This document shows, in pieces, positions 1-47,473 of a stretch of DNA of 47,473 bases. The notes below the pieces were generated by a model. The model ran no database searches, had not been told where the DNA came from, and saw only the letters and a program-made list of their open reading frames with translations. The stretch comes from a virus: the IMG/VR virus record IMGVR_UViG_3300003660_000011; one strand, written 5' to 3'. Within the stretch, counting starts at the first letter, position 1. Each line of letters starts with the position of its first letter. The position numbers and the translations under genes were made by a program.

Positions 1-82
1 GGTCAACGGGGTCGATCGGGTCAACGGGGTCGATCGGGTCAACGGGGTCGATCGGGTCAACGGGGTCGATCGGGTCAACGGG
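1..82. repeat. Tandem 18-nt repeat GGTCAACGGGGTCGATCG at the left window edge (4 full units plus a partial one). It is the same repeat as at the right edge.
   Basis: Units read at 1-18, 19-36, 37-54, 55-72, with a partial unit at 73-82. nt 1-63 are identical to nt 47411-47473. Confidence 0.95.
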
Positions 83-298
83 TGCCGGGACCGGATCAGA
101 GCCTTCCGGGAACACGCAGGTCGGGTTGGACCAGTAGAGCACGTCGCCCGAGGCGCCACGAACCGCGGTGTACGCGTCGGGGTCGCACTCGAACATCTCC
201 AGGTTCAGTTTCCAGCCGCGCGGCCGTTCAGTCTCAGCAGTGGCGGCACCGGCGATCAGCACGATGGCGGCCGTCGAGAGCATCAGGAGTTTCTTCAT
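1..298 (-). CDS. 5' portion of a secreted repeat protein: Sec-type signal peptide, a two-Cys segment, then the start of the (PVDPID)n repeat. The ORF leaves the window at nt 1 and resumes in frame at 47473.
   Basis: ATG at 298-296 with AAAGGAA 6 nt upstream. Translation is MKKLLMLSTAAIVLIAGAATAETERPRGWKLNLEMFECDPDAYTAVRGASGDVLYWSNPTCVFPEGSDPVPAPVDPIDPVD... It is absent from the ORF track because the window edge splits it. Confidence 0.65.
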   Translation of the reverse strand, partial: MKKLLMLSTAAIVLIAGAATAETERPRGWKLNLEMFECDPDAYTAVRGASGDVLYWSNPTCVFPEGSDPVPAPVDPIDPVDPIDPVDPIDPVDPIDPVD

Positions 299-314
299 CA
301 GTGGTTCCTTTCGG

Positions 315-343
315 TTGTGTTAACGGGTGAAGTGGAGTACGTA
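315..343 (+). promoter_or_regulatory. Weak sigma70-like promoter candidate (TTGTGT-17-TACGTA). It would start transcription at about the VRR-NUC ATG, giving a leaderless mRNA.
   Basis: Hexamers at 315-320 and 338-343 with a 17-nt spacer. This sits in the only ~50 nt between the divergent genes starting at 298 (-) and 350 (+). The match to consensus is poor. Confidence 0.2.
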
Positions 344-349
344 TCTCAC

Positions 350-763
350 ATGGTTCTGGAAGCGTCAATCGAAAAGTACTTGTTCGATGAAACGAAGCGT
401 CGCGGTGGTCGCGCCGTGAAGCTGAACCCGTCCGGCGCCAAGGGTATCCCCGATCGCCTGGTGATCCTGCCCGGGGCCTTGGTCTTCGTCGAAACGAAAC
501 GGCCAAAGGGTGGAGTACTTGACACGCTGCAGGTTTGGTGGCAGAAGTTCCTGACCCGACTTGGGCATGACGCCCGTGTTCTCCGTACGAAGGAACAGAT
601 TGATGACTTCTTCCGAGCATACGATCAGAAGCAGGGCGGACCTGCGCCCGGCCCAGGTGGCGCTGATCGAGGAGATGAAGCAGAGCATGGAACTTGGCGC
701 CGTTCTCGGTATGGGCGGCGGCAAGACCGTGTCGACCCTGACGGCGTTTCAGGACCTGGATGA
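350..763 (+). CDS. VRR-NUC family (PD-(D/E)xK) nuclease. The last ~40 codons are a read-on tail overlapping the helicase gene.
   Basis: ORF 317-763, ATG 350 with GGAG upstream. EASIEKYL...GIPDRLVILPG...VFVETKRPKG...LQVWW fits the VRR-NUC D/ExK layout. Third-position G+C collapses after about nt 640, where the helicase frame takes over. Confidence 0.7.
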   Translation: MVLEASIEKYLFDETKRRGGRAVKLNPSGAKGIPDRLVILPGALVFVETKRPKGGVLDTLQVWWQKFLTRLGHDARVLRTKEQIDDFFRAYDQKQGGPAPGPGGADRGDEAEHGTWRRSRYGRRQDRVDPDGVSGPG

Positions 764-2084
764 GGCCGGGCAGGCGGACACGATGATCGTGCTGGCGCCG
801 CCGCGCGTCGTCGAGGTATGGTCGCGCGAAGTCGAGAAGTGGGGGCACCTCCAAGGTCTGGTCGTCGTGACCCTGAACGGCTCGCCAGCCGATCGCCTTC
901 GTCAGTCCACTACCGGCGCGGCGCACGTACTGGTTCTCTCGCACGACCTGATCCCCTGGTTCGTCGACAAGTGGCCCCATATCAAGAAGGCTACCGGGAA
1001 AACGATCCTAGCGATCGACGAGATCAGCCGGCTGCGCAACCCGCGCAGCAAGCGCGCCAAGAAGCTCCTCGAGATCATCAACGACTTCGACGCGATCTGG
1101 GGCCTGACCGGCACCCCTCAGCCCGATGGCTATGAGGACCTCTACATGACCCTGAAGGTGCTGACCGGCGGTCGCGTCTGGGGTGAGGAGGACTTCGACA
1201 CCTGGCGCAAGATGCGGTTCTACATGAAGGATCACAACGGCTACGACTGGGGCATCCACACCTTCGCCGCCGAGGCCCTGGACCGCACCGCCAACGAGTT
1301 CCTGATGCGCGTGCCGGATGATCACAGCTCCGGCATCCCGGCTCTGAACGAGGGGCCGGACTTCGACCTATGGGTCGACCCGACACCGCGGCAGCAGGAA
1401 GCCAACAACGAGATGCTGAAGAAGCTGATCCTCGAGATCGAGAACGACGCGGACGAGCAGGGCCGCGAGCTGACCGACGAGGATTACGTCGTGGCGCTGA
1501 CCCGGGCGGCGGCGTCGGGCAAGCTCGAACAGGTCGCCCAGGGGTTCATCTACAACGACCAGCGCGACGTGGTCGAGATGTTCCTCGGCGCTACGAGCCA
1601 CGGTAAAGGGCGGTTCCAGACTACGCCGAAGGGCGCGGCGCTGCAGGACTATCTCGAAGACTGCGGCGAGCACAGCCTGATCGTCTACCGGTTCCGGCAC
1701 GACCTCGAGGCGATCAACCATGCTCTCGGCCTTCGGGAGCCGATGCCATACCTGGGTGGCGGCGTCTCGCAGAAGGAAGGCCAGAGGCTCATTGACAAGT
1801 GGAACGAAGGGAAGTTAAAGTACCTGGCGTTGCACCCTCTGAGCGCCGGGCACGGCATCGAACTACAGTTCGGCGGGCGCCGCATGTTTTTCTACAACCC
1901 CACCTGGTCGGGCGAGGAGTATGCCCAGCTCGTCAAGCGCATCCACCGACCCGGCCAGACCAAGCCGGTCTACATCCACCAGATCGGCGTGCGCAACCTG
2001 ATCGACGGGCTGAAGATCGCCCGCTGCCGGGGTCGCGTCGAAGACCAGATCGAGTTCATCAAGAAGCTGAGGAGCATGACATGA
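603..2084 (+). CDS. SNF2/DEAD-like superfamily 2 helicase
   Basis: Motifs GMGGGKT (Walker A), DEISRLRN (DExx), GLTGTP, SAGHGIELQ and HRPGQTKPV (motif VI). ATG 603 has AAGGA 8 nt upstream; TTG 561 and ATG 567 are alternative starts. Confidence 0.85.
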   Translation: MTSSEHTIRSRADLRPAQVALIEEMKQSMELGAVLGMGGGKTVSTLTAFQDLDEAGQADTMIVLAPPRVVEVWSREVEKWGHLQGLVVVTLNGSPADRLRQSTTGAAHVLVLSHDLIPWFVDKWPHIKKATGKTILAIDEISRLRNPRSKRAKKLLEIINDFDAIWGLTGTPQPDGYEDLYMTLKVLTGGRVWGEEDFDTWRKMRFYMKDHNGYDWGIHTFAAEALDRTANEFLMRVPDDHSSGIPALNEGPDFDLWVDPTPRQQEANNEMLKKLILEIENDADEQGRELTDEDYVVALTRAAASGKLEQVAQGFIYNDQRDVVEMFLGATSHGKGRFQTTPKGAALQDYLEDCGEHSLIVYRFRHDLEAINHALGLREPMPYLGGGVSQKEGQRLIDKWNEGKLKYLALHPLSAGHGIELQFGGRRMFFYNPTWSGEEYAQLVKRIHRPGQTKPVYIHQIGVRNLIDGLKIARCRGRVEDQIEFIKKLRSMT

Positions 2085-2431
2085 ACCCCCTCTCTGAAAT
2101 CCCGTCCGTAGACCTGCTCGAGGAGCTCGCCAACCGAGGCGACGTCCGCATCGTGCAGGCCGAGCAGCGCGTCAACGGTATCGACTTCGCCAACAACCTG
2201 AGCATGGGCGACGAGCTGCGCGTCACCGCCCTGCGCATGGCGGCGCTGATGTTGGGGCGCACCGTCGCAGATGACGCCAACCTGTTCTACGGCGTCCGGC
2301 GGCGCATGAAGACCTCGGCGAGCGAGGACTTCAAGGCGGTCGCGTTCATGGCGACGGCGCCGCTGATCCAGAAACTGCTGACGAAAGCGCCGGCCGAAGG
2401 CGGGGAGAGCGTGGAGGGAGCGGCCGGATGA
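2081..2431 (+). CDS. Hypothetical protein (116 aa)
   Basis: ATGA start/stop overlap with the helicase gene. Coding-type third-position G+C. No motif recognised. Confidence 0.6.
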   Translation: MNPLSEIPSVDLLEELANRGDVRIVQAEQRVNGIDFANNLSMGDELRVTALRMAALMLGRTVADDANLFYGVRRRMKTSASEDFKAVAFMATAPLIQKLLTKAPAEGGESVEGAAG

Positions 2432-2799
2432 GCAAGCCTTTGACGCACCCCGCCCTGTCCGCCCCGGCCGACGTGATCTACTTCGTCGGCTGGATCAACC
2501 CTCGGCCGAAGCACCACTTCGCCGCGTTCATCCGGTTCATCGCCGGTTCTGGCGCGTACGAGGAACTCGGCCTCTCTTCGATAGAGAAGCGCGAGAAGGT
2601 CGCGAACACCCTGAACCGCTACCTTTCCAAAGAGGACTGGCGGACGCTCGAGAACGCGGTGTCGATCCCGGGCGGCGTCTCGGCGTCGGCCCCGATCAGC
2701 TACATGAACCTGCCGATCGTGCTCTGGCCCCGGGCCGACACACTCGCTGTGATGAAGAGCCCCAACGGGCACCGGCCTGGAGGAGGGGCCGTAGCATGA
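2428..2799 (+). CDS. Hypothetical protein (123 aa)
   Basis: ATGA overlap with the upstream gene. Plausible composition. No motif recognised. Confidence 0.6.
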   Translation: MSKPLTHPALSAPADVIYFVGWINPRPKHHFAAFIRFIAGSGAYEELGLSSIEKREKVANTLNRYLSKEDWRTLENAVSIPGGVSASAPISYMNLPIVLWPRADTLAVMKSPNGHRPGGGAVA

Positions 2800-3575
2800 C
2801 CGATCAACTGACCGACGAGGCCGTGAAGGCGCTGCTGGACGGCACGACGCCGGGGCCGTGGCGCGTGGAAATCCTAACCGGATCGAACCCCAATGGTGAT
2901 GAGTGGGAGACGGATGTCGAAATCAGCTCCGCTTCTGGTCGGTATATCATGGGGCATGACCTCGGATACCGAGACGATGCGGACGCCGAAATCAAGGCGA
3001 CATCCCACCTCATCGCCGCCGCCCCCGACCTCGCCCGCACCGTGATCGCCCTTCACGCCCAGCTTGCCGACGCCAAGGCCGCGCAGGCGAAGGTGGTGGA
3101 GCGGGCGTGTCTGGCAGTTTCAGAAAAGGCTGACTGGCCCGAAGATGAGCATGGGCGCACGGAACAGCCCGAGTTATTCGCGCGGGTGATTAACACCATC
3201 CGCGCCCTTGCCCCCGCTGGCGGCCTCGCCGCCGTGCAGGCGCTGCGGGCGGAGCGGGACAGGTTCGAGGCTGCACTTGGCCGCGCATGTCTGGTGGGCG
3301 GCACCACATATCTCGTGGAGCGCGCCGAGAAGGCCGAAGCCGAGCGCGACCGTCTGGCCGCTGCGAACGCGGCGCTTGAAGCACAGGTGGCGCGGCTGGT
3401 GGGGGCGCTGGAAGCCCTGCGCCATACGGTCTGTGGGGAGACTGGCTTTGCGTCTTGCGTCCGCGCGCACAGCGGGAAAGCCTACCCGTGGCCCGCACTT
3501 GATGAAGCCGAGGCGCTGGTAAACGCCGCCCTCGCCGAAGTGCAGGCGGATGCGCGCCGGGAGGGCGGGGAATGA
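2796..3575 (+). CDS. Ead/Ea22-like phage protein
   Basis: GGAGGAGGGG RBS. The N-terminal LLDGTTPGPW motif is typical of Ead/Ea22-like proteins. The C-terminal half is Ala/Glu/Arg-rich and coiled-coil-like. Confidence 0.5.
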   Translation: MTDQLTDEAVKALLDGTTPGPWRVEILTGSNPNGDEWETDVEISSASGRYIMGHDLGYRDDADAEIKATSHLIAAAPDLARTVIALHAQLADAKAAQAKVVERACLAVSEKADWPEDEHGRTEQPELFARVINTIRALAPAGGLAAVQALRAERDRFEAALGRACLVGGTTYLVERAEKAEAERDRLAAANAALEAQVARLVGALEALRHTVCGETGFASCVRAHSGKAYPWPALDEAEALVNAALAEVQADARREGGE

Positions 3576-3874
3576 GCGATCATTTTAATAGGTTGACACC
3601 AGCCGAAGCCGAGCGACTTGCGATGCTGGCGGAAGAATGCGGAGAGGTTATCCAGATCGTGGGGAAAATCCTGCGGCATGGGTATGACAGTTATCACCCC
3701 AACAACCCGTTGGTGACGAACCGGCAGCTTCTTGGACGAGAACTGACTGACCTTTACGCGGTGGCTTCTGCCTTGTGCCGGGACAAAGTCCCGGAAGGTT
3801 CGCTGCATGATCAGGATCGGGCTTGGGACCGCAAGCTTCGCTACGCGCACCATCAAGAGGAGTTACCCAAATGA
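3572..3874 (+). CDS. MazG-like all-alpha NTP pyrophosphohydrolase (small phage type)
   Basis: LTPAEAERLAMLAEECGEVIQIVGKILRHG and a downstream ELTDLY helix resemble the acidic metal-binding helices of MazG-like proteins. 100 aa, ATGA overlaps on both sides. Confidence 0.55.
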   Translation: MSDHFNRLTPAEAERLAMLAEECGEVIQIVGKILRHGYDSYHPNNPLVTNRQLLGRELTDLYAVASALCRDKVPEGSLHDQDRAWDRKLRYAHHQEELPK

Positions 3875-4224
3875 CCGACGACACGCCCCCGGTGCTTTAC
3901 ATCAGCGCCGACACAAGCGGCCTGACCACGCGCTACAAGGCCACGCCGCGAATGCACATGGGCGCGGAGGCGTGGGTGCCGAAGAAGACGCTGGAAGCGC
4001 TGTATTGGCGGCTTCGCAGTTATGCCTTCCATGACGATAACTGCACGTTCAACAGGCCGCCGCATTATCGGGGCTGCTCCTGCGGCCTGACCGCCGCCCT
4101 TGCCGCGCTTCCCGCCCCGGACGAGGGCGGCACGATGGAGCCTGTCGTCGACGGCCAGATACGACACGAGCGCCGCGGGCAGCTGCCTGACGGCGATCCT
4201 CGAAAACCGAAGTCGGGAGGTTGA
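3871..4224 (+). CDS. Hypothetical Cys/His-containing protein (117 aa)
   Basis: ATG 3871 overlaps the upstream stop. Contains HDDNCTF...GCSCG. No family recognised. Confidence 0.55.
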   Translation: MTDDTPPVLYISADTSGLTTRYKATPRMHMGAEAWVPKKTLEALYWRLRSYAFHDDNCTFNRPPHYRGCSCGLTAALAALPAPDEGGTMEPVVDGQIRHERRGQLPDGDPRKPKSGG

Positions 4225-4229
4225 CGTTG

Positions 4230-4340
4230 ATGTGGCTGCTCATCGCATGTATGGTCGGTCTGGTTGGCGGCGACAGCTGATACGGTTGGGGAGCCTTCTG
4301 GGGCATCTTCTTCTGGTACGCTTTCACGAGCCCCCAGTAA
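4230..4340 (+). CDS. Candidate 36-codon hydrophobic Trp-rich mini-ORF interrupted by an in-frame TGA at 4278 (MWLLIACMVGLVGGDS-stop-YGWGAFWGIFFWYAFTSPQ)
   Basis: GGGAGG at 4215-4220 lies 9 nt before ATG 4230. Both halves keep G/C-ending codons (12/16 and 16/19 by hand count) in one frame. TAA at 4338 lies inside the terminator hairpin. Confidence 0.3.
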
Positions 4341-4358
4341 GCCTGGGGGCTTGATTTC
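4329..4358 (+). terminator. Intrinsic terminator-like hairpin 27 nt upstream of the primase-helicase start
   Basis: AGCCCCCA (4329-4336) pairs with TGGGGGCT (4344-4351) around the loop GTAAGCC, followed by TTGATTTC. Confidence 0.55.
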
Positions 4359-4384
4359 ACCGAGATCAAGGACAAGGACTTGAC

Positions 4385-6877
4385 ATGACCACAGCTATCG
4401 ACCGGAAGGTCGCGGCGCAGCAGGCAACCGAAGATCGGTTGCGGCTGCTCTCTCTCGGCTACACTCCCCTTCCAGCCCGCGGCAAGTTGTGCCTGCTCGA
4501 GGGCTGGCCGCACGTCACGCCTGACCGGGCGGTCGTCGAGAAGTGGAAGCGCAATCTCGACCTCTGCTCGTCCGGCATCCGGCTCGAGGGGCGGCAGATC
4601 GCGATCGACCTCGACGTCATGGACGCGAACCTGGTCGAGCAGATGCTCGACAAGCTCTGGGACCACTGGCCTGATCTCGACAACGCCCCGCAGCGCATCG
4701 GCCGCGCGCCCAAGGTGCTCTACCTTGCGCAGCTGCCGAAGGGTGAGGCAGCGCTGACCGTGATGTCGACCAAGCACTGGGTCAGCCCGTCGGGCGAGCC
4801 GATGCACGTCGAGGTCTTCGGCGGTGGGCGGTCCAGGTTCATCGGCTGGTGCGGCCCGCACACGGTCGAGGACAAGATCGGCCCCGACGGCTGGGTCGTG
4901 CATCGCACCTATGATGACGCGGGCACGCTGGTCCCGGCCGAGGACCTTCCGATGATCACGATGGCGACGCTGCGCGCCTGGCTGGAGGACTGCGACACCC
5001 TCTTCCAGCGGGCTGGCTATGTCGAGCATCGGCCCCAGGCCGGCGCCTCGGCAAAGTTCGTGCGCGACATCGAAGAGGACATGGTCTTCGACTGCGACGA
5101 CGGCGTGATCCGCGAGGGCGTGGCCGCGATGGTCGACTACGCAGACAATGACCGGAACGCGCGCTGCGCGCTCAGCTTCCTCGACAAGGCTGCGACGAAC
5201 ACGACGCGCTGCCGGGTGTCGCTGGCGGACGACGGTGAGCTGCGCATCTTTGACTTCGGCGACTGGGTGACGCACGCGCCAGTCGTCGGGGCCGAGGCCA
5301 CGAAACCGGTCGCCCCCGCATCGCTGGGCGGCCTGCTGGCGTCGCTGGGCCTGGGTGGCGGGGGTAGCGCGGCCGAGGCCACTGCCGAGGCGCCTGAGCC
5401 GGAGATCGCCGAGGTCGGCATCGCCGAGCGGACTTATATCGACGCCGGGGGTGACCTCGCGCAGTGGATGGAGGATGACGTGCAGTCGGCGGCCGAGCGG
5501 TTCGAGGACGCGTTCAACGAGCTCCTGTACGGCATGGTCTACGACACGACCGAGGAGGTCACCCGGCGCATCGACGACAGCCCGGAGATCGGGCTGGCCG
5601 CGTCCCGGCGGATGGACAGTTACACCAACCGCTCCCTGATCGTGGTGGGGCCGAAAGGCGGGCGCAAGAAGATCAACCCGATGACCGCGTGGACCGCGTC
5701 GCGCAAACGGCTCGAGGTGTCCGGGATCAGGTTCACCCCCGGGGAAAGCATCATCTACGCCGAGAACGGGCGACGGTGGTTGAACACATGGCGAGAGCCT
5801 GAGGTCGACCCGGCGCGGATCAGCCACGACGCGATCCTGTGCTGGCTCCGGTTCATGGAACACCTGATCCCGGACGAGCGCGAGCGGGAGTGGTTCGAGC
5901 GGTTCGTGGCGCACAAGTTCGTCAACCCGCGCTTCCGTGGGGCCGGCGTCCTGATGGTCGCGGCCAGCACGCAAGGCGCCGGGCGATCGACGCTCATGGC
6001 CGCCCTGGGCGCCGTCTTCGGGGACTACGTGGCGCGCATCTCGAGCGCGCACCTGTTCGACGCCAGCCAGCGCAACGGGTGGATGGAGAAAGCCCTCTGG
6101 GCCTTCGGGAACGAGGTCAAGTTCTCGGTCCGGTACAGCGACCGGGTCGAGGCCTACGAGCGGTTGAAGGACCTCGTCGATCCGGCCCAGAACCACGTCC
6201 GCCTGGATGAGAAGTTCCAGCGGCCGCACGAGGCGCTGGTGTACACGTCCTACCTTCTGGCGACCAACCGGCACGACGCGCTGCCGCTGCCCCCGGACGA
6301 CCGACGGTTCGCGATCATCACCAACGGCGGCAAGATGCCCGAGGAGATGAAGGAGGAGCTCTACGGGCAGTGGTACGTGCGCGGCGTGCCCGGCGACGCG
6401 CTGACGCACAGCCTGCGGGCCTACTACCGATCGCGGGGGACCGAGGTCATGGAGAGCGGGCAGACAGACGACCTGGTGGACGCGCCGCGCTGGTTCGCCG
6501 GGCGGGCGCACATGATCGAGGCAGGGGAGAGTGACGTCGACCAGATATTCAGGGCGGCGCTGGGGCGCATCCCGCCGGGGCAGATCGCCATCCGCCGCGA
6601 TGACCTCGAGAAGCTCCTGCTCGGCGAGCTGCGCGTGCAGGGGATGGAGACCAAGCGTCCGGCGATCCGTCAGTACATAAACGGGCTCCATGGGGAGGTC
6701 GCCGCGGGCGTCGGATGGGAGCTTTTGCCGGGGCGGATCAAGGTCGGCTACAGCGACGTGAAGGCCTCCGTAGCCTGTCGCTCGGGGTCAGTTTCGGCCT
6801 TTATGAAACTGACCCCGAGCGATCGGGAGCGGATTTTGAAAGGTACTGACCCGGTAGGAGTACTAGGTACCTGTTGA
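4385..6877 (+). CDS. Bifunctional primase-helicase (N-terminal prim-pol-like domain, central D5/VirE-type P-loop NTPase, C-terminal extension)
   Basis: LGYTPLP...GW, DLDVMD and HVEVFGGG in the N-terminal third. P-loop QGAGRST. 830 aa. AAGGA RBS. The last 100 nt carry TGACCC iterons. Confidence 0.8.
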   Translation: MTTAIDRKVAAQQATEDRLRLLSLGYTPLPARGKLCLLEGWPHVTPDRAVVEKWKRNLDLCSSGIRLEGRQIAIDLDVMDANLVEQMLDKLWDHWPDLDNAPQRIGRAPKVLYLAQLPKGEAALTVMSTKHWVSPSGEPMHVEVFGGGRSRFIGWCGPHTVEDKIGPDGWVVHRTYDDAGTLVPAEDLPMITMATLRAWLEDCDTLFQRAGYVEHRPQAGASAKFVRDIEEDMVFDCDDGVIREGVAAMVDYADNDRNARCALSFLDKAATNTTRCRVSLADDGELRIFDFGDWVTHAPVVGAEATKPVAPASLGGLLASLGLGGGGSAAEATAEAPEPEIAEVGIAERTYIDAGGDLAQWMEDDVQSAAERFEDAFNELLYGMVYDTTEEVTRRIDDSPEIGLAASRRMDSYTNRSLIVVGPKGGRKKINPMTAWTASRKRLEVSGIRFTPGESIIYAENGRRWLNTWREPEVDPARISHDAILCWLRFMEHLIPDEREREWFERFVAHKFVNPRFRGAGVLMVAASTQGAGRSTLMAALGAVFGDYVARISSAHLFDASQRNGWMEKALWAFGNEVKFSVRYSDRVEAYERLKDLVDPAQNHVRLDEKFQRPHEALVYTSYLLATNRHDALPLPPDDRRFAIITNGGKMPEEMKEELYGQWYVRGVPGDALTHSLRAYYRSRGTEVMESGQTDDLVDAPRWFAGRAHMIEAGESDVDQIFRAALGRIPPGQIAIRRDDLEKLLLGELRVQGMETKRPAIRQYINGLHGEVAAGVGWELLPGRIKVGYSDVKASVACRSGSVSAFMKLTPSDRERILKGTDPVGVLGTC

Positions 6878-7125
6878 CGCGCGTGCCGGGGTCAGTTTCA
6901 AACTGACCCCAAAACGCAAATGACCCCGAAAGTGACCCGACTTTTATGTAATGATTTCAAAGCGGTACTTACTACAGGGTCAGAAGGTCAGTAAATATAT
7001 AAAAGAGAGAGTAGAGTATGGATATTGTTATTTATTATATGGTATAACATGTAACAAATAACCATATCCATGTTGTATAGAGCTAGGGACGAAAATTTAC
7101 TGACCCTGACCCCAAAACTGACCCC
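6784..7125. promoter_or_regulatory. Iteron array (12 copies of TGACC(C) in both orientations) flanking an A+T island; putative origin of replication
   Basis: Copies at 6784-6794, 6806-6816, 6844-6852, 6888-6898, 6900-6910, 6921-6927, 6933-6938, 6977-6983, 6986-6991, 7101-7106, 7107-7113 and 7119-7125. About 31% G+C over 6941-7100 by hand count. Confidence 0.6.
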
Positions 7126-7190
7126 GGGCAATCTTGCGGTGAAACCCGGAGCATGTTACAAATCACATGTTATAGAACCCAGGAGGCACC

Positions 7191-7427
7191 ATGCAGGAAG
7201 ACTACGACACCCCGCCCCAGCCGCGCCAGATGCCAGAGGGCTATCTGACGCCGACAGCGATGCTGGACGCGCTCACCCCGCTCGAGGTAGGGGAGAAGTA
7301 CCATATCCCCGCCACGATCTTCACTCGCACTTCGCGGCCGTACATCTCCCGTACGGGGCGTCTGCTGAGACGGGGCTTCTCCGTGCGCAAGACGCAGCAC
7401 GGGTATAACGTCTGGCGGATGTGGTAG
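7191..7427 (+). CDS. Hypothetical basic protein (78 aa)
   Basis: AGGAGG 4 nt upstream of the ATG. About 85% G/C at third positions. No family recognised. Confidence 0.65.
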   Translation: MQEDYDTPPQPRQMPEGYLTPTAMLDALTPLEVGEKYHIPATIFTRTSRPYISRTGRLLRRGFSVRKTQHGYNVWRMW

Positions 7428-7431
7428 GGGG

Positions 7432-7460
7432 TTGACATAGGTACTTGTTCGTCGTACGGT
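7432..7460 (+). promoter_or_regulatory. Sigma70-like promoter TTGACA-17-TACGGT
   Basis: -35 at 7432-7437, 17-nt spacer, -10 at 7455-7460. It lies 29 nt upstream of ATG 7489, which has an AAGGAG RBS. Confidence 0.5.
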
Positions 7461-7488
7461 GAAAATCAGTGAACAAGGAGAGACCCCG

Positions 7489-7692
7489 ATGCGACAGTAC
7501 CAACCCCGCCCGCTCCTCTCGGACCTCGACGCGATCATGGTCTTGGAAGGCGGCGATGCCGACGAGGAAACCCAGGTCGAGGCCATGCAGGCGTTGATCG
7601 ACAGCGGCACCGTCTGGAAGCTGCAAGGTTCCTACCACCGCGCCGCCGAGCACATGATCTCGGCCGGCCTCTGCACCCAGAAGGAGAACTGA
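7489..7692 (+). CDS. Hypothetical acidic protein (67 aa)
   Basis: AAGGAG at 7475-7480, ATG at 7489. Composition is plausible. The GTG 7459 start in the ORF track would overlap the promoter. Confidence 0.6.
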   Translation: MRQYQPRPLLSDLDAIMVLEGGDADEETQVEAMQALIDSGTVWKLQGSYHRAAEHMISAGLCTQKEN

Positions 7693-7693
7693 A

Positions 7694-8338
7694 ATGCGTA
7701 ACGAGGTCACCCCCACGATGTCGGTGCACGGTATGCTCGACGCCGCTTTCACCTTCTTCAACCGCCGGCTCTTCGATGACGAGCTGCCGGTCTGTCTGAT
7801 CACGATCCAGCGCAGCCGCACCGCGCACGGCTACTTCTGGGGCGACATGGTCGCCGCCCGGGCCGGCGAGGGAACGATCGACGAGATCATGATGAACGGG
7901 ATCACGATGGCCCGGGAACCGGCCGTGGTCTTGTCGACCCTGGTGCACGAGATGACCCACGTCTGGCAGCACTACTATGGCAAGCCGGCCAAGGGCGGGT
8001 ATCACAACAAGGAGTGGGCCTGGAAAATGCGCGAGGTCGGCTTGATCCCGTCGACCACGGGCGCCGAGGGCGGGGCCCAGACCGGGAAGAAGGTTTCACA
8101 CTACATCGACCCCGAGGGGCACTTCAGCGTGTTCGTCGAGGAGTTCCTGAAGGAGCACGGCATCGACTGGCACCTCCTGGCCGCCCCGGTGAAGGAAAAG
8201 AAGAAGGACCTGTCGAAGGTCAAGCACACCTGCCCGGAGTGCCAGCTGAAGGTCTGGGGCAAGGTCGGCATCAAGGTCTTCTGCGAGGACTGCGACGTGC
8301 GGCTGCTGCCTGAGGGCCACGAGGAGGACGAGGAATGA
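7694..8338 (+). CDS. SprT-like zinc metalloprotease with C-terminal zinc ribbon
   Basis: LVHEMTHVWQ (HExxH) in a SprT-like context. C-terminal CPECQ...CEDCD. AAGGAGA RBS. Confidence 0.7.
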   Translation: MRNEVTPTMSVHGMLDAAFTFFNRRLFDDELPVCLITIQRSRTAHGYFWGDMVAARAGEGTIDEIMMNGITMAREPAVVLSTLVHEMTHVWQHYYGKPAKGGYHNKEWAWKMREVGLIPSTTGAEGGAQTGKKVSHYIDPEGHFSVFVEEFLKEHGIDWHLLAAPVKEKKKDLSKVKHTCPECQLKVWGKVGIKVFCEDCDVRLLPEGHEEDEE

Positions 8339-8649
8339 GGTACTTTGCGATCCTGCACAAGTCGACGGGCTTCTACCTCCCGCCTGCGCTCGGTGCGGGC
8401 GGGAGGGGCTTCACCTACCAAGAGCCTGCCGATCCGGCCATCCGGGCACCTAGGCTTTTCACCTCTGAAGGCGCTGCGAAGACTGCGCTGACATGGTGGC
8501 TGAAGGGGATCACGACCGTGACCCACACCGCTGCCGACTGGTTCAACGGCGAAGATGGCGACGAGCACTGGCACACGCAGCCTGTCGTAGACCGGCGCGC
8601 CGAAGGTATGGAGATTGTCGAGCTGCACCTTGTTCGACCCACAAGATAG
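8335..8649 (+). CDS. Hypothetical protein (104 aa)
   Basis: ATGA overlap with the SprT-like gene. No motif recognised. Confidence 0.55.
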   Translation: MRYFAILHKSTGFYLPPALGAGGRGFTYQEPADPAIRAPRLFTSEGAAKTALTWWLKGITTVTHTAADWFNGEDGDEHWHTQPVVDRRAEGMEIVELHLVRPTR

Positions 8650-8653
8650 GTAC

Positions 8654-8683
8654 TTGACACCGCCCCACGGGGCGGTGTACACA
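8654..8683 (+). promoter_or_regulatory. Promoter-like TTGACA-18-TACACA overlapping an 8-bp GC hairpin (8657-8678)
   Basis: The -35 is perfect but the -10 is poor. The hairpin ACACCGCC/GGCGGTGT follows the stop of 8335-8649 directly and has no T tract. Confidence 0.3.
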
Positions 8684-8826
8684 GGAGGAAGGCGAGAAGC
8701 GAGGTACTGTGGAGGTCCGAGCGAGAAGCCTTGAGAAGGGGAGAGCGGTGTAGGACAGAAACCTGCCGCTCTCCCTGGACAACCCGGCCGGGCGGACCCC
8801 GGAGCACTGCAGAAGGATCGCCTGAA

Positions 8827-9318
8827 ATGGCCATCAACCTTGAAACCACCCGCCGCATCGTTCTCTTCGAGATCGACCGCCGCGACCCCCACGACCTCGC
8901 CCGCTTCCACCGCAACATCAGCCAGTCGATCGCCGACCAGACGATCTCGGCCGATGATTTCGAAGAGGTTATCGGCTCGTACGAGGGCAAGATGAACGTC
9001 GCCTACTGCATGTCGCAGGACGCATTTGATCGTATCTTCGGACGCATCGAATGGCACATGTCGCAGGGCGCATTTGATCGTGTCTTCGGACGCATCGAAC
9101 GGTACATGCGCGGGCAGACCGAGGTTTACCAGTACGACCTCGACGCGATGGTCCTGACCACACTGTCCTACGTTCCGGCCACGGACCACTGGGCCAAGAG
9201 CTTCCACACCTGGTGCACCGGGCACGCCGTCGGCGTCGAACTCCCGAGCGGCGCACCCGGATGGACGTTCTTCCCGTCGAGCGGCCTGTACTTCACTCTG
9301 TTGGCGGGGGACATGTGA
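8827..9318 (+). CDS. Hypothetical protein (163 aa) with an internal 16-aa tandem duplication
   Basis: AAGGA RBS. The upstream in-frame TTG extension has low third-position G+C, so ATG 8827 is preferred. MSQDAFDRIFGRIEWH is followed by MSQGAFDRVFGRIERY. Confidence 0.6.
   Translation: MAINLETTRRIVLFEIDRRDPHDLARFHRNISQSIADQTISADDFEEVIGSYEGKMNVAYCMSQDAFDRIFGRIEWHMSQGAFDRVFGRIERYMRGQTEVYQYDLDAMVLTTLSYVPATDHWAKSFHTWCTGHAVGVELPSGAPGWTFFPSSGLYFTLLAGDM
9010..9105 (+). repeat. 48-nt in-frame tandem duplication (2 copies, 4 mismatches)
   Basis: 9010-9057 against 9058-9105, aligned by eye. A third unit begins (ATGCGC) but diverges. Confidence 0.85.
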
Positions 9319-9584
9319 TGGCCGTGAGCCTGTTTACGCTGAAACCGCGCCGCGCCCTCGGCATCGCGCGCGGCGAGATCGAGGCCTACGGGGTCGAGGA
9401 GTGCATCGCCGCGTGGCAGCGCGTTCACGACCTCGGCCTTCACTACCAGCTCCTCGACTGGCAGCTGGGCGTGATGCAGAACCTCGTGTTCGGCCAGGTT
9501 GTCGAGAGCGCGGAGCGCGTGATCCCGCACAAGCCGGCCAGGTATTCCCCGTACGGGGCACTTCGGGAGATCGAGACCCGCTGA
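9318..9584 (+). CDS. Hypothetical protein (88 aa)
   Basis: The start overlaps the upstream stop (ATGTGATG). No motif recognised. Confidence 0.55.
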   Translation: MAVSLFTLKPRRALGIARGEIEAYGVEECIAAWQRVHDLGLHYQLLDWQLGVMQNLVFGQVVESAERVIPHKPARYSPYGALREIETR

Positions 9585-9604
9585 CAGCGCGGCGCCTTGA
9601 CTTG

Positions 9605-9640
9605 AACGCCCGGCTTGAACAGCCGGGCGTTTTCGTTTAT
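9605..9640 (+). terminator. Strong rho-independent terminator between the early/middle genes and the terminase genes
   Basis: 11-bp perfect stem AACGCCCGGCT/AGCCGGGCGTT, loop TGAAC, then TTTTCGTTTAT. Confidence 0.8.
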
Positions 9641-9650
9641 CTCTGGTGGT

Positions 9651-10133
9651 ATGGCACAGACAGGACGACCCACCAAGTACACACCGGAGATGGACGAAGC
9701 GCTGAAAGCCGCGGCGGATAGCGGCGCGCTGGGCGCGTGCACCGTCAACGAGGTGGCGAAGGTACTCGAGGTAAGTGCGCAGACAATCTACGAATGGATC
9801 GGCAAGCACAAGAGCTTTTCTGAGGCCTTCGCGTACGCGCGGCGCACCGCCGACCGGCAGATCGAGAGCGCTCTGTTCAAGAAAGCGAAGGGTTTCGATT
9901 TCACCGAGACCACGAAGACCACGCGAGAGGGTGGCGGCAAGGAGGGCGACAGCCTGACCCAGGTCACCGAGAGCGTGAAGCACGTCTACGTGCCGCCCGA
10001 CACCCCGGCCGCAATCTTCTGGCTGAAGAACCGCGACCCGGAGCGCTGGTCGGACAAGACCAAGGTCGAGGTCACCGGCGACTTCGCCGACCAGGTCGAG
10101 GCCTACCTGGCCTCCCAGCGGAAGGATGCATGA
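9651..10133 (+). CDS. terS: Terminase small subunit
   Basis: N-terminal GRPTKYTPEM plus the HTH VAKVLEVSAQTIYEWI, later FWLKNRDPERW. I recognise this pattern from phage TerS proteins. ATGA-coupled to terL. Confidence 0.7.
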   Translation: MAQTGRPTKYTPEMDEALKAAADSGALGACTVNEVAKVLEVSAQTIYEWIGKHKSFSEAFAYARRTADRQIESALFKKAKGFDFTETTKTTREGGGKEGDSLTQVTESVKHVYVPPDTPAAIFWLKNRDPERWSDKTKVEVTGDFADQVEAYLASQRKDA

Positions 10134-11608
10134 GCCCCGAAGAGTTCAAGCAGATCAAGATCAAGATCGCAGCAGAGGGTCGGTATGATCCTCTGCTTTT
10201 CGCTGAGCGATCGTGGCAGTGGGGGAAGGGAAAGCTCAAGGGCCAGGACATCCGCGTCTGGCAAGCCGACATCCTCGACGTGATCGCCCAGCACCTGATT
10301 AACCCGGAGACGCGCTTTCAGCCGTTGCGCATCGCCGTCGCCTCGGGTCACGGCATCGGGAAGTCGGCCGAGATCGGGATGCTCACCACATGGGCACTGA
10401 CATGCTTCCGCGATCCGCGCATCGTGATCACCGCGAACACCGAGCAGCAGCTGGTAACGAAAACCAGCCCAGAGGTCGGCCAGTGGGTCAACACCTCGCT
10501 TTTCAGCGACCTGTTCGAAGTCTCGACGATGTCGATCAAGATGAAGTCCCGACCGGAGCAGCATCGCGCCGACTTCGTGACATGGTCCGAGACCAACACC
10601 GAGGCTTTCGCTGGCCTGCACGCCCTGGGCCGCATCGTCCTGCTGATCATGGACGAGGCGTCGGGCATACCTGAGGAAATCTTCCGCGTGGCCGAGGGCG
10701 CCATGACCGACGAGAACACGGTCCTGATCCACATCGCCTTCGGGAACCCCACGCTGAACACCGGCCCGTTCCGTGAGTGCTTCAGGAAAAATCGTAAGCG
10801 CTGGGTCACCCGCAACATCGACAGCCGCACGGTCGAGGGCACCAACAAGGCTGCGCTGCAGCACATCATCGACGCGTATGGGGAGCACAGCGACGTCGCA
10901 AAGGTCCGGGTCATGGGCCAGTTCCCGTCGGCCGGCACGATGCAGTTCATCTCGACGCTGGATGTCGACAAGGCCTTCGGTCGCCACTACCCTGAGGCGT
11001 CGTACAAGTTCGCACCGGTGATCCTCGGCGTCGACCCGGCGTGGACGGGCGACGACGATCTGGTGATCGTGAAGCGCCAGGGCCTCGTGTCCGAGGTGCT
11101 GCGCGTGCTGCCGAAGAACGACAACGACATGGAGGTCGGGGCGCTCCTCGCCAACCTCGAGCGCGAGCACAAGGCCGACGCGGTCTTCATTGACGGCGGC
11201 TATGGCACGGGCATCTACTCGTACGGCAAGACGTCCGGGAAGGACTGGCGCCTGGTATGGTTCGCCGGCGAGAGCCCCGACCCAGGCTACCTGAACATGC
11301 GGGCGTTCATATGGAAGGAGATGCGCGATTGGCTGAAAGCGGGCGGGTCGATCCCCCAGGACCAGAAGCTCTACGAAGACTTGATCGGGGTTGAGACCAA
11401 GCCAGGCGACCGGAACGGACGCACCCAGCTCCTTTCGAAAGAGGAGATGAAGAAGAAGAACCTGCCGTCACCGAACCGGGCGGACGCGTTGGCCTTGACT
11501 TTCGCAGCGCATGTTGAGAGAAAGGTACATCAGCCGCACGACCCCCGTCGGCGCGAACAGAATGCTGCCCTCACCGGCGGCGAAGTTTTTGATCCGTACG
11601 GGGGATAA
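10130..11608 (+). CDS. terL: Terminase large subunit
   Basis: Walker A-like GHGIGKS, Walker B LLIMDEASG, and C-terminal nuclease acidic motifs GVDPAWTGDD and VFIDGGYG. 492 aa. Confidence 0.85.
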   Translation: MSPEEFKQIKIKIAAEGRYDPLLFAERSWQWGKGKLKGQDIRVWQADILDVIAQHLINPETRFQPLRIAVASGHGIGKSAEIGMLTTWALTCFRDPRIVITANTEQQLVTKTSPEVGQWVNTSLFSDLFEVSTMSIKMKSRPEQHRADFVTWSETNTEAFAGLHALGRIVLLIMDEASGIPEEIFRVAEGAMTDENTVLIHIAFGNPTLNTGPFRECFRKNRKRWVTRNIDSRTVEGTNKAALQHIIDAYGEHSDVAKVRVMGQFPSAGTMQFISTLDVDKAFGRHYPEASYKFAPVILGVDPAWTGDDDLVIVKRQGLVSEVLRVLPKNDNDMEVGALLANLEREHKADAVFIDGGYGTGIYSYGKTSGKDWRLVWFAGESPDPGYLNMRAFIWKEMRDWLKAGGSIPQDQKLYEDLIGVETKPGDRNGRTQLLSKEEMKKKNLPSPNRADALALTFAAHVERKVHQPHDPRRREQNAALTGGEVFDPYGG

Positions 11609-11612
11609 ACGA

Positions 11613-11813
11613 ATGTGCAAGCCCAAGGTCCCACCCATGCCGGCCATGCCTCCGCCCCGCGCGGCGAACCAGGCACCGCAGCGGGCAGGGGCGGCCGCCG
11701 CCGCGAGTCAGCGCATCGGCGCAGCCTACGGCGGCCGAAACCAGGTCCCGCAATTCGCGCTGCCCGTCCTGACGGCCAAGCTCGGGGGCATGACCACAGT
11801 GCTTGGAGGCTGA
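11613..11813 (+). CDS. Small Pro/Ala-rich hypothetical protein (66 aa)
   Basis: ATG 5 nt after the terL stop. High third-position G+C in this frame. No family recognised. Confidence 0.5.
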   Translation: MCKPKVPPMPAMPPPRAANQAPQRAGAAAAASQRIGAAYGGRNQVPQFALPVLTAKLGGMTTVLGG

Positions 11814-11814
11814 C

Positions 11815-13569
11815 ATGCAGATGGACGAGTACAAGCGGGCGAACCGCATCGCGCTCAGCATGAAGGAGCACCGGCAGAAGTGGGACCCTGACTTCGTCGA
11901 ACTCAGCGAGCTGATCCTCCCGACCCGTGGGCTGTTCAACCGAGACCCGGCGCACCGCGAGCGGGCGCAAGAGGGCAAGGTCGGCAACCTCAACCGCAAG
12001 ATGCTCGACAGCACGCCGCGCCAGGCCCTGCGCATCCTGCAATCCGGGATGCAGTCCGGCCTGAGCAACAGGGCGCGGCCGTGGTTCCGGCTGAAGACCG
12101 GCGATACCGCGCTGAACCAGCGCCCCGCCGTGCGGGACTACTTCGACGCGGCGACCCGGGAGGCGCGCAGCCTGCTTGCGAGCTCCGGGCTCTACAACAT
12201 GCTGCACACCGGGTATGGGGACCTCGGCACCTATGGCACCGAGTGCGCGCTGCTCTCGCTCGATCCCATGCGCCCGCTGACCGGGATGCAGCTGGTGCCA
12301 GGATCGTACTGGCTGGGCGCCTCCGGGCAGAACGAGATCGACACGCTGTATCGCGAGTACGCAACGACCGTGAACCAGGTCGTCGGCAAGTTCGTCTACA
12401 AGGGCGAGCGCTACGGTAAGCCGGACTGGACCGTCGTGCCTGAGCGGATCAAGAAGCTCTTCGACGACGGTGACATCGGCAGCGCGCTGTCGATCTCCCA
12501 CATGGTCACACCGCGGCACGAGGGGATGTATGGCCTCGCACCGAAGGATAAACCCGTCGCGTCCGTCTACTGGCTCTGCGATGCCGCCGGCACGGAGCAT
12601 CACCAGAAGACCGGACGCCTGCTCGGCGTCAGTGGTTTTGACCGCAACCCGATCTCGGCGTCGCGCTGGGAGGTCATGGGCGAGAGCGTCTACGGGGTCA
12701 GCCCGGGCATGGACGCGTCGCCCGACATCCGCGAGCTGATGTCCAAGCGCCGCGAGTACGCCGAGATGCTGCGCCGGGCGAACCGCCCGACCATGAACGC
12801 CCACACCGACCTGCGCAACTCGAGCTTCTCCATGCTGCCGGGCGCGGTCAACTTCATGTCCGACCCGGCGAAGGGCCTCGTCCCGGCGTTCCAGGTGAAC
12901 CCCGAGTTCCAAGCCCTGGGCATGGACATCAACGAGACCCGCGAGCGCATCTGGTCGGCCATGTACGCAGACCTGTTCATGATGATCTCCAACCTCGATC
13001 GGCGGCAGATCACCGCCCGCGAGATCGACGAGCGCTCGGAGGAGAAACTCCTGGCTCTCGGCCCGACTGTCGAGCGGCAGGAGTACGAGAAGCTGAACCC
13101 GCTGCTTGAGAACGTGTTCGTCTACGCCGTCGAGACGGGCCGCCTGCCGCCCGTACCGGACGAGCTCAAGGACGTGGACATCGAGATTGAGTACACTTCG
13201 ATGCTGGCCCAGGCCCAGCGCGCCGTCGAGACGGGCGGCCTCGAGCGTCTGTGGGCCTTCGCGGGCAACATCTCGGCCGTGAAGCCGGATGTCCTCGACA
13301 AGCTCGACGCTGACCAGTCGATCGACGAGTACAGCGACATGATCGGCGTCTCGAACGGCGTCGTCCTGCCGGACGAGAAGGTGGCTGAGCTGCGCCAGGC
13401 GCGGCAGGCCCAGCTCGAGCGGCAGCAGCAGCTCGAGACGATGGCGACGATGGCCCCGGCGATCAACCAAGGCGCGCAAGCCGCCAAGGTACTGGCCGAG
13501 GCCGACAGTCCACGCGGTCCGAGCCCCGGAGACATCCTCCGGCGGATCGGCGCCGCGCCCGGTATTTAA
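11815..13569 (+). CDS. Portal (head-to-tail connector) protein
   Basis: 584 aa immediately after the terminase genes. GGAGG RBS 5 nt before ATG 11815. Called from position, size and a T7-type connector-like sequence style. Confidence 0.75.
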   Translation: MQMDEYKRANRIALSMKEHRQKWDPDFVELSELILPTRGLFNRDPAHRERAQEGKVGNLNRKMLDSTPRQALRILQSGMQSGLSNRARPWFRLKTGDTALNQRPAVRDYFDAATREARSLLASSGLYNMLHTGYGDLGTYGTECALLSLDPMRPLTGMQLVPGSYWLGASGQNEIDTLYREYATTVNQVVGKFVYKGERYGKPDWTVVPERIKKLFDDGDIGSALSISHMVTPRHEGMYGLAPKDKPVASVYWLCDAAGTEHHQKTGRLLGVSGFDRNPISASRWEVMGESVYGVSPGMDASPDIRELMSKRREYAEMLRRANRPTMNAHTDLRNSSFSMLPGAVNFMSDPAKGLVPAFQVNPEFQALGMDINETRERIWSAMYADLFMMISNLDRRQITAREIDERSEEKLLALGPTVERQEYEKLNPLLENVFVYAVETGRLPPVPDELKDVDIEIEYTSMLAQAQRAVETGGLERLWAFAGNISAVKPDVLDKLDADQSIDEYSDMIGVSNGVVLPDEKVAELRQARQAQLERQQQLETMATMAPAINQGAQAAKVLAEADSPRGPSPGDILRRIGAAPGI

Positions 13570-13581
13570 GGGGGTTGAAGT

Positions 13582-13902
13582 ATGGCAGCGAGTGATGGTA
13601 CAGTTGCGGCGCGTACTGGGCAGGATCGGGATGATCTCGACGCCGTGCTCCGTACGACGGAAGGCCGACGGTTCGTCCGCCGCCTTCTGACGGAAGCAGG
13701 GCTCTATGAGTTTTCCCCGCAAGGGTTGGACCCGCAGGCGTTGCTCTACACTGCGGCGAAACGGGACTTCGGTCTCCTGATCGTCGCGATGGTCACGGAC
13801 GTCGACCCCCGGATGTTCGCGATGCTGACGAGAGAAGCTGCCGACGACGCGGTGCGCGAAGCGGCAAACATGATGGGGGACCCCGATGAATTGGAAGGAT
13901 AA
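13582..13902 (+). CDS. Small head-module protein in the Bbp19-like position (106 aa)
   Basis: Lies between portal and scaffold, as in BPP-1-type head modules. No catalytic motif. Function unknown. Confidence 0.5.
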   Translation: MAASDGTVAARTGQDRDDLDAVLRTTEGRRFVRRLLTEAGLYEFSPQGLDPQALLYTAAKRDFGLLIVAMVTDVDPRMFAMLTREAADDAVREAANMMGDPDELEG

Positions 13903-14623
13903 GCTCCTGCTCTTGCGAGCACCCGAGGATGAGACCGGCGGCGGTGACGACACCGGCGGCGATGTCGAACAGGTCCTGGGCGCTGATGCACCTGCGGGCA
14001 AGCCAGACGGCAAACCGGCCGATGCTCCCGCGGACAAGCCGGCGGACAAGCCGGCGGACGCACCGGCTGACAAGCAGGAGGAGCAGACCGACGAACAGAA
14101 GGCCGCAGCCGAAGCCGAGGCCAAGCTGAACGCGGTTCCCGGCGAGGAAGAGGCGTACGAGTTCGCGCTGCCCGAGGGGATGGAGGTCGACACCACGCTC
14201 GCCGAGAAAGCGCAGCCGGTGCTTCGCGAGCTGGGTCTCACTCGCGGCCAGGCCAACAAGCTGGCCGGGCTGATGGCCGAAGTGCGCAGTGCCGAGGCCA
14301 ACGCGATCGTCGACAACTACGTGGCAGGCCAGAAGGCCTACCTCGAGGCCGCGAAGAAGGACGAGGAGATCGGCGGGAACGGCTGGACCGAGACGGTCAA
14401 GCAGTCCAACGCCGCGCTGCAGAAGTTCGGAACCCCTGGACTGACTGCCGCCCTGCGCGAGCATGGGATGGCAAACCACCCGGAGATGATCCGCTTCATG
14501 AAGCGGGTCGCTCTCCACACCGCCGACGACACACTCGACAAGGGTGAGCATGTCGACACGACCAAAGTCCCGCCGGAGAGCCGGTGGTACGGGAAGACAA
14601 CGTCCACCACCAAGAAGAAGTAA
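13886..14623 (+). CDS. Scaffolding protein
   Basis: 245 aa, acidic and helical, with a low-complexity KPADAPADKPADKPAD tract. Directly upstream of the capsid gene. Confidence 0.6.
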   Translation: MNWKDKLLLLRAPEDETGGGDDTGGDVEQVLGADAPAGKPDGKPADAPADKPADKPADAPADKQEEQTDEQKAAAEAEAKLNAVPGEEEAYEFALPEGMEVDTTLAEKAQPVLRELGLTRGQANKLAGLMAEVRSAEANAIVDNYVAGQKAYLEAAKKDEEIGGNGWTETVKQSNAALQKFGTPGLTAALREHGMANHPEMIRFMKRVALHTADDTLDKGEHVDTTKVPPESRWYGKTTSTTKKK

Positions 14624-14634
14624 AGGGGTATCCT

Positions 14635-15636
14635 ATGGCAACGATCGGTAATTCTTACCTCACCTTGGCCGACCTGCGCAAGCAGCAGGACAAGGACGAC
14701 CAGATCGCGGACATCATCGAGATCATGGCGCAACAGAACGACATGCTGGGCGATGCCCCGACCGTCGAGTGCAACGAGGGCAACACGCACCTCACCACCA
14801 TTCGCGCAGGCCTGCCCACGCCGACCTGGCGGAAGCTCTATCAGGGCGTCCAGCCCACCAAGGGCACCACGACCCAGGTCCGCGACGCGACCGGGTACAT
14901 GGAGGACTGGTCCGAGATCGACGCCAAGCTCGTCGAGAAGGCCAAGAACCCGGCCAAGTTCCGCATGAACGAGGCGAAAGCCCACATCATGGGGATCGGC
15001 CACGAACTGGCGAAGCAGGTCGTCTACGGCGACACCGCGACGGCGCCCGAGAAGTTCACCGGCATGACGGCGCGCTACTCGGACCCGAACGCTGACAACG
15101 GCAACCAGCTGATCAACGGCGGCGGCGTCGGCGCGGACAACACCTCGGTGTGGTTCATCACCTGGGGCGAGCAGGCCACGCACCTGCTGTACCCCGAAGG
15201 GTCGCCGCTGGGCATCCAGCGCGAAGACAAGGGCAAGGACACGAAGGAGCTGACCGACGGTTCGCTCTACGACGTGTACCGCGAGAAGTTCGGCATGGAC
15301 GTCGGTCTCTCGGTCCGCGACTGGCGCCAGAACGTCCGCATCTGCAACATCGACGTCAGCAACCTGACGAAGAACGCAGCGACCGGCGCGGACCTGATCG
15401 ACCTGTTCATCGAGGCCCTGTACCGCCTCGACAACCCGAACATGGCCGGCGGCAACCTGGTCATCTACTGCTCGCGCACGATCGCCAAGTTCATGCACAA
15501 GCAGGCGATGAACAAGGCGAACGTCCAGCTGACGCTGGAAGAGTTCGCCGGTCGGAAAATCCCGACGTTCGCGGGCATCCCGATCAAGCGGATGGACGCG
15601 ATCCTCGAGACCGAGGCGGCCGTCACCGGCTTCTGA
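14635..15636 (+). CDS. Major capsid protein
   Basis: 333 aa. ATG 14635 after AAAGGGG. Follows the scaffold gene and is followed by a strong hairpin. Called from position and resemblance to BPP-1-type capsid proteins as I recall them. Confidence 0.7.
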   Translation: MATIGNSYLTLADLRKQQDKDDQIADIIEIMAQQNDMLGDAPTVECNEGNTHLTTIRAGLPTPTWRKLYQGVQPTKGTTTQVRDATGYMEDWSEIDAKLVEKAKNPAKFRMNEAKAHIMGIGHELAKQVVYGDTATAPEKFTGMTARYSDPNADNGNQLINGGGVGADNTSVWFITWGEQATHLLYPEGSPLGIQREDKGKDTKELTDGSLYDVYREKFGMDVGLSVRDWRQNVRICNIDVSNLTKNAATGADLIDLFIEALYRLDNPNMAGGNLVIYCSRTIAKFMHKQAMNKANVQLTLEEFAGRKIPTFAGIPIKRMDAILETEAAVTGF

Positions 15637-15648
15637 TCCTGAGCAACC

Positions 15649-15672
15649 AAGCCAGCGGGTAACCGCTGGCTT
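15649..15672 (+). terminator. 10-bp hairpin after the capsid gene; possible partial terminator or mRNA stabiliser
   Basis: AAGCCAGCGG, loop GTAA, CCGCTGGCTT. No T tract follows. Confidence 0.4.
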
Positions 15673-15697
15673 CCACGTACGAAGATGGGAGAACACC

Positions 15698-16129
15698 ATG
15701 ATTTTCGATCGACAGAACATGTTCTCGGATGCGCAGGCGATCACCGCTACCGCGCCTTCGACGGACGTCATTGACTTCGACGCACCGCAGACGCCGAAGC
15801 ACGCGAAGAACGCGATCACCCGGGACATGGGCAAGGGCCGCAAGCCCGACCTGCGCATCCAGGTCGTCGAGGCCTTCAACAACCTGACCTCGCTGACCGT
15901 GGCGGTCCAGGTTGACGACGCCGTGGGCTTCGGCACCGCGGTTACCGTGATGGACATGGTCATCCCGCTGGCCGGCCTGAGGGCCGGCGCGGTGATCCTG
16001 CCCGAGCAGCTGCCCCGCGGCATCAACAGGCGCTACATGCGCCTGCACTACACCGTCACCGGCGCCGCGCCCACCTTGGGCAGGATCACCGCTGGCCTCG
16101 TGTTCGGGAACGAGGAGCGCGACGTATGA
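15698..16129 (+). CDS. Putative capsid cement/decoration protein (Bbp16-like position)
   Basis: 143 aa directly after the capsid gene. The N-terminal MIFDRQNMFSDAQAIT...DVIDF pattern resembles the Bbp16-type family as I recall it. Confidence 0.45.
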   Translation: MIFDRQNMFSDAQAITATAPSTDVIDFDAPQTPKHAKNAITRDMGKGRKPDLRIQVVEAFNNLTSLTVAVQVDDAVGFGTAVTVMDMVIPLAGLRAGAVILPEQLPRGINRRYMRLHYTVTGAAPTLGRITAGLVFGNEERDV

Positions 16130-16557
16130 GCAAGTCTGAGCTGATCCTCGTGACTGCGAAGCACTCCGGGTTCTACGGTTCGTACCGTGAACCCGGGGAC
16201 GTCTTCGAGATCGCGCCCAGCCATTTCAGCACGCGCTGGATGGACAAGGGCGACACGCGGCAGGCGAAGGCGCCTGCTGCAGACCTGAAGCGCGCCGCGC
16301 GACAGGAAGCCCTCGCCGCGGGCGGCGCAAACGCCGCCCTCGAAACGGCGCTCAAGGACCTGGCGGATGCCAAGGCCGAGATCGTCGAACGCGACGCCAA
16401 GATCGCGGAACTCGAGGCGAAACTGGCCGAGGCTCTGGGACCTGTCCAAGACAGCGCACCCGAGGTCGAGGAAGCGGCGCCCGAGGAAGAGGCGCCCGCG
16501 GAGCCGCCGCAGGCGGCCGCACCGGTCCAGCGGGTCCGGCGCACCGCGGCCCAGTGA
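16126..16557 (+). CDS. Hypothetical structural-module protein with a coiled-coil and an acidic Pro/Ala/Glu tail
   Basis: ATGA overlap. Contains the AKAEIVERDAKIAELEAKLAEAL heptad-like segment. Confidence 0.55.
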   Translation: MSKSELILVTAKHSGFYGSYREPGDVFEIAPSHFSTRWMDKGDTRQAKAPAADLKRAARQEALAAGGANAALETALKDLADAKAEIVERDAKIAELEAKLAEALGPVQDSAPEVEEAAPEEEAPAEPPQAAAPVQRVRRTAAQ

Positions 16558-16566
16558 AGCGAATGA

Positions 16567-16588
16567 CGGGGGCGCTTCGGCGCCCCCG
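16567..16588 (+). terminator. 9-bp GC hairpin with a TTCG loop
   Basis: CGGGGGCGC, loop TTCG, GCGCCCCCG, followed by CTCTCT. The U tract is weak. Confidence 0.35.
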
Positions 16589-16611
16589 CTCTCTGACGCA
16601 GCGAGGAGCAC

Positions 16612-17253
16612 ATGGTTTCCAAGGTTGAACTTGCCAACATGGCATTGGTGGATGTGCTCGGGCTGGATCAGATCGCCAGCTTGACCGAGAACAGCACCGC
16701 GGCCCGCGCTGCCAACCGTCGGATCGACGGAGTGATCGAGGCCGTCCTGTCGATGTCGGATTGGACGTTTGCCCGCAAGATCGCGGCGCTGGCCGAAGTC
16801 ACGAACACGGACTGGACAGAGCGCTACGAGCGCAAATACACGCTCCCCAACGACATGGCGCGTGCTCGCCGACTGGTGCCGGAGATCGACATTCCGAACA
16901 TGCCTCCGATTGACTACGCGATCGCGAACGGCTCGCTCTACACGAACGAGCCCACGGCGAAGCTGCAGTACACGTTCAAGAACACGGACATCGCCAGCTG
17001 GCCGATGAGCTTCACCGAGGCCGTCGCCTTCTATCTGGCCCGCACTCTCGCCATGCCACTGACCCGCAAGCGCCAGGTCTTCATCGACGCGAACGGCCTG
17101 TTCACGACCCAGTTCGCTGCGGCCGTCGAGTACGACGCCGGGCAGGAAGTCACCTACTGGAGCTACCCGTCCGGCTATCTTGAGGCGCGCGGAGCGAACA
17201 GCTCGCGCGGGGATGGTCGAGGCGTCGACGGCTCGACCTACTGGGGGGATTGA
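16612..17253 (+). CDS. Tail tubular protein A / adaptor-like (T7 gp11-like position)
   Basis: 213 aa. The N-terminal LANMALVDVLGLDQIASL...AARAANRRID...WTFA pattern is typical of podovirus gp11-like proteins. GAGGAG RBS. Confidence 0.5.
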   Translation: MVSKVELANMALVDVLGLDQIASLTENSTAARAANRRIDGVIEAVLSMSDWTFARKIAALAEVTNTDWTERYERKYTLPNDMARARRLVPEIDIPNMPPIDYAIANGSLYTNEPTAKLQYTFKNTDIASWPMSFTEAVAFYLARTLAMPLTRKRQVFIDANGLFTTQFAAAVEYDAGQEVTYWSYPSGYLEARGANSSRGDGRGVDGSTYWGD

Positions 17254-19565
17254 TGCGCGCATTCCAGGGCAGCTTCAACGCGGGCATCATCGGCCCCAGC
17301 ATGTACAGCCGGTCCGATATCGGCAAGTATCAGACCGGCGTCAAGGACGCGCTGAACCTCTTAGTCCGCCCGGAAGGCGGGCTGTTCAACCGCGCGGGGA
17401 CACGCGCGGTGACTGGCTACGACACCTCGCACGCGAACGGAAAGCAGCGGCTGGTGCCCTTCGACCTGAGCGACACCTCGCGGTTCATGCTCGAGTTCAG
17501 CAACCTGAAGCTGCGGGTCATCTTCGATCAGGGCTACGTGCTCAACAGCCTCGTGACACCCAAGACGGTCACCTCAATTTCGGCGGCCAACCCGGCCAAG
17601 CTGGTGCTGTCGGCGCCCGACGCGGCGACTTTCACGGTTGGCCGGCTGGTCTACTTCCTCGACCCAAACGGCACCTCGGTGTTCCACGGCCAGGTCCTCG
17701 AGGTCACCGCCATCGCTGGCACCGAGATCACCTTCAAGATCGTGGGCGGGGTAACCGTCGACACGACCACCGGTGACTGGGGAACGGTTGGCGGAGGCGC
17801 GCAACTGTACGAGGTCTACGAAACGGTTTCCCCGTACGCGGCAGCAGACCTCGCCAAGCTCACCTACGCGCAGGACCTCGAGACCCTGTACATCGCGCAC
17901 CCGCTCTACGCACCGCGCAAGCTGAAGGTCAACGCAGCGGACAACTGGGTCTTCAGCACGTTCGCGGCCGCGCCAACCATCGCCGCCCCCGGGAGCCCGT
18001 CCGCGGCGGCCACTGTCGGGACCGGCACGATCACCTACAAGTACAAGGTCGCCGCGATCTCGGCCGAGACCCGCGAGGAGAGCTTGCCGTCGGCGGAGGC
18101 GACGGTGAATAACAACCTGACGACGGCCGGCAACAGGAACACGTTCAGCTGGGCGGCCGTATCCGGGGCGTCGAGCTACAAGGTCTACAAGGACTTCAAC
18201 GGCATCTTCGGCTACATCGGGATCACCGAGGCGCTGAGCTTCGTCGACGAGAACATCATCCCCGACACGCTCGACAACCCGCAGAGCGGGCGCGACCCCT
18301 TCGTCGGGGCCGGGAACTACCCGAGCGTCGTGACGTTCATCGAACAGCGGCTGACGTTCGCGGCCAGTAACCTGCAGCCACAGGCCGTCGAGATGTCATC
18401 CAGCGTCAACCCGCAGAACTTCAACCGCGCCTTGACGCCTGGCGACAGCGACGCGATCTCGTTCCGCGCCCGCGCCCAGCGCCAGAACCAGATCGTCGCC
18501 ATCATCCCGTTCGACGAGCCGATCATCCTGACCAAGGGCTCGGAGGGTTATGTGCGCGGCGGCGATGACAAGGGGTATCTCACTCCGACGAACCTGGTCC
18601 TTAAGACGACCACCTACCGCGGCTCGGCCGAGTTCCCGAAGCCGTTGCTGATCGGCGAGGCCATCCTGCACGTGCAGCGCGACGGTAGCACGGCTCGCGA
18701 GTATGTTCCGCAGCGCACGGACCAGGAGAGCGCCGATCTGACGCTGCTCGCCCGGCACCTGTTCAAGGGCCGCACCATCACGTCGTGGGCCTACGCCCAG
18801 GCGCCTGACAGCGTGGTCTGGGTCACCACCAATCTCGGGGAGCTGTACAGCCTGACCTACGCCGTCGAGCACGAGGTCTGGGGCTGGACGCGGCACCAGT
18901 TGGGCGGGACCGACGTGTTCGTCCACCAGGTCGAGGTTCTTCCGTCCGGTCGCTTCGACGAGGTCTATTTCGTTGTCTCGCGTACGCTGTACGGCCAGAC
19001 CGTCACGTGGGTCGAGGCTCTCGACAACCGGGACTTCGCCGGCGACGTCAAGAAAGCCTACTTCGTGGACGCAGGCGACACCTACCAAGGCGCCGCGCAG
19101 CAGGTAGTGCGCGGTTTCCTGCACCTGCGAGGTTCGGCGGTGTCAGTGCTGGCCGATGGCTCGGTGCTCGATGACGTCGTCGTGACGGCGCAGGGCCGGG
19201 TCGATCTCCAGGCGCCGTCGATCATGGCGCATGTCGGGCTTGCATACACGGCCGAGTTCACGACCTTGGCGATCGACTTCAGCAGCCCGCAAGACGGCAG
19301 CGTCGTCGGCCGGCTGAAGTCCACGGCCGAGGTCTTCCTGCAGGTCGAGGACACCCGCGGCCTCGCGGTCGGGCGGGAGGGTGGCGATCTCGAGGAGATC
19401 AAGCAGTTCACGGGCGAGGAGCCGATCCCGCTCGAGACGGCCACCTTGCGCGCCACCGTCGACGGTGATTGGGTCACGGATGCGAGGATCACGGTTCGGC
19501 AGGTCTACCCGCTGCCGATGACGGTGACCGGCATCGCGCCGGACTGGGAGGTCAGCGACACATGA
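17253..19565 (+). CDS. Tail tubular protein B / nozzle-like (T7 gp12-like position)
   Basis: 770 aa. TGATG coupling to the previous gene. Called from size and order. Confidence 0.5.
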   Translation: MRAFQGSFNAGIIGPSMYSRSDIGKYQTGVKDALNLLVRPEGGLFNRAGTRAVTGYDTSHANGKQRLVPFDLSDTSRFMLEFSNLKLRVIFDQGYVLNSLVTPKTVTSISAANPAKLVLSAPDAATFTVGRLVYFLDPNGTSVFHGQVLEVTAIAGTEITFKIVGGVTVDTTTGDWGTVGGGAQLYEVYETVSPYAAADLAKLTYAQDLETLYIAHPLYAPRKLKVNAADNWVFSTFAAAPTIAAPGSPSAAATVGTGTITYKYKVAAISAETREESLPSAEATVNNNLTTAGNRNTFSWAAVSGASSYKVYKDFNGIFGYIGITEALSFVDENIIPDTLDNPQSGRDPFVGAGNYPSVVTFIEQRLTFAASNLQPQAVEMSSSVNPQNFNRALTPGDSDAISFRARAQRQNQIVAIIPFDEPIILTKGSEGYVRGGDDKGYLTPTNLVLKTTTYRGSAEFPKPLLIGEAILHVQRDGSTAREYVPQRTDQESADLTLLARHLFKGRTITSWAYAQAPDSVVWVTTNLGELYSLTYAVEHEVWGWTRHQLGGTDVFVHQVEVLPSGRFDEVYFVVSRTLYGQTVTWVEALDNRDFAGDVKKAYFVDAGDTYQGAAQQVVRGFLHLRGSAVSVLADGSVLDDVVVTAQGRVDLQAPSIMAHVGLAYTAEFTTLAIDFSSPQDGSVVGRLKSTAEVFLQVEDTRGLAVGREGGDLEEIKQFTGEEPIPLETATLRATVDGDWVTDARITVRQVYPLPMTVTGIAPDWEVSDT

Positions 19566-20017
19566 TCCGCTTCGCACCGGCTACCGAGCAGGACTGCCGA
19601 TACCTCGCGCCGTTGCTGCGGCGTCTCGACGTCGAGGAGCTGCGGCTGACGGGCGAGCCGGACCCGGCACGCGCTTTGCGGAATGCTCTTGCGCTGTCAG
19701 ATGGCCGCGCGCTGACGGCGTTCGAGGACTTCCTGCCGATCGCCATGTTCGGGATCACTCCGAACTACATGCTCGGCGAGGCGATCCCGTGGATGCTCGG
19801 CACCGATGATGTCCCCAAGCACAGTCGCGAGTTGGTGAAGTGGGCGCGGCCCGTTTGCCAGAAATGGCTCGAAGAGTTTCCGATCCTGCTGAACGAGGTC
19901 TGGGTCGGGAACATTCCTGCCGTGCAGTTCCTCAAGCACACTGGGTTCGCATTTGCAGAGCCGAGGCAAAACGAGTATGGTGCAGAGATGGCACTATTTT
20001 ACATGCGGAGGTCCTGA
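19562..20017 (+). CDS. Internal virion protein (T7 gp13-like position)
   Basis: 151 aa. ATGA overlap. Called from gene order only. Confidence 0.4.
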   Translation: MIRFAPATEQDCRYLAPLLRRLDVEELRLTGEPDPARALRNALALSDGRALTAFEDFLPIAMFGITPNYMLGEAIPWMLGTDDVPKHSRELVKWARPVCQKWLEEFPILLNEVWVGNIPAVQFLKHTGFAFAEPRQNEYGAEMALFYMRRS

Positions 20018-20018
20018 G

Positions 20019-20522
20019 ATGTGCGGAGTTCAAGCCTTGATGATCGGCTCGACCCTGCTCAGCGGGGTCGGCGCCGTCATGGCCGGAAACGCCAACGCTG
20101 CGGCGGCGAACTACAACGCCCAGATACAGATGCAGAATGCGATCTTCGCCGACGAACGAGCGAAAGACGCACTTGAACGCGGCGCCGAGGAGGAGAGCCG
20201 GGTTCGGCGTGAGGGCACGCTGGTGCGCAAGGGGCAGGAAGCTCGCTTCGGCGCGGCCGGGATCGACCTGGCGTACGGTTCACCACTCGACGCGATCATC
20301 TCTTCGGCGACCCAGGCCGAGCTCGACGCGCTGACGATCCGGGAAAACGCCAACCGTGAGGCGGAGGACTTCGAGCGGGAGGCCTGGAGCTACCGTGCAG
20401 GCGCAGGGCTCAGCCGCATGGAAGCGAAGAACGCCAAGCGCGCCGGGATCATCTCGGGCGTCGGCAACGTGCTGTCGGGCGGGGTCGAGGTCTATAAGTA
20501 CAGGGCGGGGCAAAGGGCATGA
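20019..20522 (+). CDS. Internal virion protein with an N-terminal hydrophobic segment (T7 gp14-like position)
   Basis: GGAGG RBS. MCGVQALMIGSTLLSGVGAVMAG is followed by a charged helical region. 167 aa. Confidence 0.45.
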   Translation: MCGVQALMIGSTLLSGVGAVMAGNANAAAANYNAQIQMQNAIFADERAKDALERGAEEESRVRREGTLVRKGQEARFGAAGIDLAYGSPLDAIISSATQAELDALTIRENANREAEDFEREAWSYRAGAGLSRMEAKNAKRAGIISGVGNVLSGGVEVYKYRAGQRA

Positions 20523-22888
20523 GGCTTCCAGTCTATGAACAGCAAGTCAGGCTCGTGGGCCGCAACCGCACCGATCTCACGGCGCGGGCCAGTGGAGCCG
20601 CTTTCGGCGCGCAGGTCGGTGACGCTGTTCAGGGACTGGGTGAAGGCGTCATGCGCATGGCCCAGGCGAAGCAGTTCAAGGAGAACCTCGTCGCCGACGC
20701 GGACGCCCGCAAAGGGCTGAACGAGTACATCGACTACCAGCGCGAAGTCCTCTACGACCCGCAGTCAGGCGCGCTTACCCAGACCGGCGCGAATGCCCTG
20801 GGACCGAACCGAGAGCGGGCCGAGGCCGCCTTGAAAGAGCGCCGTCGCGCCCTTGAGGAGAAGCTCGGGCCGCAGGCGCGGAAGATTTTCAGTGAGGCCG
20901 CCGATCGCCTTGAGGACACCAGCTCCGACGCGCTGATCAAGCATGACGCGAATGAGACCCGGAACTACGTCAACGGCCAATCGCAGGCGACCGCGGAGAA
21001 CTTCCTGCGGGTGGCGATGGATAACTACGGCGACGACGCCAAGTGGAACGAGTATGTCGGCGCCGCGCTGGCCGAGGTCGAGACGTCAGGCCGCCTGAAC
21101 GGGCTTTCGCCGGAGCAGATCACCGCCAAGAAGACCGAGATCATCGCTCAGTCGCACAGCAACCGGGCGATCCGCATCGCCTACGACGACCCAGTGAAAG
21201 CCGACGCCTACCTGGACAGCAAGCGCGCCGAACTCGGCGAGGCTGAGTACAGCCGGCTGAAGACCGGGATGGAGGCGGCCGTCGTCGAGCACAAGGCCGA
21301 GAAGGTCATCGACGAGCTGGCAGGCAATGACGCGTATATCGGCAGCGCTGGGCAGGTCGACAGCCTTGGGCGAGAGAGCTACATCGTCGGCCCCGAGAGC
21401 GGCGGCAACAGCTCGGCCGCCAACCCGCTGAGCACGGCGACCGGGCAGGTCCAATTCCTGGAGGGGACCTATCTGGAGTGGGTCGGCAAGGTGAACCCGG
21501 CGTGGGCCGCCGGGATGAGCCGTGAGGAAATCCTGGCAACCCGTGGTGATCCGGTCAAGGAAGCCGAAATTTACCGCGCCTTCCGCGACAACAACCTCCG
21601 TATCCTGGCGGACAGAGGCTTTGCTGACACGCCGCGAAATCGGTACGTCATGCATCACATGGGGGTTGGTGACGGTCCGAAGCTGCTCGCGCTCGAGGCG
21701 GCCGGACAAGGTAATCTCGCACTGGCGGATGTGCTACCAGCCGCCACCATCGCCGCCAACCCGCACATGAAGGGTAAGACCGTGGGCGCTTTCTTGGCGA
21801 CCCTGCAGGGCAAGGTCAACGCGCACGGCGGCAACGGCGGCATGAGCGCCCGTGCCGCGTACGAAGCAGTCATGGCGATCGAGGACCCGAAGGTCCGCGC
21901 CGCGGCGATGTCGAAGCTGGACGCGCGGCTCAAAGCCGAAGAGGCGCTGACCAGCCAGGATCAGAAAGCGGCGGCGGACGAGGCGTGGAAGCTGTACACG
22001 CAGGAGGGTATGAAGCCCGAAAGCGTACCGATGGACTTGCAGATCAGGATGGGCCGTGAGGCCACACTGAACTTCTTCGAGAGCGCGCGTGCGTACGAGA
22101 GCGGCACGCTTGTGACCGACGAGCTGCGCTATTCCGAGCTGCAGCGCATGGCCGTCGAGGACCCGCAAGGTTTCGCCGATCTGGACCTGAGATACGATCG
22201 GAAGAACTTCTCGAAAGGCGACTACCGGGCGATCGAGCAGATGCAGCTCGAGATCATCAACACGATGAGTGCGAACGAGGGCAAGACCCGCGACGCGCTG
22301 AACGATCCAGCCACGATGAAGTCGGTCTACGATGCGGCTGAGCGGGTCTACCAGGACGCTGTTCCGTCGGCCGAGAGCCGCCGCAGCCAGGCCGAGGCAG
22401 CGGCGTACAACCGCTTCCAGGAGCAGGTTAAAGGATACGCGCGGGACTTCATGCAGGAGAAGGGTCGCCCCATGACCTTCGACGAGCAGGACCGCCTGTT
22501 CTCCATGCTCTTGACCCCGGTCATCATCGAGGACGACAGCGGGCTTTTCGGCAGCTCACGGGACGCCATGCTATTCGACGCGCCGTTCCGCGAGAGTGGT
22601 GAGCGCGTGCGCGGAAACGTTCCTGCTGAGGATGTATCGCTGGTGGACGAGCAAGAGGCGCGGACAGAGCTCAAGGAGTTCTTCGGGCGCGAGCCCACCG
22701 AGGACGAGGTCGTCACACACTACAACCGGAAGCTGCTCGCCGACATGGGGATCAGCCCGGAGATGGAGTATGCGGAGATACCGAGGGACATCCGCCGCAA
22801 GATGCAGGATCAGTACCCAGACGCAAGCGACGAGGAGCTGGTCGACCTCTATGTGGATTTCGTTCTTGAGACAGCCAAGCGACAGTGA
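20519..22888 (+). CDS. Internal virion protein with a lytic transglycosylase (SLT) domain
   Basis: GPESGGNSSAANPLSTATGQVQFLEGTY around nt 21395 matches the SLT catalytic Glu-Ser ... GxxQ ... motif series. 789 aa. Confidence 0.7.
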   Translation: MRLPVYEQQVRLVGRNRTDLTARASGAAFGAQVGDAVQGLGEGVMRMAQAKQFKENLVADADARKGLNEYIDYQREVLYDPQSGALTQTGANALGPNRERAEAALKERRRALEEKLGPQARKIFSEAADRLEDTSSDALIKHDANETRNYVNGQSQATAENFLRVAMDNYGDDAKWNEYVGAALAEVETSGRLNGLSPEQITAKKTEIIAQSHSNRAIRIAYDDPVKADAYLDSKRAELGEAEYSRLKTGMEAAVVEHKAEKVIDELAGNDAYIGSAGQVDSLGRESYIVGPESGGNSSAANPLSTATGQVQFLEGTYLEWVGKVNPAWAAGMSREEILATRGDPVKEAEIYRAFRDNNLRILADRGFADTPRNRYVMHHMGVGDGPKLLALEAAGQGNLALADVLPAATIAANPHMKGKTVGAFLATLQGKVNAHGGNGGMSARAAYEAVMAIEDPKVRAAAMSKLDARLKAEEALTSQDQKAAADEAWKLYTQEGMKPESVPMDLQIRMGREATLNFFESARAYESGTLVTDELRYSELQRMAVEDPQGFADLDLRYDRKNFSKGDYRAIEQMQLEIINTMSANEGKTRDALNDPATMKSVYDAAERVYQDAVPSAESRRSQAEAAAYNRFQEQVKGYARDFMQEKGRPMTFDEQDRLFSMLLTPVIIEDDSGLFGSSRDAMLFDAPFRESGERVRGNVPAEDVSLVDEQEARTELKEFFGREPTEDEVVTHYNRKLLADMGISPEMEYAEIPRDIRRKMQDQYPDASDEELVDLYVDFVLETAKRQ

Positions 22889-22897
22889 TACTGTCGC
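22879..22897 (+). promoter_or_regulatory. Hairpin spanning the stop of the SLT gene and ending 3 nt before the giant-ORF ATG
   Basis: GCGACAGT (22879-22886) pairs with ACTGTCGC (22890-22897). No Shine-Dalgarno sequence is visible upstream of ATG 22901. Confidence 0.4.
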
Positions 22898-22900
22898 GCA

Positions 22901-25900
22901 ATGGCTGAACTCGATTTCCTGAACGGAACCCCGACCGCCCCCGGTGAGACGGAGTTCGATGCGTGGTTGCGGGATCGCAACCAGAAAAGCGCCCTGCGCG
23001 CGTCCACGGTTCTGACGGCAGCGCGTACCGTCACCACCCCGGAGGAGGTCGCCAAGCGTCGCAGCGTCGCGGCGCTGGCCGGCTCTGTCCTCGGGACAAA
23101 CCTCCCGGCCCGGCTTCTGACCGACCCCATGACGCTGCAGATGGTCGAGAACAAGGTGATCAGCACCCGGGCGCTGGACACGTTGCGGAAGAACCCGCTC
23201 CTCGCCGAGTGGTTCTCGGACCAGGACAACGCGGCCATCGCCAGCACGGACGTTGAGGAACTGGGGCTGATGTCCCAGGTCCTGTATGGTGTGGCGCGCG
23301 GCGCTGACAAGTTCTACGACGACCTGGTCGGCCCCGGCGCGAACTTCCGCACCACGGCCGAAGCCCTATCGCGCGCGCGTGACAGCCAGCGCACCTATAC
23401 CGAGTTGCTCGCTGAAGAGCGGGCCGCCTCTGCGGGCGGTGTCGAACCGGTGGGCGGCATTGCCGGCGCGCGGGTCGCGGCGCAGAAAGCCAGCGGCACC
23501 GCACCGAAGACGACCGACGAGGACGCGGCCAACCCGTTCGCCTCGGCGCGCGCGATGAAGCGCTGGCTCGACGGTCGCATTTACGGGGTCACCTCGTTCA
23601 ACGATCAGGAGGACCTCGAGGGGGATAACACCGAGGCCACCCGCGAGATGCAGCGCGAGGAGGTTGAGCGCCAGGAGGACTTCCCGATCGGGCGCGGGGC
23701 CGCCGAAGTCTCCCGCAAGCTGGCGGAGATACCGGCCGAGGCGGGCTTCCTCGAGAGCACGAAGACCGTGTTCGACATCATGACTGAGCGCCCGGGCGAC
23801 TTCGTCGGGTTCCTCGCGGGTACGGCGGCAGAGAGCGGCGTCTCACTGATCGCTGCCGCCGGGGTTACCGCGGCGACGCGCAACCCTGCGCTGGGCCGCG
23901 TCGCCATGTTCGGTACCGCGGTGCCGGTGGTCCGGGCCTCGAACACGTTGGAGATGGCTTCCGAGATGGGCTACGACCTGTCGAAGCCGGAGGATGCCCG
24001 GCGCCTGGCGCAGAACCCGAGCGATCTGGAGCGCATCGTCGATAGCGCCGGGGCCTACTCGACCGTCATTTCTATGGTCGACGCGCTGACCGCCGGGCTC
24101 GGCTCGGCGATGGCGAAGAACCCCGTCGGCAGTTTCGCGATCGAGGCGATCTCGCAAGCGGTCGCCGGTGGCGGAGGCGAAATCCTGGCCCGCATGGTGA
24201 GCGGGCAGCAGTGGTCATGGACGGACGCGATCCTTGAAGGTCTGGCCGAGATGGCGACCGCCCCGTTCGAAGCGATGGGCGTGGGCAGCGAGGTCGTCTT
24301 CCGCAAGTATCGCGAGAGCCAGCGCGCATCAGATCGGCGCGGGTTCTTCCAGGCGCTGAGCCAGGGTTCGGCTGATAGCGCGCTGCGCAAGCGCTCGCCG
24401 GAGGCCTACAAGTCGGCGATCGAGAAGCTCACCAAGGACGGTCCTGTCGAGAATGTATACGTCGATGCCGGGCGCATGGAACAGCTGTTCCAGGACGATC
24501 CCGAGGCGTTGCGCGCACTCTTCGACGCGGTGCCCGATCTTGACTACCGTGCCTTCCAGAAGGCCGCCGAAACCGGCAGCGTCTTCGCGATCCCGACGGC
24601 CACCTACGCCGCGAACATCGCGGGGACCGAGATCGACGCGCGGCTGACGGACCACCTTCGCCTACGCCCAGATCGGCTCTCCTACGCAGAGGCGCAGGAG
24701 GCGATGGCCGAGACCGAAGAGCAGATGAAAGGGTTCGAAAAGCGCCTCAAGGAACTTGAGGAAACCGCCGATCTGGACCCCGCAGCGCAGCAGGAATACG
24801 AGGACCTGACAACGCAGCTGATCGCTGCCGGCCGGGCGCCGGGCGTGGCTCGGGCCGAGGCGCAGCTCTTGGCAAGCACCGTGCAGACGATGGCCCAGCG
24901 CCAGGGTGTCACGACGGCGGAGTACGTGCGGCGCAACCTGCTGCCGACGATCCGTCGCGAGACCTCGACCGCCGAGAAGTCGCCGTTCCGCGTGATGCGC
25001 ATGGGTGATCTGAGCGAGGCGCTACGCGATCCTTCGCGCGCGACGCTGCCCGAGTTTGCCGCAATCGCTGACGAGCTCGCCGAGCAGAACCTGACGCCGG
25101 AGACGGCGTCAGAAGATGACATCAGGCTAGCAGCAATATCGGTTGCTGACAGAGGAGGGCTTGTTTCTAGTCTCGACGAGGAGTTCCTGCTGACGCCGAG
25201 CGGCATCTACCGGGCCACCCCCGGCGAGCCGATGATGCAGACCGTCAGTCTGCGCAACGGGACCGAGGACCTGTCTGCGTGGGGACACACCCCTGGCAAG
25301 TCGATCACGACCCGGGCCTTGGCGCTGATCATGCAGGCCCGCCAGCGCGCGCACTATGGCAAGATCAAGCGCACCGACTTCAGCCAGAAGACCGTCGAGA
25401 AGATGGCCAACTGGATGGCGGATGAGATCGAGTTCGAACTTCAGACACCCGGCGCCACGGCCGAGGGCTGGTACACCACGAAGTTCCAGGCCGCCCTCGA
25501 CGTCATGACCGCCCGGTTCCCGGAGTTCGACACTTCGGTCGAGGAGTTCGTCCGGCCGAATTTGCCCGGCCTGCGCAAGGTTAAGTCCGCGTACGAGGCA
25601 CGCCAGCTGATGACGATGATCATCGCGGTGACCTCGAACGGCGCCAAGGTGACCGACAACTACCGGATGGCCGTCGACGCGTACCGCCAGTACCGCGAGA
25701 CCGGCCGGTTCATCAAGGTCAAGAACGGCGGCGATCGGGCGAACTCGATCACCAGCCACCTGAACCGGATCGCGCAGCTGATCGGGGAGTTCGACAGCGT
25801 CTCGGAGGTTCAGGCCTTCCTGACCGAGGACGTCACTGTCTCGGACCTGAACAAGCAGCTGAAGGCGATCGGGATGCCGGTCCTCAGCAAGATGCCGTCC

Positions 25901-28900
25901 GATGCCCGCGTGCCGCGCGCCACGGCGATCTTCGGACCGAAGCTTGGAGCCTTCTACGCGAACCTGACCGGGGCCGACGGCTACCTGACGATGGACCTGT
26001 GGTGGAGCCGCACGATCAACCGCTACCGCGGCGACGTGTTGCCCCGCGTCAGCGGGCTGAAGAACGCCGTCGACAGCAAGGGCAAGCCGATCGGGCTGCA
26101 TCGCTTCAAGTGGCTCGTCGGCCAGCCGGACCTGACAGACAGTCAGGCGCTGAAGCTGGTCGTCGACCACGCGCAGCGCTACAAGGACCGGGGCTACACG
26201 GAGGGAGACGAGGCCGAGAAGGCCGCGAATACCTTGTACAAGGACGCCTTCGTCAAGCTGCAGGAGAGCCCGCTCTCGGCCAAGGAACGCGCCTTCATGA
26301 TCGAGGTCGCGGGCGCCGCGCGCGACGAGGTCTACGCACGCACCGGAAAGCGCTATTCCGTTGCTGACATCCAGGCGCTGATCTGGTACTATGAGAAACG
26401 GCTCATGGCAGACATGGGTGCGAGAGAGAGCGGAGACATCAGCTATGAAGAAGCGGCAAGACGTGCAATTACTGGACCCGGCGGAGATGTCTTCGCTCAG
26501 GGAACCGACGGCGGACGAGCTGAAAGCGATGATCGCGCAGCGGGCGGAACGCCAGCGAGCGCGGATGGAGGAGATGGCGATGCAGATCGGCGTCTCCCCG
26601 ATCTCGAGCCCGCGAGCCCAGGCCCTGTCGCGGGGGTTCGGAGCCTAGCGTCAACCTACATGCGGCGCATGGGTCTTCCCGTGCGCCACCAAGCCACCTA
26701 TGTCAAGGTTGACAAGGCCCGCGCCGAAGAGGTCGCGCGGCTTTACGACGAGATGCCGGACGCGCCGGACGATCCTGAAGTGCAGCGCGCCTACCAAGCG
26801 TTGGCCCAGGAGACGATCGCGCAGTACGACGCGCTCCTCGAGCTGGGGCTCACCTTTGAGTGGATCACTGGCGACGATCCTTACGCCTCGCCCGCCGAGG
26901 CGATCAAGGACATGCAGGAGAACAAGCACCTGTGGGTTTTTCCGACCGACAGCGGCTTCGGTACGCTGAGTGAAGCCAGCGCGAAGAACCCGCTACTCGC
27001 GATGTCTGGTCGGATCGTCGACGGCCGCGAGGCCCGGATCAACGATCTGTTCCGCATCGTGCACGACGTTTTCGGTCACGGTTCCGAGGGCGCCAGCTTC
27101 GGAGCTCGCGGCGAGGAGAATGCGTGGCAGGCACACGTTCGCATGTTCTCGCCGTTGGCCGCCCGCGCCATGACTACCGAAACCCGTGGGCAGAACAGCT
27201 GGGTGAATTTTGGGCCGTACGGAGAACAGAACCGCAAGGACCCAAAGAACACGGTCTTCGCTGACCAGAAGGTCGGGTTGCTGCCGCCGTGGGTGAGTAC
27301 GATCGGGCAGGCGGAAGATGCCCCAAACGGGACGCTGTATCAGGCGATGCCAGACTTGCCGGAGGGCACGATCCTTCGTGAGGACGGCCAGCCGCTCACT
27401 ATGTACCACGGGACGAACCGCGAGTTCACGCAGTTCCGAGATGGGGAGGTATTCCTGACATCGCGCCGCGGTCTGGCAACCGAGCACGCACTCCGTGAAG
27501 GAGCGACCGGTCGCCCACGCGTTATAGAAGCGACCGTCGCTCTCCAGAACCCGCTGGAGGTAGACGCGGGCTCCGTCGAGCCCGACGTATACTGGCTGCA
27601 GAACGCGGCCGCGATCCGCGCGAGCGTTGCGGCCGGGAACCATGACGGTGTCATGATTACGTCGGGCAGCGAGTTGATGGTCATCGCGCATCGCGCTGAT
27701 CAGGTAACACAGTTTGATCCGCGGAGGTTCTTCCAAGGCGCACCCGGCATCCTATTGAACGAGACCGCCACGCCCGCCGACTTTGACGGTGAGCTCAGGC
27801 TGAGCTCTTTCCGCAAGAAGGGGTGGTTTATCGTGTCCGCAACCCAGAGCCACTTCGGCGCATGGGACAGCGCGGAGAACGTGGCTGAGGCCGAACGCGC
27901 CAGGAAGTTCCTGGCCGACAACGGGCTTGCGCACCGCGAGGTCCGGGGTCGTTACGCAGGCACGGACGACGGGCCGTCGTTCCTGGTCTTCGGGGACGAA
28001 GCTACGTGGGGCCAGACCATGCGGGACATGTTCCGCCAGGAGAGCATCCTGACGCGGCAAGGCTTCGTCTATTCCCCGTACGAGGAAAGAAAGCCTGTAC
28101 CGATCACGGGGCTCCGCATGGGAGAAGCCCTGAACCCCGACGAGGACTACCAGACCACACTGCCGGACGGACGCACCTTCACGCTGGACCTGGACTGGCC
28201 TGATCCGAAGTCGGACGACCCGCGCGACGATCTCGCGCTGCGCGAGGACGGCAAGGTCGAGTTGATCCACTGGTCGCCGAAGGAGCGCGCGACGATCGAC
28301 CCGAAGCACGCTGGCAAGGGCAAGATGGACGGCCCGGAGCGCCATCGTTCGGGACCGAACAAGGCCTTCTACGGGCTGAACATCGGCGCGCGGAACACCG
28401 CTTACCGGCGCGAGAGCCCGTCGCTTGGCGGGATCAAGCACACCGTCGCTCTCGATCCGTCGCGCCTCTACCCGTGGGATACCGACCCCGACGGGCTGCG
28501 CGCGAAGATCGACGGCAAGCTCCCGGCCGCCCAGCAGATCGGCGCCTACGAGAAGGCCATCAAGAAGGCTGGCTACGCAGGATATTTCGTCATCGACGGC
28601 CCGCTCGGCGATGTCGCCGCGGTCTTCGAGGCGCTGCCGGTCGAGAAGGTCGAGGTGGACACGGCGCTTTACCAGAGCGACGAGGCGTTTTTCAAGTCGG
28701 CCCTGGCCGAGGCGATCCGCGATGCGAAGCAGGAGACCGCCCCCGTCAAGGACTGGCTGAAGATCATCCCCAAGATGCCCGGCGTGAAGAAGGCCGAACT
28801 CGAGTGGACCGGTCTGACTTCCTGGCTCGAGAGCCAGGACCCGGATCGCAAGATGACCCGGCACCAGATTTACCACTGGCTCTCGAGCGAGCTGGTACAG

Positions 28901-31900
28901 ATCGAACGGGTCGATGGCTCTGGCGCGTTCTCGAGCTACGTCGAGGACGTGCAAGGCGCGGAGCACTATGAGGAAATCCTCCTCACCGTCCCGAACCTGG
29001 ACGCGATCGGTCCGAACGCCGGGAAAGAGATCGCGTCGACCGTGGCCAACCGCGGGCATTTCGACACGCCGAACATCGTTGTGCACGCCCGCGTGCAGGC
29101 GACGCCGGACACGCTCTTCATCGACGAAATCCAGTCGGACCTGAACAGCTTCTGGCGCAAGCGCGGTGGGCAGGCTCAGGCGCTGGGCCCGGTGCCGGAT
29201 GAGGTGAAGGCCGAGGTCGAGGCGTACAGCGCGTCGCAAATCGCAGTTTCGGGCGCGCGGCGAGCGACGGACAGCGCGCGTGAGGCCTTCAAGGATGCCG
29301 TCGGCACCTTTACCTATAGCGGCATCGCTGTCACCTATGACACGATGGACGGCGCGTTGTTCAGCTCGTCCCAAACACTGCGCCTGCTGGCGGGTACCCC
29401 GGACGTCGAGGCCTTTGACACTGAGCTCGGAGTATTGATCCAGCGTCAGAAATATCAACTGGCAGGCTTCCATGCAGTAGAGGTCGGTAAAGCAGCGCGA
29501 GGTGCGTTCAGCGGCGACATGGTCGGGATGGTCAAAGAGATTGAACGGCTCGACGAAGTCCGTGTCGACCTCCAGATGCGGAGCAGTGAAATTCGCAACT
29601 CGCTGTCTCAGGAGGCGCGCGATCTCTACAAAGGTGGCGAGAACTCGCTTCCGCTGCCGCTCACCCCCTTCGAGGGCGAGAGCGCGATCACGCTGGCGAT
29701 GAAGTATCTGACCACCTATGCCGCGCGCGAAGGGTTCAAGAAGATCGCATGGACCCCGGGCTACATGCAGATGAAGCGCTGGGGCGTGCAAGAGCAGCGC
29801 GCCCAGGGTATGGTCGAGGCGTACATGGTGATGAGCGCCGGGGGCGGCGGTCATCGTGTCGTCTCTCTGCGCCTAGAGGGTCAGCGTACCGCCGACTTCA
29901 CCGTCGACAGCGCGGGGCAGGTCACTGACACGGGGCGCGGCTTCCCGCCCGATCCGATCCGCAATCGCAACATCCGCGAAATACTGCCACAGGCCTTGGC
30001 CGAGCGCATCATGCGCCCGTTCCCCGACGGCGAGACTATGATGTCCGAGGAGGCCGCGGACTTCCCGGAGGTCAACATCAGCGACAACGCCGGGCAGGGC
30101 TACCGCATCGTCTATGACCAGCAGATGAAGCGGTTCCTCGAGAAGTGGGCGGGCAAGTTCGGCGGGAAGGTCGAGAGCGACGTGTCGGTGGCGCGGGACA
30201 CGGGAGAGGCCCCGCTCGGACCGCGCGTGGCGGCGTACCGCGAGGAGTGGCGCAACCGAGAAGGCGCGGGGCTCTCGGCCGATAGCGTGCGACGTTTTAT
30301 AAACGCCGCCGAGGACTTCGGCATGGCAACCGAAGGCGCCGTGCGGGAGATGCGGATCGCTTACGATAGCGGGGATTACGGGCGGGCAGTCGACCTCGTG
30401 TTCCGTAGACTGACGAAGCGAGGTGTGCGGCAAGTCGCGCAGCAGTTCGGAGATAGCGCGTTTTTCCCAGACGAAGGCCAACCCGTCTGGTCTATCACCC
30501 TGACCGACGAGTTCCGCGCCGAGGCGTCCAAGCCGCAGCCGCTGTTCCAGGGCCGCCCGACGGGCGCCCGTGGACAGATCATCCTCCCGCCCGCGGGCAG
30601 CGATGCCGCGCCGGAGATCACCCTGTTCGACCGGGCCGACCTGTCGACCGTGATCCACGAGGGCGGGCACTGGATGCTGTGGCTCTTGCAGACCGGCGCG
30701 AACGCCGGGGACCAGTTCTCCAGCGAGAGCATGGAGACCGTCAAGGCGTGGCTCGCCAGCCAGGCCGAGGACATCGCGGCCGAGGTCGGGCTGATCGGCC
30801 CACAGGTTCTGGAGTTCCTGGCGAACGGTACGACCGGGGCGGCCGACGTCGACGCCGCCGTGCACCGTGGCATCCACGAGCGCTTCGCCCGTGGGCTCGA
30901 GGCTTACATGCGTGAGGGCAAGGCGCCGAGCATCGCCCTGCGCGGCGTCTTCCATCGCTTCGCCGCGTGGTTGATGGAGGTCTACCGCAACGCAAAGAAG
31001 CTGCGCGTCGAGCTCTCTGACGAGGTGCGTCAGGTCTTCGACAAGATGATCGCCACTGATGCCCAGATCGCCCAGGCTCGCCAGCTCAGCGTCGGTGCCG
31101 AGCAGATCGCGGCCACCGCCCGTGCGATGGGCCTCGACGAGGCCAGCTACGAAGAACTGGTCCGGTTGCAGGATGAGGAGCGCGCCGAAGCCTTCGGGCT
31201 GGCGCTGCGCGAGACCCTCGCACCGATCATGGCCCAACGGTCGAAAGAGATGCGCGCGCTGCGTGCCGAGCTGACCAAGAAGATCAGCGCCGAAGTCAAC
31301 GCGCAGCGCCACAACCGCGCCTTCGAGTGGCTCGCCAACGGCCGCTGGGCGGGCGTGGCCGACGTGCCGGACGATCTCCCTGCCGACCTACGTATGGACC
31401 CGGAGACCCTCGGCGACGAGTACGGCCAAGATGTGCTGGACAAGCTGCCGCGCGGTCGCCGCCCGATGACGAAGGTCGGCGGCATCACCGCGGACGAGGC
31501 GGCCGGCTGGTTCGGTTACGACAGCGGCGCCGAGATGCTGCGCGACTTGTCCGAGAAGCCCCGTGCTCGCGACGAGATCAAACAGCGCGTGCAGGCGGCC
31601 CTGGCCGAGCACATCGAGGCGCAGGACCCGCGTGACGCGGCCGAGGCCACGGCAGACCTGGTAGACGCGCTGCACGGCGAGAAGCACGGTCAAGTCCTGG
31701 CCGCCGAGCTGCGCGCAATCAACCGGATTTCAAACCGGAAGCGGGCGATCACCAGCCGCCAGCAAGCCGCTCAGATCGCTCGGGATATCATCGCCCGGAC
31801 ACCGGTCAGAGAAGCGGTCCGCGCTGACCTGCACGCACGCCAGGCCCAGACCTTTGGCGAGCAGGCCGCACGCCTGCTCGTCACCGGTGACACCGAGGGC

Positions 31901-34414
31901 GCGTTCGAGGCCAAGCGCAAGCAGCTGATCCAGCACTCGCTCTTTGTCGAGAGCCGCAAGGCCGCCGACCTCATGGCGAAGGCCGAGCGCAAGGCGGCCC
32001 AGTTGAAGCGCCCCGGCACCCGCAAGAACCTGGCGGGCGAATACCTCGAGGCGATCGACGACCTCCTGTACACCTACGACTTCCGCAAGATTTCGGCCGC
32101 GGCGGAGAAGAAGCGGGGCGGCTTGCTGCGCTACATCGAGATGATGATCAAGGCCGGGCGCGAGAACGAGCTGGCGATCCCGGATCACCTGATCACCAAC
32201 GCGAACCGCACACCCTACAAGACGCTGACCGTGCAGCGCCTGCAAGGTGTCCTCGACGCGCTGACCAACATCGAGCACACCGCACGGCTGAAGAAGAAGC
32301 TCCTCGACCGTCAGCGCGAGCGCGACATGGACGCGGTCGTTGCGGACATCCAGGAAGCCTTCGACGAGAACGTGAAGGGCGTCGACCTGAACCGGGTCCC
32401 GACCGGCTTCGAGCGCGTGCGCGACGCGGTCAAGGAGTACGTCAACTACGTATCGAATGCCGACACCCTGCTGCGGCGCCTCGACGGCTGGAAGCTCGGC
32501 GACGTCTACCGGCACATCAAGTCGGGCATCGACCGCGCGTCGTCCGAGGAAGTCGTCATGCGGCTACGCGCAGGGGCGGAACTCGATAAGCTCTTCGACG
32601 GCTACAGCCGCGGCGAGCGTCGTCGGATGGCCGTTCGGCAAGTCTGGAAGGGCTACGACCAGAGCCTCAGCAAGTGGGACCTGATCTCGATCGCGCTGAA
32701 CAGCGGGAACAAGGACAACTGGGAGCGCATGACCTCGCGGGATAACCCCCACGCGATCTCGCCGGCCCAGGCCAAGGAGCTGCTGTCGAACCTCGACGAG
32801 CGCGATTGGAAGTTCGTCCAGTCTGTCTGGGATCACCTCGACGCAGAGTATTGGCCCCAGATCGCAGCGCGCGAGAAGCGCACCACGGGGGTCGTCCCGA
32901 AGAAGGTCGAGGCCATGTTCATGGCGTCGGATATTCCGAACCTGCCCGCGGGCTTGACCGGCGGCTACTACCCGATCGTCTACGACCGGCGCTTCTCGGC
33001 CAAGGTCGCCGAGGAGAAGCACCAGGAAATCCAGACCGCAATGCAGGCCGGGCGCTTTGGCAAGGCGCAGACCCGCAACGGCCACACCAAGGAACGCGCG
33101 GCAGGTTCCGGCGGGCGCACCGTCGAGCTGGGTATCCACGTGCTCTTCGGCCACGTGCACCAGGTCATCCATGACCTGGCCCTGTCCGAGGAAGTGGCGA
33201 ACAGCTGGAAAATCCTGCAGGACCCACGCGTGCGGGGGATGTTCGAGCGCGCTGGGCTCCTGACCGATCTGGCTTCGCTCGAGGTCTGGCTGCAGGATAC
33301 GGCGGCCGGGCAGATCGTGGCCGCGGGTGTGCTGGGGCGGATGGCGCGGCACGCGAAGTCGGGCTTCACCGTCTCGAAGCTGGCCTTCAACATGTCGACC
33401 GTCGCGATCCAGTTCACCGGGCTTGTGCAGTCGGCCGCCTTCCTCGGGAAGCGTGATCTCGCGAAGGGGTATTCCTCGTACGTTGCACAAGGGATGTACC
33501 CCGCCGCGCAGCGCGTCAAGGCACGGTCGGTTTTCATGGCCGAGCGCGAGCGCACCTTCCAGCGCGACATGTTCGACCTGCTCGGAGAGACGGCCAAGAC
33601 GCCGATCAGTGGCTCGCTGGCGGACGCCCGCGACCTGCTCATGTCGGCAGGGTTCTGGGCGATGCAGAAGGTCCAGTTCTACGTCGTCGACGTGCCGACG
33701 TGGATGGCGGCCCACGGGCAGGCGCGCAAGCGTGGTATGACCGAAGACGAGGCCGTGCATTATGCTGACCGGGCGGTGGCCCGGGCGCAGGCGTCCGGCG
33801 TCTACGCCGACCGCACCGCGATCGAACGTGGCACCTTGGGTCGGGACACACGTCAGAACGAGTTCCTGCGCCTCTTCACGGCTCTGGGTTCCTACATGTT
33901 CGCCAAGTTCAACATCGCCCAGGAGATTGTCGGGCGGACGCGACGCGACGTCGCGGACCCAGGTAAGAGCTCGATCGCCGCCGTGCTGAACGGCACGATC
34001 GACATGCTGCTGATCTTCACGGTCGAGGCGGTGCTCTATCACATGATCAAAGGCACGCTGCCGGGGGATGACGAAGACGAAGACGAGCAAAGTTGGCTGG
34101 CGTTCCTCGCCTCACAGACGGCGCTGTCGGCGATGGGCACGTTGCCCTTCATCCGCGACATGGTATCGGTGATCCAGGGCTTCGATGGCGGCGGTGCCTA
34201 CGGCGGCGTCCTCGAAACGGTCGGCAAGCCGCTGGTCCAGATCGGGCAGGGTGAGGTCGACAAGCAGCTGATGCGGTCGATCAACGATCTCGTCGGTCTG
34301 GCGGTGCCCGGCTATCCCTCGACGGCTATCTGGCGCCTTGCGGACGCCGAGATGGAGCGGCAGAGCTCGGGGAATTTCTCCCCGCTCGATTACATAATGG
34401 GCGTCCCCCGCTAG
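22901..34414 (+). CDS. Giant (3,837-codon) polyvalent virion/ejection protein ORF in the T7 gp16-like position. Its continuity around 26445-26660 is questionable.
   Basis: Uninterrupted ORF. Gly/Ala-rich hydrophobic helices near both ends. Internal YHGT..F..F ART-like module, HEGGH motif and IDEIQSD/AWTPGY-type modules as seen in large polyvalent phage proteins. Confidence 0.7.
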   Translation: MAELDFLNGTPTAPGETEFDAWLRDRNQKSALRASTVLTAARTVTTPEEVAKRRSVAALAGSVLGTNLPARLLTDPMTLQMVENKVISTRALDTLRKNPLLAEWFSDQDNAAIASTDVEELGLMSQVLYGVARGADKFYDDLVGPGANFRTTAEALSRARDSQRTYTELLAEERAASAGGVEPVGGIAGARVAAQKASGTAPKTTDEDAANPFASARAMKRWLDGRIYGVTSFNDQEDLEGDNTEATREMQREEVERQEDFPIGRGAAEVSRKLAEIPAEAGFLESTKTVFDIMTERPGDFVGFLAGTAAESGVSLIAAAGVTAATRNPALGRVAMFGTAVPVVRASNTLEMASEMGYDLSKPEDARRLAQNPSDLERIVDSAGAYSTVISMVDALTAGLGSAMAKNPVGSFAIEAISQAVAGGGGEILARMVSGQQWSWTDAILEGLAEMATAPFEAMGVGSEVVFRKYRESQRASDRRGFFQALSQGSADSALRKRSPEAYKSAIEKLTKDGPVENVYVDAGRMEQLFQDDPEALRALFDAVPDLDYRAFQKAAETGSVFAIPTATYAANIAGTEIDARLTDHLRLRPDRLSYAEAQEAMAETEEQMKGFEKRLKELEETADLDPAAQQEYEDLTTQLIAAGRAPGVARAEAQLLASTVQTMAQRQGVTTAEYVRRNLLPTIRRETSTAEKSPFRVMRMGDLSEALRDPSRATLPEFAAIADELAEQNLTPETASEDDIRLAAISVADRGGLVSSLDEEFLLTPSGIYRATPGEPMMQTVSLRNGTEDLSAWGHTPGKSITTRALALIMQARQRAHYGKIKRTDFSQKTVEKMANWMADEIEFELQTPGATAEGWYTTKFQAALDVMTARFPEFDTSVEEFVRPNLPGLRKVKSAYEARQLMTMIIAVTSNGAKVTDNYRMAVDAYRQYRETGRFIKVKNGGDRANSITSHLNRIAQLIGEFDSVSEVQAFLTEDVTVSDLNKQLKAIGMPVLSKMPSDARVPRATAIFGPKLGAFYANLTGADGYLTMDLWWSRTINRYRGDVLPRVSGLKNAVDSKGKPIGLHRFKWLVGQPDLTDSQALKLVVDHAQRYKDRGYTEGDEAEKAANTLYKDAFVKLQESPLSAKERAFMIEVAGAARDEVYARTGKRYSVADIQALIWYYEKRLMADMGARESGDISYEEAARRAITGPGGDVFAQGTDGGRAESDDRAAGGTPASADGGDGDADRRLPDLEPASPGPVAGVRSLASTYMRRMGLPVRHQATYVKVDKARAEEVARLYDEMPDAPDDPEVQRAYQALAQETIAQYDALLELGLTFEWITGDDPYASPAEAIKDMQENKHLWVFPTDSGFGTLSEASAKNPLLAMSGRIVDGREARINDLFRIVHDVFGHGSEGASFGARGEENAWQAHVRMFSPLAARAMTTETRGQNSWVNFGPYGEQNRKDPKNTVFADQKVGLLPPWVSTIGQAEDAPNGTLYQAMPDLPEGTILREDGQPLTMYHGTNREFTQFRDGEVFLTSRRGLATEHALREGATGRPRVIEATVALQNPLEVDAGSVEPDVYWLQNAAAIRASVAAGNHDGVMITSGSELMVIAHRADQVTQFDPRRFFQGAPGILLNETATPADFDGELRLSSFRKKGWFIVSATQSHFGAWDSAENVAEAERARKFLADNGLAHREVRGRYAGTDDGPSFLVFGDEATWGQTMRDMFRQESILTRQGFVYSPYEERKPVPITGLRMGEALNPDEDYQTTLPDGRTFTLDLDWPDPKSDDPRDDLALREDGKVELIHWSPKERATIDPKHAGKGKMDGPERHRSGPNKAFYGLNIGARNTAYRRESPSLGGIKHTVALDPSRLYPWDTDPDGLRAKIDGKLPAAQQIGAYEKAIKKAGYAGYFVIDGPLGDVAAVFEALPVEKVEVDTALYQSDEAFFKSALAEAIRDAKQETAPVKDWLKIIPKMPGVKKAELEWTGLTSWLESQDPDRKMTRHQIYHWLSSELVQIERVDGSGAFSSYVEDVQGAEHYEEILLTVPNLDAIGPNAGKEIASTVANRGHFDTPNIVVHARVQATPDTLFIDEIQSDLNSFWRKRGGQAQALGPVPDEVKAEVEAYSASQIAVSGARRATDSAREAFKDAVGTFTYSGIAVTYDTMDGALFSSSQTLRLLAGTPDVEAFDTELGVLIQRQKYQLAGFHAVEVGKAARGAFSGDMVGMVKEIERLDEVRVDLQMRSSEIRNSLSQEARDLYKGGENSLPLPLTPFEGESAITLAMKYLTTYAAREGFKKIAWTPGYMQMKRWGVQEQRAQGMVEAYMVMSAGGGGHRVVSLRLEGQRTADFTVDSAGQVTDTGRGFPPDPIRNRNIREILPQALAERIMRPFPDGETMMSEEAADFPEVNISDNAGQGYRIVYDQQMKRFLEKWAGKFGGKVESDVSVARDTGEAPLGPRVAAYREEWRNREGAGLSADSVRRFINAAEDFGMATEGAVREMRIAYDSGDYGRAVDLVFRRLTKRGVRQVAQQFGDSAFFPDEGQPVWSITLTDEFRAEASKPQPLFQGRPTGARGQIILPPAGSDAAPEITLFDRADLSTVIHEGGHWMLWLLQTGANAGDQFSSESMETVKAWLASQAEDIAAEVGLIGPQVLEFLANGTTGAADVDAAVHRGIHERFARGLEAYMREGKAPSIALRGVFHRFAAWLMEVYRNAKKLRVELSDEVRQVFDKMIATDAQIAQARQLSVGAEQIAATARAMGLDEASYEELVRLQDEERAEAFGLALRETLAPIMAQRSKEMRALRAELTKKISAEVNAQRHNRAFEWLANGRWAGVADVPDDLPADLRMDPETLGDEYGQDVLDKLPRGRRPMTKVGGITADEAAGWFGYDSGAEMLRDLSEKPRARDEIKQRVQAALAEHIEAQDPRDAAEATADLVDALHGEKHGQVLAAELRAINRISNRKRAITSRQQAAQIARDIIARTPVREAVRADLHARQAQTFGEQAARLLVTGDTEGAFEAKRKQLIQHSLFVESRKAADLMAKAERKAAQLKRPGTRKNLAGEYLEAIDDLLYTYDFRKISAAAEKKRGGLLRYIEMMIKAGRENELAIPDHLITNANRTPYKTLTVQRLQGVLDALTNIEHTARLKKKLLDRQRERDMDAVVADIQEAFDENVKGVDLNRVPTGFERVRDAVKEYVNYVSNADTLLRRLDGWKLGDVYRHIKSGIDRASSEEVVMRLRAGAELDKLFDGYSRGERRRMAVRQVWKGYDQSLSKWDLISIALNSGNKDNWERMTSRDNPHAISPAQAKELLSNLDERDWKFVQSVWDHLDAEYWPQIAAREKRTTGVVPKKVEAMFMASDIPNLPAGLTGGYYPIVYDRRFSAKVAEEKHQEIQTAMQAGRFGKAQTRNGHTKERAAGSGGRTVELGIHVLFGHVHQVIHDLALSEEVANSWKILQDPRVRGMFERAGLLTDLASLEVWLQDTAAGQIVAAGVLGRMARHAKSGFTVSKLAFNMSTVAIQFTGLVQSAAFLGKRDLAKGYSSYVAQGMYPAAQRVKARSVFMAERERTFQRDMFDLLGETAKTPISGSLADARDLLMSAGFWAMQKVQFYVVDVPTWMAAHGQARKRGMTEDEAVHYADRAVARAQASGVYADRTAIERGTLGRDTRQNEFLRLFTALGSYMFAKFNIAQEIVGRTRRDVADPGKSSIAAVLNGTIDMLLIFTVEAVLYHMIKGTLPGDDEDEDEQSWLAFLASQTALSAMGTLPFIRDMVSVIQGFDGGGAYGGVLETVGKPLVQIGQGEVDKQLMRSINDLVGLAVPGYPSTAIWRLADAEMERQSSGNFSPLDYIMGVPR
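26445..26648 (+). CDS. Candidate embedded 67-codon gene in the +1 frame of the giant ORF
   Basis: GGAGA lies 8 nt before ATG 26445 and TAG is at 26646. By hand count 57/67 codons end in G/C, against 33/69 in the giant-ORF frame over the same nucleotides. The sequence MKKRQDVQLLDPAEMSSLREPTADELKAMIAQRAERQRARMEEMAMQIG... is plausibly helical. Confidence 0.45.
   Translation: MKKRQDVQLLDPAEMSSLREPTADELKAMIAQRAERQRARMEEMAMQIGVSPISSPRAQALSRGFGA
27332..27718 (+). other. ADP-ribosyltransferase-like module of the giant protein (polyvalent-protein ART type)
   Basis: MYHGTNREFTQFRDGEVFLTSRRGLATEHA...VIEATVALQNPLEV matches the YHGT..F..F / F-[FL]-T / ...NP pattern I associate with ART domains of polyvalent phage proteins. 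Local G+C is lower. Confidence 0.45.
30656..30670 (+). other. HExxH (HEGGH) zincin-type motif inside the giant protein
   Basis: DLSTVIHEGGHWMLWLL, with HRGIHERFARGLEAYMREG about 80 codons downstream. Based on the motif only. Confidence 0.35.
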
Positions 34415-34446
34415 ACACCCCCGGCAAGAAAGGATATATTGCAGGA

Positions 34447-36018
34447 ATGACTGTCGAAGCCCAGAACCCTGACGGTACACCAATCGTGAAATCCGGGCCG
34501 TACAACGGCAACGGGGTGACGACGGCTTTCAACTATACCTTTCCCATCACGGCGATCGGAGAGGTCAAGGTCGTGCGGCAGAACGCCGATCTGACCGAAA
34601 CGGTGCTGGTCCTGACGACCGACTACTCGGTGACCGGGGCCGGCAACCCGGCTGGGGGGCAAGTCATCCTAAACAGCGGCGCGCTGCTCCCGACGGGTGC
34701 GAAGCTTGTCCTCCTGCTCGACATGGATTTCGACCAGGCTGTCGACTACTCGAACCAAGGGCGCATCCAGCTGAGCTTGCTCGAGATCAGCCTCGACAAG
34801 CTTACCCTGGCGGCCCGGCAGTTGCGCGAAGAACTCCTGCGCGCGGTGACAGTCGACGCCTTCGGCACTGTGGACACCGCGCAGCTGCGCGCGAACATAA
34901 ACGCCCTGGCGGCCATCGAGGCCCAGATGATCACCGTCTCGAACAACATCGCGAGCGTGCAGAGCAACGCGGCCGGCATCGCGTCGATCAACACCAATGC
35001 CGCGAACATCGTGGCGATCCAGAACGCCTCGGCTAACGCCGACTCGGCGGCCAGCTCGGCCGCCGCCGCGGCGGCGAGTGCGGCGTCCGCTGACTTCAAG
35101 AACTTCGGCTACGGCATTACCGGCAACGCCCCGCTTCTCGCCAATCTAGACACGGCGGGGTTGGCGTCGGGTATCTATCGTTTCGACGGCACGACGCTTG
35201 GCACGTTCCCGGCTGGCATCGCCGCCGCTGACACGGGCATCGTGATCCTCGACAGGATGGACGCCGACGATGAGCGCATGACGCTGTTCCATGCGACGAG
35301 CGAAGTCATGCACTCTCGCCGCCGTGTTGCGGGAGCGCTGCAATCGTGGGTCGTGCGCGGAAGCGGGCTGGCGTCGCAAGCATTGGCCGAAGCCGGGGCC
35401 GACAACGCTTCGTTCATGTCGTCGCTGCGGACGAAACAGCAGATTGACGCGAGGCTGGCGACGCAAGCGGAAGCTGAAGCCGGGGCAGCCAACACAAAGC
35501 TGATGACGCCGCTTCGGGTGCGAGAGGCCACCAGAGTAAACAGAACCCCAACCTCAACACTGACAGGGGCGTCAGTTGAGTGGCTCAATATTCCTGCGGA
35601 AGTGCAGCGGATAGTAATCCCGATAAGCAAGGCATCTTTCTCTGGGGCTGATTTTCCGCTGGTCCAGTTGGGGACTGCCGGTGGGTGGGTTACTACTGGA
35701 TATATCTGTTTCCGATTGGGGGATGCCGGTGGGTCCTCCGCTGGCGGCAACGCAGTCACCAACGGGATTGGACTGGACGCCAACGGAGCGACAACCGCCC
35801 AAACCGGGGTGGTGATTTTGGAACGGATTGCCCGTGGGTCGAACCTGTGGATTGCCGCTTATAACGGTGTCCGAATTACGCTTCCAAGCTCTGCCAATGC
35901 CCATGCATCATCGGCTGGCGAAATTGATCTTGGAGGCGAATTAACGCGAGTTCGCCTTGTCAGCTCTGGCGGGGGTGCTTTCGACGGCGGCCTTGCAAGT
36001 CTTTCTTGGGAGTTCTAA
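34447..36018 (+). CDS. Tail fibre / receptor-binding protein
   Basis: 523 aa after the ejection-protein genes. Contains Ala-rich coiled-coil segments and two EAEAG...TPLRV-type fibre repeats (AEAGADNASFMSSLR, AEAGAANTKLMTPLRV). The C-terminal domain has lower G+C. Confidence 0.7.
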   Translation: MTVEAQNPDGTPIVKSGPYNGNGVTTAFNYTFPITAIGEVKVVRQNADLTETVLVLTTDYSVTGAGNPAGGQVILNSGALLPTGAKLVLLLDMDFDQAVDYSNQGRIQLSLLEISLDKLTLAARQLREELLRAVTVDAFGTVDTAQLRANINALAAIEAQMITVSNNIASVQSNAAGIASINTNAANIVAIQNASANADSAASSAAAAAASAASADFKNFGYGITGNAPLLANLDTAGLASGIYRFDGTTLGTFPAGIAAADTGIVILDRMDADDERMTLFHATSEVMHSRRRVAGALQSWVVRGSGLASQALAEAGADNASFMSSLRTKQQIDARLATQAEAEAGAANTKLMTPLRVREATRVNRTPTSTLTGASVEWLNIPAEVQRIVIPISKASFSGADFPLVQLGTAGGWVTTGYICFRLGDAGGSSAGGNAVTNGIGLDANGATTAQTGVVILERIARGSNLWIAAYNGVRITLPSSANAHASSAGEIDLGGELTRVRLVSSGGGAFDGGLASLSWEF

Positions 36019-36021
36019 CAA

Positions 36022-36402
36022 ATGAAGCGGCTTGTAATAAATGCAGTCTCTGGGGAAAAAACCCTTGTGGACATGACACCTTCTGAGGTTGCGGACCTCC
36101 CGAAAGCTAGTCCCCCTCCGGTCCCGCAAGAACTTTCCTTCGCCCAACTCCTGATTGGTCTTGTCGCCGAGGGATGGATCACCGAAGCGGAAGGTGATGC
36201 GTGGACGAACCGGCAGTTGCCTGCTGCGGTCAACGCGCTTATCTCTGGCCTGCCGCAAGCAGAGCGTTTTGCGGCTCGGGCCAGAGCCAAGCTGCCGTCC
36301 GTTGTGCTGCGCAATGACGCGCTTGTCGTCGCACTCGCAACACAGCAGGGCAAGACGGCGGAACAACTCGACGACTTTTTCCGAACCTACGCGAACGTCT
36401 AA
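36022..36402 (+). CDS. Hypothetical protein downstream of the tail fibre (possible fibre accessory/assembly protein)
   Basis: 126 aa. Starts 4 nt after the fibre stop and shares the lower-G+C island. No motif recognised. Confidence 0.5.
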   Translation: MKRLVINAVSGEKTLVDMTPSEVADLPKASPPPVPQELSFAQLLIGLVAEGWITEAEGDAWTNRQLPAAVNALISGLPQAERFAARARAKLPSVVLRNDALVVALATQQGKTAEQLDDFFRTYANV

Positions 36403-36491
36403 AGGGGGGAGCGCATTATGCGGTTTTGGAAAGGCGCCCCGTCCCACCCCGATCAAAATCCGCCCACCTCAAATCTGACGAAGGACTGCCC

Positions 36492-36767
36492 ATGACCACC
36501 TCGACGACCAATATCTCCGAAAGCATCCTCGAGTGGTGGCACGTCCTGGTTTACGCGGCGACCATGTTCATCGGCTTCATCCTCGGGACGGCGAAGCAGC
36601 GCTGGACCCAGGAGCAGCTGCAGCTCCGGGTCGCCGCGCTGGAGACCCGGCTCGTGAGCCTCGAACACGCGGCCAACGTCGACAGCCGCGCCGTCCTTGT
36701 CATGCAGAACGAGCTGACCCATATCCGCTCAGCGCTGGTCGACATCAAAGAGAAGCTGGAGGCTTGA
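36492..36767 (+). CDS. Membrane protein with one N-terminal TM helix and a coiled-coil (holin/antiholin- or spanin-like)
   Basis: GAAGGA RBS. WWHVLVYAATMFIGFILG is followed by LQLRVAALETRLVSLE. Directly upstream of the endolysin gene. Confidence 0.5.
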   Translation: MTTSTTNISESILEWWHVLVYAATMFIGFILGTAKQRWTQEQLQLRVAALETRLVSLEHAANVDSRAVLVMQNELTHIRSALVDIKEKLEA

Positions 36768-36768
36768 C

Positions 36769-37593
36769 ATGACCCGCCCGACCCCACTGACCAGCTTCGG
36801 CCTGCGCGAGATCGAGCGCATCGCCGGCCGGGAGATCGACACCGCCAACGCGAAGAGCGCGCTGGTCGCGATCCACGACTATGGTTACGAGAAGCTCGGG
36901 CTGAACCGGCCGCACCGGCTGGCCCAGCTCGTGGCGCAGATCATGCACGAGAGTGCCCGGTTCAAGTACGACCGCGAACTCTGGGGTCCGACCCCCGCGC
37001 AGAAGCGCTACGAGACCCGCACTGACCTGGGCAACACAGCAGCGGTCGACGGTGACGGGTATCTCTACCGCGGGCGGGCAGGTATCCAGATCACCGGCAA
37101 GTCCAACTACCGTCAGTTCACCGAGTGGTGCAAGGCGCGCTTCAAGAGCGCGCCCGACTTCGTCAAGGACCCTGACCTGGTCAACACCGACCCGTGGGAG
37201 GGCCTCGCGGCGCTCTGGTATTGGGAGACGCGAAAGCTGAACACCCACGCCGACAGGGGCGACATCAACACGGTGACCAGGGTCATCAACGGCGGGCACA
37301 ACGGACTGCGGGATCGGAAGGACCTCTACGTCCGCACTGCGCTTGTCCTGCTCGGATACGCCCCGCACGAGGTCATCCGCTTCCAGATGGACAACGCGCT
37401 GAGCGTCGATGGGGTCGCCGGACCGGTGACCCTTGCCGCGCTGCACCGCGCGCTGGTGCTGGCAAAGCCGCTCACGGATCGCCAGGCGGCGCCCGCCAGG
37501 CCTCAGGCCTTGCGAAAGCCCGCCGAGTATGGGATCATCGCCGCCATCGGGGCAGGGATCGCCTACCTCATTCAATGGCTGACAGGGGGTTGA
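36769..37593 (+). CDS. Endolysin: GH19-type muramidase/chitinase-like domain, PG_binding_1-type domain and a C-terminal hydrophobic segment
   Basis: IMHESARFKYDRE and YRGRAGIQITGKSNY (GH19 signature-like). LSVDGVAGPVTLAAL (peptidoglycan-binding repeat). C-terminal YGIIAAIGAGIAYLIQWL. Confidence 0.75.
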   Translation: MTRPTPLTSFGLREIERIAGREIDTANAKSALVAIHDYGYEKLGLNRPHRLAQLVAQIMHESARFKYDRELWGPTPAQKRYETRTDLGNTAAVDGDGYLYRGRAGIQITGKSNYRQFTEWCKARFKSAPDFVKDPDLVNTDPWEGLAALWYWETRKLNTHADRGDINTVTRVINGGHNGLRDRKDLYVRTALVLLGYAPHEVIRFQMDNALSVDGVAGPVTLAALHRALVLAKPLTDRQAAPARPQALRKPAEYGIIAAIGAGIAYLIQWLTGG

Positions 37594-37594
37594 C

Positions 37595-37828
37595 ATGCCG
37601 CAATCGTTTCTTCTCGAGCTGGTGCGGCAAGTCCTGCGCTGGATCAGCATCTACCTGATCGGCGTCGGGCTCCCCGAGCCGATCGCTGTCACCTTTGACA
37701 ACCCGGAGCTCGCCGCGGAGATCGCCGCCGCGATCACGCTCAGCTTGGCCGACGGCGGCTGGCTGGTCGTGAAAGCGAAGCAGTTCCGGGCGTGGCTCCG
37801 GTCGCGCTTCATCAGGACGCCGCAATGA
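37595..37828 (+). CDS. Small membrane protein (lysis cassette)
   Basis: 77 aa. Hydrophobic segments WISIYLIGVGL and AAEIAAAITLSLADGGWLVV. Starts 1 nt after the endolysin stop. Confidence 0.5.
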   Translation: MPQSFLLELVRQVLRWISIYLIGVGLPEPIAVTFDNPELAAEIAAAITLSLADGGWLVVKAKQFRAWLRSRFIRTPQ

Positions 37829-38223
37829 TCGGTTGGGTGATCTCGCTCTTCAAGGCGCTCACAGGCTCAGGCCTGGTGGGCGCCCTTGAGCGGGCACACG
37901 AGCGCAAGCTGAAGGCGCAGAACGACACCGACAAGCTGGCGGCCGAGCTCGACATCGAGCGCATCGGCGCGGCCCTGAAGATGGCCGAGATCAGGGCGGC
38001 AGATCGCTGGGGCGCCAGCTCTCTTGGCGCGTATCTGATCGTCGTACCGTATGGTCTGTGGTGGACCGCAATCTTTGCGGTGCAGATCGTCAACCCCTGG
38101 TTCGGATGGAACCTGGTCGTGATCGACGTGCCGCCGCGCATCCACGACATGGCCTCGATCCTGATCCCGGCGATCATCGTCGGTGACGTCGGGAAGAGTT
38201 TTATACGAATGGCACGGAGGTAG
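37825..38223 (+). CDS. Membrane protein, putative holin
   Basis: 132 aa. ATGA overlap. A charged helical N-terminal part is followed by hydrophobic helices (LGAYLIVVPYGLWWTAIFAV, ASILIPAIIVG). Confidence 0.45.
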   Translation: MIGWVISLFKALTGSGLVGALERAHERKLKAQNDTDKLAAELDIERIGAALKMAEIRAADRWGASSLGAYLIVVPYGLWWTAIFAVQIVNPWFGWNLVVIDVPPRIHDMASILIPAIIVGDVGKSFIRMARR

Positions 38224-38225
38224 CG

Positions 38226-38738
38226 ATGACGACGGAGAGCAGCAGAGACGTTGTGGGGGTTGTCGGGTTCGCAGACCACGGCGACCCGGTAACCGGTGAG
38301 CGCCCGCTCTTGACCGCGCTGGAAGCGCGGACCTCCAACCCTGCGGCCGTCGCCTCCGGCGCCCGGGCACGAGCCATCGGTACAGCCATCGGGGCGCAGC
38401 TGGTGCAACCCTACGCGCTGCCTGAAGCGTCATGGAGTGCAGTGGGCACGCTCACCACGACGGCCGATCTGGCGGTCAGGGCCGCCGGCGGTGCCGGGCT
38501 CAGAAACTACCTCGCCGCGATCCAGGTGCAGAACACCAACGCCACCGCGACGATGGTGGTCGTGAAGGACGGCGCGACCGAAATCTTCCGTGTCAACTGC
38601 CCCGCCAACATGGCGCTGCCCGCGGTGATCCCGCTCCCGGTCCCGCTACGGGGGTCGATCAACACCGCGCTGAACGTGGCGGCGCTCACGACCGGCGCAT
38701 CGGTCGTGGTCAACGCCCAAGGTTACACGGCGCCCTGA
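38226..38738 (+). CDS. Hypothetical protein (170 aa), possibly structural
   Basis: Starts 2 nt after the previous stop. Ala/Thr/Val-rich and beta-like. No motif recognised. Confidence 0.5.
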   Translation: MTTESSRDVVGVVGFADHGDPVTGERPLLTALEARTSNPAAVASGARARAIGTAIGAQLVQPYALPEASWSAVGTLTTTADLAVRAAGGAGLRNYLAAIQVQNTNATATMVVVKDGATEIFRVNCPANMALPAVIPLPVPLRGSINTALNVAALTTGASVVVNAQGYTAP

Positions 38739-38820
38739 AGATAGCGGTTGACACGGGGAGGTTGCAGGGGCAGGATGCAAGTACTTACCTTAGCCTCTTG
38801 CAAAGAAAGGAGCTTCCGCC

Positions 38821-39189
38821 ATGTTAAGAGCCCTGGCCCTCGCCGCGCTTCTGGCCTCCCCGGCCTACGCAGTCACCCAGCCCTTCGACCTTTCCACCGT
38901 CGACGTGATCCACGTCATCGAAGCGGGCGGGTATAAGACCTACTTCCTCGACCCGGCGACGCGCCCGTGCTTCACGGACCCGGGAGCGTGGTCCGCTGAC
39001 GTGACCAGCCGCGGCTACGGCCCTGCCGTTTCGCGAGGCCCAGGGATCAACGCCGCGACCGGCGAAAAGCTCTACACCTTCCTGTTCGTCGACGAGCCGA
39101 GCCGCGGCGAGGCATGGGCGTTCGTCGAGGGCGTGCCCGGCATCATATGCCTGCACGCGGTGACCGAGAGCACGACACCGAATACCTGA
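38821..39189 (+). CDS. Secreted hypothetical protein (signal peptide MLRALALAALLASPAYA)
   Basis: AAAGGAG RBS. Sec-type signal with an AYA cleavage motif. Two Cys in the mature part. Confidence 0.55.
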   Translation: MLRALALAALLASPAYAVTQPFDLSTVDVIHVIEAGGYKTYFLDPATRPCFTDPGAWSADVTSRGYGPAVSRGPGINAATGEKLYTFLFVDEPSRGEAWAFVEGVPGIICLHAVTESTTPNT

Positions 39190-39199
39190 AGGAGCCAGC

Positions 39200-40378
39200 A
39201 TGACCGAAGTCAACCCCCGCCTGAGGGCGGCGTTGGAAGCCCGCGAGGATCAACTCGCGGGCCTTTCTCCCGCCGCGCGTGAGCTTGTCGATCTGATACG
39301 CTCGCAAGAGATCACCACGATCAAGGCGCTGCAGCGCGCCACAGGCCGAGCGCACTCGACGCTCCATGAACGCCTCGACCGGATCAACAAGGTTCTCGAC
39401 ATGGAACCCGCGCTGGCGCAACGCCTCCAGGCGGGCGGCGCAGCAGACCCCGCCGACGTGCACTCCGCTTGGCTGAAAGACCCGGAAGGCGACAGCGTCT
39501 ATGTCTACTTCGGCAAGAACGAGAAGGCCTCGGAACAGGACGAGCTCGAACGTATCCGGGAGGCGATGATCGGCATCCCGCTCGCCCCGCTGGTGCTGCC
39601 ACCGGCCTACGTCGACGACGATCTCCTGACGATCTACCCGCTGGCCGACGCACATGTCGGAATGGTGGCATGGGGCAAGGAGACGGGCGAAGACTACGAT
39701 ACCAGCCTCGCCGTCGCCAGGGTCACCGACTGGGTCGGGCGCTGCGTGGCGGCCTCTCCGGCGGCCGGCACGGCCCTGATCCTCGACGTCGGTGATCTCA
39801 TGCACGCGGACGACCAGACGAACCAGACACCGCGCTCGAAGCACGTCCTGGACGTCGACACGCGCCACTACCGGACGATCGAGGTGACCATCGCGGCGCT
39901 GGTCACCAGCGTGCAGCTGGCCCTGATGAAGCACGCCCGGGTCATCGTCCGCATCCTTCCCGGGAACCACAACCCACACAGTTACATGGCGATCATGTTC
40001 GCTCTGGCCGAGCGTTACCGCGAAGAGCCACGGGTCACGATCCAGAAGGTGCCGGGCGAGTTCTTCGTTCACCAGTTCGGCCAGTGCATGCTCGCGGCGC
40101 ACCACGGCGACAAGGCGAAGGCGGACCGGATGGTCCTGTTCCTGGCCGATCAGTACGCCGAGACGTGGGGCGCGACGAAGCACCGCTTCCTGTTCACCGG
40201 GCACCTGCACCACCACAAGTCACAGGACATCGGCGGTGTGACATGGGAGCAGCTGCGGGCCGTCACCGCGCGCGACGCCTATGCGGTCTCCCACGCCTAC
40301 ACCGCCCGCGCGCAGCTCCAGGGGATCACGCTGCATCGGGATCGAGGCGAGGTGCAGCGGGTCAAGGTTGGAATGTAG
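39200..40378 (+). CDS. Calcineurin-like metallophosphoesterase with an N-terminal helix-turn-helix-like segment
   Basis: Ordered motifs LADAHVG, VGDLMHAD, PGNHNPH, AAHHGD and TGHLHHH (the DxH / GDxxH-D / GNH / H / GHxH series). The N-terminal segment is ELVDLIRSQEITTIKALQRATGRAHSTLHERL. Confidence 0.65.
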   Translation: MTEVNPRLRAALEAREDQLAGLSPAARELVDLIRSQEITTIKALQRATGRAHSTLHERLDRINKVLDMEPALAQRLQAGGAADPADVHSAWLKDPEGDSVYVYFGKNEKASEQDELERIREAMIGIPLAPLVLPPAYVDDDLLTIYPLADAHVGMVAWGKETGEDYDTSLAVARVTDWVGRCVAASPAAGTALILDVGDLMHADDQTNQTPRSKHVLDVDTRHYRTIEVTIAALVTSVQLALMKHARVIVRILPGNHNPHSYMAIMFALAERYREEPRVTIQKVPGEFFVHQFGQCMLAAHHGDKAKADRMVLFLADQYAETWGATKHRFLFTGHLHHHKSQDIGGVTWEQLRAVTARDAYAVSHAYTARAQLQGITLHRDRGEVQRVKVGM

Positions 40379-40379
40379 A

Positions 40380-40402
40380 AAGGGCGCCCAACGGGCGCCC
40401 TT
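40380..40402. terminator. GC hairpin between the convergent rightward and leftward arms
   Basis: AAGGGCGCCC pairs with GGGCGCCCTT (10 bp, 3-nt loop). It starts 2 nt after the stop at 40378 and ends 2 nt before the stop at 40404. U tracts are weak on both strands. Confidence 0.5.
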
Positions 40403-40403
40403 C

Positions 40404-40490
40404 CTACTTCCGGTATGCGATGATGATGATAGGCGGCAGGTACAATACTAGCACCAATGCCGCCAGACCTTTAAGCTCCCGGGCGGTCAT
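40404..40490 (-). CDS. Candidate 28-aa hydrophobic peptide MTARELKGLAALVLVLYLPPIIIIAYRK
   Basis: ATG 40490 overlaps the end of the upstream gene by 20 nt, with AAAGGTGGGCGAGG upstream. 20/28 codons end in G/C. It is the last ORF of the leftward operon before the hairpin. Confidence 0.3.
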   Translation of the reverse strand: MTARELKGLAALVLVLYLPPIIIIAYRK

Positions 40491-40809
40491 CCTCGCCCAC
40501 CTTTCTTTCCTCGTACGAGATAAGAAAGACCACGCAAGCGCCGGCGTGCCAAAGGTGCGACATCCCGGTTTCGCTGTCGAGCTCGCCAAAGAGGAAGCTC
40601 TTCGTGGTCGGACCCTTCCCCTGCCACCATGCCCAGAGGTGACGCTGCAGGGCGCCGAAGATGCGGCCCCACTTCATCCCCTTCTCCCAGTCACGGTCGG
40701 CATATTTGGTAGCCCCGAAGGTCAGGACCTGGGAGATCGCGAACAGCGCGTCGCCGGGGAACAGCTCGATACGGACCTTGCCGGCGTCGTCCTTGCGGCC
40801 CTCGCTCAT
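40471..40809 (-). CDS. MazG-like protein of the dATP/dGTP diphosphohydrolase N-terminal (former DUF5664) type
   Basis: DAGKVRIELFPGDALFAISQVLTFGATKYADRDWEKG...ALQRHLWAWW...DSETGMSHLWHAGACVVFL matches the D.GK.R..L.P....V..FG..KY....W ... RH ... SG.SHL.H pattern. GGAGG RBS and ATGA overlap. Confidence 0.65.
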   Translation of the reverse strand: MSEGRKDDAGKVRIELFPGDALFAISQVLTFGATKYADRDWEKGMKWGRIFGALQRHLWAWWQGKGPTTKSFLFGELDSETGMSHLWHAGACVVFLISYEERKVGEDDRPGA

Positions 40810-41462
40810 TCCGCCACCTCCTTCCACGCACCGTGCTGCCAATCGTGACCGACTGCGTCCCTCAAGAACCGCTGCACGGACGAAAGCTGGTCGGCTTTCA
40901 AGTCTGTGTCAAACGTCAAGATCAAGTCGTTCGGAAGTCGAGCAAGCCACCGCCCCAGCTCAGCTGCCTCGACGTCACGAAAATTCGCGGGTGGCAGGTT
41001 CTGCCAATCTGCACATGCCGCGGGTGGACGATAGCGGCAGCACTCGGCCGCCAGGGCGCGGTTGTCGTAGCCCTTGAGCCACGCAGGCGGATCACCCAGC
41101 GGTACGTCCAGCGCCTGCCCCACGGCGACCTCGAACCGCATCTCGATCTCCCGGTAAGGCTCACCGAGCAGTTTCTTCAACGGTCGCGGAAGGTCCTTGA
41201 TGTAAGCCTCTGGCGCATCGTGCCACAGCGCCAACCGCTGCTCGGCGCAGTTGTGGCCCTCCATGAAGGAGATCAGCCAGACGGTCAACGAGTGCTGCAG
41301 TACCGACACCGGCTCGTTCGTGTGCCCGGCGTAGCGGTTCTCATGGCGCAGCGCTGTGACGATGTCCGTCCGGAAGATGCGCGACGGGTCCGGCGCGATG
41401 ATGGACAGCTCGCCCGAGAGCGTGCTGACCTGCGGAAGCGGGGTGTGGATGTCGGTTTTCAT
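40806..41462 (-). CDS. HD-domain phosphohydrolase (YfbR/5'-deoxynucleotidase-like)
   Basis: SVLQHSLTV...LALWHDAPEAYIKDLPRPLK (H...HD...E...D series). AAGGAGA RBS before ATG 41462. Confidence 0.6.
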   Translation of the reverse strand: MKTDIHTPLPQVSTLSGELSIIAPDPSRIFRTDIVTALRHENRYAGHTNEPVSVLQHSLTVWLISFMEGHNCAEQRLALWHDAPEAYIKDLPRPLKKLLGEPYREIEMRFEVAVGQALDVPLGDPPAWLKGYDNRALAAECCRYRPPAACADWQNLPPANFRDVEAAELGRWLARLPNDLILTFDTDLKADQLSSVQRFLRDAVGHDWQHGAWKEVAE

Positions 41463-41512
41463 GGGGTCTCCTTTAAAAGGTTGAGGCCAGCACTTTCGCA
41501 CGGACCGGGTAC

Positions 41513-43675
41513 TCAGTCAACGCTCTTCGTGTAGTACCAGTGGCTGCTGACCTCGGCCGCGATCGGGCAACCCGCTGCCCAGCCTCGTTCTTTTGTCATC
41601 GTACGATGCAGAAACGCCTTGGCTTCCGCGACCCGGTCGGTGTAGGCCAGCCCGATCGTCTCGTCGTGCGTATGCCCGCACGGCTGGAAGAGCTCGTGAT
41701 CCCCATCCTCGAGGTCAACGAGCGTCGCGCGCAGCATCGAGGCGGCGGCCGCCTGCGTGATGTTCTCAGCCAGGATGCCGTACCACAGACCCTTTCGACC
41801 GAAGGCCCCGGCGAAGGTGTACTGCAAGGTCTGGATTTCCGTACCGTCGGGCAACGTCTTGTTGCGCAGTTCGAGCTTGACGTTCCGGTAGCAGAGCGAC
41901 CGACCGTCGGGCAGGATGCACAGGACTGTGACCTTGCCGAGGTAGTCGGCGACACCGAGGTAGACGACCCGACCGACGGGGTACGGCGTGCCCGGGTTCT
42001 CGTAGGCGGCCTGGAACGCAGCCCAGAGCGCATCCCAGAAGACGCGCGCCCACGGGTTGGCCTGCCGCCAGCCGTCGACGATGACCTTGGCTTCGTCTTC
42101 GGGGAAGCTCATAGCGTAGGCGGCCGCCATGTTCAGGAGCGCGCCGACACCGCCACCGAAGCCCAGGGCGAGCTCTGCGATCTTCCCCTTCTGCCGTGAC
42201 TTCTTCGCGATCGGGTCCTTGTCCTTGTAGCGTGCCCAGAGATCATCGAGGTCGATCTGGTCGATCACGGCAGCGGCGCGGCAGTACGTGTCCGGCACAC
42301 CTTCTGGATCGAGGTCAGTCAGCCGGAAGACCTCGAGCTTCGCCATCGCGCTGCGGCTCTCCGGGCCGGCCAGCCACGGCAGCTTGCGCGCTTCGATGTT
42401 CGACCAGTCGCCCCAGACTACCTCACTCCCTTCGGGTGCGGTGATCGTCGGTCTGACCAGGCGCGACAGGACCTTGCCGGCCTTGCCGTGCTTCGCTTCG
42501 AAGTGTCGGAGCCACTCGTCGAGATGCCCGGGCGGAGCGCCGATGATCTCGGCGATCGCCTCGTCTTCGGTCTCGATTGTGTCGCGCGACAAGTTGTGAA
42601 CCTGGACCCCGCGCGAGCTGAAGCGCCCGGTCTGCTGCGCGCCGTTGAAGACGTACTGGCTGGGCAGGAAAGCCCAGCCGTCTTCCTCGATTGCCATCTC
42701 GACCGCCTTGCCGAACTTTGCCGGGGTCGCCGAGGCGCCAAACTCGCGCTCCTCGAGGAGCTGCTGGACCTGGAACTCCTCGTCGGTCAGACCTTCTTCC
42801 TCGTCGACCCGCTTCAGCTCCGCGAGCATCCGCACGATCCGGTTACGGTCGAGACCGAACTGGGCCGGGATCAACTCGCCGCCCTCGGCGTCCTCGTCAT
42901 AGCGCTTGACCATGACATCGCGCACCGACGGCAGCGCGCGCAGCTTGTCCCAGCACCAGATCGGCTGGGCCTGGTATTGCTTCACCGAGTAGAGCTCGCC
43001 GTTGGTAATCTCGACGACCCGATCGTTCGTGCGCACGGCGTAGGTCTCTGCGACGCGGGCCGCCTGCCGGGCGAAGGTGATGTCGATCGGCAAGCCCCGA
43101 TCGTTGATCTTTTCGGCCGCCCAGAACTCCTGCCACTGCCAGTCGGGCAACGGCAGCGTTGCCTGCCAGACCGCGCGCAGGGCGTCGATGTCGACCTTGG
43201 CGTAGTCGAGGAAGGCCGCCCACTCGACCGGGTGGCTCTGGGGCGTCTCGGGCCGCGACGCGTCGCAGAACATCTTGATCAGCGCCTTGCCGTCGTCGTT
43301 CTTCCCCTTGTGCCCGACCGCCTGGGAAGCCCCGTCGAGCGAGCGTGGAAGGTTTGCGGCGGCGGCCTGCACCGCGGCGTCGAGGAAATCCTCAACCTCG
43401 AGCGGGCAATTCCTGATCCCGTGCAGCATCGTTTGCCGATCGAAGGCGGAGTTGAAGGCGACGAACTTGCCCTTGTGCTTGCGCAGCTCGGGGGGTGCCT
43501 TCTTCCAGTCGAGCGTCTCGTCGAAGCTCTTGACCGACCACGCGTGGATCGGCCCATCGTCGAGCGCGTAGGTCACAATGATGACCTTCGCCGAGCGCGC
43601 GTAGCGCCCGGTCGAGGTCTCCGTCACGTCGAGAAGTGAACGCGTCTCGTCGTCGATGAAGCAGATGTCAGCCAT
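41513..43675 (-). CDS. Family A DNA polymerase with 3'-5' exonuclease domain
   Basis: Exo motifs FIDDETRS, FNSAFDRQ and YAKVDIDAL. Pol motifs A GDWSNIEARKL, B RQKGKIAELALGFGGG and C GHTHDE. 720 aa. Confidence 0.9.
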   Translation of the reverse strand: MADICFIDDETRSLLDVTETSTGRYARSAKVIIVTYALDDGPIHAWSVKSFDETLDWKKAPPELRKHKGKFVAFNSAFDRQTMLHGIRNCPLEVEDFLDAAVQAAAANLPRSLDGASQAVGHKGKNDDGKALIKMFCDASRPETPQSHPVEWAAFLDYAKVDIDALRAVWQATLPLPDWQWQEFWAAEKINDRGLPIDITFARQAARVAETYAVRTNDRVVEITNGELYSVKQYQAQPIWCWDKLRALPSVRDVMVKRYDEDAEGGELIPAQFGLDRNRIVRMLAELKRVDEEEGLTDEEFQVQQLLEEREFGASATPAKFGKAVEMAIEEDGWAFLPSQYVFNGAQQTGRFSSRGVQVHNLSRDTIETEDEAIAEIIGAPPGHLDEWLRHFEAKHGKAGKVLSRLVRPTITAPEGSEVVWGDWSNIEARKLPWLAGPESRSAMAKLEVFRLTDLDPEGVPDTYCRAAAVIDQIDLDDLWARYKDKDPIAKKSRQKGKIAELALGFGGGVGALLNMAAAYAMSFPEDEAKVIVDGWRQANPWARVFWDALWAAFQAAYENPGTPYPVGRVVYLGVADYLGKVTVLCILPDGRSLCYRNVKLELRNKTLPDGTEIQTLQYTFAGAFGRKGLWYGILAENITQAAAASMLRATLVDLEDGDHELFQPCGHTHDETIGLAYTDRVAEAKAFLHRTMTKERGWAAGCPIAAEVSSHWYYTKSVD

Positions 43676-43701
43676 AGGGGTCTCCAGCTATTAGTCTGTC
43701 T

Positions 43702-43727
43702 GCGGCCCCGAGTTTCCTCGGGGCCGC
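43702..43727 (-). promoter_or_regulatory. 11-bp GC hairpin in the 59-nt gap upstream of the polymerase gene
   Basis: GCGGCCCCGAG, loop TTTC, CTCGGGGCCGC. No U tract on the transcribed (minus) strand. Confidence 0.4.
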
Positions 43728-43734
43728 GGGTTGG

Positions 43735-44490
43735 TCAGCCGCGACGCCGACGTGTCACAGGCGACGGACCCCCGACAGCCACCTGTTCGCTGGCGGCAGC
43801 GCCAACCTCTTCCTTGGTGACCGGCTGCTCTGCGGCAGCTTCGATCGCAAGACCTTCCATCCGGCCGTCCTTGTTCGCCCAGCCGACGATGTCGAACACG
43901 GGCTTGTAAGTCTTGCCGTAGGTCTTGTGAGTGTAGTGGGTATTCGTGAGCTTGACAACCGGGTAGATCGCCAGCTCCGTCTTCCCGGCGGCCAGGTCCG
44001 CCTGCAGCTTCTGCATGACCGCTGCCGCGACCGCTGCATAGGCATCCTCGCCACCACCGCTCGAGCTCTCGAACACCGCGGCCTTGCCCGCCAGCGGGTC
44101 GTTGATGAAGCGGCCGCGGAACCCGACCTGCTTCTTCCACGGCCAGCCATGATCCGGGAGGGTGTCGTAGTCGACCTCCCCCTGCGAGATCAGCAGCATC
44201 TTGGCCCCGAGTTTCTCGTTCTTCTTCTTCTTGAGGAGTTCCTCCTTCGAGTAGTCCGTCCAGCAGACGTACCCTGTCGCGAGGGTCTCGACGTCGATCA
44301 GGAACCGATCGTCCTCGGTGATCTCCTCGTTCTCCTTCCCGAACGACCAGAGGCCGTCCTTACCAAAGGAGAAGTAGGCGCCTTCGCCGCGCACCGGAGT
44401 GCTCTCAACGGTCTTGCGGAGACCCGCGACGAGACCGGGGTTGATGCCTGCCAGGGCGCGGGATTGGGCTTCAGTAAGTGCAGTCGACAT
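43735..44490 (-). CDS. Hypothetical protein in the position usually held by an SSB/annealing protein (251 aa)
   Basis: Lies between the Cas4-like exonuclease and the polymerase. AAGGAAA RBS. No motif recognised, so the function is a guess from synteny. Confidence 0.35.
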   Translation of the reverse strand: MSTALTEAQSRALAGINPGLVAGLRKTVESTPVRGEGAYFSFGKDGLWSFGKENEEITEDDRFLIDVETLATGYVCWTDYSKEELLKKKKNEKLGAKMLLISQGEVDYDTLPDHGWPWKKQVGFRGRFINDPLAGKAAVFESSSGGGEDAYAAVAAAVMQKLQADLAAGKTELAIYPVVKLTNTHYTHKTYGKTYKPVFDIVGWANKDGRMEGLAIEAAAEQPVTKEEVGAAASEQVAVGGPSPVTRRRRG

Positions 44491-44512
44491 GTGCGTGTTT
44501 CCTTGTTCGTTT

Positions 44513-45790
44513 TCAGGTTTGCGGTTCAGTGTCCCCGGCGACGGACTTCAGATGCGCGACGAGTTCGGCGCCCAGGGCGACGGCCTCTTCGCTCGTACGA
44601 CGCGCGGCCGGGCGCGGGTCGTCTTCTCGGGTGAGCGTGGTGCCCGAACTGGGCTTCTGCTCGTAGAGCGCGGGGTCGATCTCGACCTTGCGCTTCTTTG
44701 CGGCGGCCAGTGCCTGCGTCGGGGTAACCAGCTTGCGCGTGACCACCTCCTCCTCGGGCAGACCTTTCTCCATCAGCCGGGCCTCGACGATCTCCTCGTC
44801 CTCGACCCACTGTTTGCCGCTGGACTTCTTGGCGACCAGCTTCCAGCCGGGGACCTTGACCCCGTTCTCGAGGGTCGACTGCAGAGTGCCGGCGATGACT
44901 TTCGCCCAGTCCTCGGCCATCTCCGCCAGCTCCATCGCCTGGGCGAGGTAGCCGGCCAGGTCGAAGTCCGGGGCCGTCGGCTGGCCGGGCTTCGGCATCG
45001 CCGCCATCATCGCCCCCAGCTCGGCGGCCGCGCCGCCATGCAGCGGGCAGACCGCCTTGCAGCGTGCGAAGGTGCACCAGGGCCCCGCATTGATCCGCGC
45101 CTTGACACCTAGCTTGATTTCACCCAGCGCGGCATGGACCCGGCGGTTGAACTCGCCGAGGTCGGCCTCGGTCAGCTCCCATGTCGAAGGCTTCGGCGCG
45201 GTCTGCGGTTGACAGATGGCGACCATCCACGACTGCACGCCCTTGAAGAACTCGGGGAACTTCCCGATCGCCGCATAGAGGTAGAACATCAGCTGGCTGT
45301 TCTCGGCCGCCGAGACGTGCTTGCGGCCGAACTTCCAGTCCCAGATGCCGCCCCACAGACCGCAACGCCAGATCAGGTCCGACGTCCCGCTGGCGCCCTC
45401 GACGCCCGGGTAGTCGCACGACTGCTCGATGTACATCTGGAACGGCTCGCCGGTCAGGTCTTCCATCTGGTCGATGAACTCGTCAAGCGCGGCCAGCGCC
45501 ACGGCGCCGAGCTCCTCCCAGTCGTCGTGCGTTACGGTGTAGGACCAGGTCGAGCCGTCGTCCTCCTCCTGCGTATACTCGAACGGCAGCAGGTCTTCGG
45601 GTTCCTGGCCCTGACCCAGGATGCGGGCCATCATCTCGTGCAGCGCGGTGCCCTGGCGGGCGTACACCGACCCCTTGTCTTTGGGAACCATCTGCTCGAG
45701 GGTGTAACTGCGGGGGCAGTGAATGCGTCGATCTGCGATCGAGCCACCAAGCAGCGTGCTGTGGCTCATGGCCTGGGTGACGTCGTTCAT
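44513..45790 (-). CDS. PD-(D/E)xK exonuclease of the Cas4/RecB-like (DUF2800-type) family
   Basis: N-terminal RRIHCPRSY and YARQGTALHE. GTSDLIW...WDWKFG...ENSQLMFY (D...D/ExK...QxxxY). C-terminal Cys cluster CTFARCKAVCP. Confidence 0.7.
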   Translation of the reverse strand: MNDVTQAMSHSTLLGGSIADRRIHCPRSYTLEQMVPKDKGSVYARQGTALHEMMARILGQGQEPEDLLPFEYTQEEDDGSTWSYTVTHDDWEELGAVALAALDEFIDQMEDLTGEPFQMYIEQSCDYPGVEGASGTSDLIWRCGLWGGIWDWKFGRKHVSAAENSQLMFYLYAAIGKFPEFFKGVQSWMVAICQPQTAPKPSTWELTEADLGEFNRRVHAALGEIKLGVKARINAGPWCTFARCKAVCPLHGGAAAELGAMMAAMPKPGQPTAPDFDLAGYLAQAMELAEMAEDWAKVIAGTLQSTLENGVKVPGWKLVAKKSSGKQWVEDEEIVEARLMEKGLPEEEVVTRKLVTPTQALAAAKKRKVEIDPALYEQKPSSGTTLTREDDPRPAARRTSEEAVALGAELVAHLKSVAGDTEPQT

Positions 45791-46362
45791 GCGGGGTCTC
45801 CTGGTAGCGGGATCGGGATGAAATCATACGCGGCACTGGTGCCGATAGTCAAGCGGGAAGCGATGTCGATCGCTTCGGCGAGCGGGGCGCCTGCCGCGAC
45901 CGCCCCCTTGGCGACATCCGCCCCAGAACCCCAGCTTTCGAACGGTAACGGGAAGTGCGTCACCGTGCGAAGGTCGGTAACCGAGAACAAGTGTGGCCCC
46001 GACGAGAATGTCAGAACCGCGTAGGGTCGACGCCTGTCGATCAGGACGGTGTCGTAACCGTCGTACCGGTCGCCCGCCTCACGCAGTTCCTTGTTCAGCG
46101 CGGCGAGATCGCCGAGGAGTGGCTGCAACGCGCGGCGGATCGCGAAGTCTCCTGCGTAGGTGTCGAGCGCGACGTCTTCTCCGACCAGGTAGTCCTCAAG
46201 CATCAGGACGACGTCGATGGCCGGGGCTATCGTCCCGCAGACAGCGGAGACGTAGGGGCCGAAGGCGTGCAGCTTGCTTCGCGGGGGCATGATGTCGTCG
46301 CCCGCGGTGACCATGCGGTCGGCCGCAATCCCGACCCCCGCTTGATAGATGATCGTTGTCAT
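45787..46362 (-). CDS. Ntn-hydrolase of the proteasome beta-subunit/HslV type
   Basis: MTTIIYQAGVGIAADRMVT...PRSKLHAF...ESWGSGADVAKGA. After Met removal this gives an N-terminal Thr, Asp at about 14, Lys at about 29 and a GSG motif, as in HslV (TTIV...AGDGQ...KKV...GSG). Confidence 0.5.
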   Translation of the reverse strand: MTTIIYQAGVGIAADRMVTAGDDIMPPRSKLHAFGPYVSAVCGTIAPAIDVVLMLEDYLVGEDVALDTYAGDFAIRRALQPLLGDLAALNKELREAGDRYDGYDTVLIDRRRPYAVLTFSSGPHLFSVTDLRTVTHFPLPFESWGSGADVAKGAVAAGAPLAEAIDIASRLTIGTSAAYDFIPIPLPGDPA

Positions 46363-46547
46363 GTCGGGGTCCCTTCGATGAAGCCCGGGGGTTCCGCGAT
46401 CTGCCTGCGCAGAACGCGATCAATGATGTCGGCCGCGACGGTCTCCGGCGGAAACGCGTCGCGGCCTTCACGCTGGGAGACGATCAGCGCAGTGATCTCG
46501 CTGACCGCCAGGGCCTGCTTGGCAGGCGGAAGGGAGTAGAGCGGCAT
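46359..46547 (-). CDS. Hypothetical protein (62 aa)
   Basis: TGATG coupling upstream and ATGA coupling downstream. No motif recognised. Confidence 0.5.
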   Translation of the reverse strand: MPLYSLPPAKQALAVSEITALIVSQREGRDAFPPETVAADIIDRVLRRQIAEPPGFIEGTPT

Positions 46548-46762
46548 CAACGGTTGGCCGATGCCTCGCGCGCCTCATCGGCCCGCATCTTCTCCTTGGC
46601 CTTCACCTCGGCGAGGCTCGCCGGCGTCAGCTCGGGCAGAAGCACCTCCTCGACGACCTTGGCGATCGTGATGGACATGTCGGTGCCCGTCTGCAAGGCG
46701 TGCATCGCGGTGATGTCGCGGATGCGCGGGTCGACATTGAGCTTGAACTGGACCTTCGACAT
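46547..46762 (-). CDS. Ribbon-helix-helix (Arc/CopG-like) DNA-binding protein candidate
   Basis: The N-terminal beta-strand-like KVQFKLNVDPRIRD is followed by two short helices (ITAMHALQTG, MSITIAKVVEEVL). 71 aa. Confidence 0.4.
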   Translation of the reverse strand: MSKVQFKLNVDPRIRDITAMHALQTGTDMSITIAKVVEEVLLPELTPASLAEVKAKEKMRADEAREASANR

Positions 46763-47217
46763 CAGCGCACCTCCCTCGTCTCGCCCATACCCAGGTCAGC
46801 AGGTGTTACAACAACCGCGACCTTTACGCCCCCGCCTTCAGCCAGCAGGTCGCGCAAAACGATCGCCTGCTCTTCGCCGATATAGCGCTCCATGTAGCGA
46901 ACCACAACGTCGATCAGGTTCGTACGGAAGGTCATATGCCACGGCGCCGCGACCAGCTCGCCATCGGTATCAGCGGCGGGACGCTCGGCCACGCTGTCGC
47001 CACGGGCACGGGCGCGGTCCTGGCGGCACGTCGGGCAATCGCACGCGGCGGAGTTAGAGAGGAACTGGGCCAGCGCAGGCTCGGGCATGGTGCCAAAGCC
47101 GAGCGGGTTTCCGGCCTCGTCAACATAGACCATCAGTTGGCCTTCGTCGTCACGACCGATTTCCAATGCAGCGTCGGGCGGAACATCCAGTTCGACGCCG
47201 TTGATCACGATTTTCAT
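46762..47217 (-). CDS. Hypothetical protein (151 aa) with a CDCPTC motif
   Basis: AAGGAGA RBS. First gene of the tightly coupled leftward operon. No family recognised. Confidence 0.55.
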   Translation of the reverse strand: MKIVINGVELDVPPDAALEIGRDDEGQLMVYVDEAGNPLGFGTMPEPALAQFLSNSAACDCPTCRQDRARARGDSVAERPAADTDGELVAAPWHMTFRTNLIDVVVRYMERYIGEEQAIVLRDLLAEGGGVKVAVVVTPADLGMGETREVR

Positions 47218-47248
47218 GGGGTCTCCTTCAGAGCGTGTTCGGGGTTAA

Positions 47249-47282
47249 GGCCGCGCCTACGAGGCGCGGCCCGTTTTTTATT
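47249..47282 (+). terminator. Terminator-like hairpin whose T tract lies on the plus strand
   Basis: GGCCGCGCC, loop TACGA, GGCGCGGCC, then CGTTTTTTATT on the plus strand. On the minus strand the hairpin is followed only by TTAACCCC. Confidence 0.5.
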
Positions 47283-47291
47283 CGTCCCAGG

Positions 47292-47473
47292 TCAGCCCTG
47301 GTCGTCGTCGTCGTGATCCTCGTCTTCAGTGTCAACGGGGTCAACGGGGTCGATCGGGTCGACGGGGTCGATCGGGTCGACGGGGTCGATCGGGTCGACG
47401 GGGTCGATCGGGTCAACGGGGTCGATCGGGTCAACGGGGTCGATCGGGTCAACGGGGTCGATCGGGTCAACGG
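47292..47473 (-). CDS. 3' portion of the secreted (PVDPID)n repeat protein; ends ...PVDPVDTEDEDHDDDDQG-stop
   Basis: The frame read from position 1 continues as CCC GTT GAC CCG ATC GAC... to TGA (complement of 47292-47294). There is no internal start, so the ORF track does not list it. Confidence 0.6.
   Translation of the reverse strand, partial: VDPIDPVDPIDPVDPIDPVDPIDPVDPIDPVDPIDPVDPIDPVDPVDTEDEDHDDDDQG
47331..47473. repeat. Tandem 18-nt repeat at the right window edge (7 full units plus partial units; three units carry GTCGAC instead of GTCAAC)
   Basis: Units at 47339-47356, 47357-47374, 47375-47392, 47393-47410, 47411-47428, 47429-47446 and 47447-47464, with a partial unit at 47465-47473. 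Confidence 0.95.

Follow-up and report, generated by a model that had tools for sequence, protein, structure and literature searches.

The DNA analysed here, the window, is the whole 47,473-nt stretch of viral DNA in IMG/VR record IMGVR_UViG_3300003660_000011. It carries, among its virion genes, a giant ORF (22901-34414) whose frame we call frame 0. Wholly within this ORF, on the same strand and in the +1 frame, lies a short ORF (26445-26648), an architecture of the Rz1-in-Rz type (Table 1). All landmarks named in the original prediction were confirmed in the sequence: the ATG (26445-26447), a GGAGA (26432-26436) separated from it by an 8-nt spacer, the TAG (26646-26648) and, 12 nt past this TAG, a frame-0 ATG at 26660.

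The giant gene may encode a polyvalent-type virion protein, as suggested by weak Pfam matches to LPD22 (25.7 bits, cut-off 28.6) and ART-PolyVal (29.4 bits, cut-off 31.2). A relative is annotated as 'large polyvalent protein', the relative L122 carries ART-PolyVal and LPD38, and homologous giant genes are found in Octadecabacter BD virus 1 and Nostoc phage Nsp-JY18.

Table 1. Features in and around the short +1-frame ORF, in window coordinates
Feature	Position	Strand	Description	Basis
Giant host gene	22901..34414	+	3,837 codons; uninterrupted across the embedded +1 ORF	ORF list
Upstream domain module A	25400..26470	+	about 357 aa, frame 0, ends ...ADIQALIWYYEKRLMADMGARESGDISYEEAARRAI	tblastn and alignment
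Shine-Dalgarno-like GGAGA	26432..26436	+	8 nt before the embedded start codon; putative function	
Embedded +1-frame gene (candidate)	26445..26648	+	67 codons and TAG; would encode MKKRQDVQLLDPAEMSSLREPTADELKAMIAQRAERQRARMEEMAMQIGVSPISSPRAQALSRGFGA	codon-usage flip; orthologous ORF in L008/L032
Frame-0 linker	26471..26587	+	TGPGGDVFAQGTDGGRAESDDRAAGGTPASADGGDGDAD; unconserved among homologues; keeps the giant protein continuous	blastp alignments
Downstream module B	26588..27800	+	frame 0, begins RRLPDLEPASPGPVAGVR...; the end of the embedded gene lies over its first ~20 codons	

The coding signal had been predicted to jump to the +1 frame at this site, and sliding-window GC3 and codon-usage scans show that the switch is real. 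The overall GC3 of the giant ORF is 0.846, and in 150-nt windows across 26381-26500 the GC3 of frame 0 goes down to 0.40-0.50 and that of the +1 frame up to 0.82-0.88. Our counts of G/C-ending codons reproduced those first reported for frame 0 (33/69), for the +1 frame (57/67) and for the stretch after the switch (61/76); before the switch the recount gave 27/38 instead of 26/38. We also scored 8,689 windows of 50 codons with a codon-usage log-likelihood ratio trained on 12 plus-strand genes. Across the 12 genes, an off-frame outscored the true frame only at 26381-26714, with a largest margin of 72.8 bits; there the +1 frame peaks at +37.5 bits (typical in-frame score 50 +/- 15) and frame 0 sinks to -35 bits. 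A two-switch maximum-likelihood model places the entry into the +1 frame at nt 26444 and the exit at about 26627, best-fit switch points that correspond to ATG 26445 and approximately to TAG 26646. In between, frame 0 uses rare A/T-ending codons that yield E, M, Q, K and I in the +1 frame.

Module A has 458 relatives in IMG/VR, and no relative of it was found in Pfam or PDB. Its conserved C-terminal end reads "ADIQALIWYYEKRL...DISYEEAA", and the embedded gene, where it occurs, always comes after this module. Downstream of the linker, amino-acid conservation in frame 0 begins at about 26588: the peptide RRLPDLEPASPGPVAGVRSLASTY, which lies upstream of ATG 26660, is conserved in Octadecabacter BD virus 1 gp16, in Nostoc phage Nsp-JY18 and in many IMG/VR contigs, and a weak ART-PolyVal match follows about 265-331 aa further into module B. 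Conservation of the annotated-frame residues across 26450-26650 had been proposed as evidence against a +1 gene; in the alignment of homologues these residues are conserved from about 26588 onwards and not in the linker. Because the final ~60 nt of the +1 ORF (26588-26648) overlap conserved frame-0 sequence, the switch is an overlap, not a replacement. Across this site frame 0 stays free of stops, with conserved sequence after the linker, and the +1 frame carries a coding signature.

The same frame structure, with an orthologous +1 ORF, is present in an independent contig of 82% identity (L008/L032, hereafter L032). Furthermore, a within-contig codon scan found a flip into the +1 frame 0-100 nt past the WYYEK motif in 52 of 80 IMG/VR loci carrying module A, and a +2 flip after this motif in none of the 80. 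Of 41 additional, distinct metagenome loci, none has a stop in frame 0 (41/41 open) and all but one have a +1 ATG (40/41). The hidden-gene layout recurs in about 100 related phage contigs, and no stop interrupts frame 0 at the site in any of 121 distinct related loci. When the +1 proteins of 57 loci were randomly recoded with synonymous codons, frame 0 stayed open with a median probability of 0.086, and it is actually open in 57/57; for the window alone the chance probability is 0.40.

L033-L035, the closest module A relatives after L032, have no +1 ORF. A compensated frameshift, by which L033-L035, L049 and L054 would encode the same peptide in-frame as linker, was considered and rejected, with no significant similarity found (best p = 0.018 among 20 tests). 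In scans of metagenome contigs, the best match to module A had 56% identity, and +1 patterns retrieved no closer relatives of the window's lineage. Two annotated phage records with module A show no nested ORF.

Substitution patterns change over this stretch. In 13 related loci, the diversity before W+60 is concentrated at the third positions of frame-0 codons (0.3-0.6). From W+90 on, these positions are nearly invariant (0.00-0.15) and frame-0 first positions vary most; over that stretch the residues that replace one another are similar in the +1 frame and radically different in frame 0. Seven loci of a second group show the same shift of substitutions, from frame-0 third positions to +1 third positions. 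For the 13 loci, K-K-Q-S, the +1 residues right after the ATG, are constrained and the ATG-forming GAT is invariant. Collectively, these comparisons clearly indicate purifying selection on the +1 frame in relatives. Between the window and L032, its only close relative, over about 30-50 codons, pN/pS is 0.84 in the +1 frame, a weak constraint, and 1.7-2.5 in frame 0, to be compared with 0.32 for module A in frame 0 and 1.7 for off-frames in the control region. Frame-0-synonymous changes between the two end at about 26461 and +1-synonymous changes start at about 26468, 5-8 codons past the ATG, and the indels between them are multiples of three.

The start site has features of its own. The predicted duplex of GGAGA with the anti-SD has an energy of -6.6 kcal/mol, near the 10th percentile of background. 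ATG 26445 is formed from the frame-0 Tyr-Glu codons TAT GAA at the conserved end of module A, where TAT is rare, and in relatives the +1 ATG likewise derives from a rare codon, TAT or GAT. It is present in 32/32 high-GC loci with the flip; 27 of them have TAT at the two conserved Tyr codons, where 8.6 would be expected, and the five closest-studied relatives without the +1 ORF have TAC at both. ATGs at W+22 accompany a rare AGG Arg codon, creating AAGAGG-N5-6-ATG. L032 has lost the GGAGA but has another ATG preceded by GGGAG; both it and the window retain an intact +1 ORF that begins with an ATG and has an SD-like element. These patterns strongly argue that the +1 ATG is maintained against codon bias across relatives. 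A single change, T26446C, silent in frame 0 (TAT to TAC) and turning ATG into ACG in the +1 frame, would abolish the hidden gene and leave the giant protein untouched.

The 67-aa +1 peptide, which includes QDVQLLDPAEMSSLR and EPTADELK, has a predicted size of 7.5 kDa and a predicted pI of 9.7, and an AF2 single-sequence model gives it a coil at the N-terminus and, at residues 23-48, a long helix. It has no Cys and no hydrophobic N-terminus, and lacks the lipoprotein signal sequence with a lipobox Cys that typifies the o-spanin (Rz1) family. A profile of the relatives' +1 peptides matched 63 called proteins of 55-99 aa (P0001-P0063), which share the motif ...RVxDExDPLWSS...LTxGMxPEER.... Two of these, P0055 and P0054, are separate genes that have AGCAGGAGGTACACAC-ATG and an AGGAGG ribosome-binding site; they have 3-4 stops in the frame equivalent to that of the giant gene, and their N-terminus equals that of the embedded ORF in length and starts at the equivalent residue. 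The comparison makes a clear case that free-standing homologues of the relatives' +1 proteins exist.

For the window's own peptide, sequence homology to this family appears only marginal. It scores 0.8 bits against the family HMMs (hmmsearch), less than shuffled peptides do, and hhalign pairs QLLDPAE--MSSLRE----PTADELKAMIAQR with viDp.Dpl...le....m.p.er...L..l, in the expected register, at P = 0.051. The assignment therefore rests on position, frame and start site, which the ORF shares with the family: right after the WYYEKRL...SYEEA end of module A, +1, with an ATG from TAT GAA. Searches with the window peptide found no match among GenBank phages (tblastn) or in a word-indexed protein search, and Pfam and PHROGs returned only noise for it and for four relatives' +1 peptides. 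The family profile retrieved no closer relative of the window's lineage from GTDB genomes, and a family model retrieved nothing from PDB at E < 3 (Foldseek). Membership of +1 peptides from other linkers (L017, L022, L015, L009 and others) in the same family was unsupported by HMM. The family as a whole is visible in only 86 clusters out of 1.84 billion: although conserved in about 100 or more phage contigs it is almost invisible in databases, because gene callers skip ORFs nested in longer ORFs.

Taken together, the codon flip, its recurrence, the substitution switch, the start-codon pattern and the free-standing homologues support the first explanation offered in the original prediction, a gene overprinted on a disordered linker. 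We conclude that 26445-26648 is probably a separately initiated small gene overprinted on the inter-domain linker of a giant virion-protein gene. Under this hypothesis, ribosomes on the giant gene would pass through, making a Gly/Asp/Ala/Arg-rich spacer on which the sole requirement is that it contain no stop codon. Other ribosomes would start independently at ATG 26445, 8 nt downstream of GGAGA, and produce a basic, largely helical protein of 67 aa, terminating at TAG 26646, 60 nt into module B.

A relic is unlikely, in which the +1 stretch was until recently a working gene, embedded or intervening, and is now unexpressed and unselected in this lineage, with the codon signature alone surviving. 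Such a decay would fit the +1 pN/pS of 0.84 against L032, a window peptide that the family HMMs do not recognise, and L033-L035, which lost or never had the ORF. However, both contigs retain the intact ORF with an ATG and an SD-like element, the window keeps the rare TAT of the start codon and a +1 score (37.5 bits per 50 codons) near that of real genes, the indels preserve the frame, and the frame-0 pN/pS of 1.7-2.5 shows that 'silent' sites of frame 0 are still held.

Programmed +1 frameshifting just past module A, for example at GGA CCC G (26474-26480), would also end at TAG 26646, and we consider it quite improbable, as we do its expected outcome, a shortened protein of about 135-140 kDa in which the N-terminal part would end in a tail read from the +1 frame, produced in addition to the full-length protein. 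A body and a tail in different frames, with no stop in frame 0, is the layout expected for recoding; the synonymous-change switch between the window and L032 (26461 to 26468) falls 5-8 codons past the ATG; and both contigs have a CCC-N quadruplet with an SD-like element upstream, as prfB has upstream of its frameshift site. However, no slippery motif is conserved across the family, the 13-locus alignment has no conserved one in the stretch from the ATG to where +1 constraint sets in, and CCC-G occurs only in the window and L032. In those 13 loci K-K-Q-S, right behind the ATG, is already under constraint and the GAT is invariant; the +1 ATG is retained despite codon bias and is missing from loci that have no +1 ORF; +1 stop codons often lie 1-2 codons ahead of it in relatives; and the free-standing homologues begin at the equivalent residue with their own AGGAGG. 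A search of 26200-26900 against Rfam found no known recoding element and gave only a sub-threshold chance match. The earlier suggestion of +1 recoding is thus disfavoured by the missing conserved slippery site, the retained ATG and the starts of the free-standing homologues.

An artefact is very improbable, whether from compensating sequencing or assembly indels or from the codon composition of the Gly/Asp/Ala-rich linker. Such a linker does raise the +1 GC3 automatically, because its codons begin with G, but composition alone leaves the use of GGA, GAT and GCA, which end in A or T, unexplained in an 85% GC3 genome, nor can it account for the low frame-0 GC3, the position-specific substitutions and the free-standing homologues; the indels or sequence errors first considered are refuted by the same structure in independent assemblies, that is, in L032 and about 100 further contigs. 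Finally, the proposal that the giant ORF is mis-joined, with two large genes, the first lacking a stop codon and the second starting at ATG 26660 just past the +1 TAG, and a small one between them, is almost certainly wrong: the chance of an open frame 0 is appreciable in this window alone, but 24 conserved frame-0 residues stand before ATG 26660, frame 0 has no ATG, GTG or TTG from 26417 to 26660, homologous giant genes are uninterrupted at this point, and frame 0 is open in all 121 related loci against 3-4 stops in the free-standing copies.

Returning to an overprinted small gene, we can only guess, with low confidence, that its protein works together with the neighbouring module of the giant protein that is injected or packaged, perhaps as a chaperone, an inhibitor or an adaptor translated from the same late mRNA; the sole basis for this is the constant location of the hidden gene directly behind module A. 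Polyvalent proteins are thought to be injected multi-effector proteins, and if one module had a small partner encoded together with it, the study of that module would change. A broader reading, which is possible and at present rather doubtful, is that giant polyvalent virion-protein genes carry a systematic second coding layer: different small +1 genes in their linkers, each travelling with the adjoining domain as a cassette in module shuffling and each serving as that domain's partner, such as a chaperone, antidote or packaging/injection adaptor. As part of this tentative reading, the same small proteins would also be carried as independent genes by satellite-like islands and mobilisable plasmid-like contigs, and the linker of the giant protein would be nothing but a real gene's off-frame shadow. 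Since the small protein has relatives that are free-standing, the overlap may have arisen by the giant frame reading through an intervening gene, or by gene capture, rather than by de novo birth.

The closest architectural parallel is in phage lambda and its relatives, where Rz contains the whole of the embedded spanin gene Rz1 in its +1 frame. There, as proposed here, a short same-strand +1 gene with its own start and ribosome-binding site sits inside a longer one and is missed by automatic annotation, and both products are made. Unlike Rz1, the embedded protein is not an o-spanin, as it has no signal peptide, lipobox or Cys; the host is a 3,837-codon gene for a putative polyvalent virion protein and not a lysis gene; the overlap occupies a linker between domains that is free of constraint, and it moves together with a single domain module; and free-standing homologues occur in other mobile elements. 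Programmed +1 frameshifting is known from prfB and from structural genes of Listeria phage PSA, which share with this locus a +1 frame change in a continuous ORF and an upstream SD-like element; here, in contrast, both a conserved slippery site and a stop codon in the A site are missing, and there are a selected ATG and free-standing homologues with their own starts.

The host gene resembles the polyvalent proteins of phages and conjugative elements described by Iyer et al. 2017 (PMC5512222) in being giant, modular, shuffled and multi-domain, with LPD22-like and ART-PolyVal-like regions. A +1 coding layer in linkers is not described in that paper, where the words 'frameshift' and 'overlapping' are absent and the few uses of 'embedded', 'nested' and 'reading frame' never concern genes hidden in polyvalent proteins. 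Genes overprinted on disordered regions of viral proteins have been reviewed (PMC8227390, PMC3494269), and the present case shares with them one low-complexity, weakly constrained frame and a sharp codon-position switch in substitutions. It differs in that the large, older-looking host frame is the unconstrained one and the frame of the small gene the constrained one, and in that the small protein has free-standing relatives. This makes for an unusually clean instance of dual coding, for which the free-standing copies provide natural controls.

The +1 ORF at 26445-26648 (67 codons and TAG) is probably a separately initiated small gene that is overprinted on the linker after the upstream frame-0 domain (module A), the giant protein being read through in its annotated frame (frame 0). 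The GC3 of the giant ORF (22901-34414, 3,837 codons) is 0.846, and over 26381-26500 it drops to 0.40-0.50 in frame 0 and rises to 0.82-0.88 in +1. With 12 plus-strand genes as the training set for a codon-usage log-likelihood ratio, scored on 8,689 windows of 50 codons, we found that an off-frame outscores the true frame in one place only (26381-26714, margin up to 72.8 bits), which bears out the frame switch of the original prediction. Its landmarks (GGAGA 26432-26436, ATG 26445, TAG 26646, ATG 26660) are confirmed, and its counts of G/C-ending codons are reproduced for frame 0 (33/69), for +1 (57/67) and after ATG 26660 (61/76), with 27/38 instead of 26/38 upstream of the switch. In the best-fitting model with two switches, +1 is entered at 26444 and left at about 26627. 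Frame-0 codons in the flipped stretch include GGA, GAT, GCA, AGA and CGT, whose A/T third bases serve as second bases of codons for Glu, Met, Gln and Lys in +1, a pattern that goes beyond what a Gly/Asp-rich composition by itself can account for.

A/T-ending codons (GAT, CGT, GAT, CCA, CCT, GTT, CTA, TCA) are also unusually frequent in the first ~20 codons (26588-26648) of the downstream frame-0 domain, module B; their +1 readings are I, V, I, Q, L, F and the stop, and the related locus L003 has G/C-ending codons at these places. Constraint from both frames on the tail of the embedded gene may account for them.

The flip belongs to module A and recurs widely. Among the best 80 of 458 module A relatives in IMG/VR, a codon scan trained per contig found a +1 flip starting 0-100 nt past the Trp (W) of the WYYEK motif near the module's end in 52, with margins of up to 105 bits and no +2 flip, and frame 0 stays open across the scanned relatives. 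In 41 additional distinct metagenome loci, frame 0 is open in all 41 and a +1 ATG is present in 40. The proteins read in +1 make up a recognisable family with the pattern M..KKQ.., then h-h-D-x-x-D-P-[LMIV]-[WHF]..., then [LM]-[ST]-P-E-E-R...L..[LF]. The window's nearest relative (L008/L032, 82% identity in module A) carries an orthologous ORF, MKTRPDVQLVDPSEWPDLSPTPEQVSAMAQ..., and scans of metagenome contigs by +1 patterns and by module A found no closer one. Module A also occurs in a >3,000-aa protein of a 39-kb circular record (PQ492659.1, Limnohabitans phage DC33), whose taxonomy line, Inoviridae, looks like a public-record mis-assignment.

Related giant genes have further inter-module linkers in which the coding signal likewise moves to +1, never to +2. 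Examples of their peptides are ..PDDPIFERGW..ALTPEEE..KKxLEDRYKKSQG*, upstream of an LPxLE/EGLP module, and ELENSKP..EEYEExYxYWMxRQGQSI..NRLK*; they differ from the module A family and are not recognised by its HMM. In the L097-L104 linker, frame-0 third-position diversity falls from ~0.5 to ~0.2.

Coordinates of module A, of other linkers with +1 coding signal and of free-standing homologues (W, Trp of WYYEK)
Feature	Record	Coordinates	Remarks
Module A	window	25400-26470	~357 aa; C-terminal end ADIQALIWYYEKRL....DISYEEAA
Other +1 linker	L017	2603-3005	
Other +1 linker	L022	2720-3032	
Other +1 linker	L015/L016	2783-3098	
Other +1 linker	L009	2585-3014	
Other +1 linkers	L011	2146-2479 and 2900-3143	
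Other +1 linker	L013	2984-3515	
Other +1 linker	L097-L105	~W+890..1100	W at 3500
Free-standing homologue	L118	8001-8370	edge of ~8-kb island
Free-standing homologue	L114	6001-6273	
Free-standing homologue	L121	583-849	

Substitution patterns show the +1 frame to be under selection in the relatives. Across 13 loci, frame-0 third positions before W+60 (nt from the Trp) have a mean pairwise diversity of 0.3-0.6, against 0.03-0.3 for positions 1 and 2; between W+90 and ~W+190 the third positions are nearly invariant (0.00-0.15) and the first vary most. Residue sets in the latter stretch are radical in frame 0 (DGNST, EKQRT) and conservative in +1 (ILMV, DE, W, S, S, L, T, G, LM), and a second group of 7 loci makes the same switch of variable codon position. 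What looks like a frame-0 motif, RPSVVF, is only the shadow of +1 DPLWSS, and free-standing genes have RPYVVF in the same off-frame. Between the window and L032, pN/pS in module A is 0.32 in frame 0 and 1.7 in the off-frames. Since the linker values are 0.84 for +1 and 1.7-2.5 for frame 0, +1 is the best frame there, yet in this lineage it is under weak constraint, and the sample is small.

The chief rival specific to the window is that its ORF is a relic, inactivated not long ago; we regard this as unlikely. The ORF's peptide is not recognised by the family HMMs; hhalign gives the expected register against the family at no better than P = 0.051. A single-sequence AF2 model predicts coil and then a long helix at residues 23-48 (pLDDT about 90), a layout like that modelled for the family member P0055 (coil over the N-terminal residues 1-35, helices thereafter; mean pLDDT 73.5). 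No match pointing to a function came from Foldseek, Pfam, PHROGs or PDB.

The start codon bears on how such a gene would be expressed. The +1 ATG has three origins, TAT GAA at W+61 (the window's type), GAT GAC at W+49 and TAT GGN at W+22, and in a set of 41 loci that use TAT little it is present in 32 of 32 flip loci. Of these 32, 27 have TAT at the two conserved Tyr codons (8.6 expected), and five loci that lack a +1 ORF altogether (L033, L034, L035, L049, L054) have TAC at both. W+22 starts accompany a rare AGG Arg codon, giving AAGAGG-N5-6-ATG, and +1 stop codons often lie 1-2 codons upstream of the ATG. Selection on the start codon argues for independent initiation. A programmed +1 frameshift would not need a conserved ATG, and no conserved slippery site was found for it; we consider it quite improbable.

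Separately, a promoter-like site lies at 26364-26392 (+), ~50 nt before the embedded ATG: CTGACA-17 nt-TACTAT with an upstream TG (9/12 positions match; 0.1 expected in shuffles). The frame-0 codons that make it encode the conserved A-D-I...W-Y-Y motif, and some high-GC relatives have TAT for the second Tyr, conservation being judged only by eye.

The suggestion that the giant ORF is two mis-joined genes is excluded: frame-0 conservation precedes ATG 26660, and there is no frame-0 ATG, GTG or TTG between 26417 and 26660. Alignment by blastp with the giant-gene products of Octadecabacter BD virus 1 and Nostoc phage Nsp-JY18 has frame-0 RRLPDLEPASPGPVAGVRSLASTYMRRMGLPVRHQ conserved from ~26588, overlapping the final 60 nt of the +1 ORF, and in many IMG/VR contigs the match starts at exactly this residue. 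The intervening 26471-26587 is a spacer without conservation between two shuffled modules. Sequencing error as the cause of the flip is likewise excluded. In a related 47.5-kb contig (L122) the giant ORF is present as two long ORFs in different frames (19-5511 and 5172-8048, 340-nt overlap), and ART-PolyVal and LPD38 lie on the second. A genuine split, a frameshift site and an assembly error are all possible causes.

Searching with a profile built from the +1 peptides, we matched 63 called proteins of 55-99 aa, without Pfam or PHROGs match and named in their sources only 'hypothetical protein'; 1.84 billion clusters, searched exhaustively, yielded only 86. P0055 and P0054 each stand as a separate gene at an edge of a small island, that of P0054 having an integrase and a D5_N primase; the contig of P0039 also carries a Mob_Pre relaxase, and P0020 is followed 61 nt downstream by a gene of at least 1,175 aa. 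Free-standing genes have AGCAGGAGGTACACAC-ATG, and their N-terminal length equals that of embedded ORFs (M, 16 residues, DERD). Upon random synonymous recoding of 57 embedded proteins, the median probability of an open frame 0 is 0.086; for the window alone it is 0.40, which is uninformative. Because frame 0 is nevertheless open in all 57, and free copies have 3-4 stop codons in the corresponding frame, selection evidently keeps this frame open in embedded copies, and it decays in free ones. Linkage suggests that the small protein may partner the adjoining module.

The L118 island has an integrase and a D5_N primase. Past the homologue's stop, the -1 frame runs on into a truncated version of the polyvalent-gene module that comes next (GRESIAAYTPTEDFKNTVGEFKHRSPTFYGMQQE*), so that this free copy looks like a piece excised from a polyvalent gene. 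Longer family members (P0065, P0066, P0087; 111-168 aa) contain a repeated unit, NLPFDPxxEAMK / YDPIEEAMxxxPxLTREKAxEMAKAFGF, and their type of C-terminal unit occurs alone in many other proteins of 58-130 aa.

Embedded +1 genes are already known as a phenomenon, as in Rz1 within Rz, and the window case would be a new example. The founding paper on polyvalent proteins (Iyer et al. 2017, PMC5512222) describes no embedded +1 coding layer for them. Unlike in Rz1/Rz, the host genes here appear to be of this polyvalent class.
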